From an uncultured bacterium (GTDB lineage Bacteria > Bacteroidota > Bacteroidia > Chitinophagales > Chitinophagaceae), in the NCBI GenBank assembly GCA_903921675.1, contig CAIXQW010000256.1:12958-76957 (forward strand): 64,000 nucleotides of DNA, read 5' to 3'. Positions 1 through 64,000 of the stretch are shown here, piece by piece (positions within the stretch are counted from its first letter, which is position 1; every line of letters begins with the position of its first letter). The notes beneath the pieces were generated by a model, which saw only the letters and a list, made by a program, of their open reading frames with translations, was not told where the DNA came from and did no database searches. A program made the translations under genes and the position numbers.

Positions 1-153
1 TTTTTCTGTTGGGTAAGATAGTTTTACAGTTAAATGAATTACATCTCCAATCAATACTTCATTGCTATCTACTCCTACAGAAAATTGTACATCTTGTGCA
101 TATATTGCTATACCACAACAAATAAAAATGATATGTAAAAATAATAATTTCAT
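1..153 (-). CDS. partial CDS (first 51 codons, runs off the window start): signal-peptide protein, third gene of the moxR/DUF58 operon
   Basis: The ATG at 153-151 abuts the DUF58 stop codon. My translation is MKLLFLHIIFICCGIAIYAQDVQFSVGVDSNEVLIGDVIHLTVKLSYPTEK, with a hydrophobic leader ending A-Q. It is absent from the ORF track because it has no stop inside the window. Confidence 0.5.
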   Translation of the reverse strand, partial: MKLLFLHIIFICCGIAIYAQDVQFSVGVDSNEVLIGDVIHLTVKLSYPTEK

Positions 154-1017
154 TTATTTACTAAAATAGTTGTGCAATACTTTTACATAATCTTGTGCTG
201 TATGCATACTAATAAATCCAGCATTTACTTTAGAAAATATTTGTTTGGTTGCAGAAGTATGTTTATCAAATTTGTTTTGGATATTTTTTCTTACGGTACT
301 ACTATTTGTATTTATCCATTGTTGATTACCAGTTTCTAAATCTTGCACTGGAAGTAAGCCTACGCTTGGTATTTCCCTGTCTAATGTATCAAAAATATGT
401 ATGCCAATAATATCGTGTTTTTTACTAGTTAGCCTTAATTCTTTTTCAAATGGCTCGCTTAAAAAATCGCTTATTACAACAGTAATTGCTTTGCGTTTTG
501 CAATATTGTTTAGCACTTGTAATGCTTGGCCAATATTTGTATTGCTATTATTTTTTGCTTCTATTGTAAGCAATGTTCTTAATATTAATAAAATATGAGA
601 GCGACCTTTTTTGGGCGCTATCATTTTTTCTACACCATTGCTAAAAAATATTGCACCTACTTTGTCATTGTTTTTTAAAGCACTAAAAGCTAGTGTAGCA
701 CTTAATTCTGTGGCTAATTCTCTTTTGGTTTTTGTAGAACTGCCAAACATACTACTATTACTAATGTCTATTAATAGCATCATCACCAGTTCTCTTTCTT
801 CTTCAAATACTTTGATAAATGGATGTCCAAATCTTGCACTCACATTCCAGTCAATAGCTCTTACATCATCGCCATAATTATATTCACGCACTTCACTAAA
901 GCTCATGCCTCTGCCCTTAAACGCAGTATGATACTCTCCAGCAAAAATATGATTGCTAAGTGTTCTGCTTTTAATTTCGATGTGCCTGATTTTAGATGTA
1001 AGCTCTTGAAGTGTCAA
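154..1017 (-). CDS. DUF58 domain protein (vWA-like partner of MoxR)
   Basis: 287 aa. EYHTAFKGRGMSFSEVREYNYGDDVRAIDWNVSAR matches the DUF58 signature. It lies directly downstream of a MoxR ATPase, as in Bat/aerotolerance-type operons. Confidence 0.9.
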   Translation of the reverse strand: MTLQELTSKIRHIEIKSRTLSNHIFAGEYHTAFKGRGMSFSEVREYNYGDDVRAIDWNVSARFGHPFIKVFEEERELVMMLLIDISNSSMFGSSTKTKRELATELSATLAFSALKNNDKVGAIFFSNGVEKMIAPKKGRSHILLILRTLLTIEAKNNSNTNIGQALQVLNNIAKRKAITVVISDFLSEPFEKELRLTSKKHDIIGIHIFDTLDREIPSVGLLPVQDLETGNQQWINTNSSTVRKNIQNKFDKHTSATKQIFSKVNAGFISMHTAQDYVKVLHNYFSK

Positions 1018-1117
1018 ATTATTTTTGTTTAAAGTGTAAGATGCAAAGTTTATTTACAATAGAATTATCCTAACAAATAAATCGCAAGGACTGGAGACAG
1101 ATGACTGCCTAATTCTA

Positions 1118-2113
1118 TTAAGGCACTTCTACTTTGTTTAAAATTTCAGTTACAATTTTTTCGCTAGTAATATTTTCTGCTTCAGCTTCGTAGCTTAAGC
1201 CAATTCTGTGGCGCATTACATCCATAGCTATCGCGCGCACATCTTCTGGTATTACATAGCCACGGCGTTTAATAAATGCATGGGCTTTACTAGCCATTGC
1301 CAATGCAATACTTGCTCTTGGACTTGCTCCATAAGTTATTAAACCTTGTAATTTTTGTAAATTATATTTGGCGGGTTCTCTTGTAGCAAATACAATATCC
1401 AAAATATATTTTTCAATTTTATCATCTAGGTAAATTTGCTTTACTAATTCCCTAGCTTTTAATATTTCTGCAGGCTCAATAATTTGCTGCAATGTATTAG
1501 TAGCAAATTGAATTTGTTGTCGAATAATCATTCTTTCTTCATCCATGCTTGGATAGGTAATCACCACCTTTAACATAAACCTATCTACTTGTGCTTCGGG
1601 CAATGTATAAGTGCCTTCTTGCTCTACAGGGTTTTGCGTGGCAAGTACCAGAAATGGTTCTTCTAATTTATAAGTATTATCTCCAATGGTTACTTGTTTT
1701 TCTTGCATAGCTTCTAGCAATGCACTTTGTACTTTTGCGGGAGCTCTATTGATTTCATCAGCTAAAATAAAGTTGGCAAATATTGGTCCTTTCTTTACTT
1801 GAAATTGATTTTGCTGCAAATTATAAATCATTGTACCTACCAAATCTGCAGGAAGCAAGTCTGGTGTAAATTGAATTCTACTAAACTTACCACCAATGCT
1901 TTGCGCCAAACTTTTAATTGCAAGCGTTTTTGCAAGCCCTGGTACACCTTCAAGTAGCACATGTCCATTTGCTAATAAGCCTATTAATAGGCGTTCCAAC
2001 ATATATCGCTGTCCAACTATTTGCTTATTTAGCTCTGCAAATAATACATCTACAAAGCCACTTTGTGCATTTATTTTTATATTTAATTCTTGAATGTCTA
2101 TGCTAGTATTCAT
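1118..2113 (-). CDS. MoxR-family AAA+ ATPase
   Basis: 331 aa. Walker A is GVPGLAKT and Walker B is ILADEINRAPAKVQSALLEAMQE. The length and C-terminal region are typical of MoxR. Confidence 0.93.
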   Translation of the reverse strand: MNTSIDIQELNIKINAQSGFVDVLFAELNKQIVGQRYMLERLLIGLLANGHVLLEGVPGLAKTLAIKSLAQSIGGKFSRIQFTPDLLPADLVGTMIYNLQQNQFQVKKGPIFANFILADEINRAPAKVQSALLEAMQEKQVTIGDNTYKLEEPFLVLATQNPVEQEGTYTLPEAQVDRFMLKVVITYPSMDEERMIIRQQIQFATNTLQQIIEPAEILKARELVKQIYLDDKIEKYILDIVFATREPAKYNLQKLQGLITYGASPRASIALAMASKAHAFIKRRGYVIPEDVRAIAMDVMRHRIGLSYEAEAENITSEKIVTEILNKVEVP

Positions 2114-2120
2114 AAGTGCT

Positions 2121-2128
2121 CAAAAATA
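2121..2128 (-). promoter_or_regulatory. candidate -7 box TATTTTTG (TAnnTTTG) for moxR
   Basis: The plus strand reads caaaaata. The G of the box is 7 nt from the moxR ATG. Confidence 0.4.
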
Positions 2129-2250
2129 ATCTTTAGAAAGTATTTATCAAGTTAAAATTTTTAGAAATTTTTGCTGTTTAAAATTGTTGGTAAAAGTAAC
2201 CGGTATAATCAGGCGCAATTACCTTGGCTTTTTAAATAAAATAATTAAAC

Positions 2251-2258
2251 TACTTTTG
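2251..2258 (+). promoter_or_regulatory. candidate -7 box TACTTTTG for the 2266 ORF
   Basis: Exact TAnnTTTG match, 7 nt upstream of the ATG at 2266. Confidence 0.4.
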
Positions 2259-2265
2259 CTACATA

Positions 2266-2613
2266 ATGATGACCGAACAACAACTAACAGAGTTAGATGC
2301 TAAATGGATAGAGGTAAAGGCGATGCTGCAAGACAGATTTGGCAAAGTGCCAGATATGGAGGCAATTTTGTTTTTGATAGGTATGAATGAAGTAGGCTTT
2401 AAGCAGGATAAAGAATTTAAAAAAGAAGAAAAGCAAGATTTAATGCATGTAGCAATGTGCATTTTATTAAGCCATGATGGTTATTACGAATATATCAATC
2501 ATGATGCAGATGGTTGGCCACACTTTAAAAAAATTAAAGAATTCCCTGGTGTAACAATGAAGGAACAAGAGGACTATTTAAAAGAAAAAGTAATTGTTTA
2601 TTTTGGAGTGTAA
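2266..2613 (+). CDS. hypothetical cytoplasmic protein
   Basis: 115-aa ORF with no signal peptide, a clean intergenic context and a -7 box upstream. I recognise no family. Confidence 0.55.
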   Translation: MMTEQQLTELDAKWIEVKAMLQDRFGKVPDMEAILFLIGMNEVGFKQDKEFKKEEKQDLMHVAMCILLSHDGYYEYINHDADGWPHFKKIKEFPGVTMKEQEDYLKEKVIVYFGV

Positions 2614-2617
2614 TTCG

Positions 2618-3898
2618 TTACAATGCTTGATATGCACTTTCGTACTGTTTTCTGCTTCCCCAATATAATAGAGAGATAAAAAACAAAAAGAAAACAATGC
2701 CACTTTGAATATCTAGCATATCATCTGTAGCACAATTTACAAAAGTAATTACTACCATCCACATACCAGCCCATTCTTTTTTTACTTTAAAAAACCACCA
2801 AGTTATAGCAAATACCATTACAATATATAGCAATCCAAAGAAACCTAAATCTAACCAAGTACGCATAAATTGATTGTGGCAATGTAATGGAAGTTTTGGA
2901 TCTGCTAAATAAGTGTATCCCTTTTCTGTAAACTGATCAAATAGCATTTGATTTGCCATTCCTGTGCCATAACCTTTGTACCAAACAGGTTTAACTTTCT
3001 GAAAGCTTTCAAAAGCCGCTGCGGCCCTAGCCATTGTGCTTTGATTAAATTTTATTTGATTATTGATTGGTATCCAATGGAAAAAGTCTGTAAATCTACC
3101 CCACAAAAATAATCGAACTATTCCAATAATAGTAAACACACTTGTAAGCATAATTCCGGAAAATAAAATCTTTTTTTGAGCAGTAAGTTTACTATTTAAT
3201 AATTTAAAAAGCATCCATGCTATATAAAACAAAAAGATAAGAAATGCAGTTTTGCTAGTTAATTGTCCAATAAATATTACAAAAAATAGGATTAATACAA
3301 TGCGTATCCAATTAGGTATTTCATACTTTACTTGGTAACCAATCCATGGTAGGCTTAACCAAATTATACTAAAGATGAAAAAATTACTAAGATATCCAGG
3401 ATGCATAATTGGAGAAGCGAGTAACTCGTAAATTAAATTATCAATATTGCGGATTGGAGAATGAAAATAATTCCAATTGCCAATTACCTCGCAATAAAAC
3501 ATAGCAAATAAGCAGCTTACCACAAAAATAAAAATAATTCGCTCTACCTCTCTTCTACCCAAACTTTTTTCGCCTGCAAATATTAATGGGAATACGATAA
3601 AACTTAATTTTTTTTCTATTGCATTATAGGCCATATTTTTATCTGCACTAAAATTCATCCAAACAGCATGCCAAATAAATACACCAAAATAAAGCCAGAC
3701 CATTTTATTGCTAAATGCGCTTTTTAATTTTTGTAAAATATTTTTATCTGCTACAAAAAACACCCCTAATACAAAAGTACTTTTGCTACTAATTACATGA
3801 AATATGGAGTGTCCATTTGTATTACTCCAAACTATAGAAGCAGCAACCAAACATAATAAAAATATTAGAATATTTGGTCTGTTAAAAAATGATGGCAT
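2618..3898 (-). CDS. O-antigen ligase (Wzy_C)-like polytopic membrane protein
   Basis: 426 aa with about 10-12 hydrophobic helices. HCHNQFMRTWLDLGFFGLL resembles the HN..l...e.G..G motif of O-antigen ligase family proteins. Confidence 0.65.
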   Translation of the reverse strand: MPSFFNRPNILIFLLCLVAASIVWSNTNGHSIFHVISSKSTFVLGVFFVADKNILQKLKSAFSNKMVWLYFGVFIWHAVWMNFSADKNMAYNAIEKKLSFIVFPLIFAGEKSLGRREVERIIFIFVVSCLFAMFYCEVIGNWNYFHSPIRNIDNLIYELLASPIMHPGYLSNFFIFSIIWLSLPWIGYQVKYEIPNWIRIVLILFFVIFIGQLTSKTAFLIFLFYIAWMLFKLLNSKLTAQKKILFSGIMLTSVFTIIGIVRLFLWGRFTDFFHWIPINNQIKFNQSTMARAAAAFESFQKVKPVWYKGYGTGMANQMLFDQFTEKGYTYLADPKLPLHCHNQFMRTWLDLGFFGLLYIVMVFAITWWFFKVKKEWAGMWMVVITFVNCATDDMLDIQSGIVFFLFFISLLYWGSRKQYESAYQAL

Positions 3899-3935
3899 TG
3901 GTGAAGTTACATTTATTTTGTTTTACAAATTTGCT

Positions 3936-3943
3936 CAAAAGTA
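3936..3943 (-). promoter_or_regulatory. candidate -7 box TACTTTTG for the O-antigen-ligase-like gene
   Basis: The plus strand reads caaaagta, 37 nt upstream of the ATG at 3898. Confidence 0.4.
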
Positions 3944-3990
3944 ATACAGAAAAAATTGTTTTGCTATTAAATATGTTTTAACTTTATAGT

Positions 3991-4608
3991 ATGTTTCTGC
4001 GTATACATCCTGATAATCCTGAAGATAGAAAAATACAGCAAGTATTAGACTGTTTAAGAAACGGTGGTTTAATTATTTATCCTACAGATACTGTATATGG
4101 TATTGGTTGCGATATATTTAATGCCAAAGCTATAGAAAAGCTTTATCGACTAAAAGGCGTGAATGAAAAAACAGCTCGGTTTTCTTTTATTTGTAAAGAT
4201 CTAAGCGACTTTAGCAAATACGCAAAAAGTATAAATAGTCCAGTATTTAAGCTAATTAAAAAAAGTTTGCCAGGGCCCTTCACATTTATTTTAGATGCTA
4301 GTAAAGAAGTACCTAAACTTTTAAAAACCAAAAAAAATACAGTTGGTTTGCGCATACCAGATAATAAAATTTGTGCTGCAATTGTAGATGCGCTTGGGCA
4401 TCCTATTATTACCACATCGTTACCAGAGACTGCAGAGGTAGAGGATTATACAGACCCAGAAACATTTTTTTATTTATTTGAAAACAAAGTAGATTTAGTA
4501 ATAGATGGTGGTATAGGCAATACAGAATCTAGTACTGTAATTAGTTTTGTAAACGACGAAATAGAAATTATTCGGAAAGGTGCAGGCAGCATAGAAATAT
4601 TTGAATAA
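3991..4608 (+). CDS. yciO: YrdC/Sua5-fold protein of the YciO subtype (L-threonylcarbamoyladenylate synthase family)
   Basis: 205 aa. IHPDNPEDR, YPTDTVYGIGCD, FSFICKDLSDFSKY and VDLVIDGG line up along the whole length with my recollection of E. coli YciO. Confidence 0.8.
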   Translation: MFLRIHPDNPEDRKIQQVLDCLRNGGLIIYPTDTVYGIGCDIFNAKAIEKLYRLKGVNEKTARFSFICKDLSDFSKYAKSINSPVFKLIKKSLPGPFTFILDASKEVPKLLKTKKNTVGLRIPDNKICAAIVDALGHPIITTSLPETAEVEDYTDPETFFYLFENKVDLVIDGGIGNTESSTVISFVNDEIEIIRKGAGSIEIFE

Positions 4609-4669
4609 ATAAATCTTTGCTACCACTTTCTTTTATGCCCTTCTAGCCAATCCTCTCAATATTATTCAT

Positions 4670-4677
4670 TAATTTTG
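4670..4677 (+). promoter_or_regulatory. candidate -7 box TAATTTTG for mutL
   Basis: Exact TAnnTTTG match, 4 nt upstream of the GTG start at 4682. Confidence 0.35.
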
Positions 4678-4681
4678 TGCC

Positions 4682-6529
4682 GTGTCCGACATCATCAATT
4701 TATTGCCAGATCATATTGCCAATCAGATAGCTGCAGGAGAGGTAATACAGCGCCCAGCAAGTGCTGTAAAAGAAATGCTTGAAAATGCCGTTGATGCTGG
4801 TGCTACACAAATTCATTTGCTTATAAAAGATGCCGGTAAAGAATTATTAAAAGTAATAGACAATGGCAAAGGCATGAGTGAAACTGATGCGCGCATGAGC
4901 TTTGAAAGGCATGCCACTAGTAAAATTCGCAATATAGAAGATTTGTTTAGCATCCGCACTATGGGCTTTAGAGGAGAGGCATTGGCAAGTATTGCAGCAG
5001 TAGCACAAGTAGAGTTAAAAACCAAACCGCATGATGCAGAAGCAGGTACTTATATTCAAATAGAAAATAGCACTGTATTAAAACAAGAACCTTGTGGCAT
5101 GCCAAGCGGTACCAGCCTTGCAGTAAAAAATTTATTTTATAATGTACCAGCGCGTCGCAATTTTTTAAAAAGCAATACCACTGAAATTAAAAATATTGTT
5201 GATGAATTTACGCGTGTAGCAATGGCCTTCCCAAATGTGGGGTTTAGGCTTACCAACAACGAAACAGATATTTTTTTACTAGAGCCAGGCAATCAAAAAC
5301 AAAGAATTGTAGCACTACTTGGCAATGCATTCAATGCAAAATTAGTAGCCACAGAGCAAGATACAGAGTATGTAAAAATAAAAGGATTCATTGGTACACC
5401 ACAAGCCGCTACAAAAACGCGTGGCAATCAATTCTTTTTTGTAAATAATAGATTTATAAAAAGTGCATATTTAAACCATGCTGTAAGCAGCGCCTATCAG
5501 AGCTTGATAGCGAAAGATGAGTTCCCGGCATTTGTATTATTTTTAGATATCGACCCAGAAAAAGTAGATGCCAATGTGCACCCTACTAAGCAAGAAATAA
5601 AATTCGAAGACGAAAAAATAATTTACGCTTTTGTAAATAGTGCTGTAAAACATGCTTTAAGCAAAAACAGCATCGCACCTAGTATCGATTTTGAATTAGA
5701 CCCACATATCAGTCAGTTATCTAGCATCACCCAGCCCTTTACAGATATACAACGCAGTGCAACGCAAAAAGAATTTCTGTTCAATACATTTACACAAAAA
5801 GGCACTGCTCATTTGATAGATAAACGCAACGATTTAAAAAACTGGAAAGAATTGTATAAGATAGGCGAAGACGATAATCATGCACCAAGCATGGATATGC
5901 CTACAAGAGAGCCTATGCATAATAGCACACAGTTGCAGCATGGTTTACAGCAGTATACAGAATCACATATTCAAATGTTATTCGGTAAATATATTTTGTA
6001 TCCAAAATCTTCAGGTTATTTATTAATAGATGCCGTGGCTGCATTAGAAAGAATAGCATATGATGATTATGCAAGTGCACTTAGCTGTCAGCCTATTTCT
6101 ATACAAAAAAGTTTACATCCACAAACCTTTGATGTAAGCCCATCGGATGCTATTTTATTAAATGAAGTTTTGCCAGATATGCATGCACTTGGATTTGAAA
6201 TAGAGCATTTTGGCGCACAGAGTTTTATCATTCAAGGTGTGCCAGCAGATATAGAAAGCGGTAGCGAAATAAATGCTATTGAAAAAATACTAGAACAAAT
6301 TAAGCATAGCAGTTCTGATATAAAATTAGATAAGCGAGAAAAATTGTTACGCACTATGGCATGGCAAAAAGCCAATAGAAGCAGTATACAAATGCCATTG
6401 GATGCCTTAAAAGAACTTTGCACTAAACTATTTCAAAGCACGCAACCTACTTATACGCCTCGTGGTAAAAAAATTATTGTAGAATATTCTTTAGCAGCAA
6501 TAGAAAGCAGATTTAATAATGAAGCATAG
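4682..6529 (+). CDS. mutL: DNA mismatch repair protein MutL
   Basis: 615 aa with a GTG start. The N-terminal GHKL ATPase motifs are LPDHIANQIAAGEV, ENAVDAGAT, DNGKGM and GFRGEAL, followed by a C-terminal dimerisation region. Confidence 0.95.
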   Translation: MSDIINLLPDHIANQIAAGEVIQRPASAVKEMLENAVDAGATQIHLLIKDAGKELLKVIDNGKGMSETDARMSFERHATSKIRNIEDLFSIRTMGFRGEALASIAAVAQVELKTKPHDAEAGTYIQIENSTVLKQEPCGMPSGTSLAVKNLFYNVPARRNFLKSNTTEIKNIVDEFTRVAMAFPNVGFRLTNNETDIFLLEPGNQKQRIVALLGNAFNAKLVATEQDTEYVKIKGFIGTPQAATKTRGNQFFFVNNRFIKSAYLNHAVSSAYQSLIAKDEFPAFVLFLDIDPEKVDANVHPTKQEIKFEDEKIIYAFVNSAVKHALSKNSIAPSIDFELDPHISQLSSITQPFTDIQRSATQKEFLFNTFTQKGTAHLIDKRNDLKNWKELYKIGEDDNHAPSMDMPTREPMHNSTQLQHGLQQYTESHIQMLFGKYILYPKSSGYLLIDAVAALERIAYDDYASALSCQPISIQKSLHPQTFDVSPSDAILLNEVLPDMHALGFEIEHFGAQSFIIQGVPADIESGSEINAIEKILEQIKHSSSDIKLDKREKLLRTMAWQKANRSSIQMPLDALKELCTKLFQSTQPTYTPRGKKIIVEYSLAAIESRFNNEA

Positions 6530-7460
6530 TTTTATTTTATTACTAATAATAGTTGCAGCATGTGGCAAAAAAACGCCAAGCAATATTGTAGTGCAGAAAA
6601 ATTTAAGTGATAATGAATTGTATACCGTAACTTATTTAACAGATAGTATTGGCTTTATTGGTGGAGGATTGGAATATACTTTAGATGAAATTTACAAAAC
6701 CACAGATGCAGGGGCAACTTGGGTAAAAAAAGCAGTATCTACAAATTTTAGAAAATCGATTAGACGATTTTTTGTACAAAACAATGGCACGATCATGGCA
6801 TTAGGTTCCAGTGGATATATGGCACTGAGTAAAGACACAGGTGAAACTTGGGTGTATAAGCAACTGCCAAATTATACAGATATTAGAGATGCAATACAAA
6901 TCAAAGACACAATAATTTTAGCTGTAGGCAAAAGCACAAAGGGGTTTCTTACTTATATAGATACCAATGGCAATTTTATTAAGGAAGAAACTTACCATCA
7001 CGAAATGACTGGTATTGCTATGAATGGACACACAAATGGATACGCATCTGCATATAGTGCTGTTTTAAAAACAACAGACGCAGGACAAACTTGGCAATAC
7101 ACCACTGCCAAAAATGATATTTACAAAAGTTTACTTGTATTATCCAACTCTGATGCTATCATATGTGGCTACGATGGCAGTATAAAGCGCACAACAGATG
7201 GTGGTGACACTTGGTTGCATATAAAAAATAGTAATGCACTAACAACCACTTATCGTTGGAATCAATTAATACAATTAAATGCAAACATAGCTGTAGTAAT
7301 AGGTGATGCAGGAAAAATTGCATTAGTAAATTTACGCGATAACAGCTACAATATCATTTCTTCTATTATTGCTGCAGATATATTAGGAGGATGTAAAAAA
7401 AATAGCAGTACAATTGCTTTATGTTGTAGCAATGGCGAGTACATAGAATTGGGACTTTAG
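6519..7460 (+). CDS. lipoprotein with BNR/Asp-box beta-propeller repeats (Ycf48-like)
   Basis: Lipobox LLIIVAACGKK. Repeated S/T-x-D-x-G-x-T-W motifs are TTDAGATW, SKDTGETW, TTDAGQTW and TTDGGDTW. It overlaps the mutL stop by 11 nt. Confidence 0.7.
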   Translation: MKHSFILLLIIVAACGKKTPSNIVVQKNLSDNELYTVTYLTDSIGFIGGGLEYTLDEIYKTTDAGATWVKKAVSTNFRKSIRRFFVQNNGTIMALGSSGYMALSKDTGETWVYKQLPNYTDIRDAIQIKDTIILAVGKSTKGFLTYIDTNGNFIKEETYHHEMTGIAMNGHTNGYASAYSAVLKTTDAGQTWQYTTAKNDIYKSLLVLSNSDAIICGYDGSIKRTTDGGDTWLHIKNSNALTTTYRWNQLIQLNANIAVVIGDAGKIALVNLRDNSYNIISSIIAADILGGCKKNSSTIALCCSNGEYIELGL

Positions 7461-7540
7461 TAAAATAAAAATTTCCATTTTCACATATTCATAAGTTTTC
7501 AATAGACTATATTTTGCAGATAATAAAGTATTTTTACTGC

Positions 7541-10500
7541 ATGCATAAATTTACGCTTTGCCTAGTTGCCTTATTTGTATTTTTAAGTACAATCGTATCT
7601 AGCCAGCCTGCAAATAAATCTGTAAAATTACCTAAACCAAGTGTTGGCATCAATGCATGGGTAGATAGTATTTATAATAGTTTAAGTTTAGAACAAAAAA
7701 TTGGTCAGCTATTTATGATAGCAGCCTACAGTGGTGGTGAAAAATACAATAGACAAACGATTGAAAAATTAATTACACAAAACTTCATTGGCGGATTAAT
7801 ATTTATGCAAGGCACTGCGGAAGCGCAAGCAGAACAAACCAATGCTTTTCAAAAAATGAGTAAGGTGCCATTATTGATAGGCATGGATGCAGAATGGGGA
7901 TTAGGCATGCGATTAAAAGGTGTTGATGATTTTCCGCGCCAAATAATGTTGGGAGCAATGAAGGATACTAGCTTAGTATATAAAATGGCGCAGGCAATTG
8001 CCTACCAATGCAGAAGAATGGGAGTGCACATGGACTTTGCACCAGATGTAGATATCAATAATAATCCAAACAACCCAGTAATTAATTTTAGAAGTTTTGG
8101 TGAAAATAAATATGCTGTCGCTCGCTATGCTACACAGTATGTAAAAGGCCTGCAAGATGGAGGTATTATAGCTAGTGCTAAACATTTTCCAGGACATGGC
8201 AATACAGATATGGATAGCCATAAAGATTTACCAACTATTAGTGGTAGTGCAAAAAGTTTAGAAGATAACGAATTATATCCTTTTAGAGAAATGATCAACA
8301 ATCAAGTAGGTAGTATTATGATAGCGCATTTACAAGTACCTGCATTAGATAATACACCAAATACGCCTACCACACTTAGCAAAAAAGTAGTGACTGATTT
8401 ATTAAAAAATAAATATAATTACAAGGGACTAATTATTACTGATGCATTAAACATGAGTGGCGTTACTAAAAACAGAATACCTGGCGAATTAGATTATCAA
8501 GCTTTTATGGCTGGCAATGATATTTTATTATTTAGTCAAGATGTAAGTGCTGCTGTAAAGAAAATTTCTGATGCCATAGAAAATGGCACCATTACTGAGG
8601 AGCGCTTAGAAGAAAGTGTAAAGAAGATTTTAAAGGCAAAATATTTTGTAGGACTCAATAAAACAAGAACAATTTCTGCAGAAAATATTACTACCGATTT
8701 GAACCAATATACAAGTAGCATCCGAAGTTTAGTAGCCAAAGAAGCCACTACCCTACTTAGCGACCAATATAATATTTTAGATAAAATTCGCAGAAACGCA
8801 GCGAAGAAGATTGCTTATGTTGGCATTGGTACTGATGCCCCTAATACTTTCAGTAAAGCATTAAATACAATTGGCATATCAGAAATGTATTTTGTAAATG
8901 GCAATGATGCTAACCTTGCAAATAAATTAAAAGACTACGATGCTGTAATTATTGGCATACATAATGTAGCACTTTATCCAGGTAAAAGTTTTGGATTAAA
9001 CATATCAGATATTGCAATAGCAAATGCACTTGCAAAAAATAAAAACAGTATGCTGGTATTATTTGGCAATCCTTATGCAATGAAATATTTCTGCGATGCA
9101 AAAGGTGCCATTGTAGCTTACGACGAAAAACCAGAAACACAAAACGTATTAGCAGAAATTATCAGTGGAGATTTTCGAGCAAAAGGAAAATTACCTGTAA
9201 GTGTTTGTCCATCTTACTCAGCAGGTTCTGGTATTATTACGCTTACCAATCAGCTTGGCGAAAAAGATAATACAAATCCAGAAGTGCCACGCGAAATAAA
9301 AGATATAAAAAAAAATGATGATAAACTGCTACAATTAAACTGTGATAACAATTCGAAAGATTTGATTCCATGTGTAAAAAATATTTTTCATCCTGTACCT
9401 GTTGTATGCTGCTTTAACCCAGAAGCTATTGGTAGTAATAACGATAAGCTAGAAAAAATAGACAACTTAATAGAAAATGCAATTGCCAAAGGTGCATTTC
9501 CTGGATGCAGAATATTAGTAGCTAAAGAAGGAAAAGTATTTTACGATAGAAGTTTTGGTTATACTACTTTCAACAAAACACAAATGGTAAAAGAAAATAC
9601 TTTGTATGATGTAGCTAGTGTAACTAAAGTAATGGCTACAACTTTGGCAGTTATGAAATTGTATGAGCAAGGAAAATTAAGTATAGAAAACACACTTGGT
9701 GATTACTTACCAATTACCAGAGGCACAAATAAATCTGATATTAAATTAAAAGATATGTTGCTGCATCAAGCAGGACTTAAAAGTTGGATACCTTTTTACA
9801 AAGAAACATTAGATAGCAATAAGCAACAGCGCAAAGACATATACAGCAATAGCGCTAATGGCAATTACACGGTAAAGGTGGCCAATAATTTATATATGAA
9901 TAAGCATTGGACAGACACCATGTGGCAAAGAATATTAGATAGTCCAATAGGTGCAAAGGTGTATGAATATAGCGATCTAGATTTTATTTTTTTACAAAAA
10001 GTAGTGGAAAAAATTACAGGGCAATCTATAGATGCGTATGTAGAAAAAGAATTTTATAAACCTTTAGGTATGAGCAATACTTGCTTCAATCCTATTAAAA
10101 AAGGTAAGCCTAACGCTAGCATTGCACCTACAGAAAGCGATAGCTATTTTAGGTATCAAATAATACAAGGTTATGTGCATGATATGGCTGCTGCTATGTT
10201 TGGTGGTGTAAGTGGACATGCAGGACTATTTAGCACTGCTGGTGATATAAGTAAAGTTTTACAAATGCTGATGAATGGCGGCATCTACGAAGGCAAAAGA
10301 TATTTTGAAAAGAAAACAGTAGACTTTTTTACAACGTACAAAACCACTACGCGCCGTGGTTATGGGTGGGATAAAACAGAACCAAATACTGCTAAAAGCA
10401 ATCCTACTGCAGATAACTGCAGCTTACTAACTTTTGGCCACACAGGCTTTACTGGCACTTGTGTTTGGGCAGATCCTACTTACAATTTGCAATTTATATT

Positions 10501-10615
10501 TTTGAGCAATCGTACTTTTCCTAGTGCAGAAAACAAGCTAATTAATAGCATGGATATTCGTGGCAAAGCACAACAATATGTATATGAGAGTTTAGGTATT
10601 GCTAGTAGGAAATAG
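7541..10615 (+). CDS. fusion protein: GH3 (NagZ-like beta-N-acetylhexosaminidase) domain plus serine beta-lactamase/DD-peptidase-fold domain
   Basis: KHFPGHGNTDMDSHKDLP is the GH3/NagZ signature. The C-terminal half has the S-x-x-K motif ASVTK and a beta-lactamase-like HTGFTG. I prefer the ATG at 7541 (MHKFTLCLVALFVFLSTIVSSQ signal peptide) over the TTG at 7514 used in the track. Confidence 0.88.
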   Translation: MHKFTLCLVALFVFLSTIVSSQPANKSVKLPKPSVGINAWVDSIYNSLSLEQKIGQLFMIAAYSGGEKYNRQTIEKLITQNFIGGLIFMQGTAEAQAEQTNAFQKMSKVPLLIGMDAEWGLGMRLKGVDDFPRQIMLGAMKDTSLVYKMAQAIAYQCRRMGVHMDFAPDVDINNNPNNPVINFRSFGENKYAVARYATQYVKGLQDGGIIASAKHFPGHGNTDMDSHKDLPTISGSAKSLEDNELYPFREMINNQVGSIMIAHLQVPALDNTPNTPTTLSKKVVTDLLKNKYNYKGLIITDALNMSGVTKNRIPGELDYQAFMAGNDILLFSQDVSAAVKKISDAIENGTITEERLEESVKKILKAKYFVGLNKTRTISAENITTDLNQYTSSIRSLVAKEATTLLSDQYNILDKIRRNAAKKIAYVGIGTDAPNTFSKALNTIGISEMYFVNGNDANLANKLKDYDAVIIGIHNVALYPGKSFGLNISDIAIANALAKNKNSMLVLFGNPYAMKYFCDAKGAIVAYDEKPETQNVLAEIISGDFRAKGKLPVSVCPSYSAGSGIITLTNQLGEKDNTNPEVPREIKDIKKNDDKLLQLNCDNNSKDLIPCVKNIFHPVPVVCCFNPEAIGSNNDKLEKIDNLIENAIAKGAFPGCRILVAKEGKVFYDRSFGYTTFNKTQMVKENTLYDVASVTKVMATTLAVMKLYEQGKLSIENTLGDYLPITRGTNKSDIKLKDMLLHQAGLKSWIPFYKETLDSNKQQRKDIYSNSANGNYTVKVANNLYMNKHWTDTMWQRILDSPIGAKVYEYSDLDFIFLQKVVEKITGQSIDAYVEKEFYKPLGMSNTCFNPIKKGKPNASIAPTESDSYFRYQIIQGYVHDMAAAMFGGVSGHAGLFSTAGDISKVLQMLMNGGIYEGKRYFEKKTVDFFTTYKTTTRRGYGWDKTEPNTAKSNPTADNCSLLTFGHTGFTGTCVWADPTYNLQFIFLSNRTFPSAENKLINSMDIRGKAQQYVYESLGIASRK

Positions 10616-10646
10616 GTATTTCTATGAACAATAAATGCGCTTTTTA

Positions 10647-10772
10647 AACCACGAAAGCACTAAGGCGCTAAGAAACACTAAGGTATTTTTCTATCTTCTT
10701 ATATCAATTGTAACTTTCAAAAGCAGCTTTTCAAATCTTCATGCTTCTTCGTGGACTTCGTGACTTTGTGGT
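10647..10772. repeat. REP/MITE-like imperfect inverted repeat built from CAC-[GT]AAG short units
   Basis: The left arm is aaccacgaaagcactaaggcgctaagaaacactaagg. The reverse complement of the right arm is aaccacaaagtcacgaagtccacgaagaag. The arms flank about 60 bp of AT-rich spacer in a convergent intergenic region. Confidence 0.45.
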
Positions 10773-10780
10773 TCTACTAC

Positions 10781-11956
10781 TTAAAAAGAAAATAAATATT
10801 TTCCTTCTTGTAATATTTCTTGCAGAGCAATATATAATTTGTCCAAATCTGCTTGTGTATTAAATGCCCCAATAGAATAGCGCATATATATTTTATTGCC
10901 ATGTGGCATAATAGGAATGGTAATTCTGTATTTTTCAAATAAATGTTTTTCTAATTCCCATGCATTATTTGTGTGAATAGGAATACTTAGCATTTGTGCA
11001 ATCCATTCGTTAGTAATTGGCGAAATAGGTGTGCTATTGAACAATGTAATAAATCGATTGGCATTATACAAAACCAACTCTCTGCAACTGGCTGTAACTG
11101 CTTGCCAATTGTTTTGCTGCATATATTCTATAGCTTTTGAAATGCAAAGGTATGCCGAGAAATCGCGTGTGCCTTGCATTTGATGATAATCTAAAAACTG
11201 TGAATGGCTTGGTATTGCACTATCGTAGCCCCAACTAACTACTAAAGGGTCTAGGATGGTTTGCCATTTTTTTTTGACATGCAAAAACGAACTTCCTTTA
11301 GGCGTCATCATCCACTTGTGGCAGGCACCTGTATAAAAATCAGCGTCTAGATCTTGCAGATCTAAAGGTACTTGTCCTGGTGCATGCGCGCCATCTACAA
11401 ATATTGGAATGCCTTTTTGCTTAGCTAAAGCTACAATTTCTTGCACAGGAAATATAAGTGCAGTAGTGCTTGTAATATGGCTTATAAATATAAGTTTAGT
11501 TTTGGCAGTGCATCCTGCAAAAAAATCTGCTATAAATTGATCTTTAGATACTATTGGCAACGTAATAGGCTGCTGTACCAATTTAGCTGCTGCTTTCTTG
11601 CAATAATAACTCCATGTTTTGGCACAAGCGCCATACTCCAAATCTGTTGTTAGCACTTCATCACCGGCTTGCAATGGAAAACTTTTGGCTATAATATTTG
11701 CAGCAGTAGTTGGGTTGGGCACATACACAATATCATCAGCATCTGCATGGAGGTAGGCACCTAGTGCTTTGCGAGCAATTTCTAAATATGCAGGTGCATT
11801 AAACTTGATAAACTGCACAGGTTCTTGCTCTAACTTCATTTGCCAATTTTGATACTCTTCGAAAATTGGTTTTGGGCAAGCACCAAACGATCCAATATTT
11901 AAAAAGGTAACAGTTGGGTCTAATAAAAAATGGGAAGAAAAATTGTTAGGCATCAA
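10781..11956 (-). CDS. class V aminotransferase-fold PLP enzyme (isopenicillin-N epimerase / cysteine desulfurase-like)
   Basis: 391 aa. DGAHAPG and YTGACHKWMMTPKGSSFL (PLP lysine context), plus the overall length. Confidence 0.8.
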   Translation of the reverse strand: MMPNNFSSHFLLDPTVTFLNIGSFGACPKPIFEEYQNWQMKLEQEPVQFIKFNAPAYLEIARKALGAYLHADADDIVYVPNPTTAANIIAKSFPLQAGDEVLTTDLEYGACAKTWSYYCKKAAAKLVQQPITLPIVSKDQFIADFFAGCTAKTKLIFISHITSTTALIFPVQEIVALAKQKGIPIFVDGAHAPGQVPLDLQDLDADFYTGACHKWMMTPKGSSFLHVKKKWQTILDPLVVSWGYDSAIPSHSQFLDYHQMQGTRDFSAYLCISKAIEYMQQNNWQAVTASCRELVLYNANRFITLFNSTPISPITNEWIAQMLSIPIHTNNAWELEKHLFEKYRITIPIMPHGNKIYMRYSIGAFNTQADLDKLYIALQEILQEGKYLFSF

Positions 11957-11994
11957 TAGATTTTTTATGCCACTAATGTAGCAATTAGTTATTA

Positions 11995-12888
11995 TTAATG
12001 ATCAGAAATTTTAATTGGTTTTTCATCATCTGGAAAATAATGATCTTTTGTTTCTATTAATTCTATCGTTGTTCTGAAGTTGGATTTAATGTGAACATAC
12101 ATTAAATTTTCTGTTTTGTCTTTTAAGCGTTTTACTTTGGCCAAATACAATCCTTCTTGCAGTTTAATAGTTTGAGAATCTATATTTCCTGTGATTGGAA
12201 TAGTTGCAAATTTTCTCCAGCCATTATCTTCTTCTTCATAAATATCAACATTATTATCTGGATACATTGCATCTATCATCAATTCGCCATTATATTTCAT
12301 TTCGTAGCCTTGTGTAGTTGCTCGTTTTATTGTTGGTCGCAAAATAACTGGGGGATTCGTATGAATTTTTGCAAGATAATCTGCAGGAGTAAGCCATATA
12401 TTGTCATCCGCATTATAATCAATTTTTACAGTTGGTTGATTATCTAGTTTGGCCATTATTTCTATCGGATAATCAAATACATCAGTACCTTTTTCGTAAT
12501 GAAATATCAATGCACCTTTACGTACCTTTTTCAAAAATATTTTATTTAAATAATTTTTACGAATATCTACATGCAGCAATACAATATCTGTATCAGCAAA
12601 AATAGAAATTTGCATACTACCAAAGGTGTCTAGCATAGCAATAAAATTTTCTTCTTTTCTTTTTTTAGCAGAATTTATTTGATATTCCAAATCTGTATTA
12701 TCTAAACTACATATAACATTAAATGGCAATGAGTAATAATCGGCATTTTCGCTTTGAACAAAAATACAAAGTTGTGTATTGCTTGTTTCATCATAGCGCA
12801 TTTTAAAAGCAGTGGAGTCAATAACAATTTGCGCATTGCAAAAATGAAATAACGAAAAAAATACGAAGGAGAATATTATTTTTTTCAT
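11995..12888 (-). CDS. secreted hypothetical protein sharing a domain with the C-terminus of the upstream vWA protein
   Basis: Signal peptide MKKIIFSFVFFSLFHFCNAQ. LNKIFLKKVRKGALIFHYE resembles LNKVILKVTNGTLIFTYQ in the 12916-15537 protein. Confidence 0.6.
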   Translation of the reverse strand: MKKIIFSFVFFSLFHFCNAQIVIDSTAFKMRYDETSNTQLCIFVQSENADYYSLPFNVICSLDNTDLEYQINSAKKRKEENFIAMLDTFGSMQISIFADTDIVLLHVDIRKNYLNKIFLKKVRKGALIFHYEKGTDVFDYPIEIMAKLDNQPTVKIDYNADDNIWLTPADYLAKIHTNPPVILRPTIKRATTQGYEMKYNGELMIDAMYPDNNVDIYEEEDNGWRKFATIPITGNIDSQTIKLQEGLYLAKVKRLKDKTENLMYVHIKSNFRTTIELIETKDHYFPDDEKPIKISDH

Positions 12889-12915
12889 TGTAAGAGATTG
12901 TATTGGTTGTTGATT

Positions 12916-15537
12916 TTATTTTTTCTTCTTTGGAATTTCTTTGCCTTTTCCATCTAATAGTGGGTTAGCATTAATGAACTCTACTTTTGGAGCTTCATCT
13001 ATATACACCGGCTTGCCAATGGCATCTGGTGTTACGGTAAGTCCTTTATAGTCTTTCAATTCCAAAGTTGTTTCTTGATTGGCTTTTACCAAAAAAGATA
13101 CAATTGTTGGTGGCGCCATTTTAGGCATGCCTGGCAATACAAAACTTGCTTTGTAAGAACCTGGTCTTAATAGCAATCTGCGTTTGTCTTGCGCAGAATT
13201 TGGTGAAATAGTAATAAATTCTTCGTAGGTATCGCCAGTTTGCCAATACAAAGTTACTGGGCTTGGAATATTATCTGAATTAATATACATTTCTCCTTCT
13301 TGCGGAATTTGCACTTCTGTAATGGCACCAAAACTAACTTCTGTATGCACTACATACTTTGGTAAAATATCTAAATCTATTTGGTACTCACCAGGCTCAA
13401 ACATTTTTTGCTCTGCTGCGTTATAAGTAACAGCAGGAATTTTTTTACCACTAAATAATCTGCGCACTCTAACTGTTTTATCTACTGCTCTGGTTCTATT
13501 ATTTTGATAGGTAAAAATTAATGTGCCATTGGTTACTTTTAAAATTACTTTGTTCAATTTGTTTTTTTCGATAGGTACATTGTTCAATACAATATCTCTT
13601 TGTCCCAATACAGTTACATCAAAAATGCCATCTATCTCTAGCTTTACAGGTTCCGGATCACCATTTTCATACACATCGCGCATAAAAGTTTTTATTTTTT
13701 GCTTAGTAGTTGGGTCTACCAATGCTACCATTGGTTTAGCGTTGTAAAATTTACCTGCGCCATCTGTAAAATACACAGCCAAACGTGTATCTGCACTAGG
13801 CTCTGTTTCTATTTTAAATTCGGCTTGTTCGTTATTTACTGCTGGAGTTGGCAATGCTTTTTTCTTGACTAATAATGCTTTTGGATAAGCTGGTACAGAA
13901 AACTTTGCTCTTGGTCTAATAATTGGCAATGGCGCAAATTGGTAACTAAACCTAAATGGAATGGCATATACATCTTCCATTTTTACTTCCTCAAACGGAG
14001 GAATAAATAATACATCTGGCAATGCATATGCATTTGTTTTTCTTGCTTTACCTACCTTAGCATCTATGGCTGTAATAGTAGTACCAATAGACCTTGCTGG
14101 CAAAATAGTTTTCATATCTATTGCTACAAATTCTTGCTCTGTAATTTCTTTGGGTAAAATATAAGTAAATTTATTTTTTGCAATTGGTTTTTGTGCAGTA
14201 GAATTATTTGCAAAACTAAAAGCTTTGTTGATGGTAGGAATTGTTTGCATGTCAAACATTGGCATTTCTACCTCCGTAATTTCTTTTGGCAATTGATAGC
14301 GGAATGCATTTCTAAGCACAGGCTTTTTAGATACAGAAGCTGTAACAATAGGTTTCATGGTAAAGCTGTTTTCCAAAGCATCTAATATCCAAGCAGGCAT
14401 TTCTATTTCGGCTATTTCTTTTGGTAGTTTTGGTTTGCCAATATATAATTTATACATTGTCAAATCTTTCAACTTAGTAGCTATTGGTTTAGCCACAGCA
14501 GAAGCTTCTATGCTTTGCATTACATATCCTTCCTCTATTTTTTCTGCAATCAAAGCTTCTGGCAATCTTGCTTTGCCTACATTCAATAGTTTTGCATTTT
14601 TTTCTGCTTTTGTTTTTCCAATAATTTGCTTTGGAGATATTGCAGCAATTTGTTCCATGGCATCTAACTGAGGCGCAGCAGTCACCACTAATACACCAGG
14701 CAGCTTAGGTGTGTTTTTTATAAATGCATGTTTATTGGGTTCTTTAGGTGTAGTAACTATTAAATAAGGTTTGATACTTGGCACCACACTTAGTTCATCC
14801 ATTACAACAGGCACTATTACATTGATAGGCTTGGGTTCTACAGGTGTAACCAAATTCAATATTTTTGGTTTGTCTAAAAGTGGCCTATTATTTTTTACGA
14901 TCAAGCTAGCAGCTGTAGGAATATCTGCAGTAGAAGTAACACTTACATATTGCCCAAGGCATTCGTAATATTGCTGCAGCATATTGTTGTTATCTAAGCC
15001 AATGATATATGGCGATACTTTTACTTTATTGGCAATCATATTTTTATACATATCGCAAATATTTCCATCGCAGTTTTCGCCACCATCAGTAATTAGTACA
15101 AAACTATAATCGTATTGTGCTGCATTACTCAATTCGTTTTCGGCTGCTTCTTTGAGGCTGTATGCAATTGGACTATTACCTAATGGTGTAATATATTTTA
15201 ACTTGGTTTTTATTTGATACGCATTTTGTAAATTAAATGGCACTACCAAACGTGTATCCGTACAGTTTTTTTCTATACTACCATGTTGGTCGCCGTATAC
15301 TCTTACAGCAAATTCTACTTCGTTATTTACAGCATACATGCTATCCATAATAGCACCCACTACTTTTGCAGCTGCTTCAAAACGATTTTGTTTGTTCTGC
15401 CATTCGTAGGTCATACTACTACTTGCATCCATCAAAAACAAAATACGGGTGCGCTTTTGTGCAGTAGCAGAAACACTAAACAGCAATATGCAACACCACA
15501 CCAATAAAACTTGGAGAAATTGTTTGATAAACGGCAT
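12916..15537 (-). CDS. secreted von Willebrand factor A domain protein with an internal ~45-aa tandem repeat region
   Basis: The MIDAS-type motif LFLMDASSSM follows a signal peptide ending ATAQ. I chose the ATG at 15537 because the track start at 15660 would overlap the transketolase gene. Confidence 0.85.
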   Translation of the reverse strand: MPFIKQFLQVLLVWCCILLFSVSATAQKRTRILFLMDASSSMTYEWQNKQNRFEAAAKVVGAIMDSMYAVNNEVEFAVRVYGDQHGSIEKNCTDTRLVVPFNLQNAYQIKTKLKYITPLGNSPIAYSLKEAAENELSNAAQYDYSFVLITDGGENCDGNICDMYKNMIANKVKVSPYIIGLDNNNMLQQYYECLGQYVSVTSTADIPTAASLIVKNNRPLLDKPKILNLVTPVEPKPINVIVPVVMDELSVVPSIKPYLIVTTPKEPNKHAFIKNTPKLPGVLVVTAAPQLDAMEQIAAISPKQIIGKTKAEKNAKLLNVGKARLPEALIAEKIEEGYVMQSIEASAVAKPIATKLKDLTMYKLYIGKPKLPKEIAEIEMPAWILDALENSFTMKPIVTASVSKKPVLRNAFRYQLPKEITEVEMPMFDMQTIPTINKAFSFANNSTAQKPIAKNKFTYILPKEITEQEFVAIDMKTILPARSIGTTITAIDAKVGKARKTNAYALPDVLFIPPFEEVKMEDVYAIPFRFSYQFAPLPIIRPRAKFSVPAYPKALLVKKKALPTPAVNNEQAEFKIETEPSADTRLAVYFTDGAGKFYNAKPMVALVDPTTKQKIKTFMRDVYENGDPEPVKLEIDGIFDVTVLGQRDIVLNNVPIEKNKLNKVILKVTNGTLIFTYQNNRTRAVDKTVRVRRLFSGKKIPAVTYNAAEQKMFEPGEYQIDLDILPKYVVHTEVSFGAITEVQIPQEGEMYINSDNIPSPVTLYWQTGDTYEEFITISPNSAQDKRRLLLRPGSYKASFVLPGMPKMAPPTIVSFLVKANQETTLELKDYKGLTVTPDAIGKPVYIDEAPKVEFINANPLLDGKGKEIPKKKK

Positions 15538-15581
15538 GCTGTTGTTAAGTTTCAAAATAAAAAATGGGAAGCAATAAAAAA

Positions 15582-16415
15582 TTAATAATCTGCTAATTCG
15601 CTTGGCAATTGCGCGAAGGCTTTTGCCAATTGCTCGTCGTTTGGCGCTATACCATGCCACTCGTGAGTGCCTTCCATAAAGTCGATGCCTTTACCCATTT
15701 CTGTTTTCATTAAAATACATATTGGTTTACCTGCGCCACATTTACTTTTAGCTAATTCCAAAGTTGCCACTACATCATTCATATCATTGCCATTCATGTG
15801 CAATACTTCCCATCCAAAAGCTACCCATTTAGCTTCCAAGCTTTCTACATTCAATACCTTAGCAGTAGGGCCATCTATTTGTTGCCCATTTACATCTACA
15901 GTTGCAATAAAATTATCTGCTTTATGATGCGCGGCACTCATGATAGCTTCCCAGTTTTGACCTTCTTGCAATTCGCCATCGCCAGTAAGACAAAATACGA
16001 ATTGCTGATCGCCATTCATTTTTTTTGCTAATGCGGCACCTAATGCTACGCTTAAGCCTTGACCCAAGCTACCACTAGCAATGCGCACACCTGGCAAATG
16101 CTCATGTGTAGCAGGATGCCCTTGTAAGCGAGTATTTAATTTACGAAATGTGCCTAATTCTGCTACTGGAAAATAACCGCTGCGGCTTAATACACTATAA
16201 AACAATGGAGAAATATGACCATTACTCAAAAAAAACAAATCCTCGTTGGCGCCTTCCATATGAAAGCTAGGATTATGTTTCATTATTTTAAAATAAAGTG
16301 CCACCATAAAGTCTGTACAACCTAAGCTGCCGCCCGGATGACCACTTTGTACACCATGTACCATTCTTACGATGTCTCTGCGCACTTGTGTGGCCATTGC
16401 TTGTAATTTTTCCAT
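15582..16415 (-). CDS. transketolase, N-terminal (thiamine-diphosphate-binding) subunit
   Basis: GHPGGSLG, GHISP, GSLGQGLS and GDGELQEGQNWEA are classic transketolase N-terminal motifs. I prefer the ATG at 16415 (MEKLQAMA...) over the TTG at 16457. Confidence 0.9.
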   Translation of the reverse strand: MEKLQAMATQVRRDIVRMVHGVQSGHPGGSLGCTDFMVALYFKIMKHNPSFHMEGANEDLFFLSNGHISPLFYSVLSRSGYFPVAELGTFRKLNTRLQGHPATHEHLPGVRIASGSLGQGLSVALGAALAKKMNGDQQFVFCLTGDGELQEGQNWEAIMSAAHHKADNFIATVDVNGQQIDGPTAKVLNVESLEAKWVAFGWEVLHMNGNDMNDVVATLELAKSKCGAGKPICILMKTEMGKGIDFMEGTHEWHGIAPNDEQLAKAFAQLPSELADY

Positions 16416-16503
16416 TGAATTACTATTACTTTTTTTAATTGAAGGTTTAGAGTACAAATGTAGGAACTTAGGCGCAGGAACATTGCGCCAAACAAAAGTT
16501 TTA

Positions 16504-16511
16504 CAAAGTTA
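16504..16511 (-). promoter_or_regulatory. candidate -7 box TAACTTTG for the transketolase subunit gene
   Basis: The plus strand reads caaagtta, upstream of the tkt start. Confidence 0.35.
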
Positions 16512-16645
16512 TTAGCAAAAAATCAGCAGTATTTAGCATGCTTTTATGAAATGGCAAAATGGTTGTATTGCAAAACCAAATTTGGGTGATGCAATGATAA
16601 CTGTTTTTTATCTTTAATTAATAGCAACTAAAAGCCCAAAGATGC

Positions 16646-16653
16646 TAACTTTG
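16646..16653 (+). promoter_or_regulatory. candidate -7 box TAACTTTG for the 16674 membrane-protein gene
   Basis: Exact TAnnTTTG match, 20 nt upstream of the ATG at 16674. Confidence 0.4.
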
Positions 16654-16673
16654 TAGCCTACTTTAATATTAAT

Positions 16674-17444
16674 ATGGAATCCCATTTATTGGCAATAGCC
16701 TCTGAAAAAACAATGACACCCATCAAAAAAAGCTTGCAATTTGGTTGGGAAGAATTTTTGAAAGATCCATGGATGTATATTTTGTATACAGCAATTGGCG
16801 CTGTAGCTAATTTAGTAATTTATAAAATTCCTGTCATTGGACCCTTTATATTGGTAGTGCTAGGATTGCCGCTACAGTTGGGTATTGCTATTTATTATTA
16901 TCAAAAAAATAATTTTCAGGATGATCATTTCAAACATTTTTTTGATGGTTTTTCTCATACACGCGAGTTACTTAAATTTTTTTTAATTATAATTGGTTGC
17001 ACCCTGCTATTAATGATTCCGTTATTTATAATAGTAGTAATAACAGAAGTAAGTATTGATATTGCAAGCGGTGGTGCTACATCTAGCCAACTATCTTGGG
17101 TTACCAATATGGTAATTCTACTATATACACCATTTATATTATTTGCAACTATTTGCATTATACTTGCGCCATATTTTATATACTTTTTCAAGTTAAAAGC
17201 AATGGATAGCATTAAGATGAGCTATCGATTTGTAAAGCCAAGATGGTGGAGTTATTTTAGATTTTATATCGTTATCTTTTTAATTGGTATACTTGGCGCT
17301 TTAACTATTATAGGTATGCTAATTACTACGCCAATTATTAGCCTAGCTATGATGCATCAGTTTTTTACAGTTACCAAAATGAAGGTGCGTAAAGAAGATG
17401 GCTCAGAAGCTGTGTTGGATGGGTTGGTAGAAGTAGGTGCTTAA
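16674..17444 (+). CDS. integral membrane protein, family not recognised
   Basis: 256 aa with about 5-6 hydrophobic helices and a clean ORF. Confidence 0.6.
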   Translation: MESHLLAIASEKTMTPIKKSLQFGWEEFLKDPWMYILYTAIGAVANLVIYKIPVIGPFILVVLGLPLQLGIAIYYYQKNNFQDDHFKHFFDGFSHTRELLKFFLIIIGCTLLLMIPLFIIVVITEVSIDIASGGATSSQLSWVTNMVILLYTPFILFATICIILAPYFIYFFKLKAMDSIKMSYRFVKPRWWSYFRFYIVIFLIGILGALTIIGMLITTPIISLAMMHQFFTVTKMKVRKEDGSEAVLDGLVEVGA

Positions 17445-17508
17445 GATTTTAGGAAGCCGTAGTTTTCTAAATAATTATTATTAAATTTGTTTACAAAATA
17501 TTTTTACG

Positions 17509-17682
17509 ATGAGTATTGCAGAATTAAAAAAAGTGGTTCATGCTAAGGTAGATGAGATGAATGATGAGAAATTATTACAAGAAATCCTAGAGATTCTTGG
17601 AAATAAAAAAATAAACTTAGCCATTCATTACGACAAAATTAAAGAACAGTATAATGATGCGCTTCAAAAATTAGCACAATGA
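17509..17682 (+). CDS. small (57 aa) putative antitoxin partner of the Doc-family gene
   Basis: My translation is MSIAELKKVVHAKVDEMNDEKLLQEILEILGNKKINLAIHYDKIKEQYNDALQKLAQ. Its stop overlaps the downstream start as ATGA. It falls below the ORF-track length cutoff. Confidence 0.5.
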   Translation: MSIAELKKVVHAKVDEMNDEKLLQEILEILGNKKINLAIHYDKIKEQYNDALQKLAQ

Positions 17683-18071
17683 TTTTAATTGAAGACATAT
17701 TATTGTTGCATGAAAAATCTATTATAGATTTTGGTGGTGCAGCAGGAATTAGAGATTTGGAAATGTTGGAATCTGCTATTGCAAGACCTTATCAAATCTT
17801 TGATGCATAACACTTATATCCAACACCAATAGAGAAAGCAGCTGCAATTGGCGAAAGCTTAATTATTAATCACCCTTTTGTAGATGGCAATAAAAGAACA
17901 GGAGCATTATCAATTTTGGCATTATTGATGGAGCATCAACTTATTTGTACTGCAAATTCAGAAGCATTTTACCAATTCATCATTTCTATTTCTACAGGAG
18001 AACTGCGCTATGAAAAAATTGTAGCATGGTTGCAAATCAATACACAAAAATTGCAATCAAATTCTTACTGA
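17679..18071 (+). pseudogene. doc: Fic/Doc (death-on-curing) family toxin gene interrupted by one in-frame TAA at 17808-17810
   Basis: The frame reads MILIEDILLLHEKSIIDFGGAAGIRDLEMLESAIARPYQIFDA-stop-HLYPTPIEKAAAIGESLIINHPFVDGNKRTGALSILALL... and ends at the TGA at 18069-18071. The Fic/Doc motif HPFVDGNKR lies downstream of the stop in the same frame. Confidence 0.75.
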
Positions 18072-18080
18072 ACAATACTT

Positions 18081-18088
18081 TATCTTTG
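18081..18088 (+). promoter_or_regulatory. candidate -7 box TATCTTTG for the TRIC-channel gene
   Basis: Exact TAnnTTTG match, 5 nt upstream of the ATG at 18094. Confidence 0.35.
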
Positions 18089-18093
18089 GGCTA

Positions 18094-18714
18094 ATGTTTG
18101 AATCCTACATGCATATTGTAGAAATATTAGGTACATTTTCTTTTGCTGTTTCTGGCACATCTGTAGCCATGAAAAAGAAACTAGATATTTTTGGAATTCT
18201 AATAATTTCGTTTGTTACATCTATTGGTGGCGGAACTTTGCGCGATATTATGCTAGGCAATACACCTGTGGCTTGGCTACGAGATGCTACTACTATTAAT
18301 GTAATTTTGGCAAGTACAATAGGCACAGTATTGTTTGGTAAATTTATTTCTAAGCTAAATGTTTCTCTGTTTTTATTTGATAATTTGGGGCTTGGTTTGT
18401 TTACATTTATTGGCATTCAAAAAGGGATGGATATGCATTTTTCTAATGGTGTATGCGTGGCAATAGGTATGCTCAGTGGCTGCTTTGGTGGCGTGATTCG
18501 TGATACATTACTCAACGAAATTCCATTGGTTTTCAGAAAAGAAATATATGCATCTACATGTATTTTAGGAGGTGCTGTATATTTTTTATTACATGCTTTA
18601 AAAGTAGATAATCAATTATCGCAAATGATAGGTATTGCTATAATTGTATTGCTTAGAATAATAGTGGTGCGCTTTAATTTAAGCCTGCCTAATATGTACA
18701 AGTCAAGTAATTAA
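18094..18714 (+). CDS. trimeric intracellular cation channel family protein (UPF0126 / YadS-like)
   Basis: 206 aa. Two repeated glycine-rich membrane modules, SIGGGTLRDIMLG and GCFGGVIRDTLLN, are typical of UPF0126. Confidence 0.85.
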   Translation: MFESYMHIVEILGTFSFAVSGTSVAMKKKLDIFGILIISFVTSIGGGTLRDIMLGNTPVAWLRDATTINVILASTIGTVLFGKFISKLNVSLFLFDNLGLGLFTFIGIQKGMDMHFSNGVCVAIGMLSGCFGGVIRDTLLNEIPLVFRKEIYASTCILGGAVYFLLHALKVDNQLSQMIGIAIIVLLRIIVVRFNLSLPNMYKSSN

Positions 18715-18715
18715 T

Positions 18716-19267
18716 TTATAACTTTTTCAATTGAAAATAACCAAGATGCAATTCGTCTTCTGGTAAATTATCTTGGCGCTGCAATACTATTTTATATTCG
18801 CTTTTTAATGATGCCGGTAAAATGTCTTCTATAGCATACACATCATCTACATCTATTCCATACTTATCATCTATATGGCTTTCTGCACCTTTAAAGCCAG
18901 TATGCTTATAAAAAGCAGATTGCTTTGCATGTTGCACGGCTTTGCCTTTATCTGTAGCAGCTACAATCATTTTGTAATGATACTCTTCAAAATCTCCAGG
19001 TTTGTAACCACCTAAATTGATAAAAAATAATTTTGCTTCTGAAGTTAATTCTTCTTGTAAGGGAACAATATTTACAGCATAACCATCTACACTTGTTATT
19101 GCTCTGTAGGCATCTACATGCATTGTATTAGCTACCTCTGGCCAAAATTCTTGTAGCTGTGGAATCATATTTTTTATAGATGTGGCAATGCCAAAACAAA
19201 TATCGTGCTGCTCTATATGTCTGCCTTTGGGTGTGCATCCAATTAATACTTTAAACAATTTCATCAT
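18716..19267 (-). CDS. DUF1543-like protein (two tandem repeats)
   Basis: 183 aa. LIGCTPKGRHIEQHDICFG and INLGGYKPGDFEEYHYKMIV look like the duplicated DUF1543 module. This is recalled from memory, not searched. Confidence 0.5.
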   Translation of the reverse strand: MMKLFKVLIGCTPKGRHIEQHDICFGIATSIKNMIPQLQEFWPEVANTMHVDAYRAITSVDGYAVNIVPLQEELTSEAKLFFINLGGYKPGDFEEYHYKMIVAATDKGKAVQHAKQSAFYKHTGFKGAESHIDDKYGIDVDDVYAIEDILPASLKSEYKIVLQRQDNLPEDELHLGYFQLKKL

Positions 19268-19345
19268 TGCTGTAAATGTACTTGATTGTGTAAAACTTTA
19301 TGTGAACAACTTAAAAAATAACAATTTGTATTTATATGCTGTGTT

Positions 19346-19353
19346 TATTTTTG
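19346..19353 (+). promoter_or_regulatory. candidate -7 box TATTTTTG for the lytic transglycosylase gene
   Basis: Exact TAnnTTTG match, 4 nt upstream of the ATG at 19358. Confidence 0.35.
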
Positions 19354-19357
19354 AATT

Positions 19358-20266
19358 ATGCGTAAAATTATTTTTATCTATGTATTTGTACTACAATGCA
19401 CCAATTTAATGGCACAAGGTAGCCGCTACAAACCCGAGCTTGCAGATGGCGAAACTGTCATAAAAACTACATCAGCCATACCTAAAATTACAGCTCCTAA
19501 ACTACCTACATCTTACACATTGTTTGGCGAAAAAGTACCTTTAGAAATGTTTGATATTCATGATAGATTTGATAGAGAATTGATAGTAAATAATTACATG
19601 CAAGGTAGTACCATTCAAATTATCAAACAAATGAAGCGCTGGTTCCCATTGATAGAAGAGCGATTAAAACAAAATGGAGTGCCTGACGATTTTAAATATT
19701 TAGCTGTAGCAGAAAGTGCATTAACACCTGCAAAAAGTGGTGTAGGCGCTAGTGGGTTTTGGCAATTTATGAAAGGCACAGGCCCTAGCTATGGTTTAGA
19801 AATTAATGACTATGTAGATGAAAGATACCATGTATTAAAAAGTACAGATGCTGCTTGTAGTTATTTGAAAGATGCGTATGCAAAATTTAATAACTGGACT
19901 GCTGCTGCTGCTAGTTATAACTGTGGCATGGGTGGATATAATAGTGCAGCTACATCTCAAGGCTCTTATAACTTTTACAATCTATGGTTGCCCGATGAAA
20001 CAATGCGTTATATTTTTCGCATCATGGCACTAAAATACATTTTAGAAAATCCAGAAAGAAGTGGATTTTATTTAGATAATACAGACACCTACAAACCTTA
20101 CAACACAAAAATTGTAGCAGTAAATTACAGCATTAGTAGTTTAGTACAGTTTGCTTTAGAAAATGGTACCAACTATAAATCTATCAAAATATTAAATCCA
20201 TGGTTGCGCGATAAAAGCTTACCAAATAAAAGTGGCAAAACGTATGAAATACTAATTCCGCAATAG
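19358..20266 (+). CDS. secreted lytic transglycosylase (SLT domain)
   Basis: Signal peptide ending MAQ. AVAESALTPAKSGVGASGFWQFM is the catalytic Glu-Ser plus GxWQ motif of the SLT family, followed by AASYNCG. Confidence 0.85.
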   Translation: MRKIIFIYVFVLQCTNLMAQGSRYKPELADGETVIKTTSAIPKITAPKLPTSYTLFGEKVPLEMFDIHDRFDRELIVNNYMQGSTIQIIKQMKRWFPLIEERLKQNGVPDDFKYLAVAESALTPAKSGVGASGFWQFMKGTGPSYGLEINDYVDERYHVLKSTDAACSYLKDAYAKFNNWTAAAASYNCGMGGYNSAATSQGSYNFYNLWLPDETMRYIFRIMALKYILENPERSGFYLDNTDTYKPYNTKIVAVNYSISSLVQFALENGTNYKSIKILNPWLRDKSLPNKSGKTYEILIPQ

Positions 20267-20887
20267 TAGATGCTCCAACTCGCTAAGCACCATTGCTGTG
20301 GCTCCCCAAATTTTCTTATTTTCTAATTGGTACAATGGTGCTGTCATTACCATATTTTTAAAATCGCTTCTATAAACTTCTCCATATTGTTTAGTGGCAG
20401 TATCAAACAATTGGGGCAAAGGTACTTCTATTATTTCTTGTACTTCTTGTGGGCTTGGTTGCAGTATAAAATGGCTATGCCAATAACAAACAATGGGTGT
20501 AATATTAAAATTACTTGGAGGAATATATAATGGTGTAAGATTTCCTAAAATTTTTATTTGGTGCATGCCTATTCCCATCTCTTCTTCTAACTCTCTGATA
20601 GCTGTATAAGTTATGGTTTGATCCTGTAAATCGTATTTGCCACCAGGCAAACTTATCTGTCCGCTATGTGTACCGCCATCCAATGTGCGCTTCATTAATA
20701 AGGTATGCCATTCTTTATTTTTTTTGTACAATACTATTATTACACCACCTTTTTTTGCATTGGTTGGTGCTACCAATTGTTCCCCTCTAGAGGGCGGTGC
20801 CATTTGCAATTGCGCATCTATGCCTGGCAATGCATGCAATATATTATGTTGCAATTTTTCTATAAAATTATCTTGATGCCACAACAT
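20252..20887 (-). CDS. NUDIX hydrolase, CoA pyrophosphatase-like
   Basis: The Nudix box is GGKYDLQDQTITYTAIRELEEEMGI. It is preceded by LLMKRT...G.ISLPGG, typical of the CoA pyrophosphatase subgroup. Confidence 0.82.
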   Translation of the reverse strand: MLWHQDNFIEKLQHNILHALPGIDAQLQMAPPSRGEQLVAPTNAKKGGVIIVLYKKNKEWHTLLMKRTLDGGTHSGQISLPGGKYDLQDQTITYTAIRELEEEMGIGMHQIKILGNLTPLYIPPSNFNITPIVCYWHSHFILQPSPQEVQEIIEVPLPQLFDTATKQYGEVYRSDFKNMVMTAPLYQLENKKIWGATAMVLSELEHLLLRN

Positions 20888-20942
20888 GTTTTGTAATTCT
20901 CTTTAAGGCTTTTCTATTAATTTTAATTTAAATAATATGTAT

Positions 20943-22424
20943 TTATTCAATTAACACAAATTCGCTTTCGTTATGTATTTTATCCAAACTAGCAATTACA
21001 TACTTATAATCTCGCCAATTGTTTTTTAATAAGTAAATATTTTCTCCCGTTATTTTTTCTATTTTTTCTGCATTTGCTATATCTATTTTTTCATTTTTTG
21101 CAAATTGATAAATTACAAAACAGTTAGCATCTGCGCTATTGTGTTTTAGTTCCAAAGCATCTACGCCACTTGCTGTTTTTATTTTTTTATAAGATGGTTT
21201 TGCAGGTGCAATATTATCTAACCACTTCATAGGTGGTACTATTGCTAAGCTAGTATTGGTATTGTATTGCAATGTTTGTACAATACCATATTTATTTTTA
21301 TAAAAACCGTTTGCACTATACAAACTATATCCATTAATATTTTTTGTATTTCTGATATCGTTTATTTGTTCAGGAATTTCAGCACTATTGCGCCAAGCAG
21401 GATTTGCATTTACACCCATTTGATATAAGCCTTGACCAATATACATTCCTTTGCCATAGCTATGATTGCTCCACCATTGTAATAGTGTGCTAAAGTCTGC
21501 ACTTTTATGCCCTCTCTCCCAATACAATTGCGGCATTAAGTAATCTATCCAACCACTTCGTTGCCATAGCAAAACATCAGCATATAAATCATCGTAATTT
21601 TGGCAACCTCTAGTATTACTGCCATCTTTATCGCAGGAAGCATTGCGCCAAATGCCAAATGGGCTAATGCCAAATTTTACTGTTGGCTTAATGGCCTTAA
21701 TTTTTTTACTTATTTCCTCTATAAATAAATTTACATTTTTGCGACGCCAATCGGCTTTGGTTAGCATGCCATCGCCATTTTGTATATAAGATTTATTGTC
21801 TGGAAATTCTAGTGAGCCAATTTTATATGGATAAAAATAATCATCAAAGTGCACAGCATCTATATCATATTTGCTTACCACTTCGCACACCACATCTTGT
21901 ACATACTTGCGTACAGCTGGCACTCCGGGGTCAAAATATTTTTTACCACCGTAGTTTACAAACCACTCTGGATGTGTGTAAGTTGGATGATTAAATGCAT
22001 GCGTATTTTTTCTAGCATCAATCAAAGCGCGATAAGGATTGAACCAAGCATGAAACTCCATACCACGTTTATGGCATTCATCTATCATAAATTTAGTAGG
22101 GTCGTAGTATGGGTTTGGTGCTTGTCCTTCCTTGCCTGTAACGTACCTACTCCATGTTTCGTAGCTGCTTTCGTAAAACGCGTCAGAAGCGGGGCGCACT
22201 TGCACAATCACTGCATTCATACCTGCAGACTGTAATAAATTTAATAGATTAATAAATTCTTGTTGCTGCGCTAAGGCATCCAATTTTGTATCGTTGCTAG
22301 GCCAATCAATATTGCCAACTGTAGCAATCCAAACAGCACGTAATTCGTATTTTGGTTTTGTATGTGCACATAAGTAATGGCATGAAAAAACAGAAAGAAA
22401 TAAAAATAATATAAGGCTACGCAT
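20943..22424 (-). CDS. glycoside-hydrolase-like GHL10 (DUF187 / YngK-like) secreted protein
   Basis: YELRAVWIATVGNIDWPS, NAVIVQVRP and FHAWFNPY are hallmark GHL10 motifs. The ATG at 22424 gives the signal peptide MRSLILFLFLSVFS. The longer track ORF runs into the neighbouring gene. Confidence 0.85.
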   Translation of the reverse strand: MRSLILFLFLSVFSCHYLCAHTKPKYELRAVWIATVGNIDWPSNDTKLDALAQQQEFINLLNLLQSAGMNAVIVQVRPASDAFYESSYETWSRYVTGKEGQAPNPYYDPTKFMIDECHKRGMEFHAWFNPYRALIDARKNTHAFNHPTYTHPEWFVNYGGKKYFDPGVPAVRKYVQDVVCEVVSKYDIDAVHFDDYFYPYKIGSLEFPDNKSYIQNGDGMLTKADWRRKNVNLFIEEISKKIKAIKPTVKFGISPFGIWRNASCDKDGSNTRGCQNYDDLYADVLLWQRSGWIDYLMPQLYWERGHKSADFSTLLQWWSNHSYGKGMYIGQGLYQMGVNANPAWRNSAEIPEQINDIRNTKNINGYSLYSANGFYKNKYGIVQTLQYNTNTSLAIVPPMKWLDNIAPAKPSYKKIKTASGVDALELKHNSADANCFVIYQFAKNEKIDIANAEKIEKITGENIYLLKNNWRDYKYVIASLDKIHNESEFVLIE

Positions 22425-22434
22425 CTTGTAATTG

Positions 22435-22442
22435 CAAATATA
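22435..22442 (-). promoter_or_regulatory. candidate -7 box TATATTTG for the GHL10 gene
   Basis: The plus strand reads caaatata, 10 nt upstream of the ATG at 22424. Confidence 0.35.
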
Positions 22443-22530
22443 CAATGCAGTTGGTATTGGATAATGTGATATAAAAAAAGTGTGATAAATTGCTTTACCA
22501 CACTTTGTCAATATTAGTTTTAAGGAAACA

Positions 22531-22833
22531 TTATTTTGTTGCAGGAGCTTCTGCAGGTGCTGCAGCTGCTTTTTCTTTAGAGCAAGCTTTTCCTGCTTCG
22601 CCTTTTTTGCAACAAGCTTTAGTAGCTTCGCCACCTTTTTTGCAACAAGCCTTAGGAGCTGGTGCAGCACTGCTTAATGTAACTGTATTAGCGGCATTGC
22701 CACCATCTACATTTGCACTTGCTTCTTTTTTGCAACATGCTTTTCCTGCTTTACCTTTTTTGCAACATTTTTTTTCTCCAAAAGCAACTCCTGTAATCAA
22801 TAAAGCTGCTAATACAAATGATAATTTCTTCAT
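22531..22833 (-). CDS. small secreted Cys/Lys-rich repeat protein (4 x K-A/K-C-C-K-K motif)
   Basis: The ATG at 22833 gives the signal peptide MKKLSFVLAALLITGVAFG. The mature part is EKKCCKKGKAGKACCKKEAS...KACCKKGGEATKACCKKGEAGKACSKEK. The DNA repeat ttttttgcaaca occurs four times. Confidence 0.6.
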   Translation of the reverse strand: MKKLSFVLAALLITGVAFGEKKCCKKGKAGKACCKKEASANVDGGNAANTVTLSSAAPAPKACCKKGGEATKACCKKGEAGKACSKEKAAAAPAEAPATK

Positions 22834-22883
22834 ATTTTTTTTCACTTCTTTTTTTTGGTTATTGGTAAAATATTTTACTACAT

Positions 22884-22891
22884 CAAAGGTA
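22884..22891 (-). promoter_or_regulatory. candidate -7 box TACCTTTG for the Cys-rich protein gene
   Basis: The plus strand reads caaaggta, 50 nt upstream of the ATG at 22833. Confidence 0.4.
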
Positions 22892-22955
22892 TACATCTTT
22901 TGCATTCGTAAATACTTTTTAACGGAGATTTAAGTTAAATAATTTTATACTATTA

Positions 22956-23243
22956 TTACTCTACAGTAGCCTGAATACCTCTATCAATAATTGCTTCAGC
23001 CATTGGCCGTAAAAAATCGAAACTTCCTTTTTTTACATCACATTTTCCTTTGTAATGTATCAGCATTGTGCATTGCTCTGCCTGTGTTGTAGTGTGTTTG
23101 CACACTGTAATTAAAGTATCTATCACATGGTCAAAAGTATTTACCTCGTCGTTCCATACTATCAAATGATGTGCTTGGTCGATACTCTTTTCTAATAAAT
23201 CTAGTTCTTCATGAAACTTTTCTTTCTGTTTGGTACTTGCCAT
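22956..23243 (-). CDS. clpS: ATP-dependent Clp protease adaptor ClpS
   Basis: VWNDEVNTFDHVIDTLITVCKHTTTQAEQCTMLIHYKGKCDVKKG is a typical ClpS core. I prefer the ATG at 23243 over the TTG at 23267. Confidence 0.9.
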   Translation of the reverse strand: MASTKQKEKFHEELDLLEKSIDQAHHLIVWNDEVNTFDHVIDTLITVCKHTTTQAEQCTMLIHYKGKCDVKKGSFDFLRPMAEAIIDRGIQATVE

Positions 23244-23256
23244 ATTTATAATTGTA

Positions 23257-26079
23257 TTATTGAACAATTAATTGATTTGTTATTTTTTGTCCTAATTCAT
23301 CTTCTGCCACTACTACATATCGACCAGCATTCAAAGCACTAGTATTGATGCTAAAATTATGCTGACCTACATTTAACTTGGCACTTCCAATGGTCATGCA
23401 CTTCCTACCAAATATATCCACTATATATAAATGCATTGTTCTGGCAAATTGTAAATTAACTTGTAAAGTACAGATATCTTGCGCAGGATTTGGGAAAATA
23501 CTTAAATTAAATTTATTTTTTGAACTAATTGCAGGTTGTATTGCTAGTGGAAAAAACTGTTTGCTGTAAAATGCACCACCACCATGTGTACCTATTGCTA
23601 CAATGCCATCTGCAGGTCGTTGATCAATGCTTACAACTACATTCGTACCAATGCTGTTGACTCCTTCTTGCTTCCAACTAGTAGAATCTTTTGAAACAAG
23701 TGTGCTTTCTTTTAAAGTATCCGTACTGAATAATCCTACACTAGTACCAACATAATATTTCCTTTTGCCTTCTGTAGTTTTTGCAATGGCTACACAGCGT
23801 AAACTAGGGGAATAGCCACTCCAATTGCTAGAAGCGGATCTTAAATTTCCTTTGCAATGCCTAAAGGTATCGCCAGCTGTAGTACTATAAAATAGCGAAC
23901 TGGTGGTGTAGTTACTATAGCATACTAATACTTTTTTATTGTCCTCTGGGTCAATGGCGATTCCACTGCAATAGCCTGTCATAAAAGTTTTACTAATTTT
24001 CACCATAGTGGGGTTACCAGTATTAGCATTGTCAATTCTATAAACATCCTTATTACTTGTACCTATGTATACTGTATTAGCAGGAGATTTACTTACTGCA
24101 ATAGCTGTAATTTGTGCAGGATATTGCCCTGTAGAACCAGAATTAGAAGCAGTAATTGTATCTGATAATTTTGTCCACCCAGTAGAGATACTATCCCAAT
24201 TACCAGTGAAAGGCAGGGTAGATAATTGATTTTGTCTCCACAAACTTTTACCAGCTGGCAAGTACAATATATTATTGTCATTGGGGTCTACCACAAATGG
24301 ATTGATAAATAAATAATCGTCTTTTGTTGGTCCAATAGGGTCTATTCTACCATATGAAATTACACTACCTGTATTATCTAAATTAAATTTTACAACTTTT
24401 CCTTCTTGTATGCTCATTACATAAAAATCTCTATTAGGCGCTATATAGTTATATGCTCCATCTCCATTAAATGGTATTTTCCAAATATTCTGCGCATTGG
24501 TATAGTCTGTAGTGATAAAATTTCCATTATCCTGAAAACCAGCCAACAGCCATTTACTACCTACCGTGGGGTCTAGTGTAACAGTATAAACCTGCGATGT
24601 TAAATAACCATTGTTCAATGTAATCCAAACCATAGTATTGGGAGAATTTCCATCCATCGTCATACGCACACCACCATCGCTAGCGCTTAATAATTTATTA
24701 GGGTTGCTTGGGTAAAACAATAAATCATGATTATCTGGATGATGATTATCCCAAATTTCGAAATGTGGCAATGTTGTTCCTAGCTTGTAGCCGCCAATCT
24801 GTGTAAAATTGTTTGCAGTAGCAAAAGCATCTGTACTTCTAAATATATTAGTTCCTCCTATAAATACATTTCCAGTGCCTGGTTGCACTTTTACAAACAT
24901 ATCATAACCTCCTTGGCAATTTAATTTATCGAATGGGCCTGAGCTAATGTTTGCATTGTTTGGTAGATTAGGCGATAAATTATCCCAATTACCTCCAGCA
25001 CCAGAGCCATCACCACTTATATAGGTATATTTCATTAATGTTATCCACTCATTGGTGCCCTTGTAATTACTAGTGGTTGTGCTATAAATATTTGTACTAT
25101 CTGGTATGTAACTAAAGAAAAATACTTCTTGCGGATTATTAGGATTGATACCTAGCACCGTTCTATCATGCACATTAAAATTAATGGGGGTAATATCTGC
25201 CCATGTCAACCCTTTATCTGCACTTCTAAAAAATCCTTTACCAGTTCCGTCACTGCTTACTGTTGCATATATAATTCCTGTACTATCAATAGCCAAATCT
25301 GTATAATAAGCATCAGTGCCGCCAAAGCCACCACGGCAAACAGTCCAAGTATTTCCACCATTATTGCTACGATAAATACAACCATAATTTGCTACAAATA
25401 AATAGTCGCTATCTACAGATGGATGTGTAGCAATGCGCCAAGAAACTTGGAATGGAGTAGTAAATGAGTTTGGATTACCACCACTAGTGGTAGGCATTGG
25501 TTGCCAAGATTTACCACTATCTATACTTTTAAATAATCCATCTCCAAAAAAATATGCTGCACCACCACTAGCGCTATTACCACTTCCTTCGCCAGTGCAT
25601 GCATACCAAATATTTTCTTTACCAATACGTTTATCTTGGCACAAACTAGTAACTCCCAAATATCCTGCAACATCACTTACTTGAGTCCAGGCCAATCCGC
25701 CATTGGTAGTACGCCAGATTCCTCCGCTTACACTACCTGCGATAATGATATTTTCATTTGTTTTATCAAAGGCAATAGCTCTTGTTCTACCACCAACATT
25801 CCAAGGACCAACTGCATGCCAATCTTCACTTCTTGTTTTTTTCTGAAATGGCGCTAGGTATTGGTTGTAAAAATCCAATTCTTGCTTGCGTATATTGTTT
25901 GGCACTTTTCCAGTAGATGGATCTGCTAGCATTAGTTGTTCCTGCAACTCTCTTAATTCATCGTAGTCAGTTGCTTCACTCAAAGAGAATTTACCTTTAT
26001 GTGTGGCAATTTTTGTTTGTTTAAAAAGCAATAAACTTGATGCAACAAAAGCAAAAAATAAAATAAAACTGCGTATCAT
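23257..26079 (-). CDS. large secreted BNR/Asp-box (sortilin/VPS10- or GH74-like) beta-propeller protein with T9SS type A C-terminal sorting domain
   Basis: 940 aa. Repeated S-x-D-x-G-x-(T/S)-W motifs are TTNGGLAW, SIDSGKSW, SNNGGNTW and SADKGLTW. The C-terminus LSIFPNPAQDICTLQV...LIVQ is Por_Secre_tail-like. Confidence 0.8.
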   Translation of the reverse strand: MIRSFILFFAFVASSLLLFKQTKIATHKGKFSLSEATDYDELRELQEQLMLADPSTGKVPNNIRKQELDFYNQYLAPFQKKTRSEDWHAVGPWNVGGRTRAIAFDKTNENIIIAGSVSGGIWRTTNGGLAWTQVSDVAGYLGVTSLCQDKRIGKENIWYACTGEGSGNSASGGAAYFFGDGLFKSIDSGKSWQPMPTTSGGNPNSFTTPFQVSWRIATHPSVDSDYLFVANYGCIYRSNNGGNTWTVCRGGFGGTDAYYTDLAIDSTGIIYATVSSDGTGKGFFRSADKGLTWADITPINFNVHDRTVLGINPNNPQEVFFFSYIPDSTNIYSTTTSNYKGTNEWITLMKYTYISGDGSGAGGNWDNLSPNLPNNANISSGPFDKLNCQGGYDMFVKVQPGTGNVFIGGTNIFRSTDAFATANNFTQIGGYKLGTTLPHFEIWDNHHPDNHDLLFYPSNPNKLLSASDGGVRMTMDGNSPNTMVWITLNNGYLTSQVYTVTLDPTVGSKWLLAGFQDNGNFITTDYTNAQNIWKIPFNGDGAYNYIAPNRDFYVMSIQEGKVVKFNLDNTGSVISYGRIDPIGPTKDDYLFINPFVVDPNDNNILYLPAGKSLWRQNQLSTLPFTGNWDSISTGWTKLSDTITASNSGSTGQYPAQITAIAVSKSPANTVYIGTSNKDVYRIDNANTGNPTMVKISKTFMTGYCSGIAIDPEDNKKVLVCYSNYTTSSLFYSTTAGDTFRHCKGNLRSASSNWSGYSPSLRCVAIAKTTEGKRKYYVGTSVGLFSTDTLKESTLVSKDSTSWKQEGVNSIGTNVVVSIDQRPADGIVAIGTHGGGAFYSKQFFPLAIQPAISSKNKFNLSIFPNPAQDICTLQVNLQFARTMHLYIVDIFGRKCMTIGSAKLNVGQHNFSINTSALNAGRYVVVAEDELGQKITNQLIVQ

Positions 26080-26347
26080 TTATTATAAATAGTATTTAGA
26101 TGGGCTGGGTGATAAAAAATTAAACACGAATTTAAGGTATTTTATGAATAGAATTTCGTGTAAATATTTTATATCTATATTTTTCTAACCACAAGAGCGC
26201 ACTATTATTTAGAAATGCAGGGCTTTTTTACTATTTCTATTCCTTAAAAAATTGAGCTACTTTGCACCATTAGTATACTGTATTATGCATTGTATTTGAA
26301 TTATTGTAATTTTAATAGTGTTAGGAATATTATTATCCTTATAAAGC

Positions 26348-26683
26348 ATGTTTTTAAGGCTGCCAATAGCAACTCCACCAAAGAACAGTGAATCAATATT
26401 TGTATTCAAACCTATTTTTCCAACATTTTTAATGCCATTTTAGACTAGTATAGTACCCCTATTTATTATTGCAATTTTAGCTGCGTTTCGTAAAAATAGA
26501 TTGCAAAATAATAGAGAGATGCTATTAGCACTGTTTAAACTCTTATTAGTATCACAACTGCTAAATGTGCTCACGCATAAACCTGAGATTGCTGCTACAG
26601 AAAATAATTTCTTGTTTGCCTTTATCTTAAATCTGTATCACTATTCCAGGACTAGATACTTTCTAAATTACATGATAATGTAA
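26348..26683 (+). pseudogene. possible decayed small membrane-protein gene (one reading frame with an in-frame TAG at 26441-26443)
   Basis: The frame reads MFLRLPIATPPKNSESIFVFKPIFPTFLMPF-stop-TSIVPLFIIAILAAFRKNRLQNNREMLLALFKLLLVSQLL... An 81-codon open stretch is unusual in DNA this AT-rich. I recognise no family. Confidence 0.3.
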
Positions 26684-26693
26684 ACAAAATCAA

Positions 26694-29054
26694 CTATAAT
26701 TCTGCAAAAAGTTGTACAGTAAAATTGCGCATAGGTGCTATTAATGCAGGCCTAACATAATACTCTATATTCAATACATTTTTTACTACCATAGCTACTT
26801 TTATTTGTGTGTTTAATTGATAACTCAATCTGATATCACTCAGCCAAACCCAGTTGTTATAGTTTTGTCTGTATTTTTTAATTGTTGTTGGAATTCCATT
26901 ACCGAAAGAGCCATTTGGACTTGTGCCATAATCGAATATTGTTCCAAATGGGTTTTGAGAAGGCTTTGTGTTTTCAAACACCTCATCAATGTTTACCATA
27001 GGCGAGTTGATGGTATTGATGCTAGCCAAGCCGAATCCTTTGTAAGTGCCATCCCATGTGGCTTTCATTGTATGTGCATATCTGTATTTTAAAAAATTTC
27101 TATCTGTACTATAGTTTGCCATGATAGCACTATCTGGATTAATTTGCTTTGGATTTAAATATGTGTAACCAAGTACAAAATTATGTGTAATTTTTCCCGC
27201 CAATTGCGCATAGATAGATACATCTATGCCTTGCATTTTGGTATTGCCAATGTTTCTGCTTTGGAATCCTAGAAATGGTATAATATTAGAAACAGGTGTG
27301 TCTGGAAGGTTTGCTCCAAAATTAAACTCCATCATATTTTTATACTGCATCTCAAACACTGCCACATCTGCAAAGCCAACTAATTTGCCTATTGCAAAAC
27401 CTTGTTTCATGCCAATTTCTGTGCTCCAGCCAAACTCGCTTTGCAATTTGGTATTTGGAAAAACGCTAGCAGCACCAAAATCTGTATTTACAAATCTTTC
27501 TGCTATGGTTGGGTAGCGGTAGCCTTGCCCCCAACTAGCACGAATATTTGTACCGCGAGTAGGCTCATAATTCAACCCAGCACGATACACCATTCTGCTT
27601 TCTACTTTGTAGGTATCTACAGCATTGGTTTCGTTCCTAGCCCCTGCTACCAACCATATTTTACCTAGTTTTTTTTCGAGTTGAATGTACTGTGCTATGT
27701 TATAGCCCTTATGCGCACCATATAATTCTCCAGTTACCTTAGTTCTTGTACCTACTATTCCTGCAATAAAGTTTGCATTCTTAAAAATACCTGTGGAATC
27801 ATTCCATTTTTTTACTGCTTGATATTCGCTATAAAAAGTTTTACCAGTAGATGTTTGTTGTTTTTCTGGAATAAGGTTTTGGGTAAACAAATATCTATTT
27901 CGTAAATTATGCTGCCATCCTTTACTAGAAGTATACTGAATAATTGGGTCAACATTAGCTCTTGTTCCTTGGTTTTTATTTAAGGTAGTAGTAGAGTCTG
28001 CAGTACCGCCATATGGCAGTAATAAATTTGTTAGGCTAGTGTCTGCTTGATGCAAGAAGAATGTACTAGACTTACCCAATTGCACATTACTATTTAAAGA
28101 GAGTATTAATCCATTGATGCTTTTTACTTTATGGCGAATATTGGCATTGCCCCTTATTCGGCGGGTAGCATCGCCTTGCAAGTAGGAATCTTCTGCAAAC
28201 CAAGCACTTCCTAATACAATGTCTGTATTACCAATTTTGCGAGAATGGCTCGCATAGCCACCCATAAAACTAGGCTGTTTTTTGCCCCACCAAATCATTT
28301 CTTTGCGGTTTGGATTGCCAAACATACCATTATACAATTGAATTTTAGTAATTGGTTTGCTGCGCGCATAGGCAGTTCTAAAATTTACAACACCATTCAA
28401 TGCACTGCTACCATATAATGTACTAGCAGCACCTTTTAATACTTCTATTTGTTCGCAATTTTCTATCGGTAAAAAATCCCATTTGGCATCTTGCGCATCG
28501 GCAGTAAGCATTGGCATATCATCTACCATTACCATTACTCTGCTACCTGCGCCATAACTCCATCCTGCACCACCGCGTATATTAATTTGATTGTCTACCA
28601 CAGTTACACCAGGCACTTTATTTAATGCATCATCTACTCTGTTGATAGCAGCACTGTTTATAAACTCAGGTTTAATCACTTCAATACTTACAATTTCTTC
28701 TGCAGCACGTTTTTTGAATCTGCTTCCACTAACTGTTATTGTATTTATTTCTTTTTTTGCAGAAACTAATTGGAAATTTTGCAGTTGCGGTTCGGTTTTA
28801 TTGGCAACAGATATTGTTGCAGATAAGATTTGATAACCTTTAGCTTGAATAGTTAATTGGTAAGTACCTGCTGCAAGAACTAATTGATATTGCCCATCTG
28901 CATTGGTTTTGGTGATTGTTCCGTTGATTTCTAATTTGGCATCTGCAATAGATTCCCCACTAAAATTGGTGATTGTTCCGTTGATAGATTGTGCATTTAC
29001 ATCGCATACTAGTAGTAAAATACCTAGCAAGGAAAATAATATTTTGTACATCAT
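26694..29054 (-). CDS. TonB-dependent receptor with N-terminal carboxypeptidase-regulatory-like domain
   Basis: 786 aa. Signal peptide ending NAQ, a CarbopepD_reg-like start (INGTITNFSGESIADAKLEI), a plug region (VPGVTV...IRGG) and the terminal barrel strand FTVQLFAEL. Confidence 0.9.
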   Translation of the reverse strand: MMYKILFSLLGILLLVCDVNAQSINGTITNFSGESIADAKLEINGTITKTNADGQYQLVLAAGTYQLTIQAKGYQILSATISVANKTEPQLQNFQLVSAKKEINTITVSGSRFKKRAAEEIVSIEVIKPEFINSAAINRVDDALNKVPGVTVVDNQINIRGGAGWSYGAGSRVMVMVDDMPMLTADAQDAKWDFLPIENCEQIEVLKGAASTLYGSSALNGVVNFRTAYARSKPITKIQLYNGMFGNPNRKEMIWWGKKQPSFMGGYASHSRKIGNTDIVLGSAWFAEDSYLQGDATRRIRGNANIRHKVKSINGLILSLNSNVQLGKSSTFFLHQADTSLTNLLLPYGGTADSTTTLNKNQGTRANVDPIIQYTSSKGWQHNLRNRYLFTQNLIPEKQQTSTGKTFYSEYQAVKKWNDSTGIFKNANFIAGIVGTRTKVTGELYGAHKGYNIAQYIQLEKKLGKIWLVAGARNETNAVDTYKVESRMVYRAGLNYEPTRGTNIRASWGQGYRYPTIAERFVNTDFGAASVFPNTKLQSEFGWSTEIGMKQGFAIGKLVGFADVAVFEMQYKNMMEFNFGANLPDTPVSNIIPFLGFQSRNIGNTKMQGIDVSIYAQLAGKITHNFVLGYTYLNPKQINPDSAIMANYSTDRNFLKYRYAHTMKATWDGTYKGFGLASINTINSPMVNIDEVFENTKPSQNPFGTIFDYGTSPNGSFGNGIPTTIKKYRQNYNNWVWLSDIRLSYQLNTQIKVAMVVKNVLNIEYYVRPALIAPMRNFTVQLFAEL

Positions 29055-29085
29055 TGCCTAAAAATAGTTAGAAAACATTACTTTT

Positions 29086-29922
29086 ATGTCCAAATATCAA
29101 AAAATGAAAAAAATATTTTTACTATTAAGCATTATTTGCTTTACACAACTAGCTATGGCACAATGTGTGCCAGGTACAAAAACAGCTCCAGGAAAAGGGT
29201 ATATTATTCCGGATAGTGCAACAGGTATGGTGCATGCATGCGCAGGATTACCATATGATGAAACATTTTACATAAAAGCATTTAAAGATACTACCATTAT
29301 AGTAATTACTGGTACTACAGACTCTATCATTATTAATGTAGACCCTATTACCATAGGCTTGCCTAGCTATTTAAACGTAACAACTAAACCTGCAACATTG
29401 CCCGCTAATGCAATACATAATTTCCCACATATTTCTATAAAAGGAGATTCTTTGGCATGTATTCGTATTCAAGGAACAGTGCCTACAGGAACAGCTGCTG
29501 CAACTACTTCATTAAATATTCCATTTGAGGCATATTTGCAACTATCAATTGGAGGATTCCCTACTGGAGATACGTCTTTGGCTGCTAGTTATTCTAGCTA
29601 CAAATACATTATAGATGCCCCAGGAACTGGCGTTTGCGCTGTAAATATTAATCAAATCAATCGTAATTTAAGTGCTGTACAAGTAGTGCCAAATCCTGCA
29701 CAAGAATTGATTTATGTAAATATGGTAGCTAATCAATCAGAGGATGTTACTGTAAGCATTACAAATGCAATTGGTCAAACTATTGCCAACAAACAAACAC
29801 TATTAAACAAAGGAAGCAATTTTATTCCTTTCGACCTTAGTAGCTATACTTCTGGTATGTATATGTACACTATCCGCAACAAACAAAATGCAGTAGTAAG
29901 TGGTAAATTTGTAAAAAAATAA
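29086..29922 (+). CDS. secreted protein with T9SS type A C-terminal sorting domain
   Basis: Signal peptide ...QLAMAQ. The C-terminus is VVPNPAQELIYVNM...YMYTIRNKQNAVVSGKFVKK. The alternative start at 29104 (MKKIFLL) is likely. Confidence 0.7.
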   Translation: MSKYQKMKKIFLLLSIICFTQLAMAQCVPGTKTAPGKGYIIPDSATGMVHACAGLPYDETFYIKAFKDTTIIVITGTTDSIIINVDPITIGLPSYLNVTTKPATLPANAIHNFPHISIKGDSLACIRIQGTVPTGTAAATTSLNIPFEAYLQLSIGGFPTGDTSLAASYSSYKYIIDAPGTGVCAVNINQINRNLSAVQVVPNPAQELIYVNMVANQSEDVTVSITNAIGQTIANKQTLLNKGSNFIPFDLSSYTSGMYMYTIRNKQNAVVSGKFVKK

Positions 29923-29947
29923 ACGTATAAAAAATAATTGAAATTAA

Positions 29948-29974
29948 AGCTCAGATAATCTCTGGGCTTTTTTT
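29948..29974 (+). terminator. rho-independent terminator candidate
   Basis: The stem agctcaga/tctgggct is 8 bp with one G-U pair, the loop is taatc, and a T6 run follows. It lies 26 nt after the stop at 29922. Confidence 0.5.
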
Positions 29975-30049
29975 ATGCCCATTCAATTTTGTGTATAAAA
30001 TATTCTACAGGAAAACCAATGGGTATTGTAGAATAGCATCTGAAATGAT

Positions 30050-30057
30050 TATATTTG
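30050..30057 (+). promoter_or_regulatory. candidate -7 box TATATTTG for dnaN, with TTG at 30026-30028 as a candidate -33
   Basis: Exact TAnnTTTG match, 41 nt upstream of the dnaN ATG. The -33 TTG sits 21 nt upstream of the box. Confidence 0.45.
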
Positions 30058-30098
30058 CGGTTCTTAAAAATTACAACAAACAATAAATTGAAATAATT

Positions 30099-31217
30099 AT
30101 GAAATTCATCGTAAGTAGTGGCTTGCTTTTAAAAAATTTACAAAGTGTTAGTGGTATCATCAGCACCAATCCAGCTATGCCTGTAGTTGAAAATTTTAAA
30201 TTTGATATCAATAAAGATAAATTAAAAATTACTGCCACCGACCTAGAAACTACTATGAGTGTAGTGGTAGATGTGCAGTGCAAAGAAAGCGCAGCCATTT
30301 GTGTAGAAGCAAAAATGTTGATGGATTTCTTGAAAAACCTTGGTGAGCAACCTTTGACTTTTGATGTAAACCTACAAGACTATAAAGTAGACTTTACTAG
30401 CGACGAAGGGCACTATAGCATTCCTGGCGAAAACGCAGAACAATTCCCTAAAGAACCTGTAGCAGAAAATGCAACAGAATTTACCATGCTTAGCAGCCGC
30501 TTGGTTACTGCAATTAGCAATACCGTATTTGCTGTAAGTACAGATGAGTTGCGCCCTGCAATGACTGGTGTGTATTTTGAAATGAATAAAACACACATCA
30601 CTTTTGTAGCTACAGATGCACACCGCTTAGTACGCTATATGCTTACAGATGTAAAATGCCCAGAAGAGAGTAGCTTGATAGTACCTAAAAAACCATTGAG
30701 CCAATTGAAAGGAGTATTAAGTAATGATGATACACAAGTAACTATTGCTTACAACCACTCTCATTTATTTGTAAACAATGGTAAAATAAATTTATGTTGT
30801 AGATTGATAGATGCAAAATTCCCGGATTACAAAATGGTAATACCGAGTAATAATCCGTATTTGCTTACTGTAAACCGCGCCGAATTTTTAAGTGCATTGC
30901 GTCGTGTGAGTGTATTTGCTAATAAAACTACCAATCAGTTAGTACTAAAAATAAGTGGTAGCGAGTTGCGTTTATTTGCACAAGATGTAGACTTTGCACA
31001 CGAAGGTAAGGAGCGCATGGCTTGCCAATACCAAGGAGAAGATATGGACATTGCCTTTAATGCTAAATTATTCTTAGAATTAATTAATGTACTAACTTGG
31101 GAAGAAATAAGCATAGAGCTTAGTACACCTAGCCGCGCAGGTATCATTAAAACTACAGAGCCTATAGAAGGCGAAGATATTTTGATGTTGATTATGCCTT
31201 TGATGATTAATAGTTAG
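30099..31217 (+). CDS. dnaN: DNA polymerase III beta subunit (sliding clamp)
   Basis: 372 aa. MKFIVSSGLLLKNLQSVSGII, ATDLETTM, DELRPAMTGVYFE, FVATDAHRL and the end MLIMPLMINS have the typical DnaN three-domain pattern. Confidence 0.95.
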   Translation: MKFIVSSGLLLKNLQSVSGIISTNPAMPVVENFKFDINKDKLKITATDLETTMSVVVDVQCKESAAICVEAKMLMDFLKNLGEQPLTFDVNLQDYKVDFTSDEGHYSIPGENAEQFPKEPVAENATEFTMLSSRLVTAISNTVFAVSTDELRPAMTGVYFEMNKTHITFVATDAHRLVRYMLTDVKCPEESSLIVPKKPLSQLKGVLSNDDTQVTIAYNHSHLFVNNGKINLCCRLIDAKFPDYKMVIPSNNPYLLTVNRAEFLSALRRVSVFANKTTNQLVLKISGSELRLFAQDVDFAHEGKERMACQYQGEDMDIAFNAKLFLELINVLTWEEISIELSTPSRAGIIKTTEPIEGEDILMLIMPLMINS

Positions 31218-31263
31218 TATTGAGTAGCAAGAATCAAGTATTAAGATTAAAGATAGAAAGAAG

Positions 31264-31290
31264 TCCTGAGTTATTAACTCGGGATTTTTT
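31264..31290 (+). terminator. rho-independent terminator candidate after dnaN
   Basis: Hairpin tcctgagtt/aactcggga with one G-U pair, followed by T6. Confidence 0.5.
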
Positions 31291-31305
31291 ATATCGGCAT
31301 TAACC

Positions 31306-31348
31306 ATTGTAATTAAAAAATAGTATTGGACTATTTTTTAATTACAAT
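31306..31348. repeat. perfect 19-bp inverted repeat (attgtaattaaaaaatagt / actattttttaattacaat) with a 5-nt loop
   Basis: I verified this base by base: left arm 31306-31324, loop 31325-31329, right arm 31330-31348. It lies 18 nt upstream of the SDR start codon. Confidence 0.9.
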
Positions 31349-31366
31349 TGGTATAACTTTACCGCT

Positions 31367-32065
31367 ATGAATGCCATCATCACAGGAGCCTCTAAAGGAA
31401 TAGGAAAAGCAATTGCAGAAAAGTTAGTTCGAGAAAATGTAAACATTGCTTTTTGTAGTCGCAATCAAAAAGATATTTGGAATACAGCCAAAGAGCTGCA
31501 CGACATCAACAAAGTAAAAATTTATCATCAAACCGCAGACTTGACCAAAAAAGCTGAATGCGATTTATTTATAAAAAATGCTATTGCAGAATTAGGCAAT
31601 ATAGATTTACTCATTAATAATACAGGCACTTATACTCCTGGTGAAATTTATAGCGAAGCAGATGGTGCATTAGAGCACTTAATGAGCACCAATTTGTACA
31701 GTGCTTATCATATAACGCGAGCTTGCTTGCCTAATATGCTACAGCGACAACAAGGACATATTTTTAATATTTGTAGTATAGCAGGTATACAGCCTTATGC
31801 AAATGGCGGCAGCTATAGCATTAGCAAATATGCAATGGTAGGCTTTAGTAAAAACTTGCGCGAAGAGCTAAAACCAAAAGGCATAAAAGTAACAACTGTA
31901 AACCCTGGCGCCACCATGAGTGACAGTTGGAGCGGCTCGGATATAGACCCAAAAAGAATTATGGAAGCCAAAGATATTGCAGATGCTATTTGGGCTATTT
32001 ACAATCTGGCTAGCCAAACAGTAGTAGAAGAAATTGTAATGAGGCCGCAGTTGGGGGATTTGTAG
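31367..32065 (+). CDS. short-chain dehydrogenase/reductase (SDR) family oxidoreductase
   Basis: The cofactor motif is TGASKGIGKAIA, followed by NNTG and the catalytic YSISKYA (YxxxK). Confidence 0.88.
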   Translation: MNAIITGASKGIGKAIAEKLVRENVNIAFCSRNQKDIWNTAKELHDINKVKIYHQTADLTKKAECDLFIKNAIAELGNIDLLINNTGTYTPGEIYSEADGALEHLMSTNLYSAYHITRACLPNMLQRQQGHIFNICSIAGIQPYANGGSYSISKYAMVGFSKNLREELKPKGIKVTTVNPGATMSDSWSGSDIDPKRIMEAKDIADAIWAIYNLASQTVVEEIVMRPQLGDL

Positions 32066-32085
32066 AAGAAAGAATTACCTCAAAC

Positions 32086-32117
32086 AAAAATGCCCTTGAA
32101 AACTCAAGAGCATTTTT
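32086..32117. terminator. bidirectional terminator candidate between convergent SDR and nifU-like genes
   Basis: Stem atgcccttga/tcaagagcat is 10 bp with one mismatch, and the loop is aaac. An A-run lies on the left and a T-run on the right. Confidence 0.55.
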
Positions 32118-32137
32118 AAATATTATATTTTAAAAAA

Positions 32138-32734
32138 TTATTCTGCCTCTGCCAATACCTCTTTTACTTCTGGTATCATTCTTTTCATCATGCCTTCTAT
32201 GCCGGCTTTTAAAGTAACCATGCTGCTTGGGCAACCACTACAGCTTCCTTGCATCATTAGTTTTACAATACCATCGTTGTAGCTTCTAAACTGTATTGCA
32301 CCGCCATCCATTTCTACAGATGGTTTTACATAGTTTTCTAATAATTCTTTAATGCGTTTTACCACATCTTCGTCGCCTTCATTAATTACATTGCTACTTG
32401 GCTGAATTACTACTTCATCTTCATTAATTACCACCTTACCTTCTTCTAAATATTCTTTTAAAAATTGGCGCAGTTCTGGTATGGCATCTTCCCACGCGGT
32501 ATCTGCCGTTTTGGTAACGGTTACAAAGTTGCTAGCTATAAACACTCCTTTTACAAATGGAAAGCCAAATAACTCTTGTGCCAATGGGCTAGGCTTTGCT
32601 TCTTCTTCTGTGGCAAAATCTATACTCTTGCCAGGATACATTAGTTTGTTGGCTACAAACTTCATGGTTTCTGGGTTTGGCGTCATTTCGCTATAAATAC
32701 TTACTATCGGATTTCCGGTTTTTACAACACTCAT
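32138..32734 (-). CDS. NifU/Nfu-type Fe-S cluster scaffold protein (Nfu_N plus NifU C-terminal domain)
   Basis: 198 aa. The N-terminus TPNPETMKFVANK is the Nfu_N domain, and the C-terminus has MQGSCSGCPSS (CxxC). Confidence 0.88.
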   Translation of the reverse strand: MSVVKTGNPIVSIYSEMTPNPETMKFVANKLMYPGKSIDFATEEEAKPSPLAQELFGFPFVKGVFIASNFVTVTKTADTAWEDAIPELRQFLKEYLEEGKVVINEDEVVIQPSSNVINEGDEDVVKRIKELLENYVKPSVEMDGGAIQFRSYNDGIVKLMMQGSCSGCPSSMVTLKAGIEGMMKRMIPEVKEVLAEAE

Positions 32735-32756
32735 TATTCTATAAAAATTAAGAACA

Positions 32757-32764
32757 CAAAATTA
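32757..32764 (-). promoter_or_regulatory. candidate -7 box TAATTTTG for the nifU-like gene
   Basis: The plus strand reads caaaatta, 22 nt upstream of the ATG at 32734. Confidence 0.4.
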
Positions 32765-32874
32765 CAGTTTTACTCCATACAAAAAATAGATATTTGTAAG
32801 GTTTAACAGTTGGAAACAATTAGAAGGAATATTATCGTAATGCAAAACCACATACTTTAACCCCTACAATGCCT

Positions 32875-32882
32875 TATATTTG
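32875..32882 (+). promoter_or_regulatory. candidate -7 box TATATTTG for the DUF4290-murA pair
   Basis: Exact TAnnTTTG match, 32 nt upstream of the ATG at 32915. Confidence 0.45.
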
Positions 32883-32914
32883 CATATTAAGCAATAACAA
32901 TATAAATATACAGA

Positions 32915-33625
32915 ATGGAATATAATACCGAGAGAGACCAAATAGTCATTAGCGAATATGGCAGGTGCGTGCAAGAAATGATTAATTATTTACTTACCAT
33001 AGAAGACACTGCAAAGCGTCAGAAAAATGCAGAAGCAGTGGTAGAAACAATGGCCATTTTAAATAGCCAACACAAAGGCGTAGAAGATTACAAACAAAAA
33101 TTTTGGGACCATTTGTACGAAATTACAGATTGGAAGCTAGATATAGAAAGCCCTTATGGCATACCAGACAGAGCAGAACGCGAAGCTAAGCCAGACCCGC
33201 TTGGCTACCCAAGCAATAAAATTCGTTGGAATCATTTGGGTAAAAATGTAGAGCAATTGTTTGAAAAAGCAAAAGCAGAAACCGATGCCGATAAGAAAAA
33301 AGGATATGCACAAGCCTTGGGCAACTACATGAAGATTGCTTACAAAAACTACCACGAAGAAAACGTAACCGACGAGCAGATAAAAGACGAAATTGCGAAT
33401 ATGAGTAAAGGCGATTTGCAATACAATAATGCAAACGAGTTCAGGAAATATGTAGATGGCACATTAAGCGAAAGCGAAAGTGTTACTGGCATTCGCAATC
33501 ATAAAATGAACAAAAACTACGAAGTAGCTACAGGCCGCCAAGGCATGAACAGAGGCAATTTCCGCAACAACAATAATAGTAGCGGCAATAAATACGGCAA
33601 CAAAAATTTTAAATACAAAAAATAA
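32915..33625 (+). CDS. DUF4290-like protein (conserved upstream neighbour of murA in Bacteroidota)
   Basis: 236 aa with a basic N/G-rich tail. Its position immediately 5' of murA matches my recollection of DUF4290, but I did not search. Confidence 0.6.
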   Translation: MEYNTERDQIVISEYGRCVQEMINYLLTIEDTAKRQKNAEAVVETMAILNSQHKGVEDYKQKFWDHLYEITDWKLDIESPYGIPDRAEREAKPDPLGYPSNKIRWNHLGKNVEQLFEKAKAETDADKKKGYAQALGNYMKIAYKNYHEENVTDEQIKDEIANMSKGDLQYNNANEFRKYVDGTLSESESVTGIRNHKMNKNYEVATGRQGMNRGNFRNNNNSSGNKYGNKNFKYKK

Positions 33626-33630
33626 GTACA

Positions 33631-34941
33631 TTGAATAGCTTTGAGATACGCGGAGGTACGCCACTAATAGGCAGTGTAAAACCACAAGGAGCAAAAAACG
33701 AAGCCTTGCAAGTAATAAGTGCAGTGCTATTAACGCCAGAACCTGTTACTATCAATAATATTCCAGATATTTTGGATGTAAATGCATTGATAGATTTAAT
33801 AGCAGATATGGGTGTAATGGTCAATCGTACTTCGCGCAGCTCGGCTACATTCCAAGCCAAAGATGTAAACCTAGAGTATTTAATAAGTGCCGATTTTAAA
33901 AAGAAAAGTGGCAAATTGCGCGGCAGCGTAATGCTTGCAGGGCCTTTATTGGCGCGCTTTGGCAAGGCTTATATTCCACAACCTGGTGGCGATAAAATTG
34001 GTCGCCGCAGATTGGATACCCATATCTTGGGTTTCGAAAAACTAGGTGCCAAATATATTTACAACGAGAATGATCATTTTTTTACCATTACTGCAGACAA
34101 GTTAGAAGGCACTTACCTATTAATGGATGAACCTAGCGTAACTGGCACAGCCAATGTATTGATGAGTGCAGTAACGGCGCACGGCAAAACGCGTATTTAC
34201 AATGCTGCCTGCGAACCATATATACAGCAGCTATGCAGAATGCTAAACAGAATGGGTGCCAAAATTAGTGGCGTTGGTAGCAATTTGCTTACAGTACAAG
34301 GTGTAGATAGAAGCGCTATGATAGGCTGCGACCATACCATACTTGCCGATATGATTGAGGTAGGTAGCTTTATAGGTATGGCTGCTATGACTGGTGGTGA
34401 TATTACTATTAAAAAATGCAATATCAAACACCTTGGGCCTATACCAGATGTGTTTCAGAAATTAGGTATAGAATTACAGTTTGATAAAGACAATATTCGC
34501 GTGCCAGCACAAAAGCATTATGCTATTAAAAAATTTATAGACGGCAGCATTCTTACACTTAGCGACCATCCTTGGCCTGGCTTTACACCAGATTTAATTT
34601 CTATAGCTTTAGTAGTGGCTACACAAGCCAAAGGCACGGTGCTTATTCATCAAAAGATGTTTGAAAGCCGTTTGTTTTTTACAGATAAACTAATAGATAT
34701 GGGTGCGCAAATAGTGCTGTGCGACCCACACAGAGCAGTAGTAGTAGGCCATGATAAGCAAGTGCAACTGCGTGGCAATACCATGGTAAGCCCAGATATT
34801 CGTGCTGGATTGGCTTTGCTAATAGCTGCATTAAGTGCCGAAGGAAAATCTACTATCCAAAATATAGAACAGATAGATAGAGGCTACCAATACATAGATG
34901 AAAGACTGAGAAAATTAGGTGCTGATATCAAAAGAGTATAA
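33631..34941 (+). CDS. murA: UDP-N-acetylglucosamine 1-carboxyvinyltransferase MurA (Asp in place of the fosfomycin-target Cys)
   Basis: 436 aa with a TTG start. IRGGTPLIGSVKPQGAKNEAL, GGDKIGRRRLDTH and the overall length are typical MurA features. Confidence 0.95.
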   Translation: MNSFEIRGGTPLIGSVKPQGAKNEALQVISAVLLTPEPVTINNIPDILDVNALIDLIADMGVMVNRTSRSSATFQAKDVNLEYLISADFKKKSGKLRGSVMLAGPLLARFGKAYIPQPGGDKIGRRRLDTHILGFEKLGAKYIYNENDHFFTITADKLEGTYLLMDEPSVTGTANVLMSAVTAHGKTRIYNAACEPYIQQLCRMLNRMGAKISGVGSNLLTVQGVDRSAMIGCDHTILADMIEVGSFIGMAAMTGGDITIKKCNIKHLGPIPDVFQKLGIELQFDKDNIRVPAQKHYAIKKFIDGSILTLSDHPWPGFTPDLISIALVVATQAKGTVLIHQKMFESRLFFTDKLIDMGAQIVLCDPHRAVVVGHDKQVQLRGNTMVSPDIRAGLALLIAALSAEGKSTIQNIEQIDRGYQYIDERLRKLGADIKRV

Positions 34942-35012
34942 TTCTGCATTTCGTATTATTCTAAGCATAGCCATTACCTAGATATTATAATTATTCTTAT
35001 CTTTAATGCATC

Positions 35013-35020
35013 TACTTTTG
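35013..35020 (+). promoter_or_regulatory. candidate -7 box TACTTTTG for the PKD / T9SS type B gene
   Basis: Exact TAnnTTTG match, 25 nt upstream of the ATG at 35046. Confidence 0.4.
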
Positions 35021-35045
35021 GTTTAAAAAGTATAAAGCATTTTTT

Positions 35046-37292
35046 ATGAAAATAATTTCGCAAAACACTTTGAGGATTTTCTTCATTGCACTACTAATTA
35101 TTTCTTTCCAAAAAACCAATGCACAGCTACCCAATTGCGCTGGCTCTGATAGCAATAAAATATTTATACAAGCCGGTGCAGATATCTACCGCTTTGATCC
35201 AACCCTACCTGTTACGGCTACCAATCCAAGTTTGTTTGCTGCTACAGGCACAGTTGGCGGTGGATTAACTATTAGTTACAACTTAAATGGTGGTGTTGCA
35301 AGCCCTACATTTTATACTGCTATTTCAGGCAATTATAATTATTGGAATGGTGCAGCTTGGGTTAATACTGGGCATACAGCAGGTACTGTAAACCATGGTG
35401 GTGGCGTAAATTTTATTTATGGATATGTAGGAGGCTCTAATGACATTTTTAAATATAACGGCTTGGCAAATGCAGTAAATATAGGAACTATAATTGGCGC
35501 TGGCCCTTACGATTTAGTAACAGATGCCACAGATAATTTTTATTTTTTTGATGCTAATAATATGGGTGCTGGTAGAGTAAGAAAGTATAGTCCAACAGCT
35601 GTATTGTTGGATAGTATTTTAGTTGCTGGCAATCCATCTAGTGGTGCAGGTGGTGGATTTTCTATTGTGGGTAATACTATGATGGCATCGTTTACTGGTG
35701 GAGATATTTGGTTGGGTACCATAAGTGCAGGTGCTGTAACCATCGCTAATATGGGCACAGCGCCATTTACAATTTCAGATGTAGCGCAATGCCCAGCTAC
35801 CGTAGCACCACAAAATCCGCAAGCTATAATTGCAGCACCCGATACAACTTGCGGTGCATTATGCATTACCCCTACTGATGCAAGTATAGGCAATATTGCT
35901 ACTTGGCAATGGAGTTTCCCTGGAGCTACACCAACTAACTCGGTTTTACAAAACCCTGGACAAATTTGTTATGCAACAGGAGGCGCAAAAAATATATCTT
36001 TGATAGTAATAGATAGCATTGGTAATGCTGATACTACTACAAAAACAATTTTAGTATCTGCTGCTAAAACAATTGTTTCCACTCCTGATAAAATTACTTG
36101 TGTTCCAGGAGATACCTCTAAATTGACAGCTACAGGTTCTTTCCAATACTCTTGGTCTCCAAATGTTGCATTGAGTTGCAACAACTGCAGCAACCCAATG
36201 GCTACACCATACACATCTACACAATACATTGCTACTGGTACAGATAATATTGGCTGCAAAACCAAAGACACTGTAAAAATTACTATCCTGCCTATGCAAG
36301 CTAGTATACTTATAGCTGATGATTCGATTTGCATTACCGAAAAACTAAATGCTACAAGCACTGCTAGTGGGTCTGGAATTAATTGGCAGTGGAATTTAGG
36401 AGACGGTACTACGGTAAATAATAATGTAACTATTAGTAACTATCAATACGCTAACGCTAATAGTTATTTGTTGCAGTTAATAGTTTGGGATACACTCGGC
36501 TGCAGAGATACTGCCACTGAAATTATTTTTATAGATGCATTAGGCTATGCCAACTTTACGATAGATGATAGTTTGTTATGCATTGGCGAGCCATTAATTA
36601 TTAGAGATAGTATTAGTGCGAAAGCTGTATCTTTTCAATACAACTACACACCAGATTTATTTGTATTAAATAATGTACACAATCCTATACATTCTTTTGA
36701 TATTATAACCACATCACTATTGCCAGTAATCTTAACCGTAGATTTTGAGCAATGCCCAGATATTGTTGTTGCTAAAAATATAAAAATATCTCCTTTCCCA
36801 GCAGTGGATTTAGGCGCAGATACAAATATTTGTCCAGGTGTAACAGCAGCTATTACACTATCTAACAAAGCAAATGCAAGTGGTGCCAAGCTATGGAGTA
36901 CTGGAGAAACAGTGCAAATGATTAATGTAACAGAACCAAACACGTATTGGCTAACTGTAACAGATAATGATTGCAGTGCAAGTGATACAGCAAATATTAA
37001 TAGAGATTGTTACATCAATATTCCAAATAGCTTTACGCCAAACAATGATGGCTTGAACGATTACTTTATGCCAATGGATTTGTTGAGTTCTGGAGCTACT
37101 GCATACACGATGAATATTTTTAATAGATGGGGCGAGATAGTATTTAGCACAGCCAGTTTAACTAGTAATGGGTGGGATGGAAAATTTGGCGGAAAACCTC
37201 AGCCAATTGGTACTTATGTTTATCAAATAGATGTAGTATTTAAAAATACAAGTCGTAAAAACTTCCATGGCAATGTTACATTGTTGCGTTAG
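35046..37292 (+). CDS. secreted PKD-repeat protein with T9SS type B (gliding-motility-associated, CHU_C) C-terminal sorting domain
   Basis: Signal peptide ending NAQ. PKD-like segments include WQWSFPGATP and WQWNLGDGTT. The C-terminus IPNSFTPNNDGLNDYFMP...GTYVYQIDV matches the type B sorting domain. Confidence 0.8.
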   Translation: MKIISQNTLRIFFIALLIISFQKTNAQLPNCAGSDSNKIFIQAGADIYRFDPTLPVTATNPSLFAATGTVGGGLTISYNLNGGVASPTFYTAISGNYNYWNGAAWVNTGHTAGTVNHGGGVNFIYGYVGGSNDIFKYNGLANAVNIGTIIGAGPYDLVTDATDNFYFFDANNMGAGRVRKYSPTAVLLDSILVAGNPSSGAGGGFSIVGNTMMASFTGGDIWLGTISAGAVTIANMGTAPFTISDVAQCPATVAPQNPQAIIAAPDTTCGALCITPTDASIGNIATWQWSFPGATPTNSVLQNPGQICYATGGAKNISLIVIDSIGNADTTTKTILVSAAKTIVSTPDKITCVPGDTSKLTATGSFQYSWSPNVALSCNNCSNPMATPYTSTQYIATGTDNIGCKTKDTVKITILPMQASILIADDSICITEKLNATSTASGSGINWQWNLGDGTTVNNNVTISNYQYANANSYLLQLIVWDTLGCRDTATEIIFIDALGYANFTIDDSLLCIGEPLIIRDSISAKAVSFQYNYTPDLFVLNNVHNPIHSFDIITTSLLPVILTVDFEQCPDIVVAKNIKISPFPAVDLGADTNICPGVTAAITLSNKANASGAKLWSTGETVQMINVTEPNTYWLTVTDNDCSASDTANINRDCYINIPNSFTPNNDGLNDYFMPMDLLSSGATAYTMNIFNRWGEIVFSTASLTSNGWDGKFGGKPQPIGTYVYQIDVVFKNTSRKNFHGNVTLLR

Positions 37293-37989
37293 ATTTGTTT
37301 TCCATTTCTAGGTTCATTAATCGAGTTTGTTTTTCATCACTAGTCAATTCTTTTAGAGCATCTTTGGCTATCCATGTAGCAGCTTTATTATTTTGTACTA
37401 ATAGTTGCTCGCACAATGCAATTGCTTTATCATTCAATTGCAAATTTCGTTTGCCTATTTGCCGCACTGCCCAATTGATTGCTTTTTTTACAAAGTTTCT
37501 ATCATCGTAGCTTTGCTCTATAATCATAGGATAAAATTCTTCAAAAAAATCATTGTCTACTTTTTTCCAATGTACTGCCCCAACAGCAATCATTGCAAAA
37601 GCAAAACGCTTTACATATTCTTGTGGAGCATTATAATACTGTTTTATTTTTTCTTTTATAAAAGGAAGTTTGTATAATAAGTTGCAGCAGCATTGGTCGC
37701 AAATATCCCATGCATTAAAATCGTGAATCCACTCATCTGCCTCTTTTGGAGTAAATAATTTTTCATCGGCTAGCATGCCTGCCAATATTCTACACTCATG
37801 TATATTGGTATCCCAAAGGGCTAATGCCAATTGATGTTGTTTACCAATTTTTTTTGCCAATGCTCTAATATCTGGCATAGAAACACCTAATAGGCTATCT
37901 ACTTGTACACCAAAATATTTTGCTTTTGCTTGTCTATCTGTTGTAGCTAATTGCTGTAACTCTTGTATAACTTTTACTGTTGTGTACAT
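37276..37989 (-). CDS. DNA alkylation repair protein (AlkD/AlkC-like HEAT-repeat glycosylase family)
   Basis: 237 aa. The pattern LWDTNIHECRILA...WIHDFNAWDICDQCC...NFVKKAINWAVRQIGKRN is typical of the DNA_alkylation family. Confidence 0.78.
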   Translation of the reverse strand: MYTTVKVIQELQQLATTDRQAKAKYFGVQVDSLLGVSMPDIRALAKKIGKQHQLALALWDTNIHECRILAGMLADEKLFTPKEADEWIHDFNAWDICDQCCCNLLYKLPFIKEKIKQYYNAPQEYVKRFAFAMIAVGAVHWKKVDNDFFEEFYPMIIEQSYDDRNFVKKAINWAVRQIGKRNLQLNDKAIALCEQLLVQNNKAATWIAKDALKELTSDEKQTRLMNLEMENKSNATM

Positions 37990-38000
37990 ACAATTTTATC

Positions 38001-38924
38001 TTATGGTTTTGCGCCTACATAAGCCACTACAGCAAGTTTTGTCATATCTTGGTTTACCGCAAGTCTATAAAAACTAGGAATGCCTAATTGTTTGATATCG
38101 GCAATTTCTATCCATTTTTTTTCGGCAATGCCTTTTGTTTTTTTTGTAGTATACGCAAATAATTTTCCATCTTTCCCCATCCATATTGAACCATCATAGG
38201 TAATGCAAAAATCTTCTTGTCCTGCAATTGTTTCGCACACTGTTACATCTTCTACTTTTAATTTTCCTTTGCGTGGTCTGATGTTTTCTTTGGCCATTAT
38301 TTTTATTTTATAATGCTCAGAATCCGATTTATCTACATAATACAATTTGCTACCATGCACCTGAAATGTTCTGCCAATAGCAGTAGTCAATGTATCTGCT
38401 TTTAAAGTAAGCACATTATACTTTGTAAGTGTAAATGGCTCAGGCAATGTAAGCCCAATAATTTCTGCACCATTTAGCCATGTATAATAGCCAAGGCTAG
38501 TTACACCTGGCAACAATAAGTGACCTCTTTTACCACTATTTGGATAAGCGTAAAAGTGTTGTGTTACTGTATCTTTTTCTACTCTTACACAAGTTATCTC
38601 ATCTTCTAAAAGGCTTTGTCTTGGACTGTATTCTGCTTCGTCTGTTTTGGTGATGCGCTTATTTTTTTTGCGCTTCATATCGTATTTATAAATATCTGTA
38701 TTGCCATCGCCATTGTTAGATGCATATAAAATACTTCTATCATCATCTACAAAAAATGGTTGATTATTATAACCTTTATCTTTAGAAATTAATAAAGGCC
38801 TGCCAAATACTAATTTTGTTCTGCCTTCTCGGCTAATATCTATTGTATAAATTCTCGTTTCTGGCAATTGAGCAATGGCAGTAACAGAAAATAGGCTGCA
38901 ATACAAAAAAAGTAATTTTTTCAT
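38001..38924 (-). CDS. secreted hypothetical protein, probably TolB-like beta-propeller
   Basis: Signal peptide ...VTAIAQ. GYNNQPFF and NGDGNTDIYKYD resemble TolB/WD40-like blades. Confidence 0.5.
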   Translation of the reverse strand: MKKLLFLYCSLFSVTAIAQLPETRIYTIDISREGRTKLVFGRPLLISKDKGYNNQPFFVDDDRSILYASNNGDGNTDIYKYDMKRKKNKRITKTDEAEYSPRQSLLEDEITCVRVEKDTVTQHFYAYPNSGKRGHLLLPGVTSLGYYTWLNGAEIIGLTLPEPFTLTKYNVLTLKADTLTTAIGRTFQVHGSKLYYVDKSDSEHYKIKIMAKENIRPRKGKLKVEDVTVCETIAGQEDFCITYDGSIWMGKDGKLFAYTTKKTKGIAEKKWIEIADIKQLGIPSFYRLAVNQDMTKLAVVAYVGAKP

Positions 38925-38928
38925 ATCA

Positions 38929-38936
38929 CAAAAATA
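38929..38936 (-). promoter_or_regulatory. candidate -7 box TATTTTTG for the 38924 gene
   Basis: The plus strand reads caaaaata, 4 nt upstream of the ATG at 38924. Confidence 0.35.
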
Positions 38937-38977
38937 AGTAATCGATAGCAGAATTTATTGTAATAAAAAACTAAAAT

Positions 38978-39379
38978 TTATTCTGCCATACCAGCATCTT
39001 TCCAACTTTGTAGTAAGGCAATTTCTGCTTTTGTAAGTGCTGGTTGTTTGCTTTCCAAAGGCATATATTTAGGATTTTCTGCAGGTAATCCTACTCTGTA
39101 AATAATTCCTTTTATTTCTCTTTTTACAGCCGCTATATTATCAAAAGACCCATCTGCATTGTCTTTAGCAATATGACAAGGAGAACACTTGGCAACTAAT
39201 ATTGGCATTACTTCTTTTTTGAAAGAAACAGCTGTTAAAGGTTTTACATCTGCTGTTTTAACTTCTGTGTTGATTTTTATGGTGGTTGTAGTTTTTGAGG
39301 TAGATTTTTTACTGCCACAATTTTGTAATGCAAGCATTAAACCAGTGCATACAAACAATAAAGTAATTTTATTCAACAT
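38978..39379 (-). CDS. small lipoprotein with a c-type haem-binding motif (PSCyt1-like cytochrome c domain)
   Basis: Lipobox LALQNCGS. The CxxCH motif is CSPCH. MPLESKQPALTKAEIALLQSWKDAG resembles the planctomycete-type cytochrome c domain. Confidence 0.65.
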   Translation of the reverse strand: MLNKITLLFVCTGLMLALQNCGSKKSTSKTTTTIKINTEVKTADVKPLTAVSFKKEVMPILVAKCSPCHIAKDNADGSFDNIAAVKREIKGIIYRVGLPAENPKYMPLESKQPALTKAEIALLQSWKDAGMAE

Positions 39380-39398
39380 AATAAATATTTTAGATATT

Positions 39399-39406
39399 CA
39401 AATATA
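39399..39406 (-). promoter_or_regulatory. candidate -7 box TATATTTG for the cytochrome-c-like lipoprotein gene
   Basis: The plus strand reads caaatata, 19 nt upstream of the ATG at 39379. Confidence 0.35.
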
Positions 39407-39444
39407 CTACTATCTTGTGCTAATAATAGTGAATGGCATTCTAA

Positions 39445-40422
39445 TTATTTCTTTGTAAAAAATTCTTTCTCTGCTGTAAGATTAAAGAAGGGATAATTTT
39501 TTTCTAACAAAACACATTTATCTAAATAAGTTTGTAAAAATTGTTGATGAGCATTGCTTGCTGGGTTTTGTGTTTTATGATGGATGGCTAGTTTTATTTT
39601 ATATATTTCTTCCATTCGTTCGTAACACTTTTCGTCTATAGCTATTTCTTTAAATCTTTCCCAAACATATTCTGTAGCACTGTAATTAGGGTGTGCAAAG
39701 TCGATATCAAAAAATCGATAGTCGCGCAATTCGTCTATAACAATTTCGTAGCTAGGAAAATAGTAGCAATGGTCATTGGCATTTACCAATTGATGCACTG
39801 CTTCTATCAAACGCGATTTGCTTCTATTATTATCTATTACTCCATCTCGCAAGTGGCGTACCGGACTGATTGTAAATATGATTTGCAATGCTGGATTAAA
39901 TTCTTTAAGCATAGCAATGCTACTTTGCATTTGTGCGATAATAAAATTTGTATCTAATAACTCTTTAGTAAACCATTGTGCAGGTGCTCTGTGGTTGTTG
40001 CTTACATGCATATCTAAATCGTTGTGCCGATATGCAAATGCAGAACCAAGTGTAATCACTAACCAATTACTACTTTTAAAAAATGCATTTGCCTCCGCTA
40101 TACTTGCATTCATTTTTTGTAAAGCATCTTCTGGTGTAACGCCACTAAATCTGCTGTGATGTAACCAACTATGCCACATTTCATTTAAATAAAATAAATG
40201 ATCTTGCGTATACACTTGTTTGCGAACAACATCTCTAATGCAAGTATGCACACTAACTGGGTTAAATAATATGCCATGCGGGTTTTGTAAAGTTTGCCAT
40301 TTTCTATCTTCTAACCGCTTAGCCATATTTTCTGTAAAGCAACTACCTATCAGTGTTATTTTATCTGGATAGGCAATTTGCTTGGCTTGCTTTGCTATAG
40401 GAAAAGATATTTGGAACTGCAT
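39445..40422 (-). CDS. GSCFA family protein
   Basis: 325 aa. The family-defining motif sits near the N-terminus: KITLIGSCFTENMAKRL. Confidence 0.82.
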   Translation of the reverse strand: MQFQISFPIAKQAKQIAYPDKITLIGSCFTENMAKRLEDRKWQTLQNPHGILFNPVSVHTCIRDVVRKQVYTQDHLFYLNEMWHSWLHHSRFSGVTPEDALQKMNASIAEANAFFKSSNWLVITLGSAFAYRHNDLDMHVSNNHRAPAQWFTKELLDTNFIIAQMQSSIAMLKEFNPALQIIFTISPVRHLRDGVIDNNRSKSRLIEAVHQLVNANDHCYYFPSYEIVIDELRDYRFFDIDFAHPNYSATEYVWERFKEIAIDEKCYERMEEIYKIKLAIHHKTQNPASNAHQQFLQTYLDKCVLLEKNYPFFNLTAEKEFFTKK

Positions 40423-40482
40423 TGTTTATATTTATAAAATACAAATTAAACAATTAAAACTGACTTACAGTAAAGAGATTTC

Positions 40483-41382
40483 TTACGCAATTACTTTAGC
40501 GACAACTTTCTTTTTATTCAGCCACCACACCGCCAAAATGCCAAGCACACCACCCACTATTGTATACCAACTTATTATTTCTCCAAAAATTATCCAACTA
40601 CTAATAGCTGCTGCGAATGGCACAATATAAATAAAACTACTAGTGCGCGCTGAGCCTAACTGGGTTGTTGCAAAGAAAAATATAGTGGTAGCAATGCCTG
40701 TATTAATTACTGCATTAAAAATCAAATTGCCATAAAATTTCCAATTGCCTTGTTGTAGCATTACCATTATTTTTTGCGGATTAGCAAATAATAATAAAAT
40801 GCCTGCGCAAATTACATACATCCACCAAGTGTATGCCAATGCAGAACCATAGCGCTGCGCTATTGCTGTAATGCGACTCAATAATGCCCACACAATGCAA
40901 CTACATAAAAAAAACAAATTACCCGATTTTAAAATATTGCTAGCATTGTTCCAAATATGCAATAAAAAAGTAGCAGCTATTAAACCTAGCAATAAACCCA
41001 TTGTTTCGTAAGTGGTTGGTTTGCGCTTACTTACAATTAATGCTATGATGTAACTAACGATTGGTGTAAGTGTAGTAACCAAAACTCCTCCTGCACCTGG
41101 CATTCCTTTTTGTATGCCTCCAAAAAATAATAAACTATAACCTGCCATTAATGTAGCTCCTAAAAACAAAAGTGGCAATCCTTTTTTATCTATGGTAAAA
41201 GGCACTTTAATTAATTTTAATAAAATAAAAATGCCAATAGCCGTAAATAAAAATCTTGTAAATGCAATGTCTATCACACCACCAAACTGCGTTAAATATT
41301 TTGCACTTGGCCATGCTACTCCCCACACGATCATACTACAAACTAAGGCAGGAAATAAAATTTCTTTTTTAGATAAAGACAT
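40483..41382 (-). CDS. DMT superfamily transporter (two EamA domains)
   Basis: About 10 TM helices in duplicated five-helix units. I prefer the ATG at 41382 (MSLSKKEILFPALV). Confidence 0.82.
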   Translation of the reverse strand: MSLSKKEILFPALVCSMIVWGVAWPSAKYLTQFGGVIDIAFTRFLFTAIGIFILLKLIKVPFTIDKKGLPLLFLGATLMAGYSLLFFGGIQKGMPGAGGVLVTTLTPIVSYIIALIVSKRKPTTYETMGLLLGLIAATFLLHIWNNASNILKSGNLFFLCSCIVWALLSRITAIAQRYGSALAYTWWMYVICAGILLLFANPQKIMVMLQQGNWKFYGNLIFNAVINTGIATTIFFFATTQLGSARTSSFIYIVPFAAAISSWIIFGEIISWYTIVGGVLGILAVWWLNKKKVVAKVIA

Positions 41383-41386
41383 GAGA

Positions 41387-41394
41387 CAAAAGTA
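41387..41394 (-). promoter_or_regulatory. candidate -7 box TACTTTTG for the EamA transporter gene
   Basis: The plus strand reads caaaagta, 4 nt upstream of the ATG at 41382. Confidence 0.35.
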
Positions 41395-41622
41395 ATTTAG
41401 TAATTCTTCAAAACGTAAAAACAATAGTTTTATTTGAAAAATCAACATAAGGCACGAATGTTATATTTTTCAATCCCGACAATAAAAGTCAGGACTATTG
41501 TAGGGTAAATACCCAATGATTTGAAACCTACAATTCTATAGGTAAGTATATATAAGTTTCTATCAAAATCATTTCTACTACAAATCAAACTTCTTATCTT
41601 TACCTACCTAAAAATAATTAAT

Positions 41623-43200
41623 TTGAAAAAAATATTCCTACTAGGCTGTTTATTATTTACAAAACAAATTTTTGCGCAAATAAGTGGTGAGCTACAAGCC
41701 AATTTAAATTTTTATGAAAACGATACTGCTATTGTAGTAAAAGGAAATCCTTTGTACGAAAACTATAAAAGTGGCGGTGAATCATGGTTGGCTTTGCGCT
41801 ATAATGGCGAAAACGGATTTAATGCCAATGTGCGCATTGATGGTTTCCAAAATAGTAATATTTTAAATCCTAATAATGCATTTACAGCTGCAGGAATTGG
41901 CATGTTTAATGTAAGTAAAGAATGGGACAACCTCACCATTACCGCAGGGCACATTTACGACCAAATTGGTACAGGTATTATTTATAGAGCTTATGAAGAC
42001 AGAGCTTTATTGATAGATAATGCATTATTTGGTTTGCAAGCTAAATATCATTTTAGTGATAAATTAAATGTGAAAGCTTTTACTGGGCAAGTGCGTAATT
42101 TATTTGAAAGATATAATCCTGTAATTAAGGGTATAAATTTTGAAGGCGATTTAGATTATAAAAAAGCACATTTTACTCCGGGTATTGGGGTGGTAAATCG
42201 CACTTTAGATAAAGGCAGTATGGACAAAGTGGTAAATACCGTAAATGGTTTGCCATTTGCTGATAGATTTATTCCAAAATATAATTATTACGCAGCTACA
42301 GTTTATAATACATTAAACATAGGCTCTATTAGTTGGTATGTAGAAGGAGCAATGAAAACAGAAGAAGCCATCAACAATGCACAAGGTTTATTGGTAAATA
42401 AAAATGGTACCGTATTATACACCAATGCAGGTTGGGCAAAAAACAAAATTGGCATCAATGCTAGCTTTAAGCGCACCGAAAATTTTGCATTGCGCACTAG
42501 CCCCAACGAAAGCGCATTGCGTGGCTTTACCAATTGGCAACCAATTATAGCAGTTATCAGACCACAACGTGTAATAGCTAGGTACACGCCTGCAAGCCAA
42601 GATTTAAGCGAGCAAAGCTATGCAGTAAGCACACAATACACACCAAACGATAATTATTCTATTAATGGCTCCTACACACACATCAATAATTTAGATGGTG
42701 TAAAATTGTACAGAGAAGTATTTATAGAAGGAGAAATTCGTAAGATAAAAAATACAATTATACATGCAGGTACGCAAATTTTAGATTACAACCAAGCAGT
42801 GTATCAGCAAGATGGAACTACATTTAAGTCAGTTACTGGCTTTGCAGAAATTACCTATAAATTTTCTGAAAAGAAAAGTTTGAAAGCAGATTTGCAATAT
42901 ATGGATGGACACGGCGACTATGGTAGTTGGGCTTATGCATTGCTAGAATACGATATTGCACCTAAATGGGCATTTGCTGTAAGCGATATGTATAATATTA
43001 GTACCAATGCCAATTTTACCTTGCACAAAGGATTAGTAAATCATCATTACCCAAATGTGTTTGTAGCATACACCCACAATGCACACCGCTTTACAGCGCA
43101 ATATGTAAAGCAAGTGGCAGGTATTAATTGTACTGGTGGTGTATGTAGATACGAACCTGCATTTAGCGGATTTAAAATAGGTATAACAAGTAGTTTTTAA
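41623..43200 (+). CDS. putative outer-membrane beta-barrel protein (DUF6029-like)
   Basis: TTG start and a signal peptide ending FAQ. It has alternating beta-strand character and the terminal FKIGITSSF with a C-terminal Phe typical of OMP barrels. The family name comes from memory only. Confidence 0.5.
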   Translation: MKKIFLLGCLLFTKQIFAQISGELQANLNFYENDTAIVVKGNPLYENYKSGGESWLALRYNGENGFNANVRIDGFQNSNILNPNNAFTAAGIGMFNVSKEWDNLTITAGHIYDQIGTGIIYRAYEDRALLIDNALFGLQAKYHFSDKLNVKAFTGQVRNLFERYNPVIKGINFEGDLDYKKAHFTPGIGVVNRTLDKGSMDKVVNTVNGLPFADRFIPKYNYYAATVYNTLNIGSISWYVEGAMKTEEAINNAQGLLVNKNGTVLYTNAGWAKNKIGINASFKRTENFALRTSPNESALRGFTNWQPIIAVIRPQRVIARYTPASQDLSEQSYAVSTQYTPNDNYSINGSYTHINNLDGVKLYREVFIEGEIRKIKNTIIHAGTQILDYNQAVYQQDGTTFKSVTGFAEITYKFSEKKSLKADLQYMDGHGDYGSWAYALLEYDIAPKWAFAVSDMYNISTNANFTLHKGLVNHHYPNVFVAYTHNAHRFTAQYVKQVAGINCTGGVCRYEPAFSGFKIGITSSF

Positions 43201-43221
43201 TTTAATAAAAAATAAGATACA

Positions 43222-44091
43222 ATGAAAAAAATAATTTATGCATTAGCAATTGCTGCAAGTTTAGCATTAGCAAGTTGCGAAGAAAATATTCCAACTGGCT
43301 TAGTATTATCGCAACCCTTTGTAAGCCACGACTCTGAATATGTAACCACAATAATACCAACTGCACAAGCAAAGAATGTATTGATAGAAGAGTTTACGGG
43401 GGTTAGATGCTCAAACTGTCCCAACGGTGCAATAGTTTTAAAAAATATTCAAACTGCAAATGCTCCAAGAGTTTTAGTAGCAAAGGCACATGTAGGTAAC
43501 TATGGAATCCCAATTAAAACTGATTTAGATTTGCGCAATCCAGATGCTACAACATTATCGTCTTCGTTAGGTATGCAAACACAGCCTTCAGCAGCTGTTG
43601 ATAGACAATTAAATACCGGTACTGATTATACTTTTTCCATCAATCAAGTTAGTGGAAAGGTGATTTCTCAATTAGCTAAACCAACTCCTGTAAATATTAG
43701 TTTAGAAAAATTGGTAAATGCAACTCTAGATACCATTAACCTTGCTGCTACATTTATATTTACAGATACTACATCTAGAAAATTAGCATTCAATATATAT
43801 CTTTTAGAAAACAAAGTAGTAACTCATCAGGATTCTTTTGACGTAGTAAGTTTATCTACGTTGGAAATAGAAGAATATGAACATGAAGAAGTATTAAGAA
43901 AATCCATTACTCCTTCTTTTGTAGGTACTTCTTTCCCCGATATTTTACAACCAAAAGGTAAAGTATATATTCGTGCTTTACAATTTCCAAAACCATCTAA
44001 TGTGCTTAATTTAAGCAACTGCACATTATTGGTATTTGTACATGATAGAGATACAAAAGAAGCTATTCATTGTCAGCAGATACATTTGTAA
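43222..44091 (+). CDS. Omp28-related lipoprotein with a thioredoxin-like CxxC
   Basis: Lipobox LALASCEE. EEFTGVRCSNCPNG is the motif I associate with Omp28-related outer membrane proteins. Confidence 0.55.
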   Translation: MKKIIYALAIAASLALASCEENIPTGLVLSQPFVSHDSEYVTTIIPTAQAKNVLIEEFTGVRCSNCPNGAIVLKNIQTANAPRVLVAKAHVGNYGIPIKTDLDLRNPDATTLSSSLGMQTQPSAAVDRQLNTGTDYTFSINQVSGKVISQLAKPTPVNISLEKLVNATLDTINLAATFIFTDTTSRKLAFNIYLLENKVVTHQDSFDVVSLSTLEIEEYEHEEVLRKSITPSFVGTSFPDILQPKGKVYIRALQFPKPSNVLNLSNCTLLVFVHDRDTKEAIHCQQIHL

Positions 44092-44112
44092 TGCACTACA
44101 TATAATAATTCT

Positions 44113-44151
44113 AAAGCCAATCTGCATGTATCTGCAGATTGGCTTTTTTTT
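44113..44151 (+). terminator. rho-independent terminator
   Basis: Perfect 14-bp stem aaagccaatctgca/tgcagattggcttt, loop tgtatc, followed by a T-run. Confidence 0.7.
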
Positions 44152-44239
44152 ATAATTAATTCATAAACATTTATAAAACCTATTTCGCTAAGCAATAAAT
44201 ATTTAAATTTACGCATTGGCAGTAAGGCCTTACATTTTG

Positions 44240-45226
44240 ATGAAAAAATACTTTTTATATATCGCTTCTATATTTGCTATTGGCAGCATTGCTTCTTGTG
44301 GCGATAGCACAACAAGCACCACCACAGAAACCGCTGCGCCTTCTTTGGTAAAAGCACCAGCCTTTAGTGCAGATAGTGCTTATGCAAATGTGCAAACCCA
44401 AGTATACTTTGGACCGCGTGTGCCTGGCTCTGCTTCACAAAAAAAATGCGCGGCTTGGATGGAGCAACAATTGAGAAAATATTGCGATAGTGTGTATGTA
44501 CAAAATGTTACAGTTACACAACCCGTTACTTCTAAAACCTATCCTTGCATTAATGTAATTGGCGAAATTAATCCGCAAGCTGCAACAAGAGTATTATTAC
44601 TTTGCCATTGGGATAGTCGTGGTTGGGCAGATGAAGATGCCAATCCAAAATTCCACAATACACCAATTGATGCTGCAGATGATGCTGGTAGTGGGGTTGG
44701 TGTATTGATAGAAGTAGCACGCGCCATAAAGTCCCAAAAATTAGATATTGGTGTAGATATATTATTTGCAGATGTAGAAGATTATGGAAAAAGCGAATGG
44801 GAGCAAGCCAGCTACCCTAGCACATATTGCTTAGGTACAAGGTATTGGGCACAAAACCCTCACAAGTATGGCTATCATGCCAACTTTGGTATGTGTCTAG
44901 ACATGGTAGGTGCAAAAGGTGCAACATTTAAACTAGAGCAGCAAAGCAAAATGTTGGCTGGCGATTTTCAGAAAAAAGTTTGGACTACAGCTAGCCAACT
45001 TGGACATAGTTCTTACTTTCAGTTTGCAGATGGAGGCAGCATTACAGATGACCATATGGAAATTAATCAGTATGCAAGAATCCCTTGTATAGATATTATT
45101 AATACACAGCCTAATGGTGGCTTTGCACCGCATTGGCATACCATGAATGATAAAATGGATATTATAGATAAAGGCACATTACAAGCTGTAGGAGAAACTG
45201 TGCTTGCTGTGTTGTATAACTATTAA
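44240..45226 (+). CDS. M28-family lipoprotein, glutaminyl-peptide cyclotransferase-like
   Basis: The ATG at 44240 gives MKKYFLYIASIFAIGSIASCG (lipobox). LLCHWDSRGWADED, DAADDAGSGVGVLIEVAR and FADVEDYG resemble the type II glutaminyl cyclase / M28 metal-binding motifs. Confidence 0.75.
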   Translation: MKKYFLYIASIFAIGSIASCGDSTTSTTTETAAPSLVKAPAFSADSAYANVQTQVYFGPRVPGSASQKKCAAWMEQQLRKYCDSVYVQNVTVTQPVTSKTYPCINVIGEINPQAATRVLLLCHWDSRGWADEDANPKFHNTPIDAADDAGSGVGVLIEVARAIKSQKLDIGVDILFADVEDYGKSEWEQASYPSTYCLGTRYWAQNPHKYGYHANFGMCLDMVGAKGATFKLEQQSKMLAGDFQKKVWTTASQLGHSSYFQFADGGSITDDHMEINQYARIPCIDIINTQPNGGFAPHWHTMNDKMDIIDKGTLQAVGETVLAVLYNY

Positions 45227-45268
45227 GATTTATACCACGAATAGTTAGAGGAGCATTTTTTAAGATTG

Positions 45269-45850
45269 TTATTTCTGTTTTACTATCTCCATAAACTCAG
45301 GATATACTCTGCCTAAAACTTTTTGTGTAGCAAACTCTTCATCTACTGCATTGCCACAATACATTTTACGAATGATGCCTTTTTTATCTACCAACATCTT
45401 GGTAGGATAGCCAGACTCTGCTTTTAACTTATCGCATTCTGCTCTGCTTAGTTGTACTATTCTATATTTGGCATCACTATTATTACGCATTTGGGCAATT
45501 ACACTATCGTTTTCGTATGTAAAAACCACCACTTCTATTTTTGTACTATCTTTTAATTTTGCATACAATCTATTCATAGCTTTCATTTCGGCAATGCAGC
45601 CTGCGTAGCTAGCATTTGTAAAATTAATAAATACAAACTTACCTTTTAACTGTTCATTACTAAAAAGAGTATCTGCACTTTTGCCACTAAATGTGGCTAA
45701 TGGTTTACCAATAAGTTTAGTTTCTCTACTATCATTTAATGCTTTTATTTTATTAATAATAGAATCGGCTGGTTTGTTAATCGTTTTGTTTTGACCAAAT
45801 GCGTTGCTGATGCTAAACAATACGATACTTAATAAAATAATTTGTTTCAT
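45269..45850 (-). CDS. secreted TlpA/thioredoxin-fold protein with a degenerate active site (SYAGC instead of WCxxC)
   Basis: Signal peptide ...SNAFGQ. KFVFINFTNASYAGCIAEMKAMNRL aligns to the FWASWCGPCxxEMP region of TlpA/ResA but keeps only the second Cys. Confidence 0.65.
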   Translation of the reverse strand: MKQIILLSIVLFSISNAFGQNKTINKPADSIINKIKALNDSRETKLIGKPLATFSGKSADTLFSNEQLKGKFVFINFTNASYAGCIAEMKAMNRLYAKLKDSTKIEVVVFTYENDSVIAQMRNNSDAKYRIVQLSRAECDKLKAESGYPTKMLVDKKGIIRKMYCGNAVDEEFATQKVLGRVYPEFMEIVKQK

Positions 45851-45870
45851 AAAAACTGAATATATTAATT

Positions 45871-45878
45871 CAAAGATA
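45871..45878 (-). promoter_or_regulatory. candidate -7 box TATCTTTG for the TlpA-like gene
   Basis: The plus strand reads caaagata, 20 nt upstream of the ATG at 45850. It lies inside the 55-nt gap after the upstream operon. Confidence 0.4.
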
Positions 45879-45905
45879 ATTGGGAATTGTAAATAATGAA
45901 ATGTG

Positions 45906-46850
45906 CTATCGATAATCTTTTGTTATAACAATCTTTCCGTTTTCATCAAACTGAAAAAAAGTTATAATGGGTAATGTTTTTGTTTGTTGTTTTTTGATAC
46001 TAAAATATTGGTATATTCCTTTTAGCACATACATTTTATCGCCTACTTTTTCAATCACTGTATTAAAATTTTTCGTGTCGCTGCTTTTTTGCCAAATATC
46101 ATTGTATCTAGTTTCTAGCTCTTCGCGGGTAGGATAACTGATATCCCAATACTGCTCCATGCTTGGTGAAAAATAAGAATAGATTGCATCAAAATTTTGC
46201 GATTCTTCTGCAGCTATTAGGTCATGAATATTTTGTATGTTTTGCCTATCAGCATCCGAGTAATTTTCTTCGGCATTATTCATTTGAAAAATAGAATCTG
46301 CTATTCGCTTTTCTTCGTTTGCCCTACGAATGTTATCTAAATTTGTAATGGCTTGCTCTGATTGTGGATCGGCAATACTTGGTGTGTTTGTAATTTCTGT
46401 AGGAGATGTGCTTGCATCTTCTGATAACTGAGCATTTCTATTAGATTGCATCCACCAAACGCCAAACCCAATCAAACCACCTATTAATAGCACACCCAAC
46501 AAAATAGCAATTGTATTGCTAGATTTTTTTTGCGGCACATAAGGCCTGGCTTGTTGTGTTTGATGCGGCTGCACTTGATGCGGCGAGTATGAAGCAGGCT
46601 GTGCAACAGGTGGCGGAGGTGTTGGTATTGGCGACACGGTGGCTCTGATAGCAGCTTCATACATTTGCTCGTAATTATTGCTATCAACACTGTTTAAATT
46701 CCAACTTGCATACAAATTTTGTAATTGTAGTTGAATATCTTGATCGGATAATGCACTCCATTTTTGTAGCAACTCTTGTGGTGCATTGCTGCCATTGCGT
46801 TGCAAATACAAATAATTAATGTAGCCGCGAATATTTAATTTATTAATCAT
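45906..46850 (-). CDS. bitopic membrane protein B: conserved cytoplasmic N-module, P/Q-rich linker, one TM helix, periplasmic C-domain
   Basis: 314 aa with no signal peptide. The N-terminus NIRGYINYLYLQRNGSNAPQELLQKWSALSDQDIQLQLQNLYASW is paralogous to the N-terminus of the 46867-48075 product. The helix is KK-SSNTIAILLGVLLIGGLIGFGVWW. Confidence 0.6.
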   Translation of the reverse strand: MINKLNIRGYINYLYLQRNGSNAPQELLQKWSALSDQDIQLQLQNLYASWNLNSVDSNNYEQMYEAAIRATVSPIPTPPPPVAQPASYSPHQVQPHQTQQARPYVPQKKSSNTIAILLGVLLIGGLIGFGVWWMQSNRNAQLSEDASTSPTEITNTPSIADPQSEQAITNLDNIRRANEEKRIADSIFQMNNAEENYSDADRQNIQNIHDLIAAEESQNFDAIYSYFSPSMEQYWDISYPTREELETRYNDIWQKSSDTKNFNTVIEKVGDKMYVLKGIYQYFSIKKQQTKTLPIITFFQFDENGKIVITKDYR

Positions 46851-46866
46851 GCCTTATGAAAAAAAT

Positions 46867-48075
46867 TTATAAATTTAAGTTTGAAATATCTGGTAATTTA
46901 CTTTTAATCGTATCTATTAAATCTTCTAAAAAATTATGAGGAATAGCTGGTTGCTTAAAATACATCACTCTGTTTTGTGTGTCTAGCACGCTGTATAGAT
47001 TCATACTTTTACCATTGCAATCATATATACCATACACCTTTTCTTTCGGAAAATATTTAAAAAATAAATCCCCAGTTAAACAATCAGCATCACTTTCTGG
47101 ATTTTCTACTATTCCAATTTTCTTAGGTTTTGCAAAAGAATTTTCTGCAAGATCGCCAAAAAAACGATAATAATAACCATCTGAAAGTCTTGCTATTACT
47201 GCAAAGCGTGTATTAGTAATTATTTCTTGTTTCAAAATACTTGTCAATTTTTTGCGAACATCTTTGCTAGCGCTAGAGCAGGCATTCATGATATATTTGC
47301 CTTGCAAATTATCATCATAACCCAAACTGCCAATGATTACTTTTCTGAAACGCAGCTCTAACTGATTTGCTTCTTCTGCATGTAATTGTCCAAACACAGA
47401 TTTGTATTGTTCAAACTCTTGCTTACTATCAGTTATAAAATTGGCATTTACAAAAGCAATATTTTCATTACTCTTCAATATAAATTGAACGAAATTACCA
47501 GCACCTATCATCACCTTTCTGTGTTTTTTAGGTTTGCCAGTGTTGTCAATTGTTCTTTCGTAAATATTATCATCTACAGCTTTTAATGTTTCAAAGCTTG
47601 GCACATCCATTTTTGTAGGAGGCTGCAAATCCATTCTGCCAATTACTACATTACTATCATTGCGCACACTTAAATTATTGGTGATGGCATATACATTTTT
47701 TAAATTATTAAATAAATAAAATTGATACACAACATAAGCCAATGGAATAAATAAGGCTAGAAAAATTAAACCTGTATAGCTTTTCTTAGGGCTTGGTGGC
47801 ACAATAGGATTTGGCGAAGATGGATAAACCGATTGCGTATTCTTTGGTGATGGAGGTATTACGCCACTTTTATTTTGCAATAAAAATTGCTGAATAGTTT
47901 GCTCTTGCTGTTGGGTAGTATATTGCCAATGCGTAAATAAATTTTGTAATTGAACAGCAATCTCAGCTTCTGGCACCGCTGCCCATTTATCTAACAATGC
48001 TTGCGGCGCTGCTGTTTTATTTTTTTGAAAAAATAAATAACTGATAAACGATATAATATTATTTTTGGTAATCAT
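46867..48075 (-). CDS. bitopic membrane protein A: conserved cytoplasmic N-module, Pro-rich linker, one TM helix, ~290-aa periplasmic domain
   Basis: 402 aa. The N-terminus is NIISFISYLFFQKNKTAAPQALLDKWAAVPEAEIAVQLQNLFTHW and the helix is KK-SYTGLIFLALFIPLAYVVYQFYLF. Its start overlaps the upstream stop as ATGA. Confidence 0.6.
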   Translation of the reverse strand: MITKNNIISFISYLFFQKNKTAAPQALLDKWAAVPEAEIAVQLQNLFTHWQYTTQQQEQTIQQFLLQNKSGVIPPSPKNTQSVYPSSPNPIVPPSPKKSYTGLIFLALFIPLAYVVYQFYLFNNLKNVYAITNNLSVRNDSNVVIGRMDLQPPTKMDVPSFETLKAVDDNIYERTIDNTGKPKKHRKVMIGAGNFVQFILKSNENIAFVNANFITDSKQEFEQYKSVFGQLHAEEANQLELRFRKVIIGSLGYDDNLQGKYIMNACSSASKDVRKKLTSILKQEIITNTRFAVIARLSDGYYYRFFGDLAENSFAKPKKIGIVENPESDADCLTGDLFFKYFPKEKVYGIYDCNGKSMNLYSVLDTQNRVMYFKQPAIPHNFLEDLIDTIKSKLPDISNLNL

Positions 48076-48530
48076 ATTATTTTCTTGGCATTTTCTGTTT
48101 TATCTAACAGTTTTATTAATACATCATTTGGTACAGTTACCGCACCGTTTTTAATTACAAATTGTGCTTGTAAACTTTTATTCGTTTCGTTGTATTGAAT
48201 CAAAAAACCATCTTTGGCTAGATTACATTTTAATAATGCATCATTGCCATTGAAAAAATCTTTTGTTACTTGATTGGCTTGCGTCATGCTTATATTTAAT
48301 TGACTGCTTGTTTTTGCAATAGTTGCCAAAGGTCCATAGGCTTTATTTACCAGCATTACAAATGTATCTACTTTCATTTGGTTGGCATTGTCTTTTTCAA
48401 AACGGTTTTGCTCTACTTTTTCCACATTGCTACTCGCAACACTTTTATTGGTACAAAAAATAAAATAACTAGCTGCTGCAATCACAGCAGCAATTCCAAA
48501 ATAAATAAAGGACGAAATATTTTTTTTCAT
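48072..48530 (-). CDS. N-terminally anchored small periplasmic protein
   Basis: 152 aa. MKKNISSFIYFGIAAVIAAASYFIF is the anchor. Its ATG directly abuts the stop of the 1824-aa gene. Confidence 0.55.
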   Translation of the reverse strand: MKKNISSFIYFGIAAVIAAASYFIFCTNKSVASSNVEKVEQNRFEKDNANQMKVDTFVMLVNKAYGPLATIAKTSSQLNISMTQANQVTKDFFNGNDALLKCNLAKDGFLIQYNETNKSLQAQFVIKNGAVTVPNDVLIKLLDKTENAKKII

Positions 48531-51500
48531 TTATGGTTGATTAAAATAATTAATAAATGAGGCTTGCAAAAACCCTTGATGAATAATTGTACGCAACATG
48601 CCCCAATCAAAGTCTTGTGTATTATCTGTTACAAAATAATACGAAAATACTTTTGTGCCTTGCCCAATATTTTCTGGCTTGGTTAAATCTTTATTAGTAA
48701 TGCTTACTATCAATCTGCGCGAATTACTTGTTTGGCTGCCACCTTCATTAATTGTGCCAGTTTTTGCATAAAAATAATAGCCTGTATGCTGTGCTTTTAA
48801 TGGCGCTAATTGGGTAGCGGTTCCAGCTGTAATTACATCTGCCATGCCTTTAAAAATATTGTTGGCCAAAAATTCGTTGTATTGGGCTCTTGTCCATGTG
48901 CTATCTAGCATCCAAGCAGTGTACTTGTTTTTCTTTGGTAGAATATGTAATTCGTAATTTTTATTTTGTGTCATTAATCCATTATACATCTCTAGCATTT
49001 TGTATGCGGACAGTTGATAAGGATAACCACCAAGTGTAGCAGTTTTTAAACCTAAATTAAAATTTTCGTTGATTTCATTTTTCTTTTTACTACTGATGTA
49101 ATGTCTATTTTTTTGCGGGAAAGCACTCTCTTCTGGAAAACTCCAAATAAAACTACTACTCTTGTTCTTATTTAGTGTAGCATAAATAGTACTGTCAGTA
49201 AAATTAGTTCTACTACTACTTAGCACACTCATATCGTTTTTGTCTTTGTCCTTGCAAGCCAATCCAGCATTTACTTCCAGCCCATTTACCAATACACTAT
49301 TTTCGTTTGCAAAATAAGATTGACCGCTTTTACTTTTATCGCTGCTTGGCCAATTGCCTTTTCCCTTTGCGTAATTAGGCAATGCATATTGCACACCATC
49401 TACAATTACTCTTGGAAATAAATTATTAGCACCGTACTTTGTAGTCAATATATTTTTAACATCTGCATGATGCATACTATCCATAAAATCTGCTTTAGGA
49501 TAGCTGCCTAAAAATAACATTACAGATTGATAATAATTACTAGATTTTCTGATATAATCACTCATGCCTTGCCCATCGTAAGAATCAGCATCTGGCTCCC
49601 AAGGTTTTGCCAATTTTAAACCTGCATAATAATTTTGTTCGCCAAGATTAGTGTAGCTCAATTTCATTTTCTCCCAACCTGCATTTACCTGACTAGCTAT
49701 TACACTAGCCATAAGCGGTTTAATGCTAGAACCTGGTCCAAGATGCATATGAATTAAATTTGCATTTGCCCATTGGTCACGCTCATTGCCAGTATTACTA
49801 AAAAAGAAATGTTTTTGTTGTAAATTATAAATAGCAGTTGCATTGTTAGGGTCTAATTGTTTTCTGTTCTTTACATAGTCATTCATCAATCTAATATTGC
49901 CATCTCCATCCGCTGCTATTACAGTAAATTTCATTTTTCTGCTTTGTCTATTTTTATAAGAATTATGTATTAGTGACTGTGTAGTATTGAACCAATTATA
50001 ATCCAGTGTAATGGCAATATTTTTATTCAATACAGAATCTTGTGTGTATACATTTTTCATCGCATTTGCAAAATGATACATCCAAAAATTATTTTCCTTT
50101 TGCGGATACACTGTTTTGTATTCGCCATTCAGCCATTTATTAGTAGCAAATAATGTAAGATTTTTATTAAACGAAATCTGAAAATGATTAGTACTAGCAT
50201 CTACCATTACTAAATCGTCCGCAGCAATTGTATGCACAAAATTATTAGCCTTTTGCTCCATATTTTTGGTTTGATTTTTGCAAATAGCAATATGTACTGG
50301 TTTGCCAATTTGATTTTGCACATTGATAATACCAATTGGTTCTGTAGCATTTACAAACCATGTTTTTGGCAACAAAGCAAGCTGCACTGCATTTATATTA
50401 TCACTTTTAAAATATGGTAATGCTACTGTAGTATTTATGCTATTACCATAATGTAAATAAGCTGTATTGCTTTCTGAAGGATTGGCTTCTGCAATATTGC
50501 CATTCCACACTTTTATATTTTCAGTAGCAGGCAATTCAAGGTATAAATTTTTATTATACACAGCTTCATATTTTCCTTGGTCATACACAATATACAATGG
50601 GCTGTTAGCACGCAATGCGCTACTCGGATTTTTTTCTAAAGCAGTTAAAATACTTTTGGTGTATATGTCATCTACCTTTTCTGACTTGAAGGTTTTATAC
50701 CTTTCATCAGTTGTTATTTTTTTAATTAAATCTGTGTAGGAATATTTGATGTGCTTGCTTTGCAAACTGTCTTGCAAACTAATAAGCATCTGATTGAAAG
50801 GTCCTTCAATATTTTCTTTGGTTTCGTTTACAATTACATTAAAATTATTATTGTTCAATTCATTAGAGCGCACTGTAGCATAAGCTACTAATACAATTAC
50901 ACCCATTAGTATTAAATATCTACTTAAGCCTAACTGTAAATTCATTTTTTTGGCATTATATGCCACTGGCGATTGTATTAACGTTAAGAAAAATAATAGC
51001 ATTGGCACCAATACACTTACTCTACTTGTTAAACTTAAGAATGGAAAATCTTGCCCAAAAAACACAAAACGATTAGTAGCTGTAAGCCATACAAATAAAC
51101 TAATGGTAAATAAAATAAGTAATGGAATTAATCCTGCATAACTATCTACATCAAAATGCGAAGTATACTCTTCTGCACTATCCAATCGAATTTTGTAACT
51201 CAATAAATAAATAATCATTGGCAATGCAAGCAACACTAATAATAATATCATGGTCATTTGTCCAAGTTCGGAAATAATAAATCTTGCAACAACTACATCA
51301 CGCGTTTGGGTATTGTAGTTTACACCTACCTTGCTAAAAGCACGCAAGTTAATTTGTTTATCATTGTCGTAGGGTTTGGTTATGTAGGTATTGATGAACC
51401 ATTGATTTTCTGCAGTTTCAATAATTTTGCGAGTATTAAAACTATTGTAGGCATTATTAACAAGCAAACTACTAATGGGCTGATGAATGATAGAAGCACG

Positions 51501-54005
51501 AAATTGCACATGTTTAATAGCATCAGTGATTTTTTTATCTGCAACGTTTCTGGTATAAGGAATTAGCAAAATAATAAAATAGATAATAGCTGTTCCTGCA
51601 GAAGCGTAAAATAATTTGCTTTTGTTTTTAAATAAATATAAACATCCTACAACTGCTAAAAGTAATAATAAACCTACCCATAATTTGAATATTAGTAAAT
51701 AATAAAACAGCGATTTAAAACCCAAAATAAATAAATACAATACCAAACCAATTGCACCATAAATCCAATAGTTCCAAGGCTTGGTAAACATTTCTACAAA
51801 TTTGCTATTGCTGCCATCAAATGATTTTTTGAAAAAATTTAGTAATACATTTTTTAGCAATACAAATAATATAAATAAAATGCAAAAGCCTCTATCTGCA
51901 ATGGCAAAAAATAAAATAGTGCTAGCAGTGATAATAAAAGTTGGATTGTAAATAAAATAATAAGCGAATACGCGAATGTACTTTACAACCTTATTTTCTG
52001 GAGCATTGATTGATGGCACGCTGGCCTCAAAATATTGGTTGGCCTTAGCACTAAAAAAATGATAGGATAATAATGGTAAAATTACATCTATAATTCTGCG
52101 CAAAAATTCCACATGAACTATAAAATGCAAAAGCAATAAACCAAGCATTAAGATTACAAATACTTTATTAATATTACTTGGTGTATTTAATTTCCATTTA
52201 TCAGATTTTAAAAGCGTGGTTTCAAAAACTGAAGGCTTGTATTTTTTTAATAAGCGGAATGTAACAAGTGCTGCCACAATGCCTGTAGTAAATAGTAGCG
52301 TTACAGGAAAAGGCAATGCAATGCCAAACAAACTAAAATCGAATCCTATCAATGTATTTTCGAATTCGTATTTAGAAATATTTTCTAAAGGTGGGAAAGT
52401 AGCAATGCGCCAATACATAATAAAGCGCACTATCAGTAGTGCATATACAGCTGTCCAAATAATTGGCTCTATGCGATGCAATTTATTACTGCGTGCAAAA
52501 AATAGCAAGCCACAAAATAATAAAAACAAATAAGTAGCATAACTTATAATTTTATTGTAGCTAAATCCATTATCCGAAAAATCTCTTAATTCAAATAAAT
52601 AATCAACACCAGCATCTTGCGTGCTAAGCCAAAACGATTTATTTATTTTTTTGAAAGATGCACCTTTGTTGACATCTGCATAAGTAGCACTAAGCAAATG
52701 TTGCGGCGTGTGAGAAGTAAATTCCATTTGGCCTTGCACAGCATAATTGCTACGCAGATTAGCATGCGAAAAATAAAACCCTTCTTTTAATGGGTGCGTT
52801 ATTACATCATCATAGTTGGTAGCAATAAAACGAATATGTTTATCGCCATGATGTTGCTGCCCAGGATGCGTCAATAAATAGTTTTGCGGAAAATCAAAAA
52901 CCAAAGCTGTTTTGTTTTCTATCTTATCAAAAAATAATTTTTCGTTGGAATGATTAAACCCAATATGAAATTTTTTGTTGAAGTCTATTGCTGCTTGTGT
53001 AGTAAGATTGGTTGTAGCTTTATTGCCATCTGCCTTTAACGTAAATCCGTTTTCTATACAAGCCTTATCTGGAAATAGTGCATAGGATTTATTTTCTGCT
53101 TCATCATAATTTGCAATCAAATACGTTTCATCCATCTCTGCCAAAATTTGTTCTAGCAAATGTTGCGATTCTGCTTTTTGGCTTTTACAATTTTCTGCTA
53201 CTGCAAATAAATTGTATAGGCTTTTTCCATTGTGCAGTTCTTCATCTTCTATTTCCAAAACATCATTATATGGATTCGGCAAATTTAATTCTGCTAATAA
53301 ATCTGCATCTGCACAATGCAATTGAATCGTATATTTTACATTACGCTTATCATTTCCTTTTAATTTATTCCAAACACTTACATCACTAGTTTGCATATTT
53401 ACATCAATGCTAGTAGTATTGTTTTGCAAACTAAACTGATTGGCAATTTTTGCAGCAAATACATTATTCAATAATTTGTACTTCTTTTCTTTGCCATCAC
53501 TTACTTGCATAAAGATGGGTGTAAATACATTTTGTGTATGTAGGTACACTTTTCCATTTTGTTGCTTGAATTGTATACTACCTTCTGCATGCAAAGAGTC
53601 TGCTTCTGTGTATTGAAAATGCAAATCATTATCAAACCCAATTGCTTTGTTGCTAATGCCGTAATGATCATTATTAAAATACCAAGGCTGGTTGGTACTA
53701 GGATTAATAATTTTTTTTACAGCAATTATCGAAAAAATAAAAACAATTGCAAGCAATGCTAGGCTATACAAATTGGTTCTTTGTTTTGCAAAATTTGCTA
53801 AATGCATCATCGCATTTATATCGCCATTAGGCAATGTACTTGCTTTGGATTGTACTTGCTCTTCTGTAGTTAATTGCAAAATATAAAACACGCAACTACC
53901 TACAATAGCTACTGTAAGCATAGTACTGATGGCATTGCCCAGAAAAAAATTAATTGCTATCAAACCAAGGCTTGCAGCAATTAATCCAATTTTTTTTACA
54001 CTCAT
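48531..54005 (-). CDS. giant polytopic protein: 3 TM helices, ~390-aa ectodomain, SEDS-like multi-TM core, TM anchor, and a class-B-PBP-like ectodomain with a complete transpeptidase motif set
   Basis: 1824 aa. SxxK is GPGSSIKPL (Ser1427, nt 49725-49727), SxN is KSSNYY (1488-1490, nt 49536-49544), and KTG is YAKTGTI (Lys1748, nt 48762-48764). The SEDS-like motifs are TRDVVVARFIISELGQM (nt 51258-51305) and FPFLSLTSRVS. Confidence 0.72.
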   Translation of the reverse strand: MSVKKIGLIAASLGLIAINFFLGNAISTMLTVAIVGSCVFYILQLTTEEQVQSKASTLPNGDINAMMHLANFAKQRTNLYSLALLAIVFIFSIIAVKKIINPSTNQPWYFNNDHYGISNKAIGFDNDLHFQYTEADSLHAEGSIQFKQQNGKVYLHTQNVFTPIFMQVSDGKEKKYKLLNNVFAAKIANQFSLQNNTTSIDVNMQTSDVSVWNKLKGNDKRNVKYTIQLHCADADLLAELNLPNPYNDVLEIEDEELHNGKSLYNLFAVAENCKSQKAESQHLLEQILAEMDETYLIANYDEAENKSYALFPDKACIENGFTLKADGNKATTNLTTQAAIDFNKKFHIGFNHSNEKLFFDKIENKTALVFDFPQNYLLTHPGQQHHGDKHIRFIATNYDDVITHPLKEGFYFSHANLRSNYAVQGQMEFTSHTPQHLLSATYADVNKGASFKKINKSFWLSTQDAGVDYLFELRDFSDNGFSYNKIISYATYLFLLFCGLLFFARSNKLHRIEPIIWTAVYALLIVRFIMYWRIATFPPLENISKYEFENTLIGFDFSLFGIALPFPVTLLFTTGIVAALVTFRLLKKYKPSVFETTLLKSDKWKLNTPSNINKVFVILMLGLLLLHFIVHVEFLRRIIDVILPLLSYHFFSAKANQYFEASVPSINAPENKVVKYIRVFAYYFIYNPTFIITASTILFFAIADRGFCILFILFVLLKNVLLNFFKKSFDGSNSKFVEMFTKPWNYWIYGAIGLVLYLFILGFKSLFYYLLIFKLWVGLLLLLAVVGCLYLFKNKSKLFYASAGTAIIYFIILLIPYTRNVADKKITDAIKHVQFRASIIHQPISSLLVNNAYNSFNTRKIIETAENQWFINTYITKPYDNDKQINLRAFSKVGVNYNTQTRDVVVARFIISELGQMTMILLLVLLALPMIIYLLSYKIRLDSAEEYTSHFDVDSYAGLIPLLILFTISLFVWLTATNRFVFFGQDFPFLSLTSRVSVLVPMLLFFLTLIQSPVAYNAKKMNLQLGLSRYLILMGVIVLVAYATVRSNELNNNNFNVIVNETKENIEGPFNQMLISLQDSLQSKHIKYSYTDLIKKITTDERYKTFKSEKVDDIYTKSILTALEKNPSSALRANSPLYIVYDQGKYEAVYNKNLYLELPATENIKVWNGNIAEANPSESNTAYLHYGNSINTTVALPYFKSDNINAVQLALLPKTWFVNATEPIGIINVQNQIGKPVHIAICKNQTKNMEQKANNFVHTIAADDLVMVDASTNHFQISFNKNLTLFATNKWLNGEYKTVYPQKENNFWMYHFANAMKNVYTQDSVLNKNIAITLDYNWFNTTQSLIHNSYKNRQSRKMKFTVIAADGDGNIRLMNDYVKNRKQLDPNNATAIYNLQQKHFFFSNTGNERDQWANANLIHMHLGPGSSIKPLMASVIASQVNAGWEKMKLSYTNLGEQNYYAGLKLAKPWEPDADSYDGQGMSDYIRKSSNYYQSVMLFLGSYPKADFMDSMHHADVKNILTTKYGANNLFPRVIVDGVQYALPNYAKGKGNWPSSDKSKSGQSYFANENSVLVNGLEVNAGLACKDKDKNDMSVLSSSRTNFTDSTIYATLNKNKSSSFIWSFPEESAFPQKNRHYISSKKKNEINENFNLGLKTATLGGYPYQLSAYKMLEMYNGLMTQNKNYELHILPKKNKYTAWMLDSTWTRAQYNEFLANNIFKGMADVITAGTATQLAPLKAQHTGYYFYAKTGTINEGGSQTSNSRRLIVSITNKDLTKPENIGQGTKVFSYYFVTDNTQDFDWGMLRTIIHQGFLQASFINYFNQP

Positions 54006-54011
54006 ATTGGC

Positions 54012-55079
54012 TTATTGAATCTGATAACCCATGTATGCTAACCCTTGCGGAATAGCCACTTGATTATCTTTTAATATTTGTATGATGGTTTTTATTTCGT
54101 TTGGTATTGCATCTGCAGGTGTAGATGCGCTGATGCTATTTTGCTTTTCTTGTGCAGATAATTGTTCACCTTTCATTTGCTTTACATTATAGTCGTCGCT
54201 ACCTTGGCGGCGCTCTGTTTTGGTATGTGTAATAGCAATGTACTGCACTAATATTTGCATTGCCAAAGAAAGTGCTTCAGACTTTTGTTGTTTATTTAAT
54301 GCCGCTTTTGCAGGGTTTACCAAATTCAATAATGCGTTTTCAAAATAGGCTGCATCTGCATCGCGCACTTCTTTTAGTTGTTGTTGCAAATCGCGCAATT
54401 GCTCTAGCAACCCATGATTAGTAGCTTGCAATTGTACAATTTGTTGATTGGCATTGGTAATATCATGGCTGATAGATGTGTTGATAGATGAATTTTCTGT
54501 ACTAGGATTTTTAGAAGAAGATTTCATTTTTTCTCTAATCAATAAACCAGTTAGCAAAGCTGTAATTCCTGCTAAACTCCAAAGCAATACATCACTATTC
54601 TTTTTTTCTTTTGGTAGCAAATCGCTGCCATATTCTACAGTGGTTTGGTTTTCCGGATTCGCTTCTGAAGTTGGATCAACATTTGCAGTAGCTCCACTTT
54701 CTTTTTCGTTTACAAACTTTATATTGCCTCCTTTATCTGCTGCACGATTGATCAATTGCTCCAACAAAGGCATGCCTGCATATTTTTTTGCATCTACAGT
54801 ATCGTACTGCACTTTTAAATCTTGCTGCTGTGTAGTTGTAAACTGCAATAAATTTACCTTGCCTACATCTACATTATTTTTTGCTCGCCACATATTTTTT
54901 GCATCTTTTGCTATCGAAAACGAGTCGGTATTTATATTGCAAGATATTACACAGTATTTTTCGTTTACACGTATAGATGCATTGTATGGATAATCTTTTA
55001 GCTTGCGCACATGATCGTTTTGTGCTACTACAGTTGTGGCAGAAAATAATGTAAGCCCAATAATAATTCCAAGTTTCAT
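54012..55079 (-). CDS. type I single-pass membrane protein: ~150-aa periplasmic domain, one TM helix, ~175-aa cytoplasmic coiled-coil tail
   Basis: Signal peptide MKLGIIIGLTLFSATTVVAQ and helix VLLWSLAGITALLTGLLI followed by REKMK. Heptad-like QQIVQLQATNHGLLEQLRDLQQQLKEVRD follows. Confidence 0.6.
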   Translation of the reverse strand: MKLGIIIGLTLFSATTVVAQNDHVRKLKDYPYNASIRVNEKYCVISCNINTDSFSIAKDAKNMWRAKNNVDVGKVNLLQFTTTQQQDLKVQYDTVDAKKYAGMPLLEQLINRAADKGGNIKFVNEKESGATANVDPTSEANPENQTTVEYGSDLLPKEKKNSDVLLWSLAGITALLTGLLIREKMKSSSKNPSTENSSINTSISHDITNANQQIVQLQATNHGLLEQLRDLQQQLKEVRDADAAYFENALLNLVNPAKAALNKQQKSEALSLAMQILVQYIAITHTKTERRQGSDDYNVKQMKGEQLSAQEKQNSISASTPADAIPNEIKTIIQILKDNQVAIPQGLAYMGYQIQ

Positions 55080-55098
55080 AATATGTTGCAGTGTTTAA

Positions 55099-57708
55099 TT
55101 AGAATAATAAATCGTTTGTAGTTGGTGGCGGAGGAGGTGGTGGCGTATTGATATCAAATAACAATGGATTGAAAGTAGTATTAGTTTGTTTGGCAGTAAC
55201 AGGCAATCCTTTTACATCATCATTTAAGCATCTTAAATAATTTGTATTGATATAGTTTGGAAATAATGATGGAACAATCAATTTCAACTCTACTTCATCA
55301 TAATCATGAATTACAGATAATGGAATTATTTTTTCTACTTTGCCTTGCAGCATTCTGCGCACTTTAAAACCTGTGCTTGTAAAATTGATGGTGGCTTTAC
55401 TTGCAGCTTGCACATTATCTGCAATAGATTTATTGCCTAAGTTATAGGCAGTTGCGCCAATAATAAATTCGCTTGTTTGCAAGCCTTCTAACTGCAAGTT
55501 GGCATCTTTTTTTACAAATACTTTTTTATCTGTATTGCTTGCTTCTATGCTACCTACTAAATATTCAAACCACTTTTTGCTGGTCACTTTTGCTTCTTTG
55601 ATTGGCGGCGGGGCTTCGCCTTTTATAATTTGAATTGGGTGCCCAACTACATCTGTATTTTGTTGGATAGATTTATTAAACACACCTTTGATGCAAATAT
55701 CTTTCAGCTCGCTACCAGATAACAATGCAATTTTATTTTCGGCAATTTGCAATCTAGTTTGCAGTTTGCTTTTCATCATAGCGGCTAATGGCGCAAACAT
55801 AAATCCTCTACCTGTAAGCACTACACCATCAAAGTCGTGGTCTGTTTTGTTTTGTTGAATCATGCTAAGATGTGCAATTACTTTTTCGGTAATGGCTTCG
55901 CATACATCATTGATATAGCCAAACAAATCGCCACCAAATTCCATTTGTCCAAGCAAATCTATAATGGTTTGAAAATCTACATCATTGCTTGCTACATTAC
56001 TCCAAGTATTATCTAGTTTTTTTGCATTTGCCCAATCTGCAAATACTACATCTACATTATCTGTTTTAAAATTAAATTTTAGGCGCTCTATTTCTGTATA
56101 AAACTTAGTAATCAAAACCAAGTTATTACCTTTTAGCTCGTCTATAATTTTTGTATTAATATATCTATTCACGCCACTTTGCCCATTACTAGCTTCGCGT
56201 ATGTAATGCAATAGTGTTTCAAAAATTGCATTGGTAATTAAATTACCTGCACCAGCAAATCCGTTTCTATAAATTGGCTGTAGGTCAAAAATATTTTCTG
56301 CGCCTGTTCTAATAATAGAAAAGTCTGTAGTTCCTTTTCCTACATCTACTATTATATAATCTTTGTTTTTATTTACAACTGCGTTTTTTCTATTGATGTA
56401 CCCAATAAAAGAAGCATCGCTTTCAGAGATGGTCAATACTTCCCAAGCTAATAATTTTCCTTTGTAAGCATCGCTATTAGCTAGTTCTGCAAATATTTTA
56501 TTGAGTTGAATTTTTGTGTTTTGAATATTAGCACTGTCATATATATTTGGTACTAATAATAGTAATCTTACAAAACGAGTAGCATTTTTATAACGCAGAA
56601 ATTCTTTTTGCAAGAAGGACTCTAGCATCGTTTTTAAAATGGTATTATTTACTTTTTGTTTTATTTCTTTTAAAGTAAGCGGTAAAGTATGATTGGCAGC
56701 ATCATTAAATTCAAAATTAATACTGCTTAAAATTTCGTTGTGTTGATGAATTATTTTTAGGTTTGGCAATTGATGAAATTTGTTATTCACCAACTCTTGC
56801 ATACTATTGGTATCTATCAATAGTTTTAGATTTTCTGCTTGCGATTTTATAAATTCGCTTGCATCAATATCTTCGTAATTATCTGTAAGATGCTCGCGCA
56901 AAAAGAAAAGTGACTTATAAAAATTACTTCCTTTGTCTTCTTGATAATAACTAGCTTGCTCATTGCGTTCTATCCATTTGTTATTAGTATAAAACAATTT
57001 TATTTGTTGAAATAAATTTTCGATACTTGGCTTATCCTCGTATATCACATTGCCTACTTCGTAACGCTTAGTAGCCATTTGGCTACTTTCGCTACCAAAG
57101 TCTAATGCAATACCCAAAAACTGAGATGGATGCGCCAAAGAAACTCCAATGGCAAATACATACTCTTGTTGGTTTGCATGCAATATTATTTTTACGGCCA
57201 ATTCATTACTTTCAAACAACTGTGCAGTAATAGGTGCAGTATGTACACAACTTAATTGCACACCATTGGCATCGCTGCGTAATTGCACTCCTATTTGCGT
57301 ATTAATATTGCCCAACACTTTTGCTATTATTGGAACCGAAGAAATGATCGGATTTGGCTTTGGTTTTCCTGCAGTAGCATTTAAAATATCTTCGTAAAAG
57401 TGCTCTTTCTTTTTTTCTTCTATAATAGGAGCTTCTTGCTTCAGTAATTGTTCCTTTGCATACAAATGGATAGTTGCTTCATTGCCTAACAAATTACCAT
57501 CTACCTCTATATCGTGTAATGCAATGTCAAATTCATTTTCTACAAAACAAGTAAACATGTTTTTTGCATTTATTTGCATTACTTGCACAGCATCACTATC
57601 TGCTAGTTCTACAATAAAATGTTGCGGATTAGATAGTTTTGCAGCGTTATTAAATTCTGCATTTATTTCTCTGCGATGATTGATAGTAATAGGTATTGCG
57701 TATTGCAT
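55099..57708 (-). CDS. cytoplasmic actin/Hsp70 (ASKHA)-fold ATPase with ~195-aa N-terminal and ~170-aa C-terminal extensions
   Basis: 869 aa with no signal peptide or TM helix. Phosphate-1 is IALDFGSESS (Asp203), phosphate-2 is IIVDVGKGTTDFSII (Asp455), and the adenosine-like motif is GVVLTGRGFMFAPL. The C-terminus is PPPPPPPTTNDLLF. Confidence 0.72.
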   Translation of the reverse strand: MQYAIPITINHRREINAEFNNAAKLSNPQHFIVELADSDAVQVMQINAKNMFTCFVENEFDIALHDIEVDGNLLGNEATIHLYAKEQLLKQEAPIIEEKKKEHFYEDILNATAGKPKPNPIISSVPIIAKVLGNINTQIGVQLRSDANGVQLSCVHTAPITAQLFESNELAVKIILHANQQEYVFAIGVSLAHPSQFLGIALDFGSESSQMATKRYEVGNVIYEDKPSIENLFQQIKLFYTNNKWIERNEQASYYQEDKGSNFYKSLFFLREHLTDNYEDIDASEFIKSQAENLKLLIDTNSMQELVNNKFHQLPNLKIIHQHNEILSSINFEFNDAANHTLPLTLKEIKQKVNNTILKTMLESFLQKEFLRYKNATRFVRLLLLVPNIYDSANIQNTKIQLNKIFAELANSDAYKGKLLAWEVLTISESDASFIGYINRKNAVVNKNKDYIIVDVGKGTTDFSIIRTGAENIFDLQPIYRNGFAGAGNLITNAIFETLLHYIREASNGQSGVNRYINTKIIDELKGNNLVLITKFYTEIERLKFNFKTDNVDVVFADWANAKKLDNTWSNVASNDVDFQTIIDLLGQMEFGGDLFGYINDVCEAITEKVIAHLSMIQQNKTDHDFDGVVLTGRGFMFAPLAAMMKSKLQTRLQIAENKIALLSGSELKDICIKGVFNKSIQQNTDVVGHPIQIIKGEAPPPIKEAKVTSKKWFEYLVGSIEASNTDKKVFVKKDANLQLEGLQTSEFIIGATAYNLGNKSIADNVQAASKATINFTSTGFKVRRMLQGKVEKIIPLSVIHDYDEVELKLIVPSLFPNYINTNYLRCLNDDVKGLPVTAKQTNTTFNPLLFDINTPPPPPPPTTNDLLF

Positions 57709-58087
57709 AATTTGATGAAGTACAATGAAGATATAAAAGTAAATAATAAAAAGGAGTACGGAAGCTTTTTAAGAAAAATTTAGCGAATGAATCTATCTAA
57801 AATTGCTTTCTTTTTTAGTAACTAAACTATTGGTTTTATGTTTATAGACAAGAAGAAACTTTTTTCAGTTATTAAATACTTTAAAAAATACCCGAGCTTA
57901 ATTATGAAAATCTGCATAAATAAGCAACCTTGGCAAGATGCGCATCTTCTTAAAAAGCTTTAAAATCAATAATAGCTTACATTGTGGCTGCTATTACAAT
58001 ACCTCCTCTTCATTTTTTATTCTACTTGATTTTCTATAATTTAAATTCCATGTTGGCTAAATAATTATTAGCAATTAATTGAATTTC

Positions 58088-58095
58088 CAAAAATA
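58088..58095 (-). promoter_or_regulatory. only TAnnTTTG match (TATTTTTG) in the 426-bp region upstream of the ATPase gene
   Basis: The plus strand reads caaaaata. It lies 379 nt upstream of the ATG at 57708 and 39 nt downstream of the eptA-like stop. A chance match is possible. Confidence 0.25.
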
Positions 58096-58134
58096 GAAAT
58101 AAATATTCCCACTAATTGTTTAATGTTTTTTTCA

Positions 58135-59736
58135 TTACTTTTTAATAGGGGTGTATGGGCTACCATTACTCAATGTTCTTGGCTTTTCTATAAATTCTTT
58201 ACAGAATAAGCTTTCTTGCAAAGGCATATTTTTTCCACCTACATTCATCCAGGTGCAAAGTGTGTAAAAAAATCGATGGAGTTGATAGGGTTTTGCTTTG
58301 TTGATTAATAAACTATCTGGCACATTCCAAGTAATAAATGGCACATCATGCAACCACGGATTGCCGCCTTGTGGCGTATGGCCCAAAAAATCTCTATAGT
58401 CATAAATTTCTTCGGCATGGTCGCTAAAGTAGATGGATTGTGTGTTTGGCGTTTTGCTTAGCAAATTAAAAATGCTGTCTAATAAAAAATCATTATACAA
58501 CACAGCATTGTCATATTCGTTTAGCACTTGTCGTTTTACATCGCTATTAGCACATGGAAAAAATTGATGTGTAGTATCTGTGCTATTAAACACATTAAAG
58601 CTTGCAGGGTATCTATTTTTATATTGAAAATGTGTGCCCATTAAATGCAATACTATCAATTTGTTTTGCGCAGTGTCTTGCAAAGCTTTTTGCAGCTCAG
58701 GCATTAATAAAATATCGAATCTATCTTTAGGTTCTATTTTATTTTTTGTGGCATCATCTATGGCAAAATAAGTATGCTTTGCTCTGCTAGTAGCCATGGT
58801 GATAGAATTATAAAAAATACCATCCTTAGCTTGGTTGCTTATCCAAAAAGTTTTCATGCCTACAGCATTTGCGATATCTAAAATATTAGGGCAAGAAAAA
58901 TCGTGAGTAGCATTACTGCCACACGGCATCGTTAGGCATCTACTAAGGCATTCCACAGTACTTGTATTGCTACTAATTACATCTGTAAACAAGCTGATAT
59001 CATTGCGTTTGCTTAATAATGGCGTAGTGTTTCTGCAGTAATTATACATACCAAAATGATGGCGCGAAGTACTTTCTCCAATAATTAAAACATAAGTATT
59101 GCCATGTCCATTTTGCAATTTTTGAAATTGAAATGGAGCTAAAGTTTTTTGCATTTGCACACTATCAATTACAATATTTTTATAATAGGTTTTTAAAACG
59201 TCATTGCCTACGTATTCATCTTTCAAAAAACCTGCCTTATCGCCTTTGGCATTTGCAAAAAATAAATAATAAGAAGCACCAATTAGCAATGTAGAAAAAA
59301 CAATCCATTTTTGTTTTTTAGTAAAAAAATATAGATAATGCTTGCTTCTATAAATAAAAACAATAGCTACTACAATGCCTATCAATACAATAATAATTGC
59401 CCACATTGGTATAGTAGTAACTGTATATTCTACAAGCTCTTGCCAATACGATTCGTATAAAATTTTTAGCGCTAATTCGTTAAATGGGGCATGCTCTTGT
59501 ATATAATGTCCTGTTTCGGTAAGACTCCAAGCAAATGTAAATATGCATAAGATTAACCAAAATATTTTTCTAAATAAAATATTATTTATAGCTGCATAAG
59601 GCAAAAACAAAACGCATAAAAACGAATAATATAAAATGGCTTGCGCTCCTAAATTTCTACCAATAGCAGTGGCTGCAATTATTGGCAAACTAACTAGTAA
59701 AAAAAGTGTAAAAAATCGGATTAGTAAATGTTTCAA
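58135..59736 (-). CDS. phosphoethanolamine transferase (EptA/MCR-related sulfatase-fold membrane enzyme)
   Basis: 533 aa with a TTG start and about 5 N-terminal TM helices. The sulfatase-fold domain carries LIIGESTSRHHFGMYNYCRNTTP, HLMGTHFQYKNRYP and SDHAEE. Confidence 0.78.
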   Translation of the reverse strand: MKHLLIRFFTLFLLVSLPIIAATAIGRNLGAQAILYYSFLCVLFLPYAAINNILFRKIFWLILCIFTFAWSLTETGHYIQEHAPFNELALKILYESYWQELVEYTVTTIPMWAIIIVLIGIVVAIVFIYRSKHYLYFFTKKQKWIVFSTLLIGASYYLFFANAKGDKAGFLKDEYVGNDVLKTYYKNIVIDSVQMQKTLAPFQFQKLQNGHGNTYVLIIGESTSRHHFGMYNYCRNTTPLLSKRNDISLFTDVISSNTSTVECLSRCLTMPCGSNATHDFSCPNILDIANAVGMKTFWISNQAKDGIFYNSITMATSRAKHTYFAIDDATKNKIEPKDRFDILLMPELQKALQDTAQNKLIVLHLMGTHFQYKNRYPASFNVFNSTDTTHQFFPCANSDVKRQVLNEYDNAVLYNDFLLDSIFNLLSKTPNTQSIYFSDHAEEIYDYRDFLGHTPQGGNPWLHDVPFITWNVPDSLLINKAKPYQLHRFFYTLCTWMNVGGKNMPLQESLFCKEFIEKPRTLSNGSPYTPIKK

Positions 59737-59779
59737 ATGAATAAACTATTTTTTTTAAGTATAAATAATTAGCAGCCGC

Positions 59780-59787
59780 CAAAATTA
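59780..59787 (-). promoter_or_regulatory. candidate -7 box TAATTTTG for the eptA-like gene
   Basis: The plus strand reads caaaatta, 43 nt upstream of the start at 59736. Confidence 0.4.
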
Positions 59788-59907
59788 CTAGAATAAATTG
59801 CCTTGTTTCCTATGGCATTGACCGAAATTATATGATAAAAGTAAGTGTATCAAGTTAATACAACGATAAAAATTACTTAATAATTACTTAACACTGCAAT
59901 AAGGGGC

Positions 59908-59915
59908 TAAATTTG
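59908..59915 (+). promoter_or_regulatory. candidate -7 box TAAATTTG for the fatty-acid hydroxylase gene
   Basis: Exact TAnnTTTG match, 42 nt upstream of the ATG at 59958. Confidence 0.4.
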
Positions 59916-59957
59916 CAACATCTAATTTTATTTAATCACCCTTAAAAAATAAACAGA

Positions 59958-60776
59958 ATGAATTTATCCCATTTTTTTGCAGATGGTCAGAATATTTGGC
60001 AAATACTTTTGTTTGCTGTTGTGTTTTTGGTTTGTTGGAACTTAGAATATTTATTTGGTGTATCTAAAAACTACAACAAGTGGAAACATTCTTTTACCAA
60101 TGCTTTATTCATCATACCTGGTGGCATTATGCAATTGATATTAGGTGTATTATTTGTAAAAGTATTATTGTGGGAAAATGCAAATGGAGTAGGGTTATTA
60201 CCTCGATTGAATTTGGCTAGTAATTGGCAGCAAATAGTTGTAACCTTTATTGTATTAGATTTCTTTTATTGGATGTATCATTTTTTAATGCATAAAATTG
60301 GCTTTGCGTGGCGTTTTCATGCAGTGCATCATAGCGATAAAGTAATGAATGTAACTACATCTCTGCGTGAGCATCCAGGAGAAACATTAATACGCTTAGG
60401 GCACTATATGCTTGCAGTATGGATGCTTGGCACTAGTTTTTGGATTATTACTCTACATCAGTTTATACAAATTGTAAGTAAAATAATTGTGCATAGCAAT
60501 TGGCGCTTGCCAGATAATGTAGATAAATGGGTTAGCTATGTATTTCTTACGCCTAATATGCACCATGTGCATCACCACGAGGAACAGCCTTATACGGATA
60601 GTAACTACGGCGATTTGTTTAGCATTTGGGATAGAGTATTTGGTACATTCCGCTATTTGCCAGCACACGAAGTGCGCTTTGGCTTAGATGTAGAATTGTT
60701 TGATAACGAAGAACAATTAAAGTTTAAGAAACTAATTAAAGTACCTTTTACAAAAGCAAATTTATCTAACGAATAG
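59958..60776 (+). CDS. fatty acid hydroxylase / sterol desaturase superfamily membrane protein
   Basis: 272 aa. The His boxes are HFLMHK, RFHAVHH and HHVHHH, with hydrophobic N-terminal helices. Confidence 0.85.
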   Translation: MNLSHFFADGQNIWQILLFAVVFLVCWNLEYLFGVSKNYNKWKHSFTNALFIIPGGIMQLILGVLFVKVLLWENANGVGLLPRLNLASNWQQIVVTFIVLDFFYWMYHFLMHKIGFAWRFHAVHHSDKVMNVTTSLREHPGETLIRLGHYMLAVWMLGTSFWIITLHQFIQIVSKIIVHSNWRLPDNVDKWVSYVFLTPNMHHVHHHEEQPYTDSNYGDLFSIWDRVFGTFRYLPAHEVRFGLDVELFDNEEQLKFKKLIKVPFTKANLSNE

Positions 60777-60800
60777 ATTAATAAAATTTAATAATATTTT

Positions 60801-60840
60801 AAAGCCATTGTTTATTACTATATAAACGATGGCTTTTTTT
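60801..60840. terminator. rho-independent (probably bidirectional) terminator
   Basis: The 15-bp stem aaagccattgtttat/ataaacgatggcttt has one G-U pair and is followed by T7. It sits between convergent genes. Confidence 0.65.
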
Positions 60841-60848
60841 ATACTGTT

Positions 60849-61058
60849 TTAGACCACTTTTTTAATTGTATTGAAAATAAATTTACCCAATAAATAAACC
60901 ACCGCTAATAATAAAAATAATATACCTGCAACCATTACTATTTCAAAAATATTAGTTGCAATATTGGGCACTCTTACATCATCATCTACATAAAAACCAA
61001 TAATAGATAATATACATGCTAATAAACCAAGTATAAATATTTCTCTCTTTGTCATCAT
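60849..61058 (-). CDS. small two-helix membrane protein
   Basis: 69 aa with two hydrophobic segments (FILGLLACILSIIGFYV and IVMVAGILFLLLAVVYLLG). Short, so uncertain. Confidence 0.45.
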   Translation of the reverse strand: MMTKREIFILGLLACILSIIGFYVDDDVRVPNIATNIFEIVMVAGILFLLLAVVYLLGKFIFNTIKKVV

Positions 61059-61083
61059 TCCTAAAAACGGGAGAATGTACTAA

Positions 61084-61593
61084 TTATTGTAATTTCTTTT
61101 TAAATATTGGCACTGTGCTGCAAGGCTCGCCATACATAATACTTTTAGCAATAGGTATTAATTTGTTGGTGATGGCAATGTAGGCGTCATCTGGCAATTG
61201 TACATCGCCACAGCCTTTGATTACAATTCTTTTGTCTGCATATTCTGTTACATTTAGTGCAGCAATAGCTTCTCGTAAATAGGTGTTTTTTACAACGTCT
61301 ATATTTCCAAAACGAATATCTTTAGCAATAGGTTGCAAGTAAGTAGCTGCAAGCATATAAGCCCATTGCGGAATAATAGCATCTGCACTACAAGTAATGC
61401 ACACTACTTTATTAGAATAAGCTGTCCAATCTTGCTGCTTCAAAGCTTCGCGATAATCTTTTTCTTTTAATATCAAACCCATAAATAAATACTGTTGGAT
61501 ATCAAACAACATGAAATCTTCTTTAGATAAATAGTTCTCTAAATTGATAGTAATAATGCCACTCTCTGCTACTTTGTTTACAAAAGTTTCCAT
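61084..61593 (-). CDS. DUF2480-like protein
   Basis: 169 aa. The N-terminus METFVNKVAESGIITINLENY resembles my recollection of the Bacteroidota DUF2480 family. I did not search. Confidence 0.5.
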   Translation of the reverse strand: METFVNKVAESGIITINLENYLSKEDFMLFDIQQYLFMGLILKEKDYREALKQQDWTAYSNKVVCITCSADAIIPQWAYMLAATYLQPIAKDIRFGNIDVVKNTYLREAIAALNVTEYADKRIVIKGCGDVQLPDDAYIAITNKLIPIAKSIMYGEPCSTVPIFKKKLQ

Positions 61594-61597
61594 GCTG

Positions 61598-61605
61598 CAA
61601 AGATA
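61598..61605 (-). promoter_or_regulatory. candidate -7 box TATCTTTG for the DUF2480-like gene
   Basis: The plus strand reads caaagata, 4 nt upstream of the ATG at 61593. Confidence 0.35.
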
Positions 61606-61651
61606 GGTGCAATTAATAAACTAAAAAAAGTAAATGGTTCCTAGCAAAATA

Positions 61652-63553
61652 CTACTCTACCACAAAACCCACTTTTTCCATTGCACTACTTTTTTGCAAT
61701 ACTAAATAATACATTCCTGCTGGCAATGCGCCTTTATTAAAATGAATAGTGTGCTCTCCGCTTTCTAATTCGTTATTCAGTAAATTTTTTAATAACTGGC
61801 CTTGCGTATTGATGATGTAAATATGAATATTTTCTTCAGCGCTTTGTTGCCAAGTAAAAGTAAAATCTTGATAGCCCGGATTTGGATAAACAGTAGCTTT
61901 GCTATTGTTGTTTTTGTAATTGATAACAGCTGCCGGCAATGTGGCATTGGTTAATTGGCTTATCCAAGTATTATAACTAGCCTTGCGCGAATTGTTGCCA
62001 GCATAAGCACCTGCGCACCATACTTCTGGAATTGCCTCGCCATATTTTCGCTGAATGCCTGTGTAATCGCCCCATCTTTCTGGGTTGTTTGGATACTGCG
62101 GAGGGTAAAGCATATTGATAGTGGTATCTCCTTTTTTTAATACAATAGCATTACTAAAATTCATAGCATCATCTATGCTTACAGCACACACTTGTGGGTA
62201 CAAAGCTGTATCGCATTGCAAATAGCAAATTACGGCACTTTTATCTTTTTCTGTAAATCCAAAACTTGCCACTGCAGGATAAGCAAGTACCGTACCTGCA
62301 TTACCAAATGATTTTACACTCGCTTTTTGAGTGCGTAAATCTATGCGACCATATTGTATACCACACCAACCAGTATCTATATTGGCATCAAATGTATAAT
62401 GCAATACGCTATCCAAGAAAAATGCATTTTGCACTACGCTACTGCCTGTGCTAATAGAATCTTTATAGCCAGTTGGTGGGTCGTATATAAATGCATTGGC
62501 ACATACATCAAACTTTGGTACACTATATTGGTAGCTGATTAACTGTGCATTTGGCTCGTATAATTCTTTCGTAATCTGAAAAACATTTACAGCAGTATCG
62601 CCATCTGGCCAATTACTTACAAACCACATATCTTTATTTGCAATAATTGCCTCCCCTAATCCATGTGGTGCAGGCACTATGGTAAAGCCTGGTTTACCAT
62701 CTAAATAATTAATATTACCAGCCCATACTTTATAATTTAAAAAACTTCCTGCACCATAACCATCTGCTAAACTGATTTGATAAATTACAGATTGATTGTA
62801 AGCATAAGTTGGCGCTCCTTTAAATAAGTTTACATTAATAAATAACTCATTATTATTAATACCAATATTTGGATAATCGGCCCAAGAACTATCTGCTAAA
62901 GGATTGCCTGTAATGCCATAAATATTCCAACCTTGCATGGGATTATTGGTTTTACTGTAGGCTATCACTATTTTATTTTTTTTAAAATCTGCAGGTGCTG
63001 TTAAAATAATAGTGATAAATCTATCATGTACATTATCATAAATTACTCTTGGGTCGTATTTTCCGTTTTGGAAATTGGCATTGTTGTTCAAAAAATCGTT
63101 CCATACAATACTGTCTTTTATTATTGTACCTGTATTATCGGCATAAGTTAAATTCCAATTATCTACACTTACTATTCTACCATCGCGGCTAATGGCCATG
63201 CTATTATCTGTTGGCACCAAGCTATGCAACTGATTGCCTTTAAAGTTGATGCCTTGCACAGGGGCAAGTGTTCTTGTTTTTTTTGGTAAAGAGTAGTGTT
63301 GTGTACCTGCTACACGAAGTTTTGCAAATGCCTCTTTTTTCTCTTCTACTCTTGCACTAGTTGGATATAGCTCTACTTCAGCTTCTTTATTTTCTACTAC
63401 TATATTCCACAACTTACCTTGCAAGGTAGCCGCTGTAGTACTTTCTAATAATGGAGTTTGTTGTATAGGCGATGCTTTGCCCACAGCCAATTGTGCATTT
63501 ACAAAAAATGGATGTAAGGAAATACCTACAATAATTGCGAAAACTTTTTTCAT
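61652..63553 (-). CDS. secreted protein with T9SS type A C-terminal sorting domain
   Basis: 633 aa with a signal peptide ending NAQ. The C-terminus is ATVYPNPGYQDFTFTW...AGMYYLVLQKSSAMEKVGFVVE. Confidence 0.72.
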   Translation of the reverse strand: MKKVFAIIVGISLHPFFVNAQLAVGKASPIQQTPLLESTTAATLQGKLWNIVVENKEAEVELYPTSARVEEKKEAFAKLRVAGTQHYSLPKKTRTLAPVQGINFKGNQLHSLVPTDNSMAISRDGRIVSVDNWNLTYADNTGTIIKDSIVWNDFLNNNANFQNGKYDPRVIYDNVHDRFITIILTAPADFKKNKIVIAYSKTNNPMQGWNIYGITGNPLADSSWADYPNIGINNNELFINVNLFKGAPTYAYNQSVIYQISLADGYGAGSFLNYKVWAGNINYLDGKPGFTIVPAPHGLGEAIIANKDMWFVSNWPDGDTAVNVFQITKELYEPNAQLISYQYSVPKFDVCANAFIYDPPTGYKDSISTGSSVVQNAFFLDSVLHYTFDANIDTGWCGIQYGRIDLRTQKASVKSFGNAGTVLAYPAVASFGFTEKDKSAVICYLQCDTALYPQVCAVSIDDAMNFSNAIVLKKGDTTINMLYPPQYPNNPERWGDYTGIQRKYGEAIPEVWCAGAYAGNNSRKASYNTWISQLTNATLPAAVINYKNNNSKATVYPNPGYQDFTFTWQQSAEENIHIYIINTQGQLLKNLLNNELESGEHTIHFNKGALPAGMYYLVLQKSSAMEKVGFVVE

Positions 63554-63793
63554 GCTACTAAAATTAATGGATATAAAAATACTGAAAAATATTGGAAGCC
63601 TTTTAAATAAATAATGCTGAAATAAAAAAACACCAGTCTAGCTACTAGCGTTTTAGAATAATTATAATGGTAAAATATTAAATTCCTACTTTAGGAGTAC
63701 CTAAAACAGGAATACATAATACTTGACCTGAATAAATTTCATCTGCCTGAACAGAACAGTCTTTACAAAAAATTGATATCTTGCAAATAGTTA

Positions 63794-64000
63794 ATGATGA
63801 AGAATAGTTTTTCTGGGTACGCCTTACTATGCTGTTATGCAGTAATGCTTTTTTTTGGATTACAATATTATCCGAAATGGACTAAAAGCGGCTCGGAGGC
63901 AACTATTAGTTGGGATGTGCAAGGCTATTACACCTATTTGCCAGCATTCCTAATTTACAAAGATTATCATCAGTGCCATTTCAGAGATTCGTTTAATAAT
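63794..64000 (+). CDS. partial CDS (first 69 codons, runs off the window end): polytopic membrane protein N-terminus
   Basis: My translation is MMKNSFSGYALLCCYAVMLFFGLQYYPKWTKSGSEATISWDVQGYYTYLPAFLIYKDYHQCHFRDSFNN, open to the last base. The ISWDVxGYYxYLPAxFIY pattern recalls large Bacteroidota glycosyltransferase-like membrane proteins. Confidence 0.5.
   Translation, partial: MMKNSFSGYALLCCYAVMLFFGLQYYPKWTKSGSEATISWDVQGYYTYLPAFLIYKDYHQCHFRDSFNN

Follow-up and report, generated by a model that had tools for sequence, protein, structure and literature searches.

The closest described counterparts of the locus analyzed here are the SEDS-bPBP pairs RodA-PBP2, FtsW-FtsI and SpoVE-SpoVD, together with fusions of such pairs. 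Natural single-chain SEDS-pedestal-TPase fusions have already been described as 'bifunctional bPBPs' of ~950 aa, among them a GTase-pedestal-TPase protein of Rhodococcus jostii and a 1341 aa protein of Pedobacter ginsengisoli with two GTase domains (PMC12516126); given this precedent, a SEDS-bPBP fusion as such is not new. The locus also encodes an ATPase nearest to the Hsp70 family (DnaK/BiP/Hsp110), whose association with bitopic proteins invites comparison with MreB-RodZ, FtsA-FtsN and PilM-PilN. Neither databases nor the literature yielded a name for the six-gene system or a described system of matching composition, as the preliminary description of this DNA had anticipated. The cassette is probably an accessory, Bacteroidota-specific machine for the synthesis of peptidoglycan, or of a peptidoglycan-like polymer, in which bitopic adaptors would place a divergent, fused SEDS-like/bPBP-like synthase under the control of an Hsp70-like ATPase in the cytoplasm.

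The six genes lie within a 64,000-nucleotide stretch of DNA (the window). All are on the minus strand, as are all features given below, and each open reading frame has an ATG start: g1, the ATPase (869 aa, 55099-57708), g2 (355 aa, 54012-55079), g3, the giant (1824 aa, 48531-54005), g4 (152 aa, 48072-48530), g5 (402 aa, 46867-48075) and g6 (314 aa, 45906-46850). The successive gaps from g1 to g6 are 19, 6, 0, -4 and 16 nt, with the start of g5 overlapping the stop of g4 (ATGA). The preliminary description gave exactly these coordinates, strand, sizes and gaps, and its topologies for the six proteins agree with hydropathy. An uninterrupted 1824-codon reading frame in DNA of ~32% G+C, a composition that is flat across the window, cannot reasonably be put down to chance, and other genomes encode g3 homologues of full length. 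The sole long gap in the cluster is the 426 nt of non-coding DNA 5' of g1 (57709-58134), where the promoter of the cassette is presumably located; a σ70 consensus scan finds fewer sites there than in shuffled sequence, this consensus being uninformative for Bacteroidota.

That these genes act as one conserved unit is borne out by their co-occurrence. The five-gene cassette (ATPase, g2, giant, g4, g5) is conserved across Bacteroidota, in at least 47 species (47 of about 185,000 species representatives), including Taibaiella, Edaphocola, Emticicia, Lacihabitans and others, with a size pattern of ATPase, ~260-410 aa, ~1800-1860 aa, ~140-165 aa and ~365-445 aa. Only these five genes form the conserved core; the sixth gene of the originally proposed unit, g6, is confined to the Taibaiella/Edaphocola branch. 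In 39-40 of the 47 genomes the giant gene has a g1 homologue upstream of it. In at least one lineage (L003/L004) the ATPase gene is separated from the giant gene and the cassette is interrupted by AlbA_2/HATPase_c_4 and DUF4160/DUF2442 genes; at another locus (L129) no ATPase gene is found within 8 kb of the giant gene. Identity to the sampled loci is ~41-47% for Taibaiella/Edaphocola, 34-39% for Emticicia/Lacihabitans and 23-30% for Sediminibacterium and Saprospiraceae. The flanks differ between genera, and the genomic contexts are unrelated. The immediate neighbors in the window are, as originally reported, genes for an EptA-like protein of the sulfatase family (PF00884, 1e-36) and an AhpC/TSA-redoxin (TlpA-like) protein; they are conserved at none of the 47 loci and are excluded as members of the cassette.

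The part of g3 that can be assigned most directly is its C-terminal ectodomain (residues 1330-1824 and the stop codon, 48531..50018). Its S1426-x-x-K1429, S1488-x-N1490 and K1748-T-G1750 motifs show 100% conservation across 148 homologues, and hhalign against a bPBP profile gives a probability of 94.8% (P 5e-8) with the active-site serine aligned, in line with the PBP fold and the SxxK, SxN and KTG motifs originally proposed. The domain matches class A and class B PBPs (FtsI, PBP1b, PBP2); hhalign finds no match to PBP5 (LMW carboxypeptidase, class C) or to AmpC. The g3 domain itself falls below the Pfam threshold, and PF00905 weakly matches 15 of 42 giant homologues (8/16 and 7/26; best E 1.5e-6). 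Judged by motifs and profiles, this is a genuine HMW-PBP-type DD-transpeptidase domain with intact catalytic motifs.

The likeness of the g3 membrane core to SEDS proteins is of a more distant kind. Hydropathy and the positive-inside rule predict ~17 TM helices, of which TM7-16 (residues 609-1010, 50976..52181) constitute a 10-TM unit with, as in SEDS proteins, a large periplasmic loop preceding the last three helices. This loop (99 aa, residues 816-914) bears invariant R836, Q900, D903, R908 and E913; the motif F982-G-Q-D-x-P988-x-x-S991 sits in another periplasmic loop (978-994). Against a SEDS profile of 68 sequences, hhalign scores TM7-16 at 32.1 (P 0.002, probability 13%) over RodA residues 15-368, and the part from the loop to the end of the module at 33.4 (P 5e-4, probability 31%); the corresponding controls score 12-27 (60 shuffles), 15-19 (reversed profiles) and 12-14 (unrelated membrane proteins). 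The alignment to RodA is collinear and spans the full length: R836..P843 falls on RodA R210..P217, Q900/D903/E913 on TQ..HTD262FIF..E270, and G984xxxP988xxS991 on GxPLPxxS, so that the invariant Arg, Asp and Glu and the GxxxPxxS of g3 coincide with SEDS catalytic motifs; the number of TM helices between motifs is that of SEDS proteins, and all the motifs lie in predicted periplasmic loops. A single further TM helix separates this module from the PBP domain, as a SEDS + bPBP fusion requires, and the overall order (polytopic module, one TM helix, linker, HMW-PBP TPase) is that of the known pairs and fusions.

Other methods do not register this likeness. Pfam and NCBIfam give no SEDS signal for g3; the matches listed from an exhaustive HMMER profile search (241 in all) are giants or giant fragments, with no flood of RodA/FtsW proteins; a SEDS HMM fails to separate the giants from reversed decoys; and Foldseek with a poor AF2 model of the core (pLDDT 62.5) returns no SEDS or GT-C structure. 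In the hhalign alignment the 'QPSE..K' motif of SEDS proteins has no counterpart in the N-terminal half of the module. Since Pfam, NCBIfam, HMMER and Foldseek are negative, it is profile-profile comparison that carries the link to SEDS. Of the SEDS-like core initially proposed, what stands is a remote resemblance that exceeds its controls and in which motifs, number of TM helices and topology correspond: TM7-16 appear to resemble SEDS polymerases weakly, but specifically, and we infer a SEDS-type polymerase activity from this.

Outside these two modules g3 departs considerably from known SEDS-bPBP fusions. It is about twice as large and has six extra TM helices and an additional periplasmic domain of 380 aa; its SEDS module goes unseen by Pfam, InterPro-type models and HMMER, its pedestal is undetectable, and instead of mreBCD/rodZ or a dcw cluster its genetic partners are four orphan bitopic proteins and the Hsp70-like ATPase. 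Three N-terminal TM helices (residues 1-100, 53706..54005) are followed by a periplasmic N-ectodomain (101-483, 52557..53705) with conserved P102, N111, P163, N180 and G349, which matches neither the bPBP profile nor Pfam. The extra TM4-6 (484-608, 52182..52556) bear an invariant W532-R533 and F537-P539 motif and have no SEDS counterpart, the N-terminal core scoring without significance against the SEDS profile in hhalign. TM17 (1023-1044), the equivalent of the bPBP anchor helix, opens the region preceding the TPase (1011-1329, 50019..50975), a periplasmic linker or pedestal-like segment. In hhalign against the bPBP profile, residues 1046-1290 show no significant match to the pedestal; the alignment does reach the end portion of the FtsI/PBP2 pedestal, placing 'YPxxxxxxW/H' on the bPBP 'RxYPxG'.

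The product of g1 is a cytoplasmic ASKHA ATPase, with fold and motifs nearest the Hsp70 nucleotide-binding domain (NBD). It has no TM helices by hydropathy, and consists of N-terminal β domains (~1-85 and ~128-192), a nucleotide-binding core (~195-700), a C-terminal β domain (~729-800) and a disordered, Pro-rich tail. The phosphate-1, phosphate-2 and adenosine motifs noted at the outset are present (D203xG205, D455xGKGTTD462, G483/G486/G488 and G633R634) and invariant in 46 homologues. An AF2 model (pLDDT 82.9, pTM 0.82) searched against the PDB with Foldseek returns Hsp70 family members as all of its top 50 matches (best E 3.5e-11, probability 1.0 for the best match, TM up to 0.61 on NBD-only entries), and hhalign ranks DnaK (residues 4-420, P 6e-4) ahead of MreB (1.4e-3) and FtsA (4.4e-3), whose weak profile matches fall at the phosphate-2 region. 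The initial assignment to the ASKHA ATPases is upheld by fold and motifs; the parallel with actin-fold MreB that accompanied it gives way to Hsp70 on both Foldseek and hhalign evidence. DxGxxxS, VPxxF/YxD, xExxAxxxxY, DxGxGTxDxSII and LxGxx align along DnaK 4-420. Unlike Hsp70 proteins, however, g1 has no PF00012 match and no recognizable substrate-binding domain or EEVD-type tail, carries ~190 aa of N-terminal β domains, a different C-terminal β domain and large NBD insertions, and is encoded without DnaJ/GrpE-type partners.

Four membrane-anchored proteins complete the cassette. In g2 an N-terminal hydrophobic leader, a putative signal peptide, and a periplasmic domain precede a TM helix (163-181); the helical tail that follows in the cytoplasm has a conserved C-terminus, gives weak coiled-coil-type matches at residues 181-282 and is shared with an L003 orthologue (27% identity, E 5e-18). 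Nearly all loci have a gene of 260-410 aa at this place. In nearly all loci, too, the giant gene is followed by one of 138-165 aa, corresponding to g4, which has a single predicted N-terminal TM helix (8-26) anchoring a periplasmic protein with invariant D55, Y65, N94, P134 and D136. The order of g5 (found by tblastn at 41/47 loci) is a 50-aa cytoplasmic N-module, a Pro-rich linker, TM 103-121 and a periplasmic domain; g6 repeats this arrangement (TM 113-131), ending in a periplasmic domain unlike that of g5. The N-module, previously recognized as shared, is 50% identical between the two over residues 1-50 (E 3e-14) and is common to g5 and g6 across the family. Judged by its N-module, g6 is a lineage-specific accessory paralogue of g5: it has an orthologue in Edaphocola flava (E 6e-52), and a separate g6-type gene of 285-307 aa is confined to Taibaiella/Edaphocola-type loci. 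A weak SnoaL_2 match (E 0.022) suggests a possibly NTF2-like periplasmic domain in g6. Neither g2 nor g5 matches any family or PDB entry, and g4 has no credible match; none of the four shows homology to known proteins, MreC, MreD, RodZ, FtsN and PilN included, which reduces the RodZ and MreC (and MreD) parallels of the preliminary description to analogies of topology.

A core as divergent as that of g3, lacking 'QPSE..K', does not disclose its substrate, and Wzy/WaaL-like proteins represent a wider fold class that includes SEDS. The core might instead polymerize or ligate a different lipid-linked envelope glycan, with the PBP domain serving as a DD-carboxypeptidase or endopeptidase or attaching the product to peptidoglycan, so that the machine builds or anchors a non-peptidoglycan surface polymer. 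The extra TM helices, the large extra periplasmic domain and the envelope-modifying EptA-like neighbor would suit such a role. However, the g3 core reaches 32 against the SEDS profile, compared with 14.4 against the Wzy_C protein that the window itself encodes; it is the synthetic HMW PBPs that the TPase resembles, not PBP5, an LMW carboxypeptidase; a polymerase fused to a TM helix and then a TPase follows SEDS-bPBP logic; and the eptA neighbor is conserved at none of the 47 loci. We consider this reading unlikely. PBP-fold domains also act as sensors in BlaR1/MecR1, and a cytoplasmic ATPase with several bitopic proteins would make a plausible relay for a g3 that binds D-Ala-D-Ala peptides, β-lactams or muropeptides and signals through its core, a BlaR1/MecR1-like logic with different parts that the negative HMMER, Foldseek and SEDS HMM results, leaving SEDS activity unproven, would accommodate. 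But the invariant charged residues of the core coincide with SEDS catalytic motifs and lie in periplasmic loops, off the cytoplasmic face, which suggests periplasmic catalysis; none of the six proteins has an output domain (protease, kinase, DNA-binding); and BlaR1-type domains are class D β-lactamase-like, whereas that of g3 is HMW-PBP-like, making a sensor decidedly improbable.

The rarity of the cassette among species representatives, its varying flanks and the genes inserted in the L003/L004 lineage raise the further notion of a mobile conflict or defense module, its patchy distribution and variable context arising by horizontal spread. We give this very little credence: there is no PADLOC family match above low-complexity noise; in the window no integrase, transposase or tRNA boundaries lie near the cassette, base composition is flat and the context is housekeeping (mutL, dnaN, murA/aroA-type, T9SS cargo); the catalytic residues match those found in cell-wall enzymes; and identity falls with taxonomic distance among the sampled loci, which fits mainly vertical descent.

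If the cassette is, as we favor, an accessory peptidoglycan synthesis machine, g3 would be its catalytic heart, the single-chain equivalent of a SEDS-bPBP pair. At the periplasmic face, TM7-16 would polymerize a lipid-linked disaccharide-peptide, and D903 of the large periplasmic loop would serve as the catalytic acid; TM17 and the linker would carry the HMW-PBP TPase, through whose S1426 stem peptides would be cross-linked; and what g3 has in addition, namely its extra N-terminal TM helices and a periplasmic domain of 380 residues, would be specific to the family. In the cytoplasm, g1 may bind g5 and g6 through their N-modules, g2 through its tail, or all three; by binding and hydrolyzing ATP it would, via these bitopic adaptors, bring about the assembly, positioning or activation of the synthase in the periplasm. 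Such coupling is proposed by analogy with PilM-PilN, FtsA-FtsN or MreB-RodZ, to which g1 is likened here from sequence and models: it too is encoded with bitopic proteins comprising a cytoplasmic N-module, linker, TM helix and periplasmic domain, although the actin-like filament formers are more distant from it than Hsp70 is. The catalytic logic would be of a known kind; the protein family and its set of partners are new.

The cassette lies on the minus strand and comprises six genes: g1 (55099-57708), encoding an 869-aa ATPase; g2 (54012-55079), a 355-aa bitopic protein; g3 (48531-54005), the 1824-aa giant; g4 (48072-48530), a 152-aa N-anchored protein; and g5 (46867-48075) and g6 (45906-46850), bitopic proteins of 402 and 314 aa. 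From g1 to g6 the intergenic gaps are 19, 6, 0, -4 and 16 nt. A 426-nt non-coding stretch lies 5' of g1, whose upstream neighbour is a sulfatase-family EptA-like gene, and 55 nt separate g6 from a downstream AhpC/TSA-redoxin gene. The six ORFs of the preliminary description, with their strand, sizes and spacing, were all found exactly in place, its EptA-like and TlpA-like neighbours are present, and its topologies for the six proteins agree with hydropathy. An antisense ORF within g2 (54448-54993, plus strand; 181 aa, low-complexity and hydrophobic) was judged a spurious shadow ORF. A scan for sigma-70 promoters and terminators returned fewer promoter-like sites than shuffled sequence and was uninformative; Bacteroidota promoters differ from the sigma-70 consensus.

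A word-indexed protein collection yielded 17 full-length homologues of the giant, and an exhaustive search with a profile of its membrane core yielded 241 clusters at 50% identity; the matches listed from the latter, evident fragments aside, are 1700-2100 aa long, with the core at a constant position. The ATPase has at least 206 homologues, from Taibaiella, Edaphocola and Emticicia. In a scan of one genome per species the giant is present in 47 species, all from Bacteroidota lineages; its hosts are Taibaiella, Edaphocola, other Chitinophagaceae, Sediminibacterium, Emticicia, Lacihabitans, a Sphingobacteriales MAG and Saprospiraceae, and Spongiimicrobium salis (Flavobacteriaceae) is among its distant representatives. 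An ENA metagenome protein, P0001, is 98% identical to the window giant. The closest giant in the genome collection is only 47% identical to it, so the source organism appears to have no close relative among GTDB species representatives.

The ATPase gene is found just upstream of the giant gene in 39-40 of the 47 loci, and most of the loci lacking it are contigs that end at that point. The order ATPase, 260-410-aa protein, giant, 138-165-aa protein, 365-445-aa protein is nearly universal among the 47, and a separate g6-type gene (285-307 aa) is restricted to the Taibaiella/Edaphocola branch. Flanking genes vary between genera: tblastn with the window's EptA-like, redoxin and FA-hydroxylase copies found counterparts at none of the 47 loci, and these neighbours (the redoxin being the TlpA-like gene of the preliminary description) were rejected as members of the system. 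Conserved order, branch-limited g6 and unconserved neighbours together establish the unit as a core of five genes with an optional sixth. Thus the proposed co-conservation of six genes holds for five, across 47 species, but not for g6. An FA-hydroxylase-family gene adjoins the ATPase gene in two Taibaiella-type loci (L001, 5744-6355; L137, 8285-8896), and that of the window (59958-60776, plus strand) is divergent from the ATPase gene and one gene away; this proximity could be fortuitous or could reflect a loose link to lipid functions.

Variant loci were also encountered. In the metagenome contigs L003 (6884-17851) and L004 the cassette is interrupted by a 664-aa AlbA_2/HATPase_c_4 gene between the g2-like and giant genes and by a DUF4160/DUF2442 pair between the giant and g4-like genes, and no ATPase gene adjoins it; in a sister sample, L138, an ATPase of the family (P0060) is located at the end of a contig. 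No ATPase gene lies within 8 kb of the giant in L129, a Sediminibacterium MAG. There and in L132 a giant ORF that is either shorter than usual or truncated precedes genes of 148, about 340 and about 825 aa. The last of these, ORFs of about 824 aa considered as displaced ATPases, were rejected because the ATPase HMM did not match them; this branch may therefore use a different partner. Three cassette contigs entitled 'uncultured Bifidobacterium sp.' and 'Cyanobium sp.' (L102, L121, L108) are probably mis-binned or mislabelled MAGs.

The C-terminal domain of the giant carries SxxK, SxN and KTG motifs in the order and spacing expected of a class B penicillin-binding protein (bPBP), and S1426, K1429, S1488, N1490, K1748, G1750 and T1751 are 100% conserved in an alignment of 148 giants reaching down to about 20% identity. 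The transpeptidase profile PF00905 does not match the window protein at E <= 0.1; weak matches occur in 8 of the 16 close homologues and in 7 of the 26 distant ones (best E 1.5e-6). Against a bPBP profile built from E. coli PBP2 and FtsI with 44 metagenomic PBP2 C-termini, hhalign returns a probability of 94.8% (P 5e-8), with the 'LTLD..LQ', 'vvv.D..tG.ilam...P..dPN', SxxK and SxN elements in register; SxxK and SxN fall on those of PBP2. As single sequences, FtsI, PBP1b and PBP2 align with P 4e-5 to 7e-4, and PBP5, AmpC and the window's own beta-lactamase-fold protein give no match (P 0.2-0.6 for the three, 0.2-0.4 for PBP5 and AmpC). TM17 is placed where the N-terminal anchor of a bPBP belongs. 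Only the last ~40 residues of the pedestal (PF03717) align, including a 'YPxxxxxxW' element; residues 1046-1290 have no match in profile searches, and neither g3 alone nor its family profile retrieves anything from the PDB sequences. By the criterion of these alignments the C-terminus is a transpeptidase domain of HMW-PBP type in which catalysis is strongly selected for, and the PBP-type ectodomain of the preliminary description is borne out. The beta-lactamase-fold protein just mentioned (7514-10615, plus strand; 1033 aa) is a GH3 (NagZ-like) N-domain fused to a PF00144 serine-hydrolase C-domain that is unrelated in sequence to the g3 PBP domain, and may be a cell-wall recycling enzyme.

For the membrane part of the giant, hydropathy, AF2 helices and the positive-inside rule yield 17 TM helices, with the N-ectodomain (residues 101-483), a 99-residue loop (816-914), a loop at 978-994 and the entire C-terminal domain predicted to face the periplasm. 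Every invariant charged residue of the core (R836, D903, R908, E913 and D986) is found within these periplasmic loops. Neither PF01098 nor NCBIfam models of the SEDS (RodA/FtsW-type glycan polymerase) family match g3 or its homologues (43 proteins: the window's g3 and 42 others), the exhaustive core search listed only giants and fragments and never reached RodA/FtsW, and a SEDS HMM run with hmmsearch fails to tell the 148 giants from reversed decoys. Given 12 aligned sequences, AF2 models the core poorly (pLDDT 62.5), and Foldseek found only noise with this model, with no match at E < 0.5.

The SEDS signal comes from hhalign with a 68-sequence profile (E. coli RodA and FtsW with 66 metagenomic RodA), with which g3 residues 610-1010, essentially TM7-16, are collinear with RodA 15-368 (score 32.1, P 0.002, probability 13%); the part of the module from the loop to its end scores 33.4 (P 5e-4, probability 31%). 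Control scores are 12-27 for 60 block-shuffled profiles, 15-19 for reversed profiles and 12-14 for the unrelated membrane proteins MraY, Wzy_C, EamA and EptA. The Wzy_C control, a 426-aa O-antigen-ligase-like membrane protein of the window (2618-3898, minus strand), scores 14.4. In the alignment, itself weak, R836, D903 and E913, each 100% conserved in the 148 giants, fall on RodA R210, D262 and E270: 'QFR836ASIIHQP843' lies on 'RQR210VMMLLDP217', and 'TQ900TRD903VVVARFIISE913LG' on 'TQ..ERHTD262FIFAVLAE270ELG'. RodA D262 (FtsW D297) is the putative catalytic Asp of the large periplasmic loop. Ahead of TM16, g3 'G984QDFP988FLS991LTS' aligns on RodA 'GVPLPLVSYGGS', and 'FFGQDFPFLSLTS' (G984, P988 and S991 being 95-100% conserved) on the SEDS motif 'GxPLPxxSYGGS'. 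The 'YGG' part of this motif is missing in g3, the SEDS 'QPSE..K' motif has no counterpart in the alignment, and the N-terminal half of the module has no conserved SEDS residues and no SEDS signal.

In helix number and predicted topology the ten-helix unit agrees with the SEDS fold, and its motifs have the same TM-helix spacing as in SEDS: helix seven of the unit is followed by the Arg motif, the Asp-Glu motif comes directly before helix eight, the GxxxPxxS loop is two helices further on, and one helix follows that loop. Exactly one more helix, TM17, comes after the SEDS-like unit, as is needed for the fused bPBP-type domain to reach the periplasm. The SEDS-like core of the preliminary description is favoured by hhalign scores above controls and by the aligned motifs, but not by Pfam, NCBIfam, HMMER or Foldseek; SEDS-type ancestry and function of the core are likely, not established. 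One distant member of the family, P0173 (WP_394746730.1, from S. salis), bears the NCBI name 'SLC5/6 family protein', probably a misannotation, as nothing supports a solute symporter.

The g1 protein, for its part, has no TM helix. Pfam and NCBIfam scans of it give only sub-threshold matches to DDR, MreB and PRTRC-D around residues 421-498. Such matches recur among the 46 family members examined, 27 of which hit DDR, 16 MreB and 3 FtsA (MreB at 13-18 bits with cut-offs of 27 to 365), and PF00012 (Hsp70) matches none of the 46; the family profile retrieves nothing from the PDB sequences. In the 46-member alignment the phosphate-1 motif D203-F-G205-S-E-S, the phosphate-2 motif D455-x-G-K-G-T-T-D462, G483/G486/G488 and the adenosine motif G633-R634 are all invariant. 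The AF2 model is confident (pLDDT 82.9, pTM 0.82), and its 325 PDB matches at E <= 1e-3 are led by BiP (6asy, E 3.5e-11), then DnaK, Ssb and Hsp110; the best 50 are all of the Hsp70 family, MreB being absent from them, and TM-scores reach a maximum of 0.61, on NBD-only entries. The family profile covers DnaK residues 4-420 in hhalign with the classic Hsp70 signatures aligned (P 6e-4), ahead of MreB (1.4e-3), FtsA (4.4e-3) and controls (0.1-0.5). Two RNase-H-like lobes bearing phosphate-1, phosphate-2 and adenosine motifs are what defines an ASKHA ATPase, and g1 has them. Hsp70 chaperones possess the Hsp70 profile and a C-terminal substrate-binding domain, whereas g1 lacks the former and its model lacks the latter; beyond the nucleotide-binding core it has N-terminal beta domains of about 190 residues, a small C-terminal beta domain and a disordered Pro-rich tail. 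From MreB/actin-like filament formers (PF06723) it differs in falling below the profile threshold and in being outranked by DnaK. Fold, motifs, hhalign ranking and the missing substrate-binding domain therefore identify g1, at the level of sequence and model, as an ASKHA ATPase of Hsp70-like type and not an MreB orthologue. The actin-fold ATPase of the preliminary description survives as to fold and motifs; its kinship with MreB does not, the Hsp70 NBD being closer.

The remaining proteins are orphans. By hydropathy g2 has a leader and one TM helix, g4 one N-terminal TM helix, and g5 and g6 one central TM helix each, after a Pro-rich linker. With their orthologue profiles, the four match only TM, coiled-coil and low-complexity noise in Pfam, NCBIfam, PADLOC and PDB; a match of the g4 orthologue profile to GFP among PDB sequences is spurious. 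No MreC, MreD or RodZ homologue is found among them with Pfam, NCBIfam and PDB profiles, so that the four resemble the accessory components of the Rod complex (MreB-MreC-MreD-RodZ-RodA-PBP2) in topology only; the parallels drawn with RodZ, MreC and PilN are architectural analogies and do not amount to homology. A common 50-residue N-terminal module is shared by g5 and g6 (50% identity, E 3e-14), with the pattern NI..FI.FLY.K....P..LL..W..L.D.EI...L..L...W across the family, and the cytoplasmic tail of g2 is likewise conserved at its C-terminal end; these are the sole conserved cytoplasmic elements available for contact with g1.

The best-supported reading is that the cassette specifies a single-chain SEDS-like/bPBP-like peptidoglycan synthase governed by a cytoplasmic Hsp70-like ATPase. 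The giant would act as a polymerase on lipid II as well as a transpeptidase, and its assembly, placement or activity would be under the control of the ATPase, acting via the bitopic proteins and presumably through the conserved cytoplasmic elements. The more specific notion that ATP is used to drive or gate the synthase through bitopic adaptors, which would be the first such case, is tentative. That the giant instead polymerises or ligates another glycan and carries a PBP-type peptidase is doubtful: the SEDS score of its core exceeds its score against Wzy_C, although the 'QPSE..K' motif is absent. A PBP-based sensor is less probable still.

That the cassette is a mobile conflict module is very unlikely. 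Its neighbours change from genus to genus. The window is ordinary Bacteroidota chromosome of flat composition (about 33% G+C), carrying mutL, dnaN, an EPSP-synthase-family gene, a TonB receptor and T9SS-tail cargo proteins, and PADLOC defence models match none of g1, g3, g4 and g5, matching g2 and g6 only through low complexity or coiled coil (E >= 3e-4).

Fusions of this general kind have been catalogued by InterPro domain architecture: 117 SEDS-pedestal-TPase chimeras of about 950 aa and, in the same 2025 catalogue, a 1341-aa Pedobacter protein with two SEDS domains (PMC12516126). Those chimeras are canonical, whereas the g3 family is about 1800 aa long and extremely divergent; with a SEDS module that carries no database signature and a TPase that mostly stays below threshold, it would be missed by a search of that type. 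Searches of the literature and of model libraries found no described system of this composition and none naming the cassette, as first surmised; members carry the NCBI names 'hypothetical protein', 'ASKHA family protein' and 'SLC5/6 family protein'. What had been observed in the sequence is confirmed, and its interpretation is partly supported. The catalytic logic is of a known kind (SEDS-bPBP); novelty lies in the g3 family itself, in its size and additional domains, and in the Hsp70-like and orphan proteins that accompany it.

Bacterial wall growth universally has SEDS-bPBP pairs at its core, and these are also major targets of antibiotics; the scaffolds linked to their activation until now are, to our knowledge, actin-like (MreB, FtsA) or tubulin-like. 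The analysis defines a closed family, about 240 sequence clusters of about 1800-aa proteins annotated as 'hypothetical' or mislabelled, that appear to fuse both activities in extremely divergent form and are as a rule accompanied by an Hsp70-like ATPase and orphan bitopic proteins. If that is confirmed, SEDS polymerase sequence space reaches far past the profile databases, structural work gains a natural single-chain synthase, and cytoplasmic ATP hydrolysis would be coupled to periplasmic wall synthesis in a new way. The hypothesis is directly testable, since cultured hosts exist (Taibaiella koreensis, Edaphocola flava and Emticicia species). On the tentative reading in which ATP drives or gates the synthase, a periplasmic peptidoglycan polymerase would for the first time be seen under direct, nucleotide-dependent control by an ATPase of chaperone type in place of an actin- or tubulin-like cytoskeleton; the machine might serve a specialised morphogenetic programme in Bacteroidota, such as resting cells, filamentation or envelope repair.

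Follow-up and report, generated by a model that had tools for sequence, protein, structure and literature searches.

A family of giant polytopic membrane proteins from Bacteroidota with a predicted C-terminal class B penicillin-binding module

Organization of the locus

We analyzed a 64,000-nucleotide stretch of DNA from an uncultured bacterium (GCA_903921675.1 CAIXQW010000256.1:12958-76957; hereinafter the window), in which an uninterrupted ORF of 1824 codons plus stop on the minus strand codes for a giant membrane protein that is embedded in a run of genes on the same strand. The protein can be divided into the following parts, and is accompanied by the genes listed after them:

48531..54005 (-), whole ORF, 1824 aa: giant polytopic protein with a C-terminal class B penicillin-binding protein (PBP) module
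53706..54005 (-), residues 1-100: three N-terminal TM helices (3-22, 25-45, 78-100), N-terminus inferred to lie inside the cell
52560..53705 (-), residues 101-482: predicted beta-rich extracytoplasmic N-terminal domain without a recognized fold class
51564..52559 (-), residues 483-814: ten TM helices (TM4-TM13) with invariant W532-R533, P539 and D704/G706
51261..51563 (-), residues 815-915: 101-aa extracytoplasmic loop resembling SEDS ECL4, with invariant R836, N867-Q-W869, G894, Q900, D903 (candidate catalytic Asp), R908 and E913
50964..51260 (-), residues 916-1014: TM14-TM16, with an outer loop at 977-995 (TNRFVFFGQDFPFLSLTS) that resembles the SEDS 'G.PLPF(I/L)SYGGS' loop
50871..50939 (-), residues 1023-1045: TM17, inferred in-to-out membrane anchor of the PBP module
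50019..50870 (-), residues 1046-1329: helical and beta-rich non-catalytic region of about 285 aa, in the position of a pedestal
48534..50018 (-), residues 1330-1824: penicillin-binding transpeptidase domain with S1426-x-x-K1429, S1488-x-N1490 and K1748-T-G-T, and an insertion of about 125 aa relative to E. coli FtsI between SxN and KTG
55099..57708 (-), upstream, 869 aa, no TM segment noted in its translation: candidate actin/Hsp70-superfamily (ASKHA) ATPase with DFGSE (203-207), DVGKGTTD (455-462) and LTGRG (631-635)
54012..55079 (-), 355 aa: signal peptide, outer domain, one TM helix (~164-181) and a cytoplasmic coiled-coil tail
48072..48530 (-), 152 aa: N-terminal TM anchor and a small outer domain; its start codon directly abuts the stop codon of the giant gene
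46867..48075 (-), 402 aa: conserved cytoplasmic N-domain, Pro-rich linker, one TM helix and an outer domain (a RodZ-like architecture); overlaps the 152-aa gene by 4 nt
45906..46850 (-), 314 aa: paralogue of the 402-aa protein with the same architecture

A preliminary description of this gene, made from the sequence alone, had proposed a single polypeptide combining an N-terminal ectodomain, a SEDS-like core and a bPBP-like transpeptidase with intact catalytic motifs, without stating the strand. The observation itself is confirmed, as the ORF is real and every motif that had been named is present: GPGSSIKPL at 1423-1431, KSSNYY at 1487-1492, YAKTGTI at 1746-1752, TQTRDVVVARFIISELGQM at 899-917 (D903, E913) and FPFLSLTSRVSVL at 987-999. 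However, the SxxK residues are S1426 and K1429 rather than S1427 and K1430, the earlier numbering being off by one. The distance from SxxK to SxN is 62 residues and that from SxxK to KTG is 322 residues, against 187 in E. coli FtsI (S307/K494); hence the large insertion that had been suspected is real and lies between SxN and KTG.

Conservation and phyletic distribution

Sequence searches recovered 17 full-length homologues at 38-98% identity, and a HMMER scan of 1.84 billion representative proteins with a profile of the core recovered 239 clusters at 50% identity, nearly all of 1700-2100 aa with the same layout and all from Bacteroidota. Of the retrieved homologues, 150 are 1600 aa or longer, and full-length co-linear versions are found in the isolate genomes of Taibaiella koreensis, T. 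chishuiensis, T. helva, T. lutea, Edaphocola flava, E. aurantiacus and several Emticicia species. In a MAFFT alignment of 151 full-length members S1426, K1429, P1430, S1488, N1490, D903, E913, Q900, R908, R836, F982, G984, Q985 and D986 are 100% conserved and K1748-T-G-T is 98-99% conserved, while P988 and S991 reach 99% and 96%, and P102, N111, P163, N180 and G349 in the N-terminal outer domain exceed 90%. These data refute the possibility that the long ORF is an artefact, such as a chimeric contig or a decayed pseudogene read through by chance, for which nothing speaks beyond its unusual length and the absence of database annotation. The few members whose annotation was seen are mostly named 'hypothetical protein', and literature searches found no description of the family.

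Membrane topology and structure prediction

AlphaFold2 (AF2) models were obtained for residues 1-1062 and 1020-1824, both with good confidence. Combining the predicted helices with hydropathy, we infer 17 TM helices: three at the N-terminus, ten before the 101-aa loop, three after it and the anchor of the PBP module. The preliminary description had counted about 14 helices ahead of the loop and had a single helix following the FPFLSLTS loop; we find two (996-1014 and 1023-1045), both of which are needed for the PBP module to end up outside the cell. Short loops inferred to lie inside carry 23 K/R against 4 on short outer loops, and by this positive-inside inference the PBP module, the N-terminal outer domain and the 815-915 loop are all placed outside the cell. 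The N-terminal outer domain is confidently modelled (pLDDT mostly about 90) with about 30 strands, but Foldseek searches with the 1-1062 model yielded no significant structural neighbor for it in the PDB or BFVD, the beta-propeller, porin and lectin hits at probabilities below 0.1 being disregarded. The earlier remark that the size of the protein and its N-terminal module are unusual is correct.

The C-terminal third has the predicted fold of a class B PBP

The model of residues 1020-1824 (pLDDT 87.6) retrieves exclusively class B PBPs among its top 50 Foldseek matches in the PDB (E 1.4e-11 to 3e-9, probability 1.00, TM-score up to 0.68 on the target), including PBP3, PBP2, PBP2a, PBP5fm and SpoVD, and none of these is a carboxypeptidase, a BlaR/MecR sensor or a beta-lactamase. 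The identity to solved PBPs is only 10-15%, and the query itself has no Pfam hit at E<=10, neither to PF00905 nor to the PBP_dimer domain PF03717; nevertheless, 8 of 16 close homologues hit PF00905 with a best E of 1.5e-6, although the match is faint for the Taibaiella homologue, whereas PF03717 was found in none of them. NCBIfam and PDB sequence searches with the whole protein and with family profiles found nothing useful for this half either. An hhalign comparison with E. coli FtsI (P=5e-4) aligns the classic 'D..tGeilAm..P.ydPN ... PGS(T/S)xKP' blocks with the motifs in register. The TM anchor at 1023-1045 is followed by the region in the pedestal position, which is alpha/beta in the model, and the Foldseek alignments to full-length bPBPs span 720-890 columns. 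The three active-site motifs thus occur in canonical order within a fold that is closest to that of the bPBPs, and this part of the earlier interpretation is supported.

Evidence bearing on a SEDS-like core

In contrast, the proposal that the preceding polytopic region is a SEDS-like core is plausible but has not been demonstrated. Pfam and NCBIfam searches at E<=10 with the query, Pfam searches with 16 homologues, and PDB sequence and profile searches gave no SEDS hit, with the whole protein or with family profiles, and the HMMER scan with the core profile recovered only other giant proteins and no ordinary SEDS. Profile-profile comparison by hhalign is non-significant (P 0.012-0.17; probabilities below 4%). 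The best alignment (P=0.012, probability 3.6%) places eight family-invariant residues in register with SEDS-invariant residues of E. coli RodA, namely R836/R210, P843/P217, T899-Q900/T249-Q250, D903/D262, E913/E271, G984/G333, P988/P337 and S991/S340, but P rises to 0.06-0.19 with a deeper profile of 78 SEDS sequences, and with the shallower query profile the alignment in SEDS register disappears altogether. For building the deeper profile a homology search with a RodA/FtsW alignment returned only near-identical enterobacterial RodA, which added little diversity, and a scan of viral contigs for SEDS found none; a metagenome scan gave 80 SEDS loci, which were used for the profile. Block-shuffle nulls were marginal, reaching the observed score in 1 of 120 trials and, against the deeper profile, in 8 of 120.

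At the level of structure, the only helical membrane proteins among the top 50 listed of 199 Foldseek PDB matches to the untrimmed 1-1062 model are two FtsW entries, of which 8p1u_A has the highest probability of all hits (0.54; E 0.32, TM-score 0.27, rmsd 17.5 A) and 8bh1_A follows at 0.14 (E 1.7, TM-score 0.23). These matches are below any usual threshold even though the query model is confident; on the other hand, for a target family named in advance, comprising about 10 of 350,542 chains, E=0.32 against the whole database is far more meaningful. The inferred topology does fit the layout expected of a RodA/FtsW protein fused to its bPBP: the 101-aa outer loop ends in the invariant D903, whose equivalence to RodA D262 is inferred from the above alignment, and is followed by three TM helices and a K-rich inner loop. 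Yet the 10-13 helices before this loop compare with 7 in SEDS, and the SEDS motifs of TM4 and ECL3 (QPxE..K, QPDLG) have no evident counterpart. Of the conditions set beforehand as refuting the proposal, the absence of a significant SEDS profile hit formally applies to the SEDS half, whereas the motif residues proved to be conserved and the SxxK domain was placed outside rather than in the cytoplasm. The earlier interpretation is accordingly only partly supported.

Conserved gene neighborhood

We then examined the genomic context, which had not been considered in the preliminary description. The ASKHA-like gene, the genes for small bitopic proteins and the giant gene are syntenic on one strand with tiny gaps or overlaps in Taibaiella, Edaphocola, Emticicia, Lacihabitans, Saprospiraceae and others. 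The ASKHA-like gene lies upstream of the giant gene in 39 of the 50 related loci, and in two further distant loci called genes comparable in size alone (808/335 aa and 871/213/281 aa) sit directly upstream of the giant gene. Homologues or same-sized ORFs of the 355-aa gene occupy the same position in related loci.

The assignment of the 869-aa protein to the actin/Hsp70 superfamily rests only on sub-threshold hits, all falling on the same motifs: DFGSE, DVGKGTTD and LTGRG, which are nearly invariant and correspond in order to the phosphate-1 (DxG[ST]), phosphate-2 (DxGxGT[TF]D) and adenosine (LTGGG-like) motifs. They comprise Pfam DDR in 10 of 14 members, MreB_Mbl and FtsA (E 0.02-0.13), NCBIfam MreB (E=0.0012), and hhalign matches to DnaK (P=1e-4), MreB (P=5e-4) and FtsA (P=3e-3), while PDB sequence and profile searches returned nothing. 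PADLOC defence models gave no meaningful hits on any protein of the operon, making an anti-phage system unlikely. A scan of the operon for sigma-70 promoters and terminators found fewer sites than in shuffled sequence and is not informative for Bacteroidota. The operon is patchily distributed and hence presumably accessory, and envelope-lipid genes, coding for a CptA-like PEtN transferase and an OlsE-like hydroxylase, lie next to it.

Functional implications

Based on these observations we propose, with only slightly better than even confidence, that the giant protein is one subunit of a conserved and hitherto undescribed envelope machine of Bacteroidota. The analysis itself establishes the conservation of the family and, through the fold search, the class B PBP fold of the C-terminal ~800 residues, with an anchor helix, a pedestal-position region and a D,D-transpeptidase domain whose SxxK/SxN/KTGT active site is intact; the 17-TM inner-membrane topology and the periplasmic orientation of this module come from structure prediction and charge distribution, and beta-lactam acylation and transpeptidase activity are likewise inferred. 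Also inferred is that the polytopic part preceding the anchor is most likely a very diverged SEDS-type lipid II glycan polymerase, its last module being the outer loop ending in D903 and three TM helices with a 'G-x-x-x-P-F-L-S' outer loop; if so, glycan strands made at D903 would be cross-linked by S1426 of the same polypeptide. More speculatively, the extra six or so helices and the 380-aa beta-rich outer domain may be regulatory or substrate-binding additions, and the protein would be co-transcribed with the ~870-aa candidate cytoplasmic actin/Hsp70-like ATPase and three to four single-pass membrane proteins, which, by analogy with MreB-RodZ-MreC-RodA-PBP2 or FtsA-FtsN-FtsQLB-FtsWI, would position or activate the synthase.

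It remains possible, though we consider it less likely, that the C-terminal module is a true bPBP while the polytopic part is a different kind of membrane domain, such as a transporter or flippase for a lipid-linked precursor, a scaffold or a sensor, with glycan polymerization being performed by a separate SEDS or class A PBP and the resemblance to SEDS motifs being convergent or due to chance. The negative or non-significant outcome of all sequence and profile tests for SEDS, the lack of a significant membrane-protein neighbor, the presence of 16 helices rather than 10 and the absolutely conserved residues without a SEDS counterpart (W532-R533, P539, D704/G706, R908 and Q985-D986) speak for this view. 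However, FtsW is still the best-probability structural hit and the only helical membrane family recovered, the invariant acidic residue at the loop/TM boundary and the co-linear register of eight invariant residues are hard to obtain by chance (1 of 120 shuffles), and bPBPs work with, and are sometimes fused to, SEDS partners (PMC12516126). In its boldest form, which is doubtful but not excluded, the core would be the founding member of a new class of membrane enzyme or transporter obligatorily fused to a class B PBP, forming with its dedicated candidate actin-like ATPase and bitopic partners a cytoskeleton-guided envelope-synthesis machine specific to Bacteroidota, a third system alongside the Rod complex and the divisome.

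A further and rather unlikely alternative is that the transpeptidase-fold domain does not cross-link ordinary peptidoglycan but acts as a D,D-carboxypeptidase or endopeptidase, as a beta-lactam or muropeptide sensor, or on a different D-Ala-containing envelope polymer, such that the operon builds or remodels a specialized structure and not bulk cell wall. While the divergence of the domain beyond Pfam recognition in the query, its insertion, the patchy distribution of the operon and the adjacent envelope-lipid genes speak for this, all its top structural neighbors are class B biosynthetic transpeptidases and its three catalytic motifs are conserved across the family (98-100%).

SEDS-bPBP pairs are the core engines of bacterial growth and division and major antibiotic targets, and the family reported here, with over 200 sequence clusters, is missed by standard domain searches. 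It joins a class B PBP to a 16-helix membrane domain with its own invariant acidic site. If the SEDS-like reading is right, this would be the most diverged SEDS known and a natural single-chain polymerase-transpeptidase with a built-in regulatory ectodomain, useful for understanding how the two activities are coupled; if it is wrong, the family points to a new partner class for bPBPs. As several hosts (Taibaiella, Edaphocola, Emticicia) are cultivable, the hypothesis is directly testable.

Comparison with known systems

With class B PBPs such as FtsI/PBP3, PBP2/MrdA, SpoVD and PBP2a, the C-terminal module shares an N-in single TM anchor, a following non-catalytic region and a transpeptidase domain with the SxxK, SxN and KTG(T) motifs, but it is distinguished by the absence of PF00905 and PF03717 hits in the query, by the insertion between SxN and KTG and by its fusion behind 16 further TM helices and a 380-aa outer domain. 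With the SEDS glycosyltransferases (RodA, FtsW, SpoVE; PF01098) the core shares a large outer loop followed by three TM helices and a cytoplasmic C-terminus, an invariant Asp at the loop/TM boundary with an invariant Glu about 10 residues later, a 'G...P-[FL]-[LI]-S' motif in the last outer loop and physical coupling to a bPBP; it differs in lacking a significant sequence, profile or fold match, in the number of helices before the loop, in the 101-aa length of that loop, in the absence of the QPxExxK and QPDLG motifs and in its additional invariant residues (W532-R533, R908, Q985-D986).

SEDS-bPBP fusions are a documented architecture, with 117 'bifunctional class B synthases' reported that were found because InterPro recognizes both domains and are described as large (>800 aa), for example those of Senegalimassilia faecalis (931 aa), Rhodococcus jostii (947 aa) and Pedobacter ginsengisoli (1341 aa) (PMC12516126). 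Like them, the present protein combines a polytopic membrane domain with a bPBP transpeptidase in one polypeptide, and in R. jostii the gene is flanked by the actin-like gene mreB; however, the present family is about twice that size and invisible to the SEDS profile, neither domain is detected by Pfam in the query, and it has an extra N-terminal module of three TM helices and a beta-rich domain as well as its own ~870-aa candidate ATPase and bitopic partners. Finally, as in the Rod complex (MreB-RodZ-MreCD-RodA-PBP2) and the divisome core (FtsA-FtsN-FtsQLB-FtsW-FtsI), the gene set combines a candidate cytoplasmic actin-superfamily ATPase, several bitopic membrane proteins, one of RodZ-like layout, and a putative polymerase-transpeptidase pair. 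Yet none of the partners is detectably homologous to MreC, MreD, RodZ or FtsQLBN, and the candidate ATPase is 2.5 times the size of MreB and only weakly similar to it, so that the relationship to these systems is one of analogy and not of membership.

The gene encoding the giant protein

We identified a single open reading frame, running from ATG to stop and encoding 1824 aa, at the following position:
48531-54005, minus strand, the giant gene.
The plus-strand translation of this region, in contrast, is full of stop codons. All the sequence strings on which the preliminary description relied are present in the translation, namely GPGSSIKPL at 1423-1431, KSSNYY at 1487-1492, YAKTGTI at 1746-1752, TQTRDVVVARFIISELGQM at 899-917 and FPFLSLTSRVSVL at 987-999, and its observation is thus upheld. 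However, the serine and lysine of the SxxK motif are S1426 and K1429, one residue off the numbering originally assigned to them, whereas S1488, N1490, K1748, D903 and E913 had been numbered correctly. The distance from SxxK to KTG is 322 residues, as against 187 in E. coli FtsI, indicating that a large insertion lies between SxN and KTG. This insertion in the transpeptidase domain (within residues 1490-1748) amounts to about 125 aa relative to E. coli FtsI, is well-modelled in the predicted structure and contains the conserved residues P1531, G1659 and M1670.

A conserved, unannotated Bacteroidota family

A word-indexed search recovered 17 full-length homologues of 1818-1834 aa at 38-98% identity, which are named "hypothetical protein" (Taibaiella koreensis) or, in one case, "FtsI/PBP2". 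We then performed a full HMMER scan of 1.84 billion representative proteins with a profile of the membrane core (residues 478-1062), which recovered 239 clusters at E<=1e-3; almost all of these are 1700-2100 aa in length with the core in the same place, and no ordinary SEDS protein of ~400 aa was recovered. In a MAFFT alignment of 151 full-length members W532, R533, R836, Q900, D903, R908, E913, F982, G984, Q985, D986, S1426, K1429, P1430, S1488, N1490 and G1659 are 100% conserved, while K1748-T-G-T is 98-99% conserved.

The genome hits are all from Bacteroidota, and comprise Taibaiella, Edaphocola and Sediminibacterium (Chitinophagaceae), Emticicia and Lacihabitans (Cytophagales), Saprospiraceae and Sphingobacteriales. 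Contigs carrying the Bacteroidota-specific operon described below at four of the recovered loci (L024, L044, L034 and L036) are labelled as "uncultured Bifidobacterium sp.", "Cyanobium sp. NIES-981" and "Chitinophaga pinensis" MAGs; the first three of these (L024, L044 and L034), with Bifidobacterium or Cyanobium labels, are probably mis-binned or mislabelled. The window itself has the appearance of a low-GC (33%) Chitinophagaceae chromosome, with T9SS cargo, TonB receptors and MutL. Three large secreted proteins with T9SS C-terminal sorting domains (Por_Secre_tail or CHU_C) confirm a Bacteroidota host with type IX secretion, and a further gene codes for a probable peptidoglycan-recycling enzyme:
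23257-26079, minus strand, secreted protein with a T9SS C-terminal sorting domain.
35046-37292, plus strand, secreted protein with a T9SS C-terminal sorting domain.
61652-63553, minus strand, secreted protein with a T9SS C-terminal sorting domain.
7514-10615, plus strand, 1033-aa fusion of a GH3 (NagZ-like) glycosidase with a serine beta-lactamase/PBP4*-type domain.

The C-terminal module and membrane topology

Pfam searches do not detect a transpeptidase domain in the protein itself, but 8 of 16 homologues hit PF00905 with a best E-value of 1.5e-6. We modelled residues 1020-1824 with AF2 using a 42-sequence alignment (pLDDT 87.6, pTM 0.84). A Foldseek search of the PDB with this model gave 185 hits at E<=1e-3, and all of the top 50 are class B PBPs, including PBP3 of E. 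coli, P. aeruginosa and A. baumannii, gonococcal PBP2, PBP5fm, PBP2a, SpoVD, S. aureus PBP1 and Y. pestis PBP2, with E-values of 1.4e-11 to 3e-9, a probability of 1.00 and a TM-score on the target of up to 0.68. An hhalign comparison of the family profile with E. coli FtsI (P=5e-4) aligns "ITLDY.L", "AADGDGNIRLM.D....DPN" and "GPGSSIKP" with "LSIDERLQ", "VDVNTGEVLAMANSPSYNPN" and "EPGSTVKP" of FtsI. Between the anchor helix (1023-1045) and the transpeptidase domain lies a 285-aa alpha/beta region, which corresponds to the pedestal by position alone, as it shows no hit to PF03717.

The AF2 model of residues 1-1062 is likewise confident (pLDDT 87.4, pTM 0.87), and combining its helices with hydropathy gives 17 TM helices. 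With the N-terminus placed inside, short cytoplasmic loops carry 23 K/R and short outer loops carry 4. Based on this inference, the beta-rich domain at 101-482, the 101-aa loop at 815-915, and the loop at 977-995 along with everything after residue 1045 lie outside the cell. A cytoplasmic location of the SxxK domain, which had been set beforehand as grounds for rejecting the proposal, is therefore not what the inferred topology shows.

Possible relationship of the membrane core to SEDS proteins

The preliminary description had interpreted the membrane core as SEDS-like, but sequence searches provide no significant support for this. Neither the protein nor its homologues show any Pfam or NCBIfam hit to SEDS at E<=10, sequence and profile searches of the PDB gave no hits, and no SEDS protein was recovered in the scan of 1.84 billion proteins with the core profile. 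We next compared the core by means of hhalign with profiles built from E. coli RodA and FtsW, T. thermophilus RodA and 75 metagenomic SEDS proteins. The 3-sequence SEDS profile gave P=0.012 with a probability of 3.6%, the 78-sequence profile gave P=0.06-0.19, and use of a shallow 12-sequence query profile gave nothing. In block-shuffle nulls the observed score was reached in 1 of 120 and 8 of 120 trials.

Nevertheless, there is some positive but weak evidence. The alignment found by hhalign is exactly the register originally proposed, and extends it, with eight residues invariant in the giant family falling on residues invariant in SEDS: R836/R210, P843/P217, T899-Q900/T249-Q250, D903/D262, E913/E271, G984/G333, P988/P337 and S991/S340. 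A Foldseek search with the 1-1062 model has no hit at E<=1e-3, but the hit with the highest probability of all is FtsW (8p1u_A, probability 0.54, E=0.32), a second FtsW (8bh1_A) is also listed, and no other helical membrane protein appears among the 50 listed of 199 matches. As SEDS was named in advance and represents about 10 of 350,542 chains, this is more informative than the raw E-value suggests, although the TM-scores of 0.23-0.27 are poor. Furthermore, the layout matches that of SEDS TM7-ECL4-TM8-10 followed by a bPBP anchor, with a big outer loop, an invariant Asp at the loop/TM boundary, three helices, a cytoplasmic turn and then the PBP anchor. Published surveys also document SEDS-bPBP fusions and SEDS proteins with outward-facing beta-rich inserts (PMC12516126). 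Taken together, we consider the SEDS-like reading to be the best single hypothesis, somewhat more likely than not but not established, and the core fails the profile test for membership of the SEDS family as currently defined. The earlier interpretation is thus only partly supported, holding for the transpeptidase module but remaining a hypothesis for the SEDS-like core. That the core is instead something new is less likely, but a substantial possibility.

Conserved gene neighborhood

We then examined the genomic context, which the preliminary description had not considered. On the minus strand the genes for the 869-, 355-, 1824-, 152-, 402- and 314-aa proteins are separated by 19, 6, 0, -4 and 16 nt. 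The relevant neighbors include:
55099-57708, minus strand, 869-aa protein with actin/Hsp70-type nucleotide-binding motifs and a poly-Pro C-terminus.
46867-48075, minus strand, 402-aa protein with a RodZ-like architecture.
45906-46850, minus strand, 314-aa paralogue of the 402-aa protein.
58135-59736, minus strand, CptA/EptA-like phosphoethanolamine transferase.
59958-60776, plus strand, OlsE-like fatty-acid/ornithine-lipid hydroxylase.

TBLASTN searches with the operon proteins against 50 related loci show the same order and strand almost everywhere, with the gene for the 869-aa protein found upstream of the giant gene in 39 of them. In two further distant loci, called genes that correspond by size alone (808/335 aa and 871/213/281 aa) sit directly upstream of the giant gene. 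In one lineage (locus L002, with the same genes in locus L003) the operon is interrupted by a 664-aa SLFN/AlbA_2-HATPase gene (7940-9934 in L002) located between the 348-aa gene and the giant gene, where the gene for the putative actin-like ATPase is otherwise expected, and a DUF4160/DUF2442 pair (15515-16186 in L002) is inserted after the giant gene; these look like mobile or defence-type insertions. The phosphoethanolamine transferase and hydroxylase genes sit just upstream of the operon, and as a FA_hydroxylase gene also precedes it in Taibaiella koreensis (locus L001), there is a hint of a loose link to envelope-lipid modification.

No TM segment is seen on inspection of the translation of the 869-aa protein, which is not annotated by standard libraries. 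It carries DFGSE, DVGKGTTD and LTGRG, the three actin/Hsp70 nucleotide-binding motifs, which are nearly invariant in its family. All database hits are weak and fall on these motifs: Pfam DDR in 10 of 14 members, MreB_Mbl and FtsA; NCBIfam MreB at E=0.0012 and the ParM-like PRTRC-D; and hhalign matches to DnaK (P=1e-4), to MreB (P=5e-4, over 179 columns spanning the phosphate-2 and adenosine motifs) and to FtsA (P=3e-3). The adjacent 402- and 314-aa paralogues share a conserved ~60-aa cytoplasmic N-domain (...APQxLLxKW...QLQNL...W), a Pro-rich linker, one TM helix and an outer domain, an architecture that is RodZ-like but without detectable homology to RodZ. The 355-aa protein has a signal peptide, an outer domain, one TM helix and a cytoplasmic coiled coil, while the 152-aa protein is an N-anchored outer protein. 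A search with the PADLOC models gave no meaningful hits on the operon proteins. By analogy only, the set resembles an elongasome or divisome core.

Proposed mechanism and comparison with known fusions

The fold search and residue conservation show that the protein possesses a class B PBP transpeptidase module with a conserved active site, whereas its periplasmic orientation is inferred from topology by the positive-inside rule, and its catalytic activity is inferred from sequence and predicted structure alone. We further infer that the preceding membrane module would polymerize lipid II at D903, with E913, R836, R908 and the GQD-FPFLS loop, and hand strands to S1426 in cis. More speculatively, the N-terminal beta-rich domain and extra helices may regulate the enzyme or bind substrate, and the putative actin-like ATPase might position or activate the synthase through the cytoplasmic domains of the bitopic partners. 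We found no paper describing this family in the literature. The known fusions (PMC12516126) are described as large (>800 aa; with examples of 931, 947 and 1341 aa), are profile-detectable, and lack this operon.

Follow-up and report, generated by a model that had tools for sequence, protein, structure and literature searches.

An Hsp70-Like ASKHA ATPase of Bacteroidota Encoded With Conserved Membrane Partners: A Candidate Cytoplasmic Subunit of an Envelope Machine

Introduction

ASKHA ATPases that control envelope machines have a central place in bacterial cell biology, and to our knowledge those known so far (MreB, FtsA, and PilM among them) are all actin-like. The MreB-RodZ-RodA/PBP2 and FtsA-FtsN-FtsW/FtsI systems bring together an ASKHA ATPase, bitopic proteins with small N-terminal domains, a SEDS partner, and a PBP protein carrying SxxK, SxN, and KTG motifs. 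In the PilM-PilN-PilO and GspL-GspM systems, the gene for the ASKHA protein stands at the front of an operon whose other products are bitopic proteins of the inner membrane, and PilM binds the cytoplasmic N-terminal peptide of PilN. Several ASKHA adaptors of envelope machines act mainly as scaffolds. Elsewhere in the superfamily, the Hsp70 NBD (DnaK, BiP, Hsc70, and the NBD-only YegD) has a two-lobed fold with a large helical IIB-type subdomain, and diol dehydratase reactivase alpha (DDR, PF08841) is an Hsp70-like ATPase with inserted domains.

This article describes an 869-aa ASKHA protein encoded in the window, by which is meant the whole 64,000-nucleotide stretch of DNA that was analysed, taken from contig CAIXQW010000256.1 of an uncultured member of the Chitinophagaceae. 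Judged by sequence comparison, it appears to represent, as founding member in this window, an ASKHA clade that is isolated in sequence and specific to Bacteroidota and whose core is most like Hsp70. When 1.84 billion proteins were searched with the family profile, 425 matches (clusters) came back, all from Bacteroidota, a count which suggests that the profile falls short of the abundant Hsp70 families. No published description of this ATPase family was found in the literature searched.

The Gene and Its Operon

The ORF begins with ATG, and its translation agrees with that quoted in an earlier, sequence-only reading of this DNA. It is not a product of chance, because an 869-codon ORF in DNA of 33% GC has a probability of about 1e-29 by our own arithmetic, 206 homologues were found at E ≤ 1e-3, and the motif residues described below are invariant. 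The protein contains no hydrophobic segments and is thus soluble and cytoplasmic. Its gene is the first of six tightly packed genes, with gaps on its 3' side of 19, 6, 0, -4, and 16 nt:

57709..58134, minus strand: upstream intergenic region of 426 nt, presumed operon promoter region (ORF map)
55099..57708, minus strand: operon gene 1, Hsp70-like ASKHA ATPase of 869 aa (ORF, 206 homologues, AF2 model, Foldseek)
54012..55079, minus strand: bitopic protein of 355 aa, with signal peptide, periplasmic part of ~140 aa, TM at 163-181, and cytoplasmic coiled-coil plus helical C-terminal domain
48531..54005, minus strand: polytopic protein of 1824 aa with a C-terminal PBP-type transpeptidase domain
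48072..48530, minus strand: protein of 152 aa with one N-terminal TM anchor
46867..48075, minus strand: bitopic protein of 402 aa, with cytoplasmic N-module of ~55 aa, Pro-rich linker, TM at 103-121, and periplasmic domain
45906..46850, minus strand: bitopic protein of 314 aa, a paralogue of the 402-aa protein with a similar N-module

The sequence-only reading had called the ASKHA gene operon-leading and had pointed to membrane partners downstream. The wide gap upstream and small gaps downstream bear this out, the ASKHA gene is the first module gene in all seven loci whose gene order was mapped, and the two bitopic proteins with a common cytoplasmic N-module are present, their N-modules being 50% identical over 50 aa (E 3e-14).

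The partnership extends well beyond this genome. In nearly every locus with enough flanking sequence, a tblastn match to the 1824-aa protein lies 1-6 kb downstream, on the 3' side of the ASKHA gene, the loci belonging to Chitinophagaceae, Emticicia, Runella, Persicitalea, Lacihabitans, Dyadobacter, Prevotella, other Bacteroidales, Winogradskyella, and Spongiimicrobium, and wherever a related locus contains both genes, that for the ASKHA protein lies 5' of that for the giant protein. Of the seven phylogenetically distant loci with a mapped gene order, most show the series ASKHA, bitopic protein, giant protein, TM protein of ~150 aa, bitopic protein, and the position directly after the ASKHA gene, that of the 355-aa protein, is filled in all seven. 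N-module proteins are encoded downstream in all Chitinophagaceae-clade loci with enough flank, and the loci with an inspected gene order also have genes for three single-pass proteins after the ASKHA gene. On these comparisons, the ASKHA protein would be the sole cytoplasmic and sole nucleotide-binding component of a conserved inner-membrane module of five to six proteins, and the conserved gene partnership suggests a new ATP-controlled cell-envelope machine.

The Nucleotide-Binding Core and Its Placement Within ASKHA

The core is the only part of the protein conserved throughout the family, distant relatives aligning over approximately residues 170-700 only, and it contains the phosphate-1, connect-1, phosphate-2, and adenosine motifs of the ASKHA superfamily in that order:

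55669..57120, minus strand: ASKHA (Hsp70-like) nucleotide-binding core, residues 197-680 (matches of distant relatives; hhalign)
57082..57111, minus strand: phosphate-1 motif IALDFGSESS, residues 200-209; D203, G205, S206, and E207 invariant
56410..56433, minus strand: connect-1 motif TISESDAS, residues 426-433; S428, E429, S430, and D431 invariant; aligns to INEPTAAA of DnaK
56311..56355, minus strand: phosphate-2 motif IIVDVGKGTTDFSII, residues 452-466; D455, G457, K458, G459, T460, and D462 invariant; aligns to DLGGGTFD of DnaK
55786..55827, minus strand: adenosine motif GVVLTGRGFMFAPL, residues 628-641; G633 and R634 invariant; aligns to VILVGGQTRMP of DnaK

Invariance refers to the family alignment of 38 sequences (20-36% identity), which was also used for hhalign and in which the key motif residues, including D203, E429, D455, and G633, do not vary. 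The ORF, the ordered motifs, and the PPPPPPP-TTNDLLF end reported by the sequence-only reading are all present at the residues given here, and the catalytic Asp residues, on whose conservation that reading depended, are invariant (D203 and D455). Its insert of about 250 aa between phosphate-1 and phosphate-2 corresponds to a true distance of 252 aa, but the real excess over DnaK, in which we take the spacing to be ~186 (D8 to D194), is only ~65 aa.

The AF2 model of the protein (pLDDT 83.6, pTM 0.83) gave 322 Foldseek matches in the PDB at E ≤ 0.001, the best 50 of which are all Hsp70/Hsp110 (best E 8.9e-12; TM ~0.6 against NBD-only targets). These 50 all have ASKHA folds, in keeping with two RNase-H-like lobes around the nucleotide site. 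Profile alignment by hhalign scored the family at 92.8% against E. coli DnaK (E 3.9e-7, 202 columns) and 88.3% against E. coli YegD, spanning DnaK 154-360 and YegD 205-426 and hence covering lobe II only, while FtsA reached 24.3%, MreB 8.2%, and HofM, a divergent PilM representative from E. coli, 0.16%. A large helical IIB-type region (helices 487-620) aligns to subdomain IIB of DnaK. Because the top Foldseek matches and hhalign both favor Hsp70 over MreB, FtsA, and HofM, the protein is Hsp70-like and not actin/MreB-like. The profile and structure searches, of the kind that the sequence-only reading had proposed, refine what it had left as an actin/Hsp70 fold with likenesses to MreB-RodZ, FtsA-FtsN, and PilM-PilN: the ASKHA fold and the operon of membrane proteins stand, but the nearest relative is the Hsp70 NBD, and since the core groups with that domain, these likenesses are best regarded as functional analogies only.

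The protein is nevertheless no canonical Hsp70, because no Pfam model matches it above threshold, it has no detectable SBD, and its operon encodes no J-protein. NCBIfam likewise gave no match above threshold, its Hsp70 model included, and PF00012 is absent both from the matches of the window protein and from the 25 most-matched of the 34 families found among 47 members. The window protein scored below threshold against MreB_Mbl (13.5 bits vs a cut-off of 27) and FtsA (13 vs 31.8), models with sub-threshold matches in 24 and 7 of the 47 members, respectively. The commonest sub-threshold Pfam match was DDR (44/47 members, best E 6.8e-4), which falls in the phosphate-2 region, is confined to ~50 residues, and lies below the gathering threshold in the window protein (13.9 vs 24.6 bits); no diol dehydratase or microcompartment genes are found near the operon. 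A profile of the C-terminal domain scored 0.09% against the DnaK substrate-binding domain, which amounts to no similarity, and a PDB sequence search with it returned no match. The HPD (J-domain) tripeptide is absent from all six operon proteins, among which Pfam and NCBIfam detected no DnaJ or GrpE match, though such partners may be encoded elsewhere.

In comparison with the Hsp70 NBD, its best structural and profile match, the 869-aa protein thus shares the two-lobed fold, the large helical IIB-type subdomain, and the motif order DxG(S/T), VP-x-(Y/I)-(F/Y) strand, (N/S)E(P/S)xA, DxGxGT(F/T)D, and (V/T)G(G/R). It differs in the ~65 extra residues of lobe I, the N-terminal beta domains (~196 aa), a phosphate-2 loop that reads GKGT, with an invariant Lys for the second Gly, where Hsp70 has GGGT, a C-terminal beta domain without detectable SBD or lid likeness, and obligate linkage to an operon of membrane proteins in which J-protein and GrpE genes are missing.

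Terminal Domains and the C-Terminal Tail

The large terminal extensions claimed from sequence are borne out by the model, with ~196 aa ahead of the ASKHA core and ~190 aa behind it:

57454..57708, minus strand: N-terminal beta domain 1, residues 1-85; R12-R13 invariant in the close clade (model, pLDDT 71-95)
57337..57447, minus strand: disordered linker, residues 88-124 (pLDDT below 50; columns non-conserved)
57133..57327, minus strand: N-terminal beta domain 2, residues 128-192 (model)
55273..55641, minus strand: C-terminal beta-rich domain, residues 690-812; an invariant G-x-P-I segment comes before it (model, alignment)
55258..55269, minus strand: SLFP motif closing the folded part; P817 invariant family-wide
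55102..55257, minus strand: C-terminal tail, residues 818-869 (pLDDT below 50 for 840-869; alignments)
55156..55170, minus strand: NPLLF in the tail, second motif copy, residues 847-851
55123..55143, minus strand: seven consecutive Pro in the tail, residues 856-862
55102..55116, minus strand: terminal NDLLF, residues 865-869, with the stop codon next

The tail contains 3 basic, 4 acidic, 9 Pro, and 8 Asn residues, and its last ~30 residues are predicted to be disordered. Every full-length Chitinophagaceae-clade member examined (34-97% identity) ends in [N/G/D/S][P/D/E][L/I/Q/M][L/Y/F/K]F behind a hypervariable linker. Conservation of this xxLLF/PLYF peptide is limited to that clade; the Emticicia tail closes with LLPD, and in more distant clades the tail is either very short or finishes in a different sequence, in many cases an acidic-hydrophobic one. 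The earlier proposal of a flexible linker presenting a docking peptide therefore holds for the terminal motif within the Chitinophagaceae clade but not for the polyproline, which is not conserved, nor for other clades. The number of motif copies does not follow that of N-module proteins: in ten loci a single copy accompanies two proteins of this kind. No basic amphipathic membrane-targeting helix of the type found in FtsA and Gram-negative MreB was identified, the tail being neutral to acidic and the N-terminus a beta domain. Since the tail is nearly devoid of basic residues, it is more likely a docking peptide than a membrane-targeting helix of the FtsA/MinD type; cytosolic Hsp70, which ends in an EEVD tail, offers an analogy for a short conserved terminal peptide. 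As the tails of some clades are just 5-15 residues long and the motif is clade-specific, the core function of the family cannot depend on such a tether.

The Giant Partner

The 1824-aa protein consists of three N-terminal TMs, a beta domain of ~380 aa, a domain of ~14 TMs with invariant periplasm-facing motifs, and a C-terminal PBP domain. The PBP motifs S1426-x-x-K1429, S1488-x-N1490, and K1748-T-G are retained without exception across the phylum, in Prevotella and Flavobacteriaceae as in Chitinophagaceae, and alignment with FtsI is in register across TLD, DxxG-I-AM, DPN, and PGSxxKP. PF00905 matches 7 of 15 close members of the giant family (best E 1.5e-6), is precomputed for 8 of 17 family members, and scores 21-22 bits against the orthologues from Prevotella and Dyadobacter. 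Searched alone, the 1824-aa protein of the window gave no match to this model. By its motifs and the PF00905 matches of its family, the domain fits a class B PBP transpeptidase, and it appears catalytically intact. The membrane domain showed no SEDS or GT-C likeness by hhalign (FtsW 0.14%, ArnT 0.25%), a profile search with the polytopic domain found no relatives outside the family, and Foldseek with residues 1-1200, for which the model is mediocre (pLDDT 63.8), returned no PDB match at E ≤ 0.001.

The module thus resembles the MreB and FtsA systems in combining an ASKHA ATPase, bitopic proteins with small N-terminal domains, and a PBP protein, and differs from them in that the ATPase is Hsp70-like and lacks a membrane-targeting helix, in that a polytopic domain without SEDS similarity is fused with the PBP domain in one chain of ~1800 aa, and in its patchy distribution, with two paralogous copies in some genomes. 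From PilM-PilN-PilO, with which it shares an ASKHA-led operon of bitopic proteins, it is set apart by the HofM score given above, the lack of secretin or pilin genes, and a PBP-domain giant as partner instead.

Proposed Function and Alternative Explanations

From the fold, motifs, placement, gene partnership, and PBP motifs, we infer, with a confidence that is evenly balanced, that the ASKHA protein serves a new envelope machine as its ATP-gated subunit in the cytoplasm, and its ATPase activity, binding partners, direction of control, and substrate are likewise presumed here. Binding and hydrolysis of ATP would open and close the two lobes in the fashion of Hsp70, and this movement would gate binding to those segments of the membrane partners that lie in the cytoplasm, the candidates being the 355-aa protein, through its coiled-coil tail, the 402-aa and 314-aa proteins, through their N-modules, or both. 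Binding of these segments would switch or assemble a periplasmic enzyme complex, thereby coupling cytoplasmic energy or state to the synthesis or remodelling of the envelope, probably of a peptidoglycan type. The disordered C-terminal linker with its x-x-L-L/Y-F-COOH end may serve as a tether or docking motif that holds the ATPase on a partner, a role for which the EEVD tail of eukaryotic Hsp70 offers a parallel. A bolder version, which we consider distinctly improbable, is that the operon encodes an unrecognised Bacteroidota-specific envelope-polymer synthase, in which a non-SEDS, non-GT51 polymerase fused to a class-B-type transpeptidase would be gated by the Hsp70-like ATPase via bitopic adaptors; because the membrane domain matched nothing, this version rests on the PBP domain and the conserved periplasm-facing loops.

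Other explanations share part of this evidence. A chaperone or assembly factor of Hsp70 type, dedicated to biogenesis or insertion of the giant protein rather than to control of the finished machine and binding unfolded or hydrophobic segments through its C-terminal beta domain, would suit an Hsp70-like NBD encoded two genes upstream of a polytopic client of very large size. Against full-length Hsp70s in the ATP state (6asy, 5e84, 4b9q), the Foldseek alignments extend over ~700 columns, beyond the NBD, so that the C-domain may sit in the place of SBD-beta, and an invariant hydrophobic G-x-P-I-Q-I-I follows the NBD at the position of the Hsp70 interdomain linker. However, the full-length targets superpose at TM 0.42-0.50 with an rmsd of ~11 Å, the C-domain lacks the SBD likeness and the operon the HPD and GrpE-like matches noted above, and the partnership with the giant protein persists in distant clades where the C- and N-domains show no conservation, which makes this explanation rather unlikely. 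A polymerising, actin-like cytoskeletal protein, whose membrane filaments would position the PBP-bearing synthase via RodZ-like bitopic N-termini, a picture close to that favored by the sequence-only reading, is suggested by the ASKHA fold, the transpeptidase in the operon, the sub-threshold MreB_Mbl and FtsA matches, and the 402-aa and 314-aa proteins, RodZ-like in their succession of small cytoplasmic N-domain, Pro-rich linker, TM, and periplasmic domain. It is nonetheless improbable given the hhalign ranking, the Hsp70/Hsp110 identity of the best 50 of 322 structural matches, the IIB-type region matching that of DnaK, and the neutral to acidic tail without a basic amphipathic membrane helix; in addition, we know of no functional filaments formed by Hsp70-type domains.

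Extra domains and a docking-type tail would also fit a catalytically inert scaffold that bridges the membrane proteins, a pseudo-enzyme of the kind represented by GspL (in its cytoplasmic domain) and by some PilM proteins, but invariance at ~20% identity of the phosphate-1 Asp, the connect-1 Glu, the Asp, Thr, and Asp of phosphate-2, and the adenosine Gly would be unexpected in a pseudo-enzyme and renders the idea very unlikely. Hardly credible are two further proposals, one taking the module for an anti-phage or other conflict system and the other taking the ASKHA protein for a kinase of small molecules (sugar or acetate). The patchy distribution, the paired modules of some genomes, the hypervariable linkers, and the generic NCBI name on two members ("acetate and sugar kinases/Hsc70/actin family protein") could be read in their favor; against them, PADLOC gave no match for the ASKHA or giant proteins and weak, non-specific ones (E ~3e-4 to 7e-3) for the 355-aa and 314-aa proteins, the operon has the base composition of the rest of the window and is flanked by ordinary chromosomal genes that vary among species, no kinase family was matched in Pfam or NCBIfam, and the structural neighbours are Hsp70s.

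Implications for Envelope Biology

The module is compact and is found in cultured genera (Taibaiella, Edaphocola, Emticicia, Dyadobacter, Runella, and Winogradskyella). Were the synthase version true, bacteria would possess a third architecture for the construction or remodelling of peptidoglycan (or a related wall polymer), and for the first time a cell-wall enzyme would have an Hsp70-type ATPase as its stoichiometric regulator. If the coupling of an ATP-gated cytoplasmic subunit to the envelope is real, it would represent a new cytoplasmic route for the regulation of wall enzymes, it would point to a protein that beta-lactams might target, or that might sense them, in Bacteroidota (Prevotella of the rumen and the mouth included), and it would widen the known roles of Hsp70-type domains.

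The ASKHA gene and its operon

The 869-codon, ATG-initiated reading frame that the sequence-only reading placed at 55099-57708 on the reverse strand is confirmed, and its start codon is backed by homologues, whose alignments begin at residues 1-3. The encoded member of the acetate and sugar kinases/Hsc70/actin (ASKHA) superfamily carries its three nucleotide-binding motifs in the order first described and ends, as that reading had noted, in seven consecutive prolines (856-862) and NDLLF (865-869), with the stop codon immediately after; the end motif occurs once more, as NPLLF, at 847-851. The protein is without a hydrophobic segment and is therefore assigned to the cytoplasm. It was fair to call the gene operon-leading, since a 426-nt intergenic region precedes it and five closely spaced genes on the same strand follow, with gaps of 19, 6, 0, -4, and 16 nt. 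A scan of the operon for sigma-70 promoters and terminators returned fewer sites than shuffled controls.

Genes of the operon, in order of transcription
55099-57708 (-), 869-aa ASKHA protein
54012-55079 (-), 355-aa protein
48531-54005 (-), 1824-aa polytopic "giant" protein with a candidate PBP-type transpeptidase domain
48072-48530 (-), 152-aa protein
46867-48075 (-), 402-aa bitopic protein
45906-46850 (-), 314-aa bitopic protein

The 402-aa and 314-aa proteins have in common a cytoplasmic N-terminal module of about 50 residues (50% identity, E 3e-14), which is followed in each by a proline-rich linker, one transmembrane (TM) segment, and a periplasmic domain. The 355-aa protein is oppositely oriented, with a signal peptide, a periplasmic part, a TM segment, and a cytoplasmic coiled-coil and helical domain.

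Fold and family placement of the ASKHA protein

Searches of Pfam and NCBIfam with the ASKHA protein gave only sub-threshold matches (DDR, MreB_Mbl, FtsA, PRTRC-D) over about 50 residues around phosphate-2, 47 homologues scanned singly against Pfam behaved likewise, and phmmer and profile searches of PDB sequences gave no significant match. The 47-sequence alignment yielded a confident AlphaFold2 model (mean pLDDT 83.6, pTM 0.83).

Motifs of the ASKHA protein and domains predicted by the AlphaFold2 model
Residues 1-85 and 128-192, N-terminal beta domains (model)
Residues 88-124, disordered linker between the N-terminal beta domains (model)
Residues about 197-680, ASKHA core, with a large helical region at 487-620 (model)
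Residues 200-209, phosphate-1 motif IALDFGSESS
Residues 452-466, phosphate-2 motif IIVDVGKGTTDFSII
Residues 628-641, adenosine motif GVVLTGRGFMFAPL
Residues about 690-812, C-terminal beta-rich domain (model)
Residues 840-869, disordered end of the tail, about the last 30 residues (model)

A Foldseek search of the PDB with this model yielded 322 matches at E<=0.001, the best 50 of which are all Hsp70 or Hsp110 (BiP-ATP, 6asy, E 8.9e-12; NBD-only entries up to a TM-score of about 0.6). A wider family alignment (A7; 38 members at 20-36% identity) was compared by hhalign with Escherichia coli representatives, and the probability was 92.8% for DnaK (E 3.9e-7, 202 columns) and 88.3% for YegD, against 24.3% for FtsA, 8.2% for MreB, and 0.16% for the PilM homologue HofM. 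The DnaK alignment begins at connect-1, takes in phosphate-2 and subdomain IIB, and extends as far as the adenosine motif. On these comparisons the core is Hsp70-like and not MreB-, FtsA-, or PilM-like, and the earlier parallels with MreB, FtsA, and PilM can apply to function alone; every test of membership run for those three families was negative. Among known families, the Hsp70 NBD (DnaK, YegD) comes nearest.

Hsp70 and actin bind and hydrolyze nucleotide through residues that correspond to those invariant throughout A7, namely D203, G205, S206, E207, E429, D455, G457, K458, G459, T460, D462, G633, and R634. Since these residues do not vary, the protein is likely to be an active ATPase; D203 and D455, the aspartates taken as catalytic at the outset, are among them.

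The protein is nevertheless not a canonical Hsp70, because PF00012, the Pfam model of Hsp70, is missing from its own matches and from the families that most of the 47 homologues match, no likeness to the DnaK substrate-binding domain was detected, the HPD motif was not found in any protein of the six-gene operon, and when 1.84 billion representative proteins were searched exhaustively with the family profile, no more than 425 matched at E<=0.001 (309 at E<=1e-30). A substrate-binding domain had been considered for the C-terminal beta domain and found no support in sequence (hhalign to the DnaK domain 0.09%; no PDB sequence match). Thus the curated model, the substrate-binding domain, and the co-chaperones of Hsp70 proper are all wanting. 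So small a hit count suggests that the profile falls short of the abundant Hsp70, MreB, and sugar-kinase families, and the family appears to be a self-contained clade.

Distribution and conservation of the module

When one genome of each species was scanned, 98 ASKHA matches were obtained, all on Bacteroidota-type contigs, which take in Chitinophagaceae (Taibaiella, Edaphocola), Emticicia, Runella, Persicitalea, Lacihabitans, Dyadobacter, Prevotella and other Bacteroidales, Winogradskyella, and Spongiimicrobium; remote members align to the ASKHA core only. In almost every locus with enough flanking sequence, the ASKHA gene is followed at a distance of 1-6 kb by a homologue of the giant protein, as located by tblastn, and in seven distant loci mapped for ORFs the genes keep essentially one order, which is complete in most. 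The ASKHA gene is tied genetically, phylum-wide, to single-pass membrane proteins and to a giant protein whose PBP-type active site is intact.

Gene order of the module in the ORF maps of seven distant loci
Position 1, ASKHA protein, 760-1000 aa
Position 2, bitopic protein
Position 3, polytopic protein, about 1750-1860 aa
Position 4, single-TM protein, about 150-180 aa
Position 5, bitopic protein, about 330-410 aa

Some genomes carry two divergent modules on different contigs (homologous loci L037/L059 in Emticicia sp. W12TSBA100-4, L036/L065 in Emticicia MAG NI281, and L054/L061 in a Lacihabitans MAG), one of an Emticicia type and one of a Spirosomaceae type with only about 27% identity, which suggests paralogous, specialized machines. 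In Spirosomaceae-type loci, the length of the ASKHA protein is about 990-1007 aa, including an extra N-terminal extension of about 300 aa, and a sigma-70 region-4 gene and an anti-sigma-like single-TM TPR gene lie directly upstream (L074 7270-9127, Dyadobacter; L050 7666-9226, Persicitalea), hinting at stress-induced expression of these operons.

A chromosomal, Chitinophagaceae-like origin fits the surroundings of the operon in the window, which have a GC content of 30-39% and ordinary Bacteroidota markers at 61652-63553 (-) and 41623-44091 (+) (a protein of 633 aa that bears a T9SS C-terminal sorting domain, DUF2480, and a DUF6029 and Omp28 pair). A fatty-acid hydroxylase family gene (PF04116) adjoins the operon both here (59958-60776 (+)) and in Taibaiella lutea (L002 9282-9893), which may reflect shared synteny or a functional tie to envelope lipids; in the window the two are separated by a sulfatase-family membrane protein, EptA-like by layout (58135-59736). 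A possible seventh operon gene, at 45269-45850 (-), lies 55 nt downstream of the gene for the 314-aa protein and encodes an AhpC/TSA-redoxin family protein of 193 aa whose N-terminus is signal-like; it did not accompany the module elsewhere. Four contigs bearing Chitinophagaceae- or Emticicia-type copies (L023, L026, L038, L041) are labeled "uncultured Bifidobacterium sp.," "Chitinophaga pinensis," or "Cyanobium sp. NIES-981" and are probably mis-binned or mislabeled MAG contigs; proteins under the C. pinensis label are 87-89% identical to those of Emticicia agri. PADLOC gave no relevant matches and so lent the idea of a defense system no support.

The giant protein

The 1824-aa protein comprises three N-terminal TM helices, a beta-rich domain of about 380 aa, about 14 further TM helices, and a C-terminal region of about 780 aa. 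Both large soluble parts would be periplasmic, given the positive-inside pattern and the requirement that a PBP domain face the periplasm. S1426-x-x-K1429, S1488-x-N1490, and K1748-T-G are unchanged in sequences that range from Chitinophagaceae to Prevotella and Flavobacteriaceae, and the PBP transpeptidase model PF00905 was matched in 7 of 15 close family members (best E 1.5e-6) and in the Prevotella and Dyadobacter orthologues (21-22 bits). Sequence searches of the PDB did not find the PBP domain, whether the query was the profile of the entire protein or its last 485 aa, and hhalign to FtsI was formally weak (0.95%), with the classical motifs in register; the putative PBP-type assignment therefore rests on the Pfam matches in homologues and the invariant motifs.

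The domain of about 14 TM helices bears motifs that are invariant across the phylum on its predicted periplasmic face.

Invariant motifs of the giant-protein membrane domain
Residues about 532-539, WR-x-(A/S)-(T/V)-F-x-P
Residues about 865-869, A-x-(N/G)-(Q/H)-W
Residues 899-903, TQ-x-x-D
Residues 984-991, GQDFP-x-(L/I)-S

An SEDS identity was rejected (hhalign to FtsW 0.14%), as was a GT-C/ArnT identity (TM-domain profile to E. coli ArnT 0.25%); the ArnT lead came from a 148-aa metagenomic fragment (residues about 739-886, cluster P0309) with the JGI name "ArnT-like glycosyltransferase." Foldseek with a moderate model of residues 1-1200 (AF2, pLDDT 63.8) gave no PDB match below E 0.86, and a TM-region profile search found two fragments of the same family only. 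The giant protein itself is unclassified, its membrane domain, which is fused to the putative PBP-type transpeptidase domain, resembling neither FtsW, ArnT, nor any PDB entry.

The C-terminal tail

Across the family, an S/T-L-F/Y-P motif (P817 invariant) closes the folded part, and the tail beyond it spans 5 to about 150 residues. Every full-length protein examined in the Chitinophagaceae clade ends in [N/G/D/S][P/D/E][L/I/Q/M][L/Y/F/K]F, preceded by a linker rich in Pro, Asn, Ser, and Thr that is free to vary in length and sequence. Of the tail first described, the terminal motif is thus conserved within the clade, whereas the heptaproline is peculiar to the window protein and its nearest relatives. 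A conserved end behind a variable linker is the pattern expected of short linear docking motifs, of which this would be a candidate specific to the clade. Elsewhere, Emticicia proteins end L-(M/I)-(S/D)-L-L-P-D, many distant clades have acidic-hydrophobic ends (e.g., DDMWDYL, DDILDDLLS, EDLMPF), and others have almost no tail. The three basic residues, nine prolines, and eight asparagines of the window tail speak against the FtsA/MinD-type membrane anchor entertained earlier.

The terminal motif occurs twice in tandem, 12-30 residues apart, in the window (NPLLF...NDLLF, 55102-55170 (-)) and in three homologous loci (L019, L021, L032; SPIYF...GPIYF and GPMYF...GPLYF among them). All four two-motif loci encode two proteins with the N-terminal module, as do ten single-motif loci, a comparison confounded by phylogeny.

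A possible ATPase-gated envelope machine

In system logic, the operon is closest to MreB-RodZ-RodA/PBP2 or FtsA-FtsN-FtsWI, whereas its component parts differ. The predicted cytoplasmic, Hsp70-like ATPase, with its conserved catalytic residues, may be the energy- or state-sensing subunit of an envelope machine, in which nucleotide-driven closure of its lobes would gate binding to the cytoplasmic parts of the bitopic proteins, this gated binding would control the periplasmic enzyme, and the tail would tether the ATPase to a partner. The chances of this picture as a whole are about evenly balanced.

Four other readings were weighed. A chaperone dedicated to biogenesis of the giant protein, to set beside the Hsp70-like core and the linkage of the two genes on one side and the missing substrate-binding domain and HPD motif on the other, is unlikely. 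An MreB- or FtsA-like filament shares the system logic of the operon and is at odds with the profile and structural comparisons; it is rather less probable still. That the protein is an inert scaffold, which its docking-type tail might serve and its invariant catalytic residues do not suggest, is very unlikely, and a conflict system or small-molecule kinase is highly improbable.

Neither the family nor the module turned up in a search of open-access papers. In the databases, members go by "hypothetical protein" or a generic superfamily label, and one homologue of the giant protein by "FtsI/PBP2." The chance that the module in its entirety constitutes a wall-polymer synthase of a categorically new kind is modest. 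The ATPase represents a new ASKHA/Hsp70-like clade, new also in architecture and in system context, and in Bacteroidota it may sense energy or state for an envelope machine.
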